The notes below the pieces were generated by a model. The model had not been told where the DNA came from. It did not search any database and was given only the letters and a program-made list of their open reading frames with translations. The position numbers and the translations under genes are program-made. Shown one piece after another: positions 1 to 20,000 of a DNA stretch of 20,000 nt. Positions within the stretch are counted from its first letter, which is position 1, and each line of letters begins with the position of its first letter. Origin of the DNA: an uncultured virus (IMG/VR IMGVR_UViG_3300001765_000045) (Duplodnaviria; Heunggongvirae; Uroviricota; Caudoviricetes); the IMG/VR virus record IMGVR_UViG_3300001765_000045, one strand, 5' to 3'.

Positions 1-35
1 ATATACATCTAAGCTGATAAAGCTTAGATGTATAT
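1..35 (-). terminator. 15-bp perfect stem-loop, probable terminator closing the upstream structured RNA
   Basis: ATATACATCTAAGCT(1-15)-GATAA-AGCTTAGATGTATAT(21-35). Any minus-strand U-tract would lie beyond the window edge. Confidence 0.55.
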
Positions 36-535
36 AAACTTACATATATTTCCCAAAATGGGTATCCCCTAAACCAAGGGGACCACTACAGTTTTCACTG
101 CCTTGAGCATCCACCCCCGTAGTCATCAAGTTTGTGGTCTTATCTCTTTTACCATATAAGTTCAGCTTATACGGTACTTCTCATTGAGATTATACTTTCT
201 AACAAATTCAGGATCGCACAGTTTCCCTGGTCTTGGTGTATAACAATAAGTTATACTTTAAGATGGCATAAATGTTAAAATAGCTCAGTATAGACATATA
301 TCATATTAATATAATATTGATAATTAGTTTTTACTGATTTTGAGAAGATACTGACAGTATCCTACCTTTTTTAAAGGTAACAGGTATTAGTCCTGCTTCT
401 TTACGATGGATAAACTGTCTACCGTCTTTCGATTACAATATTATGCCTTGGAGAGTTCGTCTTACTAATGATTCATATAAGATTTTAAAATCTTATATCT
501 CCAACTGACTACTACTGTATTTTTCGGTATCGGGT
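36..535 (-). ncRNA. Large (~500 nt) structured non-coding RNA candidate
   Basis: No ORF in the track and richer in G+C than its flanks. Many nested helices: 448-454/498-504, 265-271/441-447, 343-347/396-400, 81-86/134-139, 102-106/126-130, 65-70/77-82. Long-range pair 119-125/506-512. GAAA tetraloops and a G-U pair read correctly on the minus strand. TATAAT upstream, hairpin downstream. Confidence 0.65.
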
Positions 536-539
536 CTAC

Positions 540-545
540 ATTATA
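540..545 (-). promoter_or_regulatory. -10 box (TATAAT) just upstream of the ncRNA candidate
   Basis: Plus-strand ATTATA at 540-545 reads TATAAT on the minus strand, a few nt before the structured region. Weak alone in AT-rich DNA. Confidence 0.35.
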
Positions 546-574
546 TAAGATGTTTAAGAAAAAAAATAACAACC

Positions 575-1702
575 TTAAATATCTATTATACTAAATATTT
601 TTAACGTCCATTTATCTAGTATAAGTGCATATACTTCAATATATCCAGTCGCATCCTTAAAATTATAAGCACCTACTGCAATAATATCACCTGAACTATT
701 AATACCTGTTGAATTACCAAAACGCACATATTCATTTTCACCTATTAATGTATTACCATATTGTGCCCAGTCATCTAATTCATATTTAAATATTGACACA
801 TAACCAGATTGGGTATAAGCATTATCTGCACCTATTATAACAATGTCACCAGTAGAATTAATATCTACTGATATACCAAAATTTTCTTTATTAAAATTAC
901 CTTCTAATTTAGTACCTATTTGTGTCCAAACATCTGAAATATATTTATATATTACTGCATAGCCTCTATAATTATTAGCACCATATGCTCCTATAACTAT
1001 AATATCGCCTGAACTATTTATAGATACTGACCGACCGAAATGTTCATTCTCAGATTCTCCTAATAATGTAACACCTTGTTGAACCCATTTATTATTTATA
1101 CACTTTAATACTTTAACATAACCTTTATAATTATCAGCGGCATAAGCCCCTATTATAACAGTATCACCTTTACTATTAATATCTACTGAATGACCAAAAT
1201 AATCATTGATAGATTCACTTATTATGATATTTCCTTGTAATACCCAATCGATTTTTTTAAATTTATATACTTTAGTAAAACCTGATTTACTATCTAAACC
1301 TATTACAACTGTATCACCTATACTATTAATAGCTAAAGTAGAAGAAAAAAATTTTCGGGTAGATTCACTTAATATTGTACTACCTTGTTGAACCCAATTT
1401 TTTAACATATATTTATAAATCTTGACATAACTGGTATTATCATTAATAGAACATGCTCCTATAGCTATAATATTACCTGGACCATTAATGGATACTGATA
1501 TACCAAACTTATCTCCCCATTTTTCACCTATTAATGTATCACCATACTGTTTCCATAGACCTGATATAAATTTATAAACTTTAGCATACCCTGTATAATT
1601 ATAATCTCCATAAGCCCCTATTATAACAGTGTCACCTTTACTATTAATATCTATTGAATAACCAAAATATTCGTGTGCTGAAATTCCTGTCATTAAATTC
1701 AA
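575..1702 (-). CDS. FG-GAP repeat seven-bladed beta-propeller protein (copy 1, no MNMGYSNWS leader)
   Basis: Seven ~53-aa repeats FGxSVxINxxGDxvxIGA...GYVKxYK...W. TTG start with AAGGAG (1714-1709) 6 nt upstream. Confidence 0.85.
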   Translation of the reverse strand: MNLMTGISAHEYFGYSIDINSKGDTVIIGAYGDYNYTGYAKVYKFISGLWKQYGDTLIGEKWGDKFGISVSINGPGNIIAIGACSINDNTSYVKIYKYMLKNWVQQGSTILSESTRKFFSSTLAINSIGDTVVIGLDSKSGFTKVYKFKKIDWVLQGNIIISESINDYFGHSVDINSKGDTVIIGAYAADNYKGYVKVLKCINNKWVQQGVTLLGESENEHFGRSVSINSSGDIIVIGAYGANNYRGYAVIYKYISDVWTQIGTKLEGNFNKENFGISVDINSTGDIVIIGADNAYTQSGYVSIFKYELDDWAQYGNTLIGENEYVRFGNSTGINSSGDIIAVGAYNFKDATGYIEVYALILDKWTLKIFSIIDI

Positions 1703-1818
1703 AATCTACTCCTTGATTTATTTACATATGGTAATACAAAATTCTCCAAATTATTAAAAAAAATTAATAACTACTAATAGTTATTAATTTTAAATCAATG
1801 TGATTTTTAATAATTTTT

Positions 1819-3162
1819 TTATGGTGTAGATTTTATAGATAGAAATAATTGTTCACGATACTTTGTTAAAAAATCTATAATAAACTCATTACCTTTAGGA
1901 CTTATTACTTTAGAATTAGATATATCTCCATAATAGTAATAATGTTTAAAAGGTAATGAACTTTTAACCAATTCTTTTTTAAGCTCTGGATTTTGATCTA
2001 TTTTAGCTTTAATAGCATTTATAATAATTTGCTGAAAATTATCTATATATATCTTAGGAAGATCTTTAGCGAATTTTTTAACTTCATAACCCGACATATT
2101 TTTTAACTCCGGGTATTTATATCCTGTAGATACATAGTACCAAAATCCTTCCAAGTTTTTAAAATATCCGTGTTGAGTATCATTAAACCCAATATCAGCT
2201 AAGTTACTTAAGTCTCTACCTAATTGAGTAGTACTTTTAGTATAAATATTGATATGATTAATTCCATCTTGAAGAGGAGATATCTCAAATGTATTTTCAA
2301 GATGGTGTTTTTTAAATTCTTCTAATCCTTTATCAAAATTACCTGATTTATTTAATTGTAGCCATATGTCTTTAATGACTTCTCCATGGCATGGAGCTGG
2401 TGCACAAAAACACATAAGTTCACTATCTGGTTTAATTTCACGAAGACTGTTTAGTATATCATAATCTTCATTTATTATAGAATTATTAAGATATTCCTTA
2501 TATTTAGCTATAGCTTCTAGTCTAGGAAGTTCTTTAGTAATAGGATAAGGGTTACCTAACGGACTTCCTCTTCCTATATATATAGTTTTATTAGTAGGTT
2601 TATCCTTATATTTATTCAGGATTTTTATTCCCGGTTTTTTACCTAATGCTAGTAATTTCTTTACTAATATTTCAGTATTCGCTTTACTAGCTAAGTTATA
2701 TACGGGTATATCATTTTTAGAAGCTATTGATATAGCTGTACCTGTTCCACCTGTTTCTTTTGTTCTATTACTATGATTTTCACAAGCATCAGGTGTCCAA
2801 CACACAACAAAATCTACTGGTGTTTTTAAATTTTGTCCAAGTATCTGTCCAATATTTCTAGCATGTAAAAGTTTAACATACTCAGATAAATTATCCCATA
2901 CTGGATGTATAGAAGATGCTATTTGACGATGCTGTATAGTTGGGTAATAATTATATGATTTGTGATCATTAGTTTTCTTAGGCAACCATATTTCTTTTTT
3001 ACCTTGAACTGCATCACATCCATATTCAAAAGCTTTATCACTACCATCAGCTGCTCCTGATCTTAATGTATAACCTATTTTAGCTAAATGTTTAGCTAAA
3101 ATAGACATAGTGAATATTATACTTTCCGGAACTTTTCTAGACCCTATGCCAGCATAAAACAT
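1819..3162 (-). CDS. Three-domain fusion: SLOG/DprA-like + DUF4326-like + NADAR-like phage domain
   Basis: N-terminal YAGIGSR..LRSGAADGSD..GGTGTAI..IPVYNL (SLOG). Middle YIGRGSPLGNPY..LMCFCAPAPCHGEVI (DUF4326). C-terminal DGINHINIY..LGRDLSN..F..LEGFW (NADAR-like; least certain). Confidence 0.7.
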   Translation of the reverse strand: MFYAGIGSRKVPESIIFTMSILAKHLAKIGYTLRSGAADGSDKAFEYGCDAVQGKKEIWLPKKTNDHKSYNYYPTIQHRQIASSIHPVWDNLSEYVKLLHARNIGQILGQNLKTPVDFVVCWTPDACENHSNRTKETGGTGTAISIASKNDIPVYNLASKANTEILVKKLLALGKKPGIKILNKYKDKPTNKTIYIGRGSPLGNPYPITKELPRLEAIAKYKEYLNNSIINEDYDILNSLREIKPDSELMCFCAPAPCHGEVIKDIWLQLNKSGNFDKGLEEFKKHHLENTFEISPLQDGINHINIYTKSTTQLGRDLSNLADIGFNDTQHGYFKNLEGFWYYVSTGYKYPELKNMSGYEVKKFAKDLPKIYIDNFQQIIINAIKAKIDQNPELKKELVKSSLPFKHYYYYGDISNSKVISPKGNEFIIDFLTKYREQLFLSIKSTP

Positions 3163-3173
3163 ATTTTATCCTT

Positions 3174-3214
3174 AAAAAAATATATACACCTGTACTATTA
3201 CTAGTACAGGTGTA
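3174..3214 (-). terminator. Intrinsic terminator
   Basis: 13-bp stem TACACCTGTACTA(3185-3197)/TAGTACAGGTGTA(3202-3214). A-run at 3174-3180 gives a U-tract on the minus strand. Confidence 0.75.
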
Positions 3215-3226
3215 ATAATTTATCTA

Positions 3227-3625
3227 TTAAATTTGTTCAATATGTATATTTTGATACCCTAATGCTAATAAAGCATCACGTATTCTGGATATATCTACTA
3301 CTGATATATCTGTTACTGTTACTCTAATATTAATAGATTCAATAAGTTCAACACTTGTCATGTTAATCCATTGATCAGCTAATACTATAGTCGATCCATT
3401 TTCTGCTTTAAACTTATAAAAAATAGATGTTCTTACTTGATCAGGTGTACCCACTGGTAATAATGGATACACATTTCTATATTTAACATCTATTTCATCA
3501 TATTTACGGGCTGTCTCATAATCCATAATACCGTTAAGTTTAGCATTTTTAACTATAGTCCCAAGTAAAGCTGGAGCTGTTGTTGAAAATGAATATATTT
3601 TATTTAATTCAAAAGGGTAAGACAC
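3227..3625 (-). CDS. Hypothetical protein, probably conserved in phiKZ-like phages
   Basis: 132-aa ORF with AGGAG RBS and GTG start. The YSFxTxAPALLG N-terminus recalls jumbo-phage conserved proteins (from memory, unverified). Confidence 0.7.
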   Translation of the reverse strand: MSYPFELNKIYSFSTTAPALLGTIVKNAKLNGIMDYETARKYDEIDVKYRNVYPLLPVGTPDQVRTSIFYKFKAENGSTIVLADQWINMTSVELIESINIRVTVTDISVVDISRIRDALLALGYQNIHIEQI

Positions 3626-3636
3626 AATTAATTCTC

Positions 3637-4077
3637 CTAAGGTCTAAATACCAAATTATCATACTCTATATTAAGAACATGTGCTGTTACAGTTATATAT
3701 GTACCATATATATTATGTAATATATACACATTTTCATCTGATTCTGGTAGATACATAGAGATATAATTATATAAATACATTAACAGTAATTGTAACTCTG
3801 TTTTATAAGCATTAAATAATGGAATATCTTCTGCAGCTACCTGGGCTATAAAAGTATGATTTTCTACAGCCATTAAAAATCGGTATTTATTATCAATATT
3901 GGTAATAATAAAATGTGTGATATTGTTAAGAGTTTCAATTAACTTACGTGAACTTGAGTATTGAACTACCGGGGGTATATTAAATATTTTATACAAAAAA
4001 TCTAAAATATACCCCATAGGTTCTTTAAAATCTATTATAATTAATTCTTTATGAAATGAACCTGGTATAGATTGCAT
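3637..4077 (-). CDS. Hypothetical protein
   Basis: ORF in a tightly packed operon. The ATG at 4077 directly follows the upstream stop, so it is preferred over the TTG at 4089. Confidence 0.65.
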   Translation of the reverse strand: MQSIPGSFHKELIIIDFKEPMGYILDFLYKIFNIPPVVQYSSSRKLIETLNNITHFIITNIDNKYRFLMAVENHTFIAQVAAEDIPLFNAYKTELQLLLMYLYNYISMYLPESDENVYILHNIYGTYITVTAHVLNIEYDNLVFRP

Positions 4078-4079
4078 TT

Positions 4080-4496
4080 TTAACACCAAGAAATTACAGC
4101 TGTTTTAGGACTTATCCAGTTTTGAATAACATATCGTTCATATTCATTACTAGATGCTATATTAAAATTAATTAATATGTTATTCAAATATGTGTCCAAG
4201 TATATAACATATCTATCGTTATAAAAACCAGTTGTTTCGAAATCTTCATCATCTAAACTAACACGTTTTTTATCTAGTATATGTGTAATACTTTCCATTA
4301 CAAATTCTGAATAACTGGGTGTTGGTTCTGAATTAGCTATAATTGTAATATAATCACAAAAATCTATATAGTTCCTTAATATAGCTGGAGCATTTTGTAG
4401 ATAATTGTGTTTAAGTTCAGTCATATCAACTATAACTACTGATTCACCTAATAATTGTGAATATGTATTACTAGATCTATTTTCATTCATTATCAT
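4080..4496 (-). CDS. Hypothetical protein
   Basis: 138-aa ORF overlapping the upstream gene's stop (translational coupling). Confidence 0.65.
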   Translation of the reverse strand: MIMNENRSSNTYSQLLGESVVIVDMTELKHNYLQNAPAILRNYIDFCDYITIIANSEPTPSYSEFVMESITHILDKKRVSLDDEDFETTGFYNDRYVIYLDTYLNNILINFNIASSNEYERYVIQNWISPKTAVISWC

Positions 4497-5142
4497 CCTT
4501 TAGTTGAATATTACACCATTCATAAACTCGATAGTCACATGTTCTTTCAACTATAATGGAGTTATTAAATGTTTTAGTAAAAAATATACTCCACCTATGA
4601 TCTTTAATAATATTATAAATTTCATCAAATAAATTACTAAAATCATCTACATAAATATCTGTTTTGATATAATATATATATTTTTCTTTAATATATGACT
4701 TAAGTTTAGTTTGACTAACATAAGTTCTATAGTACATATAACTATTAATGATCTGATCTATTAGTTCCTTTATAAATAAAAGATATACATAATTAGAATT
4801 AGGTTCTATAGTTAATTGATTTTCTATTTTTTTAAGTTGTTTATAAGTAATATAAAGTTCATAACCACTTCTATTTAATTTATATACATTTCCTTTATTA
4901 ATCTTTATATCATCATTACTAGTGATAACTTGATAATCATTTTCAGTTCTAATATAATATATACTATTAAACTCTATCAATGGTGTGTAAGAGTTTTTGA
5001 TATATATACCATTCACTAGTTCAAATTTATCTTTATTTTTTTCAAACGTATCTAAATGATTATCAAGACTAATGATATATGTTTCCTCAGGTGTAATTAG
5101 TAAATTGGTAACATAATCATTGTTTATAGTAACGATAGTCAC
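4483..5142 (-). CDS. Hypothetical protein
   Basis: 219-aa ORF with a 4-nt GTGA start/stop overlap with the upstream gene. Confidence 0.7.
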   Translation of the reverse strand: MTIVTINNDYVTNLLITPEETYIISLDNHLDTFEKNKDKFELVNGIYIKNSYTPLIEFNSIYYIRTENDYQVITSNDDIKINKGNVYKLNRSGYELYITYKQLKKIENQLTIEPNSNYVYLLFIKELIDQIINSYMYYRTYVSQTKLKSYIKEKYIYYIKTDIYVDDFSNLFDEIYNIIKDHRWSIFFTKTFNNSIIVERTCDYRVYEWCNIQLKDDNE

Positions 5143-5564
5143 TGCATAACTCCTTCAAAAACCCACAAACTGTTACCAACTACGGTTAATTTAATAATTC
5201 TACTACCATTAGTCCGATTACGTCCTAAACTAATATAAGGATCATTAACTAAAATATTATATGTTTTAAGTTTGTAATATAAAGTATTTATAAAAGTTTC
5301 TCCTAAAATATCTTTATAGATACTATCAAATAAATCATTATCTATAAAATTACTTTGTATTCTAGAACCGTTAAAGTTTAAATTGTACTTACTGACATTA
5401 GCAAATGACATGTGAATACAATAATCGAAGAGTGTGTTAATATCATTACGACTTAGTATATATCCAGAAATTAGATATTCAATAGTATTTTCAAAATAAT
5501 CTACTAGATCTCTGATATCTAAAATATGAATCTTGTAATCACGTTCTACGTATGTTTTAGCCAC
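5139..5564 (-). CDS. Hypothetical protein
   Basis: 141-aa ORF with GTG start and AGGAG RBS; first gene after a terminator. Confidence 0.7.
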   Translation of the reverse strand: MAKTYVERDYKIHILDIRDLVDYFENTIEYLISGYILSRNDINTLFDYCIHMSFANVSKYNLNFNGSRIQSNFIDNDLFDSIYKDILGETFINTLYYKLKTYNILVNDPYISLGRNRTNGSRIIKLTVVGNSLWVFEGVMQ

Positions 5565-5600
5565 AGAAATCTCCTATCCCATGTAATATGTCCAGATAAG

Positions 5601-5645
5601 AAAAAAATACCGCTAGAAGCCCATTAGAAGGGCTTCTAGCGGTAT
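5601..5645 (-). terminator. Intrinsic terminator of phuZ
   Basis: 16-bp stem ATACCGCTAGAAGCCC(5607-5622)/GGGCTTCTAGCGGTAT(5630-5645) plus an A-run starting at 5601 (U-tract on the minus strand). Confidence 0.85.
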
Positions 5646-5659
5646 CCATACCTTTTATA

Positions 5660-6643
5660 CTAAAGGATCAAACCTTCATCAGTTGAATCATGCTGTTCTT
5701 TACCGATGATAGATTTTTCGATTACAACTTGACGAGCTTCTTTAAATTGTTCAAGTTTAACATCTAGTTCAGCTGCTTTAATATTGAAATATCCACCAAT
5801 AACACCGGCATGGATAGGCAATTGAACATGGAGTACTTCTTTATTCTCATCCATGATATAACCTACACATTGATATTCAACAGGAATATCTAGTTCTGGA
5901 CTATTATCATCATCACACAAAGTAGCCACAGTAATCAATGAAGTACCTTTTTCAAGAGTGATAGTTTTACTCCAGAAATCTAAATAGTTTAATTTAGACT
6001 GGAAATCAGTTACTCTATGATAATTGATAAAGTTATTTAGATCAGCTTTATCTAGTTCTCTATTTTGACCACTGAATAATACAGCTAACAACATAATAAG
6101 TGTTGTAACTTCATTATCAACTTTACCACGTGGAGTGATTTTACTATTTTCTTTATAACAAGCTACAACTGGATGGTCACATTTCTTAGAAATGTTCTCA
6201 TAAGATTTTAATGTCTTTAGAGTATTTTCTACTTCAATACGACTAGCATTGCTACCTACTATCACAGGAATAACAAGATCACCGCGTTTAACTAGTTCTG
6301 ATACTAGAATAGGACCAATAACGCTTCCGCTACCACCAGATGCACTATGTAGTACAATGTTAACTGTCGATGGTTTATATTGATGAAGAATGTCTTTAAC
6401 ACTCTCACTTAATGCACCATAATTTTGATCACGTTTCTTACCACTACCATCTATACCTTCTAGGATATATAATTTATCTTCATTAATAGTCTTTTTACCT
6501 ATCATATTACTACGACTGGTATCTATATAACAGATATCCATGTCAGCGTAACCTTTATTACTTTTACCTTCATATTGTCCAAATCCACTAGCGATGTTTA
6601 CACCAAATCCACCGCAGGCATAGATTCTTAATTTATCAGTCAT
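5660..6643 (-). CDS. phuZ: Phage tubulin PhuZ/TubZ (tubulin/FtsZ-family GTPase)
   Basis: YACGGFGVNI (T1 loop), IDTS, DGSGKKR, SASGGSGS (tubulin signature), ELDKADL (T7 loop), acidic tail ending DEGLIL. Start moved to ATG 6643 because of the AGGAG RBS; 327 aa. Confidence 0.9.
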   Translation of the reverse strand: MTDKLRIYACGGFGVNIASGFGQYEGKSNKGYADMDICYIDTSRSNMIGKKTINEDKLYILEGIDGSGKKRDQNYGALSESVKDILHQYKPSTVNIVLHSASGGSGSVIGPILVSELVKRGDLVIPVIVGSNASRIEVENTLKTLKSYENISKKCDHPVVACYKENSKITPRGKVDNEVTTLIMLLAVLFSGQNRELDKADLNNFINYHRVTDFQSKLNYLDFWSKTITLEKGTSLITVATLCDDDNSPELDIPVEYQCVGYIMDENKEVLHVQLPIHAGVIGGYFNIKAAELDVKLEQFKEARQVVIEKSIIGKEQHDSTDEGLIL

Positions 6644-6711
6644 TATACTACTCCTATATGTAACCCAAGTTTTAACTGTACTACCAAATGGAAAACCGCG
6701 ACTCATGAAAA

Positions 6712-7209
6712 TTATGTACTACGAAAAATAGCATAATCCCTAAATTTCTTTATTTTGTTGATATATGTATTATCTTTAATACCTCTATAACAAAAAATAG
6801 ATTTTTCAAGATCTCCTTTATGTTTACGAACACAATCACTATATATACCTATTCCTACTCTGATATTATCATCTAAATCTAAAGGTGTTTTTTTAAATTT
6901 ATTCCTATGGTATCTTATATTTACTTGCATGATACCTTGTGAATATTTACCTGGTCCTATAGCTTTACTATTTAAATTACTTTCAATTACCCCTAATGCT
7001 AAAATAGTATTAGGATTAATATCAGTAAATGAACTATAATGACTAATAAGTTCTGTTATTTCACGTATATCCGTATTTTTGTTTTTACATATTTTGTTAC
7101 AGAGATTTTCAGCTTTATCATAATCAATAACATATGATCCAGCTTGGACTGTATTAATTAATAAAAAGATAGATATTACAAATATACTAAATAAACTGTT
7201 GCGCATCAT
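6712..7209 (-). CDS. SLT-domain lytic transglycosylase with N-terminal signal peptide
   Basis: Catalytic IESN, SQGIMQV, NIRVG..Y, and FCY in place of AYN. Hydrophobic N-terminus ending VQA. Confidence 0.8.
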   Translation of the reverse strand: MMRNSLFSIFVISIFLLINTVQAGSYVIDYDKAENLCNKICKNKNTDIREITELISHYSSFTDINPNTILALGVIESNLNSKAIGPGKYSQGIMQVNIRYHRNKFKKTPLDLDDNIRVGIGIYSDCVRKHKGDLEKSIFCYRGIKDNTYINKIKKFRDYAIFRST

Positions 7210-7364
7210 TTAAAAAATCCTTTAAAAAATTTGAATTTACAGAAGAACGGTTAGTGTGATTTTAAATACCTCTATTAAAAAAGTTGAACTAGTTATTTCC
7301 ATATATAATATATATCACTTTTATATAAATAGAAAAGGTCTCATTATATACAAAGGTTTTTATT

Positions 7365-7423
7365 AAAAAAAACTATAACATCTTGAATTACCCCATCCTT
7401 TTATAGGACGAAGTAATTCAAGA
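7365..7423 (-). terminator. Probable terminator after FG-GAP copy 2
   Basis: TCTTGAATTAC(7381-7391)/GTAATTCAAGA(7413-7423) with an inner G-U-containing stem on the minus strand; A-run at about 7365-7372. Confidence 0.6.
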
Positions 7424-7440
7424 CAAATACATGTTAATGA

Positions 7441-8598
7441 TTAAGTATAGACTTTAACATAACCTGTAGAGCTATTAGCATATGATGCTCCTATAGCTAT
7501 AGTTATACCTGTGCTATTAATTGATACTGAAGAACCAAACCTATCACCAGTATTTTCACCTGTTAATTTAGCGCCTTGTAAAGTCCATGAATCAGATGCA
7601 AATTTATAGATTTTAACATATCCTTTATAATTATCAGCTCTATTTGCTCCTATAGCTACAATATCACCTGTACCACTAATAGATACTGAGCAACCAAATT
7701 TATCATAAGAAACTTCACCTATTAATTTAGCACCTTGTAGAGTCCATGTATTAGATATATTTTTATAAACTTTAGCATACCCTGTAGAGCTATTAGAATC
7801 AGATGCTCCTATAGCTACAATATCACCTATACTATTTAAAGATACTGCTGTACCAAAGTATTCACTACTAACTTCACCATTTATTCTACTTCCCTGTAGA
7901 GTCCATGTACCGGATATATTTTTATATATTTTAACATATCCTTTAAAACTCGCACCATAAACTGCTCCTATAGCTACAGTATCACCTACGCTATTAATAG
8001 ATATTGCAATACCAAAATAATCATTAGCAGCTTCGCCGTCTATTCTAGTTCCTTGTAGAGTCCATGCACCAGATATAAGTTTATATACTTTAACATACCC
8101 TTTATAACTATTAGCATATGCTGCTCCTATGGCTATAATATCACCTGGACCATTAATAGATACTGAGATACCAAAGAAATTACCAGTACCTTCACCTAAT
8201 ATTTTAGCACCTTGTAAAGTCCATATACCAGATATAAGTTTATAGACTTTAGCATACCCTGTAGAGCTATTAGCGGCATATGCTCCTATAATTACAGTAT
8301 CACCTGCACTATTAATAGATATTGAACCACCAAAGCTTTGACTAATAGCTTCACCATCTATTTTAGACCCCTGTAAAGTCCATATATTAGCCACATTTTT
8401 ATAAACTTTAACATATCCTACACCACTTGATGATGATATAGCTACAGTATCACCTACACTATTTAAAGATACTGCAGTACCAAAATACTCATCAATAGTC
8501 CCACCTGTTAATTTTACTTGTTCTACTCCAGATATACCATCACTAGCTTTAGTAGTAAAAACATTTATATCACTCCAATTGCTATAACCCATGTTCAT
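7441..8598 (-). CDS. FG-GAP seven-bladed beta-propeller protein (copy 2, MNMGYSNWS leader)
   Basis: Seven FG-GAP repeats after the leader MNMGYSNWSDINVFTTK; ends at a repeat boundary (YVKVYT*). Confidence 0.85.
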   Translation of the reverse strand: MNMGYSNWSDINVFTTKASDGISGVEQVKLTGGTIDEYFGTAVSLNSVGDTVAISSSSGVGYVKVYKNVANIWTLQGSKIDGEAISQSFGGSISINSAGDTVIIGAYAANSSTGYAKVYKLISGIWTLQGAKILGEGTGNFFGISVSINGPGDIIAIGAAYANSYKGYVKVYKLISGAWTLQGTRIDGEAANDYFGIAISINSVGDTVAIGAVYGASFKGYVKIYKNISGTWTLQGSRINGEVSSEYFGTAVSLNSIGDIVAIGASDSNSSTGYAKVYKNISNTWTLQGAKLIGEVSYDKFGCSVSISGTGDIVAIGANRADNYKGYVKIYKFASDSWTLQGAKLTGENTGDRFGSSVSINSTGITIAIGASYANSSTGYVKVYT

Positions 8599-8602
8599 TC
8601 CT
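8572..8602 (-). repeat. 31-bp invariant cassette leader, copy A
   Basis: AGGAATGAACATGGGTTATAGCAATTGGAGT on the minus strand; identical to 11745-11775 and 19782-19812. Confidence 0.95.
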
Positions 8603-9470
8603 TTACAGTTTAGAAATTATTAAAGATATTATAATTTTACCTATACCTTCTTATACCTATATAAGAAATCTTTTGTTCTAGGGTATTTAGAGATTGTTAT
8701 AAAGGTATATATAACAAATGGACTATTACCCAGAAAAAAATCGGTATCAGACGCTTGAACAGCTTATTGGTATTAGACGATCTAAAAAGTAACTTATCTA
8801 ATAAAGTAATAATATATAAATAATTTAAATGGTTTCTATTACTTTCTATAGGAAACTTTAAAATGGTAACTAAAGTTTCCTATAGAACATTTTAAATAAC
8901 TAATGGAAACTTAGATAACTAATTAATTAAATTAAAAATATTTATACCAGTATATATACCTATACATGTTATTTTTTACATATACTAACTTATAAGCATT
9001 TTTGTTCTAATATCTATAACTTTATAAAAATATCTAATTAATTTTAGTATATATATTCTGTATATACAGAATATATATACTCTAACTAATGTTCTTAAAA
9101 AACCATGTCGTCTGTATCGTTTGTTTTCTATAGCCTTCCTATAGAAACCATTTAAATTATTTTTTTAGAGTTTTCTTTTATAAGGTACATATGTAACCTA
9201 TGTAAAAAAATACCATATGTAACCTAGCTGGCTATAATAGTATATTCTATGTATATACTTCGTATATACTATAGAATATAGTATATACGATTTCCCCCCT
9301 TTCCCCCGTAGGTCCCTTTCCCCCCTTTCAAAGACGGTGAGTGTAACCCATTTAATATGTATTATGGGAAGAAAAAAATACGTAAACTATAAAAACGCAA
9401 TAGAATCTAGTATTTTCATATATACAGATTGTATATTATTATATAGTAATCTCAATGACTTGGTAACAAT
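8603..9470. other. Divergent strand-switch intergenic region with palindromes; candidate replication origin/control region
   Basis: 22-bp inverted repeat 8818-8839/9141-9162; 17-bp stem 8844-8887; 36-bp palindrome 9046-9081; direct repeat CATATGTAACCTA at 9188-9200 and 9214-9226; hairpin 9241-9280; C-tracts 9294-9325. Confidence 0.45.
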
Positions 9471-9486
9471 TATAGGAGTAGTTAAA

Positions 9487-9984
9487 ATGGGTGTTTTTAA
9501 TATAGTAGAAATGACTAAAGAACAAAATCAAATAGAACCTGATACTAAAATACCGGAAAAGATAATAGAGACAACTAAAGTAAATGAAACAGAGAATATC
9601 ATTAAAAATAAAGAAGATAAACTTATTACTTTAAATGGTAATCTAAGTCAAATCTATACTGACGCATTAAATCAAATGTATGCTATTGAAAATATGGGAA
9701 GTATGTTTAATATTATAAATAGTGTTTCTGATCAAAAAGAAACTTCTGATGATTTATATGTACATATAGTTGACAGTGATGATTTAGAAAATATAGACCC
9801 TATTAAAATAGTTAGAAATCTTAGATTAGCTTTAGATAAACGTACTGAAACTACTAAATTATTAGTTTTAGAAAGTAATAATTTAACAGCTAAAATCATA
9901 GGCGATTATTTTAACATAAGAGGTATTAAATCTATATATAACAGAGATAGCGCTTTACAGACTATTCGTAATTACTTAAGTTAA
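9487..9984 (+). CDS. Hypothetical protein (possible virion protein)
   Basis: ATG 9487 (MGVFNIVE) follows AGGAG, so it is preferred over the GTG at 9337; 165 aa. Confidence 0.7.
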   Translation: MGVFNIVEMTKEQNQIEPDTKIPEKIIETTKVNETENIIKNKEDKLITLNGNLSQIYTDALNQMYAIENMGSMFNIINSVSDQKETSDDLYVHIVDSDDLENIDPIKIVRNLRLALDKRTETTKLLVLESNNLTAKIIGDYFNIRGIKSIYNRDSALQTIRNYLS

Positions 9985-9998
9985 ACTGGAGTTTATAA

Positions 9999-11201
9999 AT
10001 GTATACTTTAGGCGGTGTGTTTGACAAATACTTTGAACATCTAAAGTTTAACAAAGAACTAGCTGCAAAAATATACCATTTTCAGTTAAAATATCTAAAT
10101 AGTGATAGAGAATATTTAGAATTCTACGGAAGTAATTTATTAGGTGTTCATAGATTAAGGTTTAAGGTAAGTGATTATAATACTTTTATGTATGATATAT
10201 TAGAAGTTGATATAGAAGCCTTAGACAAAGATTTAGATCACGTGCCTAGTGTAGTTAAGATAAATAAAGTTACCAGTGATTTATTTAATTTAAGTTGTGT
10301 ATACTTAATACATAGGTTTATGGGTAGTAATGAATTAAATGATAAAGATAAACAAAGAGTTTGTTATGATATAGCTAGTTTATTTATCATGAGATGTTTT
10401 GCTGCTTATATTAGTGCTTATTTTACATATCCTGCTGAAGAACGTATAGTTAAAATAGCTTATAGTAATTTAACTGGTAATAGCCTTATTAAGAAACTAG
10501 GTAACTGGTTTAAAGTAGTTGATTATAGAGCTAATGCCATGATAGATAAAAATGGTATACATTATAAAGCATTTAAAACACTTAATGAAGAAAAAGTAGC
10601 AATCATTATTAGTGATACTAAAGATAGAGTTAAAGATCATATTAAAAATTATTATAGTCAAATAGTTAAAGTTAAAAATAGTGGTGATATGCTTGGTACT
10701 ATAGGTAGTATGGCTATAGATGACGAAGGTGTTAATTCTTTAGTAGATAGAGTTAATAACATAGAAACTAAATCACTTAAGATAAAAAGTCTTATAGCTA
10801 GTGGTAACTTTAATAATACTGATTATATATATCTGGTATGCAGTATGAATAAAAATACAAATATTAAAAATATTGCTTCAGTGGTCAACTGGGTATCAGA
10901 TAATTATATGAAAAATAATGCTACTATCAATGAGTTTATAGATAAACTAACTGAATATACATATTATTTAATTAATAACAAAATAAGAGCTAGTGCTAGA
11001 AAAGATGTAAGTAAGCTACTAATAGAACTTAAATATTTATATGTTAGTAATAGAGTTGAAGATGATTTGATGGAAGAAGTAAGAGAATTAGCTGAGAATA
11101 TAGTTAAATTAAGTAGTAATAAATCTATGTATAAAGGTCTATTACTTTCTACAAGAACTACATTTATACTATATATAGCATTACTTATGATTATTAATTA
11201 A
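9999..11201 (+). CDS. Conserved phiKZ-like protein, putative virion structural protein
   Basis: 400-aa ORF with GGAG RBS. The FYGSNLLGVHRLRF motif resembles a conserved structural protein of phiKZ-like phages (from memory, unverified). Confidence 0.6.
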   Translation: MYTLGGVFDKYFEHLKFNKELAAKIYHFQLKYLNSDREYLEFYGSNLLGVHRLRFKVSDYNTFMYDILEVDIEALDKDLDHVPSVVKINKVTSDLFNLSCVYLIHRFMGSNELNDKDKQRVCYDIASLFIMRCFAAYISAYFTYPAEERIVKIAYSNLTGNSLIKKLGNWFKVVDYRANAMIDKNGIHYKAFKTLNEEKVAIIISDTKDRVKDHIKNYYSQIVKVKNSGDMLGTIGSMAIDDEGVNSLVDRVNNIETKSLKIKSLIASGNFNNTDYIYLVCSMNKNTNIKNIASVVNWVSDNYMKNNATINEFIDKLTEYTYYLINNKIRASARKDVSKLLIELKYLYVSNRVEDDLMEEVRELAENIVKLSSNKSMYKGLLLSTRTTFILYIALLMIIN

Positions 11202-11214
11202 AAACAATATGTAC

Positions 11215-11257
11215 CTGTACTAACCAGAACAATTTCTGGTTAGTACAGATATTTTTT
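11215..11257 (+). terminator. Intrinsic terminator
   Basis: 15-bp stem CTGTACTAACCAGAA(11215-11229)/TTCTGGTTAGTACAG(11234-11248) followed by ATATTTTTT. Confidence 0.8.
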
Positions 11258-11344
11258 GTTTGAATTAGTTGGTGCATTACTCTATTTTTTGAAAACTAGA
11301 TACTCTAGCGCTAAAGTAAACTATACGCACATGAGGAGAAACAA

Positions 11345-11722
11345 ATGCAGCGTTTTTTATTAAATATTATAATAACAATAATAGGTGTTAAGATATTTAG
11401 ATTCAATGGGAATAGAGATGATATTAGGATTATTAGAAACCATAAAGTAATGACAGTTAATAACCATGCTATTGTTTTTAACTTTTATGAGAAATTACAA
11501 TCTAATATTGTAGTGAGATTTTGTAGATTACAAAAATCCGTTTATAAATTTTATATAGTAGAAGCTACATTTTCAGACGCTTTTCCAGAAGATTTAAAGT
11601 TCTATAACAATAAGAAATATTATATAGATTTCAAAATGCATAACTGGTTTAATGATGAAGCTGTCTTAGATGTATTATTAGAAAAATTTATAAAATATTT
11701 AACTTTAACTAAAGTAGATTAG
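11345..11722 (+). CDS. Hypothetical protein with hydrophobic N-terminus
   Basis: 125 aa; GAGGAG RBS; FLLNIIITIIGV stretch. Confidence 0.65.
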   Translation: MQRFLLNIIITIIGVKIFRFNGNRDDIRIIRNHKVMTVNNHAIVFNFYEKLQSNIVVRFCRLQKSVYKFYIVEATFSDAFPEDLKFYNNKKYYIDFKMHNWFNDEAVLDVLLEKFIKYLTLTKVD

Positions 11723-11744
11723 TAAACCAATATTTTAAACATAG

Positions 11745-11775
11745 AGGAATGAACATGGGTTATAGCAATTGGAGT
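11745..11775 (+). repeat. 31-bp invariant cassette leader, copy B
   Basis: Identical to copies A and C; preceded by ATTTTAAACA, as is copy C. Confidence 0.95.
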
Positions 11776-12930
11776 ACAGGAAATTCTTTTACTACTAAAA
11801 CCACATATGGTATCAGTGGTTTAGAACAAGCGGTATTTCACGGTGAAAGTAACTATCAATTCCACGGTTGTTCAGTATCTATTAATGGAATAGGTGATAC
11901 TGTAGCTATAGGAGCATATGGTTGGGCAGCGAATTCAGGATATGTTAAAGTATATAAACTTATATCTGGTACATGGGGACAAATAGGTAATGGATTATAT
12001 GGTCAAACATGGGCTGGAACTAAATTTGGTTGGGCTGTATCAATTAATTCTACTGGTGATGTTATAGCTATAGGCGAGAAAAATATTGGTAGTGATACAG
12101 GGCGTGTTAATGTCTTTAAATACATATCAAATGCATGGATACGAGTAGGTGAAGCATATCAGATGCAAGGTGAAGCATATAGTGATTATTTTGGTTGCTC
12201 AGTATCTATAAATAATGCAGGCGATATTGTAGTTGTAGGAGCATCAAATGCTAATAGCTCTACAGGATATGTTAAAATCTATAAACTTGTATCTGATGTA
12301 TGGACTTTACAAGGCGCTAAATTAACAGGTGAAGCAAATGGTGGTGAATTTGGTTGCTCAGTATCCATTAATGGTCTTGGTGATATTATAGCTATAGGAG
12401 CATATAGAGCTAATAATGCTAAAGGATATGTTGAAATATATAAAAATATATCTGGCACATGGACTCTACAGGGTACTAGACTATCAGGTGAAGCAGTTAA
12501 TGATTATTTTGGTATAGCAGTATCTATTAATGATTTAGGTGATATTGTAGTTATAGGAGCATTTTATGCTAATAGTTATACAGGATATGTTAAGGTCTAT
12601 AAATTTATATCTGGCACATGGACTCAACAGGGTACTAGAATAGACGGTAATGCTGAGAATGCTTACTTTGGTCGATCTGTATCTATTAATGACGCAGGTG
12701 ATATTATAGCTATAGGAGCACCTAATTCTTATGATTATAGAGGATCTGTTAAAATCTATAAATTTGCATCTGATTCATGGGTTCAACAGGGTATTACAAT
12801 TATAGGTGCCCAATATGTAGGTAGTATAGATTTAGGCAATTCTGTTTCTTTAAATAGTGCAGGTGATACTATAGCTATAGGAGCACAGCAAAATAATGTT
12901 GCAACTGGATATGTTAAAATTTATAAGTAA
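11749..12930 (+). CDS. FG-GAP seven-bladed beta-propeller protein (copy 3, MNMGYSNWS leader)
   Basis: Seven FG-GAP repeats after MNMGYSNWSTGNSFTTK; ends YVKIYK*. Confidence 0.85.
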   Translation: MNMGYSNWSTGNSFTTKTTYGISGLEQAVFHGESNYQFHGCSVSINGIGDTVAIGAYGWAANSGYVKVYKLISGTWGQIGNGLYGQTWAGTKFGWAVSINSTGDVIAIGEKNIGSDTGRVNVFKYISNAWIRVGEAYQMQGEAYSDYFGCSVSINNAGDIVVVGASNANSSTGYVKIYKLVSDVWTLQGAKLTGEANGGEFGCSVSINGLGDIIAIGAYRANNAKGYVEIYKNISGTWTLQGTRLSGEAVNDYFGIAVSINDLGDIVVIGAFYANSYTGYVKVYKFISGTWTQQGTRIDGNAENAYFGRSVSINDAGDIIAIGAPNSYDYRGSVKIYKFASDSWVQQGITIIGAQYVGSIDLGNSVSLNSAGDTIAIGAQQNNVATGYVKIYK

Positions 12931-12952
12931 CTTTTAATTATAATATTTTCAA

Positions 12953-13004
12953 ATATACTATTGTAGGCCGTTATCTGGTCTACAATAGTATATAGTTCTT
13001 TTTT
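12953..13004 (+). terminator. Intrinsic terminator after FG-GAP copy 3
   Basis: ATATACTATTGTAGGCC(12953-12969)/GGTCTACAATAGTATAT(12977-12993), one G-U pair on the plus strand, then TTCTTTTTT. Confidence 0.75.
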
Positions 13005-13060
13005 CCAGAAATGTAGTGTAGGGATATTTAAACTTAAAAACAAAAATACATAGGAATCGT

Positions 13061-13618
13061 ATGTCTTTATACAAAATGAATATTATTAAAATAGTGGCAT
13101 TAGATCCAGGTTTAAATAACACAGGAGTATCTAGTATATTATTTGATTATAATTCTAGATCTATAGTAGGTATAGCAGCATATACTATTAAAACAGAAGA
13201 TCTTATAAAAAAACATTATATGACTAATTATTTAGATGATAGGACTATTAAACAATTAATGTTGAAAGAAAAATTTATAGAAACTGTAGAATTCTTTAAG
13301 CCTGATGTAGTTATTTCTGAAGCACCTTTTTTTTACTCTAGTAAACCAGTAGCCTTTAAAGCTTTAGTAGAAGTTATTAATCTATTTAAAATGGTTTTAG
13401 CTGAATCATATCCACAAACACCATTTGTACAATTAGAACCTCTAATGGTTAAAAAACATGTTAAATCTTTAAATATACATGATAAAGATAGTACTAAAGA
13501 AGCATTGGAAGTATTGGGTCTAAGTAAATATTTACTATTAAATACATTGGATGAACATGCTGTAGATGCTATATCTATAGGTTACGCTTTTTTAAAAAGT
13601 AGAGATTTATTGCTTTAA
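13061..13618 (+). CDS. ruvC: RuvC-like Holliday junction resolvase
   Basis: RNase H-fold catalytic motifs IVALDPGLNNTG, VISEAPF, PLMVKK and EHAVDAISIG. Confidence 0.85.
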   Translation: MSLYKMNIIKIVALDPGLNNTGVSSILFDYNSRSIVGIAAYTIKTEDLIKKHYMTNYLDDRTIKQLMLKEKFIETVEFFKPDVVISEAPFFYSSKPVAFKALVEVINLFKMVLAESYPQTPFVQLEPLMVKKHVKSLNIHDKDSTKEALEVLGLSKYLLLNTLDEHAVDAISIGYAFLKSRDLLL

Positions 13619-13684
13619 TATAACTTTTGTTATAACCTCTAGAAATATCTAGAGACCAAAACCCGTGTTAAAAAGGTACACATC

Positions 13685-14203
13685 ATGTCAGCATTATTAT
13701 ATTTTAAAGCAATTGACTTTTTTCGTAAATATGTAATATATATTATAGTAGCTTTATTAATTATAGCTAGTTTATTTATCATACCAAATATTTCTGCTAT
13801 ATCTGAAAAATTTGGTATTGAGACAAGGGCTTCATTAAAAGCTAAAGTAGCGGAACAAAATAAAACTATTGAATTAGCTATAGATGTAAATAAACAAAAT
13901 ACTGATACAATAGTTAGAGAAAAAGTGTCTAGTGATATAGTTGAAAAAGTTTTAGTAAATAAAAATAAAAAGGAAATAGTGTTATCAAAAATTATTACAG
14001 ATATAAAGAAAAAAAGAAAACATACTATAGATAAATTAGTAAAATCTGAGCGGGTTGATAATATAGTTAAAGTTTCTCCAACCGGAGAAAATGTTGTAAA
14101 TTATACAGATGAACAAGTCATAAAAATAGCTGAAACCAATATAGATGCAATATGGACAGCATATGAAACTGTCCAAAACCAAGGAGTAATAAAAAATGAT
14201 TAA
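13685..14203 (+). CDS. Inner-membrane spanin (Rz-like)
   Basis: N-terminal TM helix (YVIYIIVALLIIASLFII) then a coiled-coil-like region; its 3' end overlaps a lipoprotein gene. Confidence 0.7.
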   Translation: MSALLYFKAIDFFRKYVIYIIVALLIIASLFIIPNISAISEKFGIETRASLKAKVAEQNKTIELAIDVNKQNTDTIVREKVSSDIVEKVLVNKNKKEIVLSKIITDIKKKRKHTIDKLVKSERVDNIVKVSPTGENVVNYTDEQVIKIAETNIDAIWTAYETVQNQGVIKND

Positions 14204-14537
14204 CAAAAGATTTCTTATACTAGCTTTATTTTCCTCATTTGTTATAACTGGATGTTCTACAATACCAGAACCACAGGTTATAATTAAACATAAAACTACT
14301 TATAAATCAATACCCACTGATTTATTAGAACCTTGTTTTATTCCTAAACCTATGGAAAAAAAAGAATATTTAAAACTAAATTCTGTAGAAAGAGAAATTG
14401 CTCTTACTGACTATAGTATAGATCTTATAGTATATTTAGGTTTTTGTAATATCAAAATAAACTCTATCAAGGAATTTAATGTTAAACATATTAAGTTGTA
14501 CAGTGAACCTGTAGACAAGTTAATTATTGCTCCTTAA
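14196..14537 (+). CDS. Outer-membrane lipoprotein spanin (Rz1-like)
   Basis: Signal peptide with lipobox VITG-C, Pro-rich IPTDLLEPCFIPKP, second Cys in GFCN; 8-nt overlap with the i-spanin. Confidence 0.8.
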   Translation: MINKRFLILALFSSFVITGCSTIPEPQVIIKHKTTYKSIPTDLLEPCFIPKPMEKKEYLKLNSVEREIALTDYSIDLIVYLGFCNIKINSIKEFNVKHIKLYSEPVDKLIIAP

Positions 14538-14552
14538 AAATAAAAGGATTTT

Positions 14553-15440
14553 TTGATGGATACGGAAACTATAGATTTTGAATTATCTGAATATATAAAT
14601 AATAATTTCATTGAAGATAAAGCTATTCTGATTCATGACGCATTAAATCTCGTATATCTATTTAAAGAAGTAGATAGTGAACATGAATATGTTGATCTAT
14701 TAAATAGATATAGTAACACGGATAATAGCAATATACAAGATGAATTAATTATTAAACTCAATGATCAACTAGATATACTTATAGAAGCACATAAACTGTT
14801 TATAATACCAACTCATGACTTAAGAGTAAAGGTTCAGCTATTAAATGCTTTACAGCTTCTGATGCATCTAGAAGACTATAGTTATGTATTAATAGTACTA
14901 GAGACTGAATTAAGTGATATTGAAAAAATATCTAGAATAATTTCTGAATACTGTTTACTAAATGAACAAGATGTATTAGAACTAGTAACTACAGTAGATC
15001 CTATATTCATTAAACTATTGCAACAATATGCTTTATCTAAAGAAGGTGTAGTTATTTTAGAGCTAGATGAATCTAACCATATTGTTATAGAAAATTTAAA
15101 GTTATTAAAAAAAATATATAAAAAAGATGATTTAATAGGTATACAGTTACTTAAATCTAATATTAAACCCAATTTAGAAATAGGTTTATATCTAACCTTA
15201 TTAAACGATCAGTATGATTTCAATAATAAGAGTGATATAGAAGAATTGTCTTTAAATATATTCTCACTGTTACTATTGACTAGATCAAATCTAAACGGCA
15301 TTTTACATCTTTATAAAAAGAATAGCCATCTGCTACTTAATAATTCTAATACTATTTCTTTAGTAGAAGTTGGTGTCATGCAGTGTCTAAGTGAATTCTT
15401 AGATTATAAGAAAATGTTAATTGGGATAAAAAATGACTAA
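14553..15440 (+). CDS. Hypothetical protein coupled to the RNAP subunit (possible virion protein)
   Basis: 295-aa helical ORF with AAAGGA RBS and an 8-nt overlap with the next gene. Confidence 0.7.
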   Translation: MMDTETIDFELSEYINNNFIEDKAILIHDALNLVYLFKEVDSEHEYVDLLNRYSNTDNSNIQDELIIKLNDQLDILIEAHKLFIIPTHDLRVKVQLLNALQLLMHLEDYSYVLIVLETELSDIEKISRIISEYCLLNEQDVLELVTTVDPIFIKLLQQYALSKEGVVILELDESNHIVIENLKLLKKIYKKDDLIGIQLLKSNIKPNLEIGLYLTLLNDQYDFNNKSDIEELSLNIFSLLLLTRSNLNGILHLYKKNSHLLLNNSNTISLVEVGVMQCLSEFLDYKKMLIGIKND

Positions 15441-16728
15441 GTTAGAATATCTTAAACTATGTATACAGAATAAACAATATAATAAACTTAATTGGTTAAC
15501 ATCTATTTTTAGTATCATAAGCAGCATACCTAAGATACAACTCATTTATAATGATTTGTCTTATGAAGCTAATGGTTATAACTATATAGACCCAACTGGT
15601 TCCTTAGTACCTATATCTGATGCCATAGACAGACCTTTATTTAAAGTTAGTGATGAAATAACTATTGATAGTACATGGTTACCTTTTGTAACTGAACCTA
15701 TAGTAACCACAGTAGGTAGATTAATTACTAACGCTGTTTGTATATACGGTATTTTTAATAATAATTTACCTTATATAAATAATAAGTTTACTGTTACAAC
15801 AGTAGAAAAAATGATAGCTCCTTTAATGTTATCTGATCCTGATGATCTATCTACTAAAGATAAAGAAAAAATATATGTGTCTGATTATATAAGTTTCCTT
15901 AGTAGTATATATTATATAACCAACCTTTCTTCTATCATAGTTACATCAGCAACACCTAAGGTTATGACAAAACCTGAAGGTCTAGATAAATTTATGAATG
16001 AATTAATTATTAAGTATAAAGGTAAATTACATGATAGAGTTGAACTAATCAACTTTGAAAATGAACTTAGGAAGTTTGATGACGATTATCTAAAAGATGA
16101 AGCTAGTTATGGTTTATTTATATCAGGTAAGATAAAAGATACGGCTAGACATAAACTTTTCTTAACTATAGGATCTGGTTTAGATTTTACTGAAAAAACT
16201 AAATTAGAACCTATACTAACATCATTAGCACAAGGTTGGTCATTAGATCCTAACCAATTTAAAAATATGATGAATGATATTCGTTATGGATCATTCTCTC
16301 GTGGAGCTGAAACAGTTAAAGGCGGCGTTACTTTTAAAACACTTATACGATCTACTAACACTGTAACTATACTTGATGATGATTGTGGTACTACTTTAAC
16401 ATTACCAAGAGTTTTTGCTACTGGTGAAACAGATATGTTAGTAGATAGATATATAATTGTAGATAATAAACCTTTGCTTATAACAGATGTAAATATTGCT
16501 AAACAATATGCAGATAAATTAGTTCAATTACGTTCGCCTGTTTATTGTAAACTAGATAAAGATAATTTTTGTTCTATCTGCACAGGTAAAAAAATCTCAA
16601 ATAACAGAGATAGTTTGGCTATATTATTAACTGAAATATCATCTATCATTATTACAAGTGCATTAAAAATAATGCATGGCGCTGTACAAAGTACAGCTAA
16701 GATAGATCTTAATAAACATTTTAATTAG
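15433..16728 (+). CDS. rpoC: Split multisubunit RNA polymerase beta-prime C-terminal subunit (phiKZ gp80-like, probably virion RNAP)
   Basis: TTVGR, bridge-helix-like SFSRGAETVKGG, DDCGT, Zn-site RSPVYC..FCSICTG and trigger-loop-like ALKIMHG. No DFDGD, as expected for the C-terminal half. Confidence 0.85.
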   Translation: MTKLEYLKLCIQNKQYNKLNWLTSIFSIISSIPKIQLIYNDLSYEANGYNYIDPTGSLVPISDAIDRPLFKVSDEITIDSTWLPFVTEPIVTTVGRLITNAVCIYGIFNNNLPYINNKFTVTTVEKMIAPLMLSDPDDLSTKDKEKIYVSDYISFLSSIYYITNLSSIIVTSATPKVMTKPEGLDKFMNELIIKYKGKLHDRVELINFENELRKFDDDYLKDEASYGLFISGKIKDTARHKLFLTIGSGLDFTEKTKLEPILTSLAQGWSLDPNQFKNMMNDIRYGSFSRGAETVKGGVTFKTLIRSTNTVTILDDDCGTTLTLPRVFATGETDMLVDRYIIVDNKPLLITDVNIAKQYADKLVQLRSPVYCKLDKDNFCSICTGKKISNNRDSLAILLTEISSIIITSALKIMHGAVQSTAKIDLNKHFN

Positions 16729-16736
16729 GAATTCTT

Positions 16737-17426
16737 ATGGTTGAACTTGACGACTATTTTTCAGATGACCCAGAGATATTAAGTTCAACTAAATCATCTG
16801 ATGATAAACCTTATAAACAAAAGTATGGTCAAGGACAGAAAAAACCTTTCTATGAAAAGAAAGAAGTAGATTTAGAAACATTTACTTTATACAAACCTTA
16901 TACTATAGTAGGTAATTCAGGTGCTCCTCAATCTGTCTTAGATCAAACTAAAGAAATTATAGATATGTTAATAGATAATGGGTTTACTGCTAGAGTGACA
17001 TGTTCTTCTGATATGGACACTTATATAGAACAAGAATTACAAGGTTCGTTCTATGAACTTTATATACCTTGGAAAGACTTCAATAATAAACAGTCTAAAT
17101 TTTATTTTAATGATGCTTTATCTAAACATGTGGCTAAGATGTTCCATAGGACATTTGATTCCCTTAAACCAGCTGTACAAGCATTCTTAGCTAGGAATGT
17201 TAGAATGGTTTTAGGTGAAAAACTAAAAAGTTATAGTCTTTTTGTTTTAGTATGGTCAGAAGATGGTGTTGAACAAATCAACGACATAAGTTTTAAAACT
17301 GGTATGGTTTCACATGTTATTTCTGTAGCTAGAGCATTACATATTCCTGTTTTTAACTTACAACATACTAGTACTAAAGATAGATTAATTAAATATCTGC
17401 GTCTTAAACAACCAGTTAAGCAGTAA
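16737..17426 (+). CDS. SLOG/DprA-like protein (degenerate)
   Basis: YTIVGNS, ELYIPWKDFN, ARNVRMVLG..FVLVWSEDG and IPVFNL parallel the N-domain of 1819-3162. Confidence 0.7.
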   Translation: MVELDDYFSDDPEILSSTKSSDDKPYKQKYGQGQKKPFYEKKEVDLETFTLYKPYTIVGNSGAPQSVLDQTKEIIDMLIDNGFTARVTCSSDMDTYIEQELQGSFYELYIPWKDFNNKQSKFYFNDALSKHVAKMFHRTFDSLKPAVQAFLARNVRMVLGEKLKSYSLFVLVWSEDGVEQINDISFKTGMVSHVISVARALHIPVFNLQHTSTKDRLIKYLRLKQPVKQ

Positions 17427-17444
17427 AAAATAAGGGAATAGTAG

Positions 17445-18254
17445 ATGGCTAAGAGAAATCGTTTATATACCACACCCAACATGACATTACAGGAAGAAAC
17501 AGATATGGAAAAAACACAGAATGATAGCGTTCAAGAAAATGCTGTAACTGAAATAGTTAGTCAACCGGTTATTAAAGCACCAGTTCAACCAGTTGTTAAA
17601 GCACCAGTTCAACCGGTTATTAATGCAATAACTCAACCAGTTATTGAAATACCTGTTCAACAAGAAAAGGAAATTGTTCAACGGGAGAATACTCCTCCTG
17701 TAGATAAAATGGTAACTGAAATAGAACATGTTAAACAAATTAACCCTATTGCTAAACAAGCTCCTGTTCAAAGTAAAGTAGTAAGTAACACTAATGAATA
17801 TGATATTGTCATTAATTCAGCTTTAAACAGTGTAGATCAACAAACAGCATCCATTAATAGTTTTTTAGATAATTATGTTAAAAGTATGTCAGCCGGTATG
17901 CCTATCGATAGTAAAAAAGGCGGTACTAATCAGTTTAATTTATATAGTACTATTGTTCAAATTACCGGACAGGATAAGTACGATGACTTTAAACGCAACT
18001 TGGTTCTATTACTCGCATATATGCGGAAATATGAAACAACGTGTTTCTCTGAACGTTTGATTTTCCGTTTTGCTGAAGAGTGGCCCAGTAGTACTGACAA
18101 ATTAACCCATTTCCACGCTACTCTTAATTTATTTAAGATTATTGCTAATCCAAAAGAACGACCTGTTAATAAATACGTGAATTTAGAACGTACATTTAAC
18201 ACAGGTTTTAGTGAAATAGCTAAAGATAATATCACTAAATTTATAGAGCGTTAA
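17445..18254 (+). CDS. Hypothetical protein: low-complexity Pro/Val/Gln N-terminal linker plus globular C-domain
   Basis: 269-aa ORF with QPVxKAPV repeats; the true start may be a downstream ATG. Confidence 0.7.
   Translation: MAKRNRLYTTPNMTLQEETDMEKTQNDSVQENAVTEIVSQPVIKAPVQPVVKAPVQPVINAITQPVIEIPVQQEKEIVQRENTPPVDKMVTEIEHVKQINPIAKQAPVQSKVVSNTNEYDIVINSALNSVDQQTASINSFLDNYVKSMSAGMPIDSKKGGTNQFNLYSTIVQITGQDKYDDFKRNLVLLLAYMRKYETTCFSERLIFRFAEEWPSSTDKLTHFHATLNLFKIIANPKERPVNKYVNLERTFNTGFSEIAKDNITKFIER
17562..17621 (+). repeat. 24-bp in-frame tandem repeat (2.5 copies)
   Basis: CAACCGGTTATTAAAGCACCAGTT / CAACCAGTTGTTAAAGCACCAGTT / CAACCGGTTATT. Confidence 0.9.
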
Positions 18255-18272
18255 ACTTTATAAATATAGTGC

Positions 18273-18394
18273 TAATATAATGGGTGTATAAAACCCGTTA
18301 TAAAAATATACTTGTTATATAAATATATGAAAGACTTAATTTTTAATTTAATTATAGTTAATCATTGTTAATATAATGGGTGTATAAAACCCGT
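18273..18394 (+). promoter_or_regulatory. Duplicated 26-bp element (TATAAT plus small hairpin) upstream of 18435
   Basis: TAATATAATGGGTGTATAAAACCCGT at 18273-18298 and 18369-18394. Confidence 0.55.
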
Positions 18395-18434
18395 AGTAAC
18401 TTTTCTATTTTTCCTATTTGCAAAGAGGTGAAAC

Positions 18435-18998
18435 ATGGCTGTTCAAATGAAGGTTCATAAAGTTAATGCTCTTCCTGGTACCCTAGAGCCGTCGACCATG
18501 TATATGGTCAAGTCCGGCGTTACTGGACTGATGGACATTTACGTATCGTCTAATGATGGTACTGAAGCTCGTCATATCATTTCCCGTAGCGAAATTCAAG
18601 CTATGGTTAATGAATCTGTAGCCTCCACCAGCCACATTTATGTTGTTGCTGATATAGCTGCTCGTAACGCATTGGCTCCTGAAGTTGTTACCCAAGCACT
18701 TGTTATTGATGCTACCGGTGACACGTCTGTTATAGCTGGTGCAGCTACTTACGTTTTTGATCCTGCTCTAACCACTTGGACCAAGATCTCTGAACATGAA
18801 TCTATGGATGTTGTGCTCACATGGGCCAGTATCCAGAATCGTCCGAACTCTACCGTTGTTGAAATTGATGATGCAGTTGGTAAGCGTCACGTTCACGCTA
18901 ACTCTGTCCTATTGGACAAAGTCGGTGAAGATGCTAATGGCCTCATGACCTACAATGGCGCCAGCTTGCACGCTTACCTATCTAGCGATCAGTGGTAA
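18435..18998 (+). CDS. Putative virion structural protein, probably highly expressed
   Basis: GAGGTG RBS, distinct codon usage (CGT, ACC, GGC), own terminator. The VVADIAARNAL...VIDATGD..V..GAATY pattern recalls phage structural proteins (from memory). Confidence 0.6.
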   Translation: MAVQMKVHKVNALPGTLEPSTMYMVKSGVTGLMDIYVSSNDGTEARHIISRSEIQAMVNESVASTSHIYVVADIAARNALAPEVVTQALVIDATGDTSVIAGAATYVFDPALTTWTKISEHESMDVVLTWASIQNRPNSTVVEIDDAVGKRHVHANSVLLDKVGEDANGLMTYNGASLHAYLSSDQW

Positions 18999-19030
18999 TC
19001 TGAATTAAGCATTAATCGGGTCACTGAGAG

Positions 19031-19066
19031 AACCGCTAGAACCTTTATTGGTTCTAGCGGTTTTTT
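19031..19066 (+). terminator. Intrinsic terminator
   Basis: AACCGCTAGAACC(19031-19043)/GGTTCTAGCGGTT(19050-19062) running into a T-tract. Confidence 0.85.
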
Positions 19067-19253
19067 AATACCGTGAGTATATATTAAAAAACTAATTAAA
19101 TTCTAATGAATTGGTACAATCTAAAATACGATATATGTATTTAGTATTTTCAAGAATAGCTTATTAACTAAGGTATTCTAGTCACCATGTAACTTAACCT
19201 TTAAAGGACAGGAATTTATTTTTGTTTTAATATATAAAAATATAATTTCTGAG

Positions 19254-19667
19254 ATGACAATGGCTATAATAGGCGAAAAGCTAACAAAATTTCTTGTAAG
19301 TAAGTTTAATGAAGAATACCAAGCTACACATCAATTCACTGAGTTTATTTTAACACAAATCCCTCTTAATGAAGATCATCAATTCGCTTTTGAAGCTACA
19401 GCAAATTTATATAATGCAGTCATACGTTTCAGAGTTTATTTTAATATAAATCAAGCAACTTCATTATTAACATTTAAGTTAAATTCATTAGATGATATAA
19501 TTCCAACAGAAGATTATTGTTTTACTACTAAAGGAACTATAAGTGCAGATGTATTAACAGATAATGGTAATTATAAAGAAATAAAATTATATAGAGGGAC
19601 AGGACATATAGATCCTACTAATGTTTGTGTTAGCATTAGAATGATGTTAGGATTGGAAGAATGGTGA
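19254..19667 (+). CDS. Hypothetical protein
   Basis: 137-aa ORF with no recognisable motif and a weak RBS. Confidence 0.55.
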   Translation: MTMAIIGEKLTKFLVSKFNEEYQATHQFTEFILTQIPLNEDHQFAFEATANLYNAVIRFRVYFNINQATSLLTFKLNSLDDIIPTEDYCFTTKGTISADVLTDNGNYKEIKLYRGTGHIDPTNVCVSIRMMLGLEEW

Positions 19668-19681
19668 AAAAAACATAAAAA

Positions 19682-19719
19682 TACCATACAGTCCCTAGTT
19701 AACTAGGGACTGTATGGTA
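19682..19719. terminator. 38-bp perfect palindrome, probable terminator
   Basis: TACCATACAGTCCCTAGTT|AACTAGGGACTGTATGGTA. Confidence 0.6.
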
Positions 19720-19781
19720 CTTAACGAACATAAAAATAACTTTGATAGAATGGGTTAATAGTGTCTACATTTTAAACACAA

Positions 19782-19812
19782 AGGAATGAACATGGGTTAT
19801 AGCAATTGGAGT
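19782..19812 (+). repeat. 31-bp invariant cassette leader, copy C
   Basis: Identical to copies A and B. Confidence 0.95.
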
Positions 19813-20000
19813 AATACTAACACCTTCACTACTAAGACTAGCTATGTTATATCTAGTGAAGAAGCTAAATTAGTAGCTAGTGATAAAGCAGCTACTGATT
19901 ATTTTGGACACTCTGTAAGTATCAATGCAGATGGTACTAAAGTAGTTATAGGTGCATATCTTGCTGATCCTGATGGTACTAGTACTGCAGGTGCAGCTTA
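19786..20000 (+). CDS. FG-GAP repeat protein (copy 4, MNMGYSNWS leader), truncated by the window end
   Basis: Manual translation: MNMGYSNWSNTNTFTTKTSYVISSEEAKLVASDKAATDYFGHSVSINADGTKVVIGAYLADPDGTSTAGAA. Absent from the ORF track because there is no stop in the window. Confidence 0.85.
   Translation, partial: MNMGYSNWSNTNTFTTKTSYVISSEEAKLVASDKAATDYFGHSVSINADGTKVVIGAYLADPDGTSTAGAA

Follow-up and report, generated by a model that had tools for sequence, protein, structure and literature searches.

A candidate large non-coding RNA gene in an uncultured freshwater phiKZ-like jumbo phage

What does a phage keep in half a kilobase of DNA that encodes no protein? The question is raised by positions 1–545 of the window, by which we mean the whole 20,000-nt stretch that was analysed from an uncultured virus (IMG/VR IMGVR_UViG_3300001765_000045). 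An earlier note on this DNA had read most of that interval as an ornate RNA of a jumbo phage, transcribed from the minus strand and belonging either to a class such as ROOL or GOLLD or to a new one. We find that window 1–545 is, on balance, probably a stand-alone large non-coding RNA gene of an uncultured freshwater phiKZ-like jumbo phage.

To our knowledge, few large structured RNAs lack a known role, and each new class is a source of new biochemistry. A further uncatalogued one matters here because it lies in a phage lineage that runs its own transcription, has tRNA genes nearby, and is found in lake RNA libraries of two studies. If our reading is correct, it extends the ROOL/GOLLD kind of RNA to phiKZ-like jumbo phages and offers a target that can be tested directly by in vitro transcription, probing, and cryo-EM, with no need for phage culture.

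Genomic Setting

The window encodes a PhuZ tubulin (1e-88, PHROGs) and the beta subunit of a phage multisubunit RNA polymerase (7e-111, PHROGs), the polymerase being of the split multisubunit type; together, these two genes bear out the earlier assignment to a jumbo phage. Searches with PHROGs and Pfam also recognized a transglycosylase, an Rz-like spanin, a RuvC-like resolvase, and two DprA-like proteins, and Pfam identified three FG-GAP repeat proteins. The best GenBank relative of the beta subunit is that of Bacillus phage AgentSmith (33%), followed by those of phiKZ-type phages (∼28%). Judged by these protein sequences, the host is best placed as a deep-branching phiKZ-like jumbo phage, with a G+C content of ∼29%.

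The upstream neighbor of the block is an FG-GAP gene on the minus strand (575–1702), which encodes 375 aa and has its own stop; its paralogues measure 370–393 aa. For the other side, the contig itself was retrieved by a pattern scan as L003, which matches window 1–10426 at 100% identity and reaches 9.6 kb beyond the window start. Past the terminator of the block, the minus strand there carries, in order, a second hairpin, ATATATACTATAAGTGAG, a tRNA-like element, two small ORFs, an FG-GAP gene, and tRNAs. The cassette of hairpin and ATATATACTATAAGTGAG occurs three times downstream (two exact copies and one with 2 mismatches), and ATATATACTATAAGTGAG itself, at up to 3 mismatches, has 9 matches vs. 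2.5 expected. The block thus belongs to a series of short terminator–promoter units. The tRNA-like element lies 66 nt past the terminator and scores 26.8 bits (E 0.004; the Rfam threshold is 29 bits), and ARAGORN places four tRNA genes 3–4.6 kb onward (L003 4933–6552). In one DNA run, X2, ∼1587 extra nt sit at 560–568, between the FG-GAP gene and the promoter, with the RNA block kept. The insertion upstream leaves the RNA unit intact, which therefore appears to travel as a module. Another AT-rich palindromic region occupies 8599–9336, between divergent genes.

Transcription Signals and Coding Capacity

The proposed unit reads as follows, from its promoter side to its terminator.

540..545, minus strand: −10-like hexamer TATAAT, seen in the sequence; puts +1 at ∼533
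559..566, minus strand: T8 tract upstream of TATAAT, seen in the sequence; at ∼−33 to −26 if the start is 533
98..533, minus strand: RNA body as assembled from RNA libraries (X4 contig 98–531, X8 contig 124–533)
36..97, minus strand: 3′ stretch from the RNA body to the terminator, either retained in the primary transcript or lost by trimming
1..35, minus strand: intrinsic terminator hairpin with a 15-bp stem and 5-nt loop, then a U-tract

Both flanking signals named in the earlier note are in place: TATAAT at 545–540 on the minus strand, and a 15-bp hairpin at 1–35 whose arms (1–15 and 21–35, each 15 nt) are 100% complementary. Read on the minus strand, six U come directly after the hairpin (L003 9593–9588), or seven with the closing pair, a tract that falls just outside the window in contig L003. 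Hairpin and U-tract form a classical intrinsic terminator for the minus strand only; the unit therefore comprises TATAAT, ∼540 nt without an ORF, and an intrinsic terminator. The −10 box and the terminator, thus arranged, agree with the claim of a minus-strand non-coding unit and make the minus strand the probable strand of the RNA.

A sigma-70 two-hexamer scan called no promoter at 540–545 because TATAAT has no −35 partner there. Promoters of phiKZ early genes are described in PMC8244752 as an extended −10 box with a T-rich motif upstream of −19. The combination of TATAAT and an upstream T tract appears to resemble them, so the phage RNA polymerase may read the unit early. Transcription would start at about position 533 of the minus strand, 7 nt after TATAAT and with the T-rich tract upstream, and the transcript would run for ∼540 nt without an ORF before ending at the 15-bp hairpin and U-tract.

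The description of the block as ORF-free holds. With common start codons, the longest ORF is 48 aa on the plus strand (132–278) and 35 aa on the minus strand (465–572), the latter starting upstream of the RNA; when seven start codons are allowed, the maxima become 49 aa on the plus strand (359–508) and 41 aa on the minus strand (40–165). Alternative codes (table 4 with TGA as W, and TAG as Q) opened no convincing frame in the block; read from stop to stop, the plus strand gave the longest one, 106 aa, which contains three TGA codons. A recoded small protein was accordingly rejected, as no frame for one was found with seven starts, TGA as W, or TAG as Q. The RNA would then act through its fold and not through a protein product. 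The block had also been called GC-rich, which is true of about its first 300 nt only: G+C is 0.355–0.37 over ∼1–300 and 0.275–0.285 over 301–600, the latter like the rest of the window. For the RNA body at 98–533, G+C is 0.33 vs. 0.29 over 29.6 kb of the contig.

Presence in RNA and DNA Libraries

The stretch or part of it occurs in 13 of the 16 public runs listed (nine studies), and 6 of these 13 are RNA libraries, all freshwater metatranscriptomes. Contigs from two RNA runs, belonging to two studies, and from two DNA runs were placed on window 1–4000. RNA run X4 yielded a 434-nt contig equal to window 98–531, and RNA run X8 yielded a 410-nt contig equal to 124–533; each has one other letter and no loose end. 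On the promoter side, the two contigs end 2 nt apart, 7–9 nt after TATAAT and 0–2 nt from the predicted +1. Matching ends at 531/533 give a weak hint of a real end, coming as they do from contigs that carry no strand, start, or level. The long contigs have depths of 48.5 and 24.8, compared with 2.7 for a 151-nt contig of X4 at 560–708 that bridges the end of the FG-GAP gene and the promoter region; these values are unfit for ranking genes, but an abrupt stop of a contig at such depth would be hard to explain by DNA carry-over. The parts of 1–4000 left uncovered (1–97 and 709–4000 in X4, 1–123 and 534–4000 in X8) are no evidence of silence. In the remaining four RNA runs, the word shares are 0.62, 0.62, 0.62, and 0.45, which by our own arithmetic fit contigs of similar length.

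The discrete RNA predicted by the earlier note thus finds a counterpart in block sequence assembled from RNA libraries of two freshwater studies. Three features point to the minus strand for this RNA: its −10 box, its terminator, and the contrast between a sharp end at 531–533 and a ragged one at 98/124. The species that accumulates in the lake samples would span at least 98–533, ∼435 nt. Contigs of DNA run X2 lie across all 30 bins and continue through the neighboring genes; an artificial spike-in RNA was rejected because the DNA runs have the block joined to phage genes.

These data also bear on whether the RNA is a stable but functionless by-product of neighboring transcription, such as the 3′ tail of the FG-GAP mRNA, read-through, or a spacer. 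The block lies directly downstream of the minus-strand gene at 575–1702, the 151-nt contig of X4 spans the gene end and the promoter region, and the RNA is so far known from one phage population, all of which would suit such a by-product. Against this, the long RNA contigs end at 531/533 and not at the gene, with TATAAT at the right distance; ∼1.6 kb of other DNA separates the gene from the block in X2; and G+C is raised in the 3′ half of the RNA, as it is in structural RNAs of AT-rich genomes. We regard this explanation as quite improbable.

At the other end, the RNA contigs stop inside a predicted 3′ junction, about 100 nt or more before the terminator, which may reflect trimming or poor cover of the GC-rich 3′ end. 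The same gap would be explained if the RNA were a replication primer or origin transcript, a folded RNA that hybridizes to DNA and is cut to prime replication, as ColE1 RNA II and the T4 origin transcripts do. An ORF-free ∼540 nt with a promoter, many inverted repeats, and two strands that fold equally would suit such a transcript. A strong intrinsic terminator, however, is unexpected for a primer; the local skew is negative throughout 1–1700, the direct repeats are short two-copy families, and the palindromic region at 8599–9336 makes a better origin candidate. A priming role is therefore very unlikely in our estimate, and a stand-alone RNA gene is still the reading that we prefer.

Catalogued RNA Families

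We compared the locus with Rfam 15, whose 4227 families include ROOL, GOLLD, introns, tmRNA, RNase P, 6S, SRP, OLE, and HEARO. At the gathering threshold, cmscan of the whole window returned 0 matches. With E raised to 10, window 1–700 gave only two chance matches, to a snoRNA and an miRNA, and L003 9100–10250 gave 26, none of them ROOL, GOLLD, Intron_gpI, or tmRNA. The ROOL family model did not match the block even at E 10, nor did the GOLLD model, including its conserved 3′ region, at E up to 10. Many GOLLD members exceed 800 nt, whereas the unit here is ∼540 nt and the assembled RNA 410–434 nt. The setting is of the ROOL kind, with phage genes around the block, the tRNA-like element 66 nt on, and the four tRNA genes.

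No Rfam match was obtained to RNase P RNA, 6S, SRP, OLE, HEARO, or other catalogued large RNAs. The block lacks the tRNA-like ends and tag frame of a tmRNA, and none of the Rfam tmRNA families matched it even with E raised to 10; in the window, ARAGORN called neither a tRNA nor a tmRNA, and in L003 it called only the four tRNA genes, none of them in the block. Membership in ROOL or GOLLD, one arm of the earlier proposal, accordingly fails in the cmscan comparison with Rfam, there being no match at E up to 10; the other arm, a new class, survives on the strength of one phage population. Since neither family model matches, we file the RNA as new and uncatalogued, possibly ROOL/GOLLD-like in action.

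Introns called for closer scrutiny, as group I introns abound in related phages: three of five IMG/VR relatives hold 16 matches in 7 loci, at 62–88 bits, so Intron_gpI is able to recognize introns of this lineage. Once excised, introns can build up as discrete RNAs, and those of related jumbo phages are ORF-free structured blocks of ∼250–330 nt that fill large genome gaps. Intron_gpI nevertheless found nothing on the block at E up to 10. A lineage intron profile, built from 15 of the 16 introns after dropping one cut by a locus end, also found nothing in 29.6 kb of the 64.6-kb contig (best E 6.2). The lineage introns share AATTGC..GGAAAC, GTTCAACGACTA, and AAGATATAGTC blocks, whereas the RNA here is without a group I core. 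There are, moreover, no exons to join, the upstream ORF being complete at 375 aa among paralogues of 370–393 aa, and the block comes with a −10 box and terminator of its own. An excised intron or mobile-element RNA of the group I kind is thereby largely refuted, and we give it next to no weight. The claim that the block shows no tmRNA, RNase P, or intron hallmarks is upheld by Rfam, ARAGORN, and the intron profile.

The neighborhood suggests one further function. Phage tRNA arrays and RNA mimics are established means of counter-defense, and a self-contained unit of early type that lies near tRNA and tRNA-like genes, in a module whose upstream neighbor varies among strains, could be an anti-defense or decoy RNA. 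Such a bulk early transcript would not be a scaffold but would soak up or mislead a host factor, for which a tRNA-cleaving or RNA-sensing defense protein, a ribonuclease, or an RNA chaperone can be proposed. However, the RNA has no segment that looks like the phage tRNAs, and the window has neither a repeat array of the toxin–antitoxin RNA or CRISPR type nor a defense-related gene adjoining the block. We consider a decoy unlikely. For the stand-alone RNA gene that we favor, a structural or scaffold mechanism like that of ROOL and GOLLD would be the most likely, by analogy in size, setting, and lack of an ORF only.

Comparison with Large Phage RNAs

ROOL is described in PMC5737381 and 10.1101/2024.12.08.627333 as a large ORF-less RNA that averages 581 nt, is encoded by phages and prophages, frequently with tRNA genes close by, may reach very high abundance, and has no known function. 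The same two sources place ROOL and GOLLD together among phage and prophage RNAs often found near tRNA islands, and 10.1101/2024.12.08.627333 reports that both form RNA-only cages. RNAs of this kind are described as assembling alone or with translation-related partners. Like ROOL, the RNA here is large (∼435–540 nt), lies in a phage with a tRNA-like element 66 nt downstream, and appears in RNA libraries. Unlike ROOL, it has no match in Rfam at E 10, and its host is a phiKZ-like jumbo phage of lakes. ROOL is defined by multistem junctions and pseudoknots, whereas the RNA here is known from single-sequence folds.

GOLLD is described from lake metagenomes and from phages and prophages, in the neighborhood of tRNAs; it has two domains, a part of which varies, and rises in expression during phage lysis. 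The RNA here is similar in that an AT-rich middle linker separates its better-folding parts. It differs in being 540 nt at most (GOLLD is often >800 nt), in having no embedded tRNA, and in matching no GOLLD model in Rfam.

Small RNAs have been sought in phiKZ and 201phi2-1, in a search that applied a filter of <250 bp and reported 8 of 11 sRNAs as 5′UTR-derived (PMC11512511); one mapped sRNA of a phiKZ-like phage lies just upstream of a tRNA (PMC11512511). The RNA here shares with these the type of phage lineage and a self-contained promoter-to-terminator unit, but it has two to three times their length and is free-standing. Our literature searches turned up no account of such an RNA in phiKZ-like phages; a catalogue of candidate structured RNAs from viruses and phages (PMC10690425) may bear on its novelty.

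Our verdict is that the RNA resembles ROOL and GOLLD in size and setting, belongs to neither, and represents an uncatalogued family, so far from one phage population. Mechanistically, it would be a stable structural or scaffold RNA of the ROOL/GOLLD kind. A more far-reaching proposal, which we offer tentatively and expect to be wrong in at least some of its parts, is that this gene founds a new family of large, self-folding RNAs in phiKZ-like jumbo phages, made early by the phage polymerase, abundant in lake infections, and serving either in an RNA-only assembly or as a scaffold linked to translation or tRNA. It would in that case belong to a wider, as yet unpublished set of large jumbo-phage RNA genes located next to tRNA genes.

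Searches for Homologues

The search for homologues covered GenBank phages, IMG/VR, JGI metagenomes, and GTDB genomes. Blastn of window 1–600 against 50,697 GenBank phage records gave no match. In IMG/VR, three DNA patterns taken from the RNA hit 0, 0, and 11 loci with no true match; the 11 loci reach at most 10.5 bits with R1, a covariance model that we built from a predicted three-way junction at 353–419, and are attributable to chance. A 19-mer searched in the JGI metagenomes recovered the contig itself and one chance match in a GC-rich coding region (L002), and the sole match to a 20-mer in GTDB genomes was 21 nt long, a chance resemblance within a bacterial gene that encodes 306 aa.

When neighboring proteins, four in number, were used to scan IMG/VR, no close relative emerged, the best reaching 40%; the alignment of the RNA polymerase beta subunit holds 20 loci at 40% identity or less. 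These 20 loci and Bacillus phage AgentSmith made up our set of distant relatives. Within it, the best E values were 0.07 for BLAST on 5 records, 6.1 for nhmmer over ∼0.71 Mb, and, for model R1, 1 over 1.05 Mb and 0.19 on 17 whole records. The AgentSmith region around the DprA-like and RNA polymerase genes has no large gap. Closer relatives, at 74% and 58–65% protein identity, exist in further assemblies (Logan, ENA, and JGI) outside the searched set: RNA polymerase beta subunits at 74% (one protein) and 58–60% (six proteins), and a DprA-like protein at 65% encoded on a contig of 8.2 kb. No homologue having been obtained, there is no covariation to draw on, and the detailed fold therefore stays a prediction.

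Folding of the Block

Does the block fold better than its composition would dictate? On the minus strand, positions 36–545 fold to −130 kcal/mol vs. −102.9 ± 6.4 kcal/mol for 100 dinucleotide shuffles (z −4.25), and on the plus strand, z is −4.38; none of the 100 shuffles was as good in either case, which bears out the expectation that the block would outfold shuffled controls. We also folded 11 windows of 436 nt, each strand against 25 shuffles, and among the 22 folds the block was the most extreme (z −4.3 and −3.9); three others had z of −2.6 to −3.6, and the remainder lay between −1.8 and +1.5. When energy was regressed on G+C across 196 window folds, 98–533 was unremarkable, at −0.7 and −1.1 SD. 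Folding energy overall does not discriminate the strand, since both fold equally well. The block thus appears to be unusually foldable, while the detailed helix model is predicted from a single sequence, whose folds are ambiguous among alternatives.

The RNA is predicted to begin, at its 5′ end, with a domain built on the palindromic hairpin. A three-way junction comes next, then a linker rich in A+T, a cluster of hairpins, and, at the 3′ end, a GC-rich junction. Three of these parts are set out below.

448..504, minus strand: predicted 5′ domain, a UUGGAGA/UCUCCAA stem around the 24-nt palindromic hairpin 475–498; pair probabilities 0.4–1.0
353..419, minus strand: predicted three-way junction, a GACAGU..AUCC stem with two hairpins; in the MFE, centroid, and MEA folds
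140..262, minus strand: predicted hairpin cluster, the 7-bp UAUAACU hairpin 238–256 and the 11-bp hairpin 150–176; from inverted repeats and the fold

The bracketing of a 24-nt palindrome by TTGGAGA and TCTCCAA, described in the earlier note, is exact: the two motifs (448–454 and 498–504) flank 475–498, and the palindrome is perfect. The domain at 448–504 recurs in every fold computed; taken alone on the minus strand, it has a z of −1.2, no better than shuffles. The segment that holds the three-way junction (340–447, 108 nt) does better (z −2.5, with 2 of 200 shuffles as good), and the hairpins of the junction are CAGG-ACUAAUA-CCUG and UACCUUU-AAA-AAAGGUA. We considered the first of these, with its 7-nt loop, as a mimic of a tRNA anticodon arm and rejected it, as it differs from the anticodon arm of tRNA-Leu(UAA). 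The AT-rich linker between the better-folding parts is ordinary relative to shuffles on the minus strand (z −1.0). The hairpin cluster has a z of −2.84, again with 2 of 200 shuffles as good, and both of its hairpins, at 150–176 and 238–256, lie where they had been placed before. The arms of the hairpin at 150–176 are 11 nt long and 91% complementary, with one G-U pair that becomes A-C if the plus strand is read.

Nearest the 3′ end, the minus strand of 36–140 folds into a further three-way junction, closed by GACCAC (139–134) and GUGGUC (83–78), which extends beyond the ends of the RNA-library contigs (98 and 124). This segment reaches −31.9 kcal/mol on the minus strand vs. −21.9 kcal/mol on the plus strand, 10 kcal/mol better on the minus. 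It also contains, at 100–89 of the minus strand, the hairpin CAGT-GAAA-ACTG, one of the two GAAA tetraloops that had been proposed; the other, ATC-GAAA-GAC, forms no proper hairpin.

The long-range helices fared less well than the local ones. Their motifs are present as described, GGCATAA at 265–271 with TTATGCC at 441–447 (169 nt apart) and GTAGTCA at 119–125 with TGACTAC at 506–512. Neither the closure of a domain by the first pair nor the long-range contact through the second is favored, however: both helices have a pair probability of ≤0.01, and forcing them costs 2.8 kcal/mol (GGCAUAA/UUAUGCC) and 9.3 kcal/mol (GUAGUCA/UGACUAC) relative to the MFE. By our own arithmetic, chance alone would give ∼7–8 complementary 7-mer pairs in a sequence of 500 nt.

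A single variant, 230 G>A, falls within the RNA and is present in all four mapped runs (two RNA and two DNA). On the minus strand, this change gives a U-A pair where there was a C-A mismatch in the hairpin proposed at 209–229, one observation only.

Repeated cassettes and tRNA genes beyond the window

Three copies of one motif and several tRNA or tRNA-like genes were found on L003, the window's own contig as recovered from JGI metagenomes:

L003 4933-5007 and 6478-6552: tRNA-Met(CAU) gene in two identical copies, CCA encoded, 1.5 kb apart
L003 7038-7053, 9139-9154 and 9529-9544: copies of the motif ATATATACTATAAGTGAG (written on the plus strand)
L003 9456-9527, minus strand: tRNA-like element outside the window, 66 nt past the terminator

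On the minus-strand reading, each motif copy comes after a CCTTTTCAATAGAAAGG-type hairpin, and this cassette is repeated with two copies exact and one carrying two mismatches. The cassette resembles a terminator with a phage-specific promoter behind it, ahead of small genes. The tRNA-like element, which scored slightly below the Rfam threshold (26.8 bits vs. 29; E 0.004) and was not called by ARAGORN, overlaps the promoter-like motif at its 3′ end. Because its D-arm is good, its anticodon loop has 6 nt, and its T-arm and acceptor are broken, we read the element as a decayed or unusual tRNA. Alongside the identical tRNA-Met(CAU) pair lie a third, different tRNA-Met(CAU) and one tRNA-Leu(UAA).

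FG-GAP paralogues and other features of the window

At least four paralogous genes for FG-GAP repeat proteins, of 370-393 aa each, lie within 30 kb. They are listed here with the other features:

window 575-1702, 7441-8598 and 11749-12930, and L003 7547-8659: FG-GAP repeat protein genes
window 1819-3162: 447-aa fusion protein that joins a DprA-like domain to DUF4326 and to a third domain (phrog_652)
window 8599-9336: gap separating divergent gene blocks, 20-27% G+C
window 16737-17426: second DprA-like gene

In the public DNA run X2, many contigs of the FG-GAP gene were <90% alike, with joints between repeats, and ∼1587 extra nt were present at window 560-568. These observations suggest a strain-variable array of the FG-GAP genes. 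The gap contains long AT palindromes and the most extreme deviation from the regression of folding energy on G+C among 196 window folds (8801-9236, minus strand, -3.1 SD); a C-rich repeat, TTTCCCCCCTTTCCCCC..CCCTTTCCCCCCTTTC, stands immediately ahead of the gene at 9337. The gap is a candidate for an origin or for a region of divergent promoters. For the 447-aa fusion, 231 matches included a sole full-length relative, 65% identical.

Group I introns in distant relatives

Group I introns lacking an ORF are densely packed in the distant relatives G002, G004, and G003 (IMG/VR records; RNAP beta 37-40% identical), where we located them in L035, L038, L039, L041, L045, L048, and L066. These loci gave 16 Rfam matches in 140 kb, often in tandem. 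Of the large conserved gaps without ORFs in these phages, the introns explain almost all.

Follow-up and report, generated by a model that had tools for sequence, protein, structure and literature searches.

In chaperone-usher pili, the C-terminal G strand is absent from an Ig-like beta-sandwich and is supplied by the N-terminal extension of another protein, an extension that is disordered on its own. Phages with branched or anchor-branch receptor-binding proteins (RBPs), of the KP32 and CBA120 types, dock extra tailspikes by means of a short conserved N-terminal peptide or domain, and a 2026 preprint reportedly deals with the modularity of Klebsiella RBPs. In the tail-fibre adhesin swapping of T-even phages, the R64 shufflon, the Mu G segment and the pilE/pilS system, a short conserved sequence is the point where variable C-terminal binding modules meet a constant part. 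According to a recent preprint, the 'fibre cloud' of the nucleus-forming jumbo phage Goslar involves DUF7941, a dispersed paralogue family whose members are predicted to assemble by docking of a disordered segment onto the globular domain of another protomer, some of them carrying carbohydrate-binding domains (10.64898/2026.04.21.720040).

Here we describe a 20,000-nucleotide stretch of an uncultured virus (the window), in which three FG-GAP propeller genes begin with one 31-mer, referred to below as the leader. The first-pass annotation, made from the letters alone, took these genes for tip cassettes of a fibre gene and mentioned as an alternative that each is expressed on its own and docks by strand complementation. 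With a probability of roughly 60%, judged from sequence comparison and structure modelling, the best reading appears to be this alternative, in which donor-strand complementation would dock alternative tips on a common fibre shaft.

Genome context

The window encodes PhuZ (PHROG, 1e-88), which is 33-42% identical to PhuZ of known jumbo phages, and a beta subunit of a multisubunit RNA polymerase (RNAP; PHROG, 7e-111). Judged by PhuZ and the split RNAP genes, the window is part of a distant, chimallivirus-like jumbo phage of the PhuZ/multisubunit-RNAP kind. No close DNA-level relative was found among GenBank phages, and a protein search with copy 2 returned one weak FG-GAP match only. Searches of IMG/VR found neither an exact or degenerate leader nor anything closely related to the RNAP subunit or copy 2, and a word-index search with leader residues 1-40 left two candidates that were scored. 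Rfam and tRNA scans of the window gave no matches. Among the window ORFs scanned (15 with Pfam, 23 with PHROG), there was no match to an invertase, integrase, other recombinase or reverse transcriptase, in line with the earlier remark that neither a diversity-generating retroelement (DGR) nor a nearby invertase is present, and none to chaperone, usher or pilin homologues. DUF7941 was not matched in window proteins at E values up to 0.01 with the Pfam copy used, which may lack that model.

Stand-alone propeller genes

The features of the window are listed in Table 1. The FG-GAP_2 profile (PF14312) scores 76.6-85.5 bits on the full-length propeller genes, the Pfam cut-off being 23, and the description of the two complete copies as seven repeats followed by a hairpin is borne out by the blade motifs and terminators found. 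Copy 3 does carry the different FG-GAP subtype ascribed to it. The unit from position 19669 onwards, comprising the intergenic region, the leader and the KLVAS body, recurs in L001 at 94% identity behind a different gene. The leader-bearing genes have a Shine-Dalgarno-like motif at -11/-10, as do 18 of the 23 window ORFs, and RNA of the leader and initiation region is without structure (z about 0). Their propeller bodies have a dN/dS of 0.8-1.0, and the seven-blade frames are intact although dS reaches 0.3-0.5. With Shine-Dalgarno motifs, an unstructured initiation region, terminators and intact frames, the stand-alone copies are real genes; the start of copy 2 is likely the second ATG, at 11755.

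Table 1. Coordinates of leaders, propeller genes, hairpins and neighbouring genes in the window.
Feature	Position	Strand	Evidence or remarks
Invariant 31-mer, copy 1	8572..8602	-	exact match
Invariant 31-mer, copy 2	11745..11775	+	K/R-G codons doubling as Shine-Dalgarno (AGGA), two ATGs, G-Y-S-N-W-S codons
Invariant 31-mer, copy 3	19782..19812	+	exact match
Copy 1, leader-bearing seven-blade FG-GAP propeller	7441-8598	-	FG-GAP_2 (PF14312), seven blade motifs
Copy 2, leader-bearing seven-blade FG-GAP propeller	11749-12930	+	FG-GAP_2 (PF14312), seven blade motifs
Copy 3, leader-bearing, KLVAS blade subtype (..EEAKLVAS..)	19786..20000	+	cut by window end and contig end
Leaderless FG-GAP propeller paralogue	575..1702	-	own AAGGAG Shine-Dalgarno sequence
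Terminator hairpin and T run 3' of copy 1	7379..7425	-	z -6.9
Terminator hairpin and T run 3' of copy 2	12953..12993	+	z -6.5
Hairpin ending the gene before copy 3	19682..19719	+	within the unit that recurs in L001
125-aa gene directly 5' of copy 2	11345..11722	+	homologue in L009, 31% identity, E 6e-21
187-aa protein	18435..18998	+	PHROG 7946, weak tail-fibre match

In the AlphaFold2 (AF2) model of copy 2 alone, the propeller is confident (pLDDT 87.7 overall, pTM 0.89), and the best Foldseek matches of this model are integrin alpha propellers (E 7e-17). Residues 1-18 are predicted with pLDDT below 50 and have no secondary structure.

Two propeller paralogues on the window contig have no leader: one lies within the window (Table 1) and the other just upstream of that gene (L008, 1-519, minus strand). 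The existence of the former indicates that the propeller fold is independent of the leader, and the two genes are a point against docking. Two neighbours of the copies are also of interest. The L009 homologue of the 125-aa gene is situated directly 5' of a fused, long-form fibre gene, and thus copy 2 sits at the place of the long form minus its N-terminal part. The 187-aa protein resembles, over its first 60 residues (..KVHKVNALPGTLE..), the N-terminal domain of the truncated shaft family described below (33% identity, E 2e-8).

The leader sequence

The 31-mer occurs exactly three times in the window, on both strands, as had been noted, and none of 200 shuffles yielded any match to it. It is followed in each copy by four variable codons and then F-T-T-K, the only part after it that had been said not to diverge, so that the leader peptide of the window genes reads (MN)MGYSNWSxxxxFTTK. 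The bases 5' of the leaders, read in frame, give ..FLNCKG, ..YFKHRG and ..HFKHKG, with stops 8, 14 and 10 codons before the second ATG, respectively; counted from the first ATG, these are 6, 12 and 8 codons, which agrees with the residues and the distance of 6-12 codons reported from the first reading.

The lack of synonymous changes, stated in the first-pass annotation, is true but unremarkable. Since the propeller bodies use the same codon at 77-80% of identical residues and have a pS of 0.23-0.36, the leader would be expected to show about one synonymous difference in each pair, and its absence is weak evidence. The remarkable part is the lack of amino-acid changes, which is far from chance: there are none in the window leaders, as against a pN of 0.24-0.30 in the bodies. 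A constraint at the nucleotide level, such as an RNA element or a recombination signal, was set aside, given the unstructured RNA and the synonymous changes in other copies: two of the nine leader copies of the assembly have TAT>TAC, and a distant copy in L009 has many such changes.

The leader as the last strand of Fn3 domains

A search for the 31-mer in frame within a long Fn3-containing ORF, proposed at the outset, was successful. The identical 31-mer is present in frame in a long fibre gene of the same assembly (L002), long fibre genes with the leader in frame occur elsewhere (P0007, P0019, P0246, P0248-P0250), and further leader-bearing stand-alone propellers were found on other contigs of this assembly. 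In the fused genes, the leader residues come after ..TTYYVRVKHKG (L002/P0122, P0007, P0019 and L009) and just before the propeller. Every Fn3 repeat of P0121 and P0125 ends YY.RV.YKG..GYS.WS....F.T. Pfam fn3 (PF00041) matches P0121 with 39.3 bits and P0123 with 35.5 bits (cut-off 25), and its positions 39-83 of 84, that is, the last positions of the profile, cover the stretch ..YY.RV.YK....S.WS....F.T. These alignments identify the leader as the G strand, the final one, of an Fn3 domain, as its resemblance to such strands had suggested from the beginning. In the AF2 model of fused P0007, pLDDT is below 50 over residues 145-255, and the Fn3 region is too poor to assess the strand assignment.

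A methionine stands directly before GYSNWS in eight of the ten fused forms examined, in the Fn3 that precedes the propeller (P0007, P0019, L009, L002, P0246, P0248, P0249 and P0250); P0251 and P0121 have none at this position. At the position of this Met, V, A, G or N is found in most internal Fn3 repeats, and one internal Fn3 of P0246 carries the Met as well.

A truncated shaft as the candidate acceptor

The candidate acceptor is P0125, a shaft protein of 1314 aa encoded on another contig of the same assembly, with an N-terminal anchor and 11 Fn3 repeats. Its last Fn3 stops directly after the F strand (...RVRYKGSSSL-stop; ...YYLRVRYKGSSSL-stop), and the missing stretch is exactly what the leader encodes. 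Behind the stop codon come an inverted repeat and, after it, the Shine-Dalgarno sequence and ATG of the next gene. The links between P0125 and the window are limited to a common assembly, the leader and an AT-rich composition, and the shaft and the tips may belong to one genome.

The truncated end is a conserved feature. It was found in 16 of the 120 relatives among the matches listed: the ending is ..[KN]GSS[SA]L in 14, among them P0127, which is the protein of the locus itself, and ..GSDE, immediately behind the F strand, in the other 2. The 16 proteins are 859-1728 aa long, are 45-69% identical over the last 215 residues, and are encoded on contigs of up to 87 kb. The synteny of the gene 3' of the shaft is also kept (331 aa in L006 and 364 aa in L066; 30% identity, E 4e-56), and for this reason its product could be the real partner of the shaft.

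A split acceptor and donor recur independently, with different sequences, in a distant 217-kb IMG/VR phage (G001). One of its ORFs ends ..YFVRTRFNGRLAGGTPIQS-stop, and two genes further 3' a 2510-aa FG-GAP protein begins with a G-strand motif, ..LVASEWSDAVEFTVRP; this donor was located by a relaxed motif scan across the whole G001 record. A second ORF of this phage ends ..YYVRIQHFGKKP-stop. Thus, an Ig-like domain lacking its last strand is found at the end of P0125, in the 16 relatives and in two G001 ORFs. A motif scan of 65 IMG/VR loci with Fn3-repeat relatives gave a single acceptor-like end that was genuine. In G002 and the remaining IMG/VR relatives that were examined, only fused forms or other C-terminal domains were present. 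The end of P0124 in L002 (..RVRYKQLSYLRNMEL-stop) was considered as a second acceptor and rejected: the Fn3 can be read on, in a different frame, into P0123, whose own end is a complete Fn3, and the P0124 end is thus attributed to a frameshift or a collapse in the repeat array.

Predicted docking of tips on the shaft

The modelling of the leader in complex with an Fn3 protein had been suggested in the first-pass annotation. For the copy 2 tip with the shaft, the prediction scored 0.71 (0.71, 0.70 and 0.71 in the individual runs) as against 0.00 for the best of three controls, and passed a mark that is reached by 116 of 157 solved complexes and by 2 of 215 mismatched pairs. The runs had at least 94% of contacts in common, and the pLDDT of the partner was at least 89. 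The predicted interface on the tip comprises residues 1-18 only; the leader is placed along the F strand of the shaft (residues 1296-1310) in antiparallel orientation, and also against residues 1223-1245. Since the model here completes a split Fn3, a learned Fn3 fold rather than binding may account for the pass.

The three window genes would then be complete, separately expressed receptor-binding 'tips', each consisting of a seven-blade FG-GAP propeller after an N-terminal extension of 17-18 residues. This extension might insert as the missing G strand into the last Fn3 of the shaft, and several different tips could be mounted non-covalently on one shaft type, both tips and shaft probably being carried by the virion. 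Fused and split forms meet at the leader, where recombination has rearranged flanks and bodies. For the broader picture of a plug-and-socket fibre, with an Fn3 'socket' on the shaft, at least six tips across the genome bearing the same strand 'plug', a mixed and exchangeable display, and the leader as a recombination joint between the fused and split states, we would put the odds at about even.

Alternative explanations

The exchange of tip cassettes at the 31-bp anchor, favoured at first, would mean that the dispersed genes are donors copied or recombined into the fused fibre gene at the leader, changing the host range within the population. Recombination at the leader has happened in evolution, since the junctions of paralogues are mosaic: L001_441 and L002_10045 have the upstream 85 nt and the leader in common and differ in their bodies, copy 3 has its body but not its upstream flank in common with L002_10045, and the likeness of copy 3 to the L002 long form is confined to about -18 to +47. 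The in-frame 31-mer of the L002 fibre ORF, the decayed F-strand remnant retained 5' of the cassettes and the position of a cassette directly after the fused gene in L002 and L006 also fit such an exchange. A working switching system is another matter, and programmed cassette switching is unsupported. Besides the absence of invertase, integrase and reverse transcriptase matches in the window, there is no common 3' anchor, as the terminators differ and a hairpin is common to only four of the nine gene ends examined, and each cassette comes with a Shine-Dalgarno sequence, an ATG and a terminator of its own. The copies are separated by tens of kb and surrounded by essential genes, which simple crossovers would invert or delete, and the conserved truncated shaft is left unexplained. 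The phage is present in lake-water runs at about 99% identity. In four runs, the Logan contigs are interrupted at the 31-mer, with ends at 8601, 11772/11764 and 19704/19711; their loose ends reproduce known paralogous flank and give no informative alternative junction. Switching is therefore considered improbable, somewhat more so than the possibility that the copies are ordinary paralogues.

As ordinary paralogues, the window genes would be duplicates of a fused fibre gene that have lost its 5' part and happen to begin at the first usable Met, behind Shine-Dalgarno-like K-G codons; the leader would be a vestigial translation-initiation region that does not dock on the shaft, and the truncated Fn3 would bind something else. 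Codon bias and low dS do predict the synonymous identity of the leader, the conserved block takes in the Shine-Dalgarno sequence and the start codon, and the leaderless propellers, the gene 3' of the shaft that is syntenic in two distant phages and the location of copy 2 at the position of the L009 fused gene can all be counted in favour. The 15 invariant or near-invariant residues, however, reach 45 nt into the gene and exceed the needs of initiation, while the rest evolves with a dN/dS of about 0.9. The exact match of the missing strand to the leader, the recurrence of this arrangement in G001 and the passing complex prediction weigh in the same direction, and we regard this explanation as unlikely. 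Far less likely still, two products might be made per gene, if the Met before GYSNWS were an internal start in the fused genes, giving a full fibre and a free tip whose short form the stand-alone genes mimic. Its presence in most fused forms and the AGGA that the K-G codons supply at Shine-Dalgarno distance suit such a start, but the internal Fn3 of P0246 has the same Met, which could be structural. This would complement docking rather than compete with it. The docking of tips by donor-strand complementation is the better supported reading, because a conserved shaft family ends in an Fn3 without exactly this strand and because the complex prediction passes.

Significance and comparison with known systems

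If docking by strand complementation is correct, one beta strand suffices to attach exchangeable binding modules to a phage fibre, and the many dispersed paralogous binding proteins of jumbo phages would be explained without an equal number of attachment sites. Alongside recombination and DGRs, it would be a third way for phages to broaden their host range, and a use of donor-strand complementation by a virus for host recognition. The strand and its acceptor might also provide a small natural tag-and-socket pair for the engineering of phage tips. For metagenomes, a search rule follows: a fibre gene whose end falls immediately behind an Fn3 F strand, together with genes that begin with a G strand. 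In the literature searched, with most subscription journals outside its coverage, no phage fibre was described as using donor-strand complementation; 'donor strand' with phage tail led to sheath proteins or reviews only, and nothing joined FG-GAP with jumbo phages.

The mosaic junctions at a short conserved sequence, here the leader, resemble those of T-even adhesins, the shufflon, Mu G and pilE/pilS. Unlike the systems of the shufflon and Gin, Cin or Rci, the window has no recombinase match, and its copies are 3-8 kb apart between unrelated genes instead of being clustered invertible segments; no constant Fn3 part adjoins any of them. They also differ from silent pilS cassettes in having a Shine-Dalgarno sequence, ATG and terminator, with a full frame in both complete copies, and from the targets of a DGR, as there is no reverse transcriptase match and the copies differ at all base types over their whole length. 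With the DUF7941 proteins of chimalliviruses, the tips have in common that they are dispersed paralogues in a jumbo phage for which docking of a disordered segment is predicted, but the domain family is different, and DUF7941 forms head-to-tail filaments rather than completing an Fn3 with a strand.

In branched RBPs, too, alternative binding proteins with a common N-terminal adaptor are attached non-covalently to one virion protein, as is predicted here, and the adaptor boundary doubles as a recombination joint. The adaptor of the window tips, however, would be just one beta strand, by which a split Fn3 is completed, and the binding modules are monomer-like FG-GAP propellers instead of trimeric beta-helix spikes. 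The likeness to chaperone-usher pili is one of functional analogy, with no claim of homology: as in these pili, the leader is predicted to be disordered alone and to pair edge-to-edge with an F strand, whereas the partners here would be a phage fibre and its tip, the acceptor being the last of 11 Fn3 repeats and the donor carrying a propeller.

Leader-bearing propeller genes

The 31-mer AGGAATGAACATGGGTTATAGCAATTGGAGT has exactly three matches in the window, at 8572-8602(-), 11745-11775(+) and 19782-19812(+) (copies 1, 2 and 3), and none in any of 200 shuffled sequences. A gene of the FG-GAP_2 family (PF14312, Pfam) begins at each of the three, as proposed in the first-pass annotation, and the two complete copies are, as it also held, seven repeats followed by a strong hairpin, here with a T run after it (z of -6.9 for copy 1 and -6.5 for copy 2). 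Read in frame, the bases 5' of the three leaders (31-mer and following codons) give ..FLNCKG, ..YFKHRG and ..HFKHKG, and a stop is present 8-14 codons 5' of the second ATG. Judging from the leader copy on L001, another contig of the same assembly, from which the first ATG is missing, the second ATG is likely to be the start codon. AGGA lies at -11/-10 relative to it, SD-like motifs occur at comparable positions in 18 of the 23 window ORFs, and the leader region folds as unstructured RNA.

Propeller and shaft genes of the window and related contigs
Feature	Location	Strand	Remarks
Copy 1, complete propeller gene	7441-8598	-	seven blade motifs
Copy 2, complete propeller gene	11749-12930	+	seven blade motifs
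Copy 3, KLVAS-type propeller	19786-20000	+	leader 19782-19812; reaches window end
Leaderless propeller paralogue (fourth in window)	575-1702	-	without leader
Leaderless propeller paralogue (fifth)	L008 1-519	-	same contig, just upstream of window; without leader
P0125, truncated shaft, 1314 aa	L006 5900-9844	-	N-terminal domain and 11 Fn3 repeats, ~107 residues apart
FG-GAP protein of phage record G001, 2510 aa	L108 2861-10393		blades nearly throughout, enough for several propellers in tandem

Genomic setting

According to Pfam and PHROG, the window encodes a PhuZ tubulin, a split RNA polymerase beta subunit, a RuvC-like resolvase, an SLT lysozyme and a spanin-like protein. The PhuZ shares 33-42% identity with its counterparts in known nucleus-forming jumbo phages, and no close relative of the window was found among GenBank phages or IMG/VR. 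Two separate genes carry a DprA-like domain (PHROG 768): 1819-3162(-), whose product combines it with DUF4326 and one more conserved phage domain, and 16737-17426(+). The 480 nt downstream of the leaderless propeller gene, 60-540(-), contain no ORF of at least 60 aa, fold at -126 kcal/mol (z -5.1 against shuffles) and exceed their surroundings in G+C; a search of Rfam with E up to 1 found no match, nor was any tRNA found. A structured non-coding RNA is one possible explanation of the segment, an intron-like element another. Between two divergent genes lies a 730-bp AT-rich gap (8603-9336) dense in short repeats, both direct and inverted; they include palindromes of the TATATAC type, pairs of TTCTATAGGAA and two 27-nt inverted copies separated by 300 nt. 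The gap is probably a promoter/regulatory region or an origin.

The leader as an Fn3 strand

A protein search with copy 2 recovered stand-alone proteins starting MGYSNWS (P0001, P0005, P0008, P0009 and P0017), as well as the long proteins P0007 (624 aa) and P0019 (568 aa), which carry the peptide internally (..TTYYVRVKHKGTN-MGYSNWSNTNTFTTK..), preceded by an N-terminal fibre anchor and Ig/Fn3-like domains. A degenerate DNA pattern detected ten leader sites on five metagenome contigs: three are the window's own, since window 1-18592 equals 1454-20045 of its contig L008 (100% identity), six lie on L001, L002 and L006 of the same assembly, and one on L009 of another project. At two sites (L002 at 11294; L009) the leader is inside a long frame with Fn3 sequence upstream, and at the remaining eight a stop occurs 8-20 codons upstream. 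The L002 long form contains the exact 31-mer in frame and is thus the long Fn3 ORF anticipated by the first-pass annotation. Each Fn3 of P0121, a 1630-aa fibre on L006 with an anchor, seven Ig+Fn3 units and a seven-blade propeller, ends YY.RV.YKG..GYS.WS....F.V, and this stretch aligns to the end of the Pfam fn3 profile. Because the profile end matches the leader stretch, the leader corresponds, at the level of sequence, to the FG loop and G strand of an Fn3; its earlier reading as the last Fn3 strand is upheld by this match and by the fused homologues.

In eight of ten fused forms examined (P0007, P0019, P0246, P0248-P0250, L009 752-2071 and L002 10125-11444) Met stands directly before GYSNWS, specifically in the Fn3 preceding the propeller, and upstream K-G codons supply AGGA at Shine-Dalgarno distance. 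This Met may be an internal start giving a free tip, i.e. a stand-alone leader-bearing propeller.

Leader-bearing propellers compared pairwise have pS of 0.23-0.36, pN of 0.24-0.30 and dN/dS of 0.8-1.0, and identical residues use the same codon in 77-80% of cases. The absence of synonymous changes, stressed earlier, is true of the three window leaders but unremarkable, since only about one per pair is expected; within the assembly TAT>TAC occurs in 2 of 9 copies, and L009 has many synonymous changes. No amino-acid change was found against about seven expected per pair, which indicates constraint on the protein, as would suit a docking peptide.

A conserved truncated shaft

The last Fn3 of P0125 ends directly after the F strand (..NTLYYLRVRYKGSSSL*). 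An inverted repeat and then the Shine-Dalgarno sequence and ATG of the next gene follow the stop, which is therefore a true gene end; the piece absent is exactly the leader. Among 120 relatives listed for its last 215 residues, 14 (the locus's own protein included) end ..[KN]GSS[SA]L and two have the ending ..GSDE immediately behind the F strand; these have 45-69% identity, 859-1728 aa and contigs of up to 87 kb. With 16 such ends among the 120 listed, the truncation is conserved, not accidental.

The same acceptor/donor split was found in G001, a distant 217-kb phage record, among 65 IMG/VR loci with Fn3-repeat relatives. Behind a truncated ORF ending ..YFVRTRFNGRLAGGTPIQS* come a fused fibre gene (629 aa) and, next, the 2510-aa FG-GAP protein, which begins ..LVASEWSDAVEFTVRP, a G-strand motif without the preceding F strand; a second ORF ends ..YYVRIQHFGKKP*. 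The gene 3' of the truncated shaft is homologous between L006 and G001 (locus L066; 30% identity, E 4e-56), and its product is a candidate alternative shaft partner.

The end of P0124 (L002) was rejected as a second acceptor, being a frameshift inside the repeat array. At L002 782-4870(-) a ~1300-aa Fn3-repeat fibre gene is divided between two frames, P0124 and P0123, and at two junctions a G strand and its linker are missing, reflecting either repeat collapse in assembly or real recombination between repeats. In the window, a 187-aa protein (18435-18998(+)) matches the N-terminal domain of the truncated shaft over its first 60 residues (33% identity, E 2e-8) and probably uses the virion attachment site of that family.

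Predicted complex

Modelled without a partner, copy 2 forms a confident propeller (pLDDT 87.7, pTM 0.89) similar to integrin alpha propellers, with residues 1-18 disordered. Its complex with P0125 residues 1117-1314, both input as alignments, scored 0.71 (runs 0.71, 0.70 and 0.71; best of three controls 0.00), a mark that 116 of 157 solved complexes attained, as did 2 of 215 mismatched pairs. At least 94% of contacts were common to the runs, with partner pLDDT of at least 89. In the predicted complex the tip interface consists of residues 1-18 only, antiparallel to shaft residues 1296-1310 (F strand) and contacting 1223-1245. Since the predicted complex amounts to a split Fn3 made whole, its high score may stem from the model's familiarity with that fold; it supports leader-shaft binding, short of demonstrating it.

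Recombination and proposed docking

Cassette exchange at the 31-mer, the main reading of the first-pass annotation, is supported for evolution but not as a working switching programme. With the leader as anchor, identity profiles break off abruptly at points that do not coincide between pairs: L001_441 and L002_10045 have the upstream 85 nt and leader in common and differ in propeller type, copy 3 and L002_10045 have the body in common but not the upstream flank, and similarity is confined to about -18 to +47 between copy 3 and the L002 long form and extends over about -24 to +41 between copy 2 and the broken L006_10001. Moreover, copy 2 is preceded by a 125-aa gene whose L009 homologue precedes a fused fibre. 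These mosaic breakpoints and this gene order show that the leader has been a recombination joint during evolution, by which fused forms became split and tips were shuffled. Nothing indicates a dedicated switching mechanism, given that Pfam/PHROG found no recombinase or reverse transcriptase in the window ORFs, no common 3' anchor was found among the gene ends compared, and contig-level data of four runs, whose contigs break at the 31-mer, gave no informative junction variants.

In the broken cassette at L006 10001-11146(+), which matches copy 2 exactly over the leader and the 41 nt after it, a stop interrupts the frame after 26 codons and FG-GAP coding resumes in a different phase as a frame of 289 aa. 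KLVAS-type propellers (copy 3; L001 1-360 and 6586-7101; L002 9650-10051) have blades >90% identical in DNA with a 174-nt period, inside which assembly contigs end. In the last window bin the contig depths sum to ~40x those of neighbouring bins, so that in the samples the subtype is either multi-copy or highly variable.

The alternative offered in the first-pass annotation, stand-alone expression with docking by strand complementation, is now best supported, by the conserved truncated shaft and the complex score; we put its probability at about 0.6 on evidence that is computational throughout, with the shaft and the window tips on separate contigs of the same assembly. Stand-alone tips would dock on the shaft, the leader inserting as the missing Fn3 G strand. 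Recombination at the leader is an evolutionary process alongside the proposed docking, as opposed to a demonstrated programme.

Comparison with known systems

No description of a split-Fn3 connector in phages was found in the literature searched. The nearest concepts are donor-strand complementation in pili and the anchor-branch receptor-binding proteins of phages. The DUF7941 fibre family of chimalliviruses is also among the nearest concepts to split-Fn3 docking (10.64898/2026.04.21.720040).
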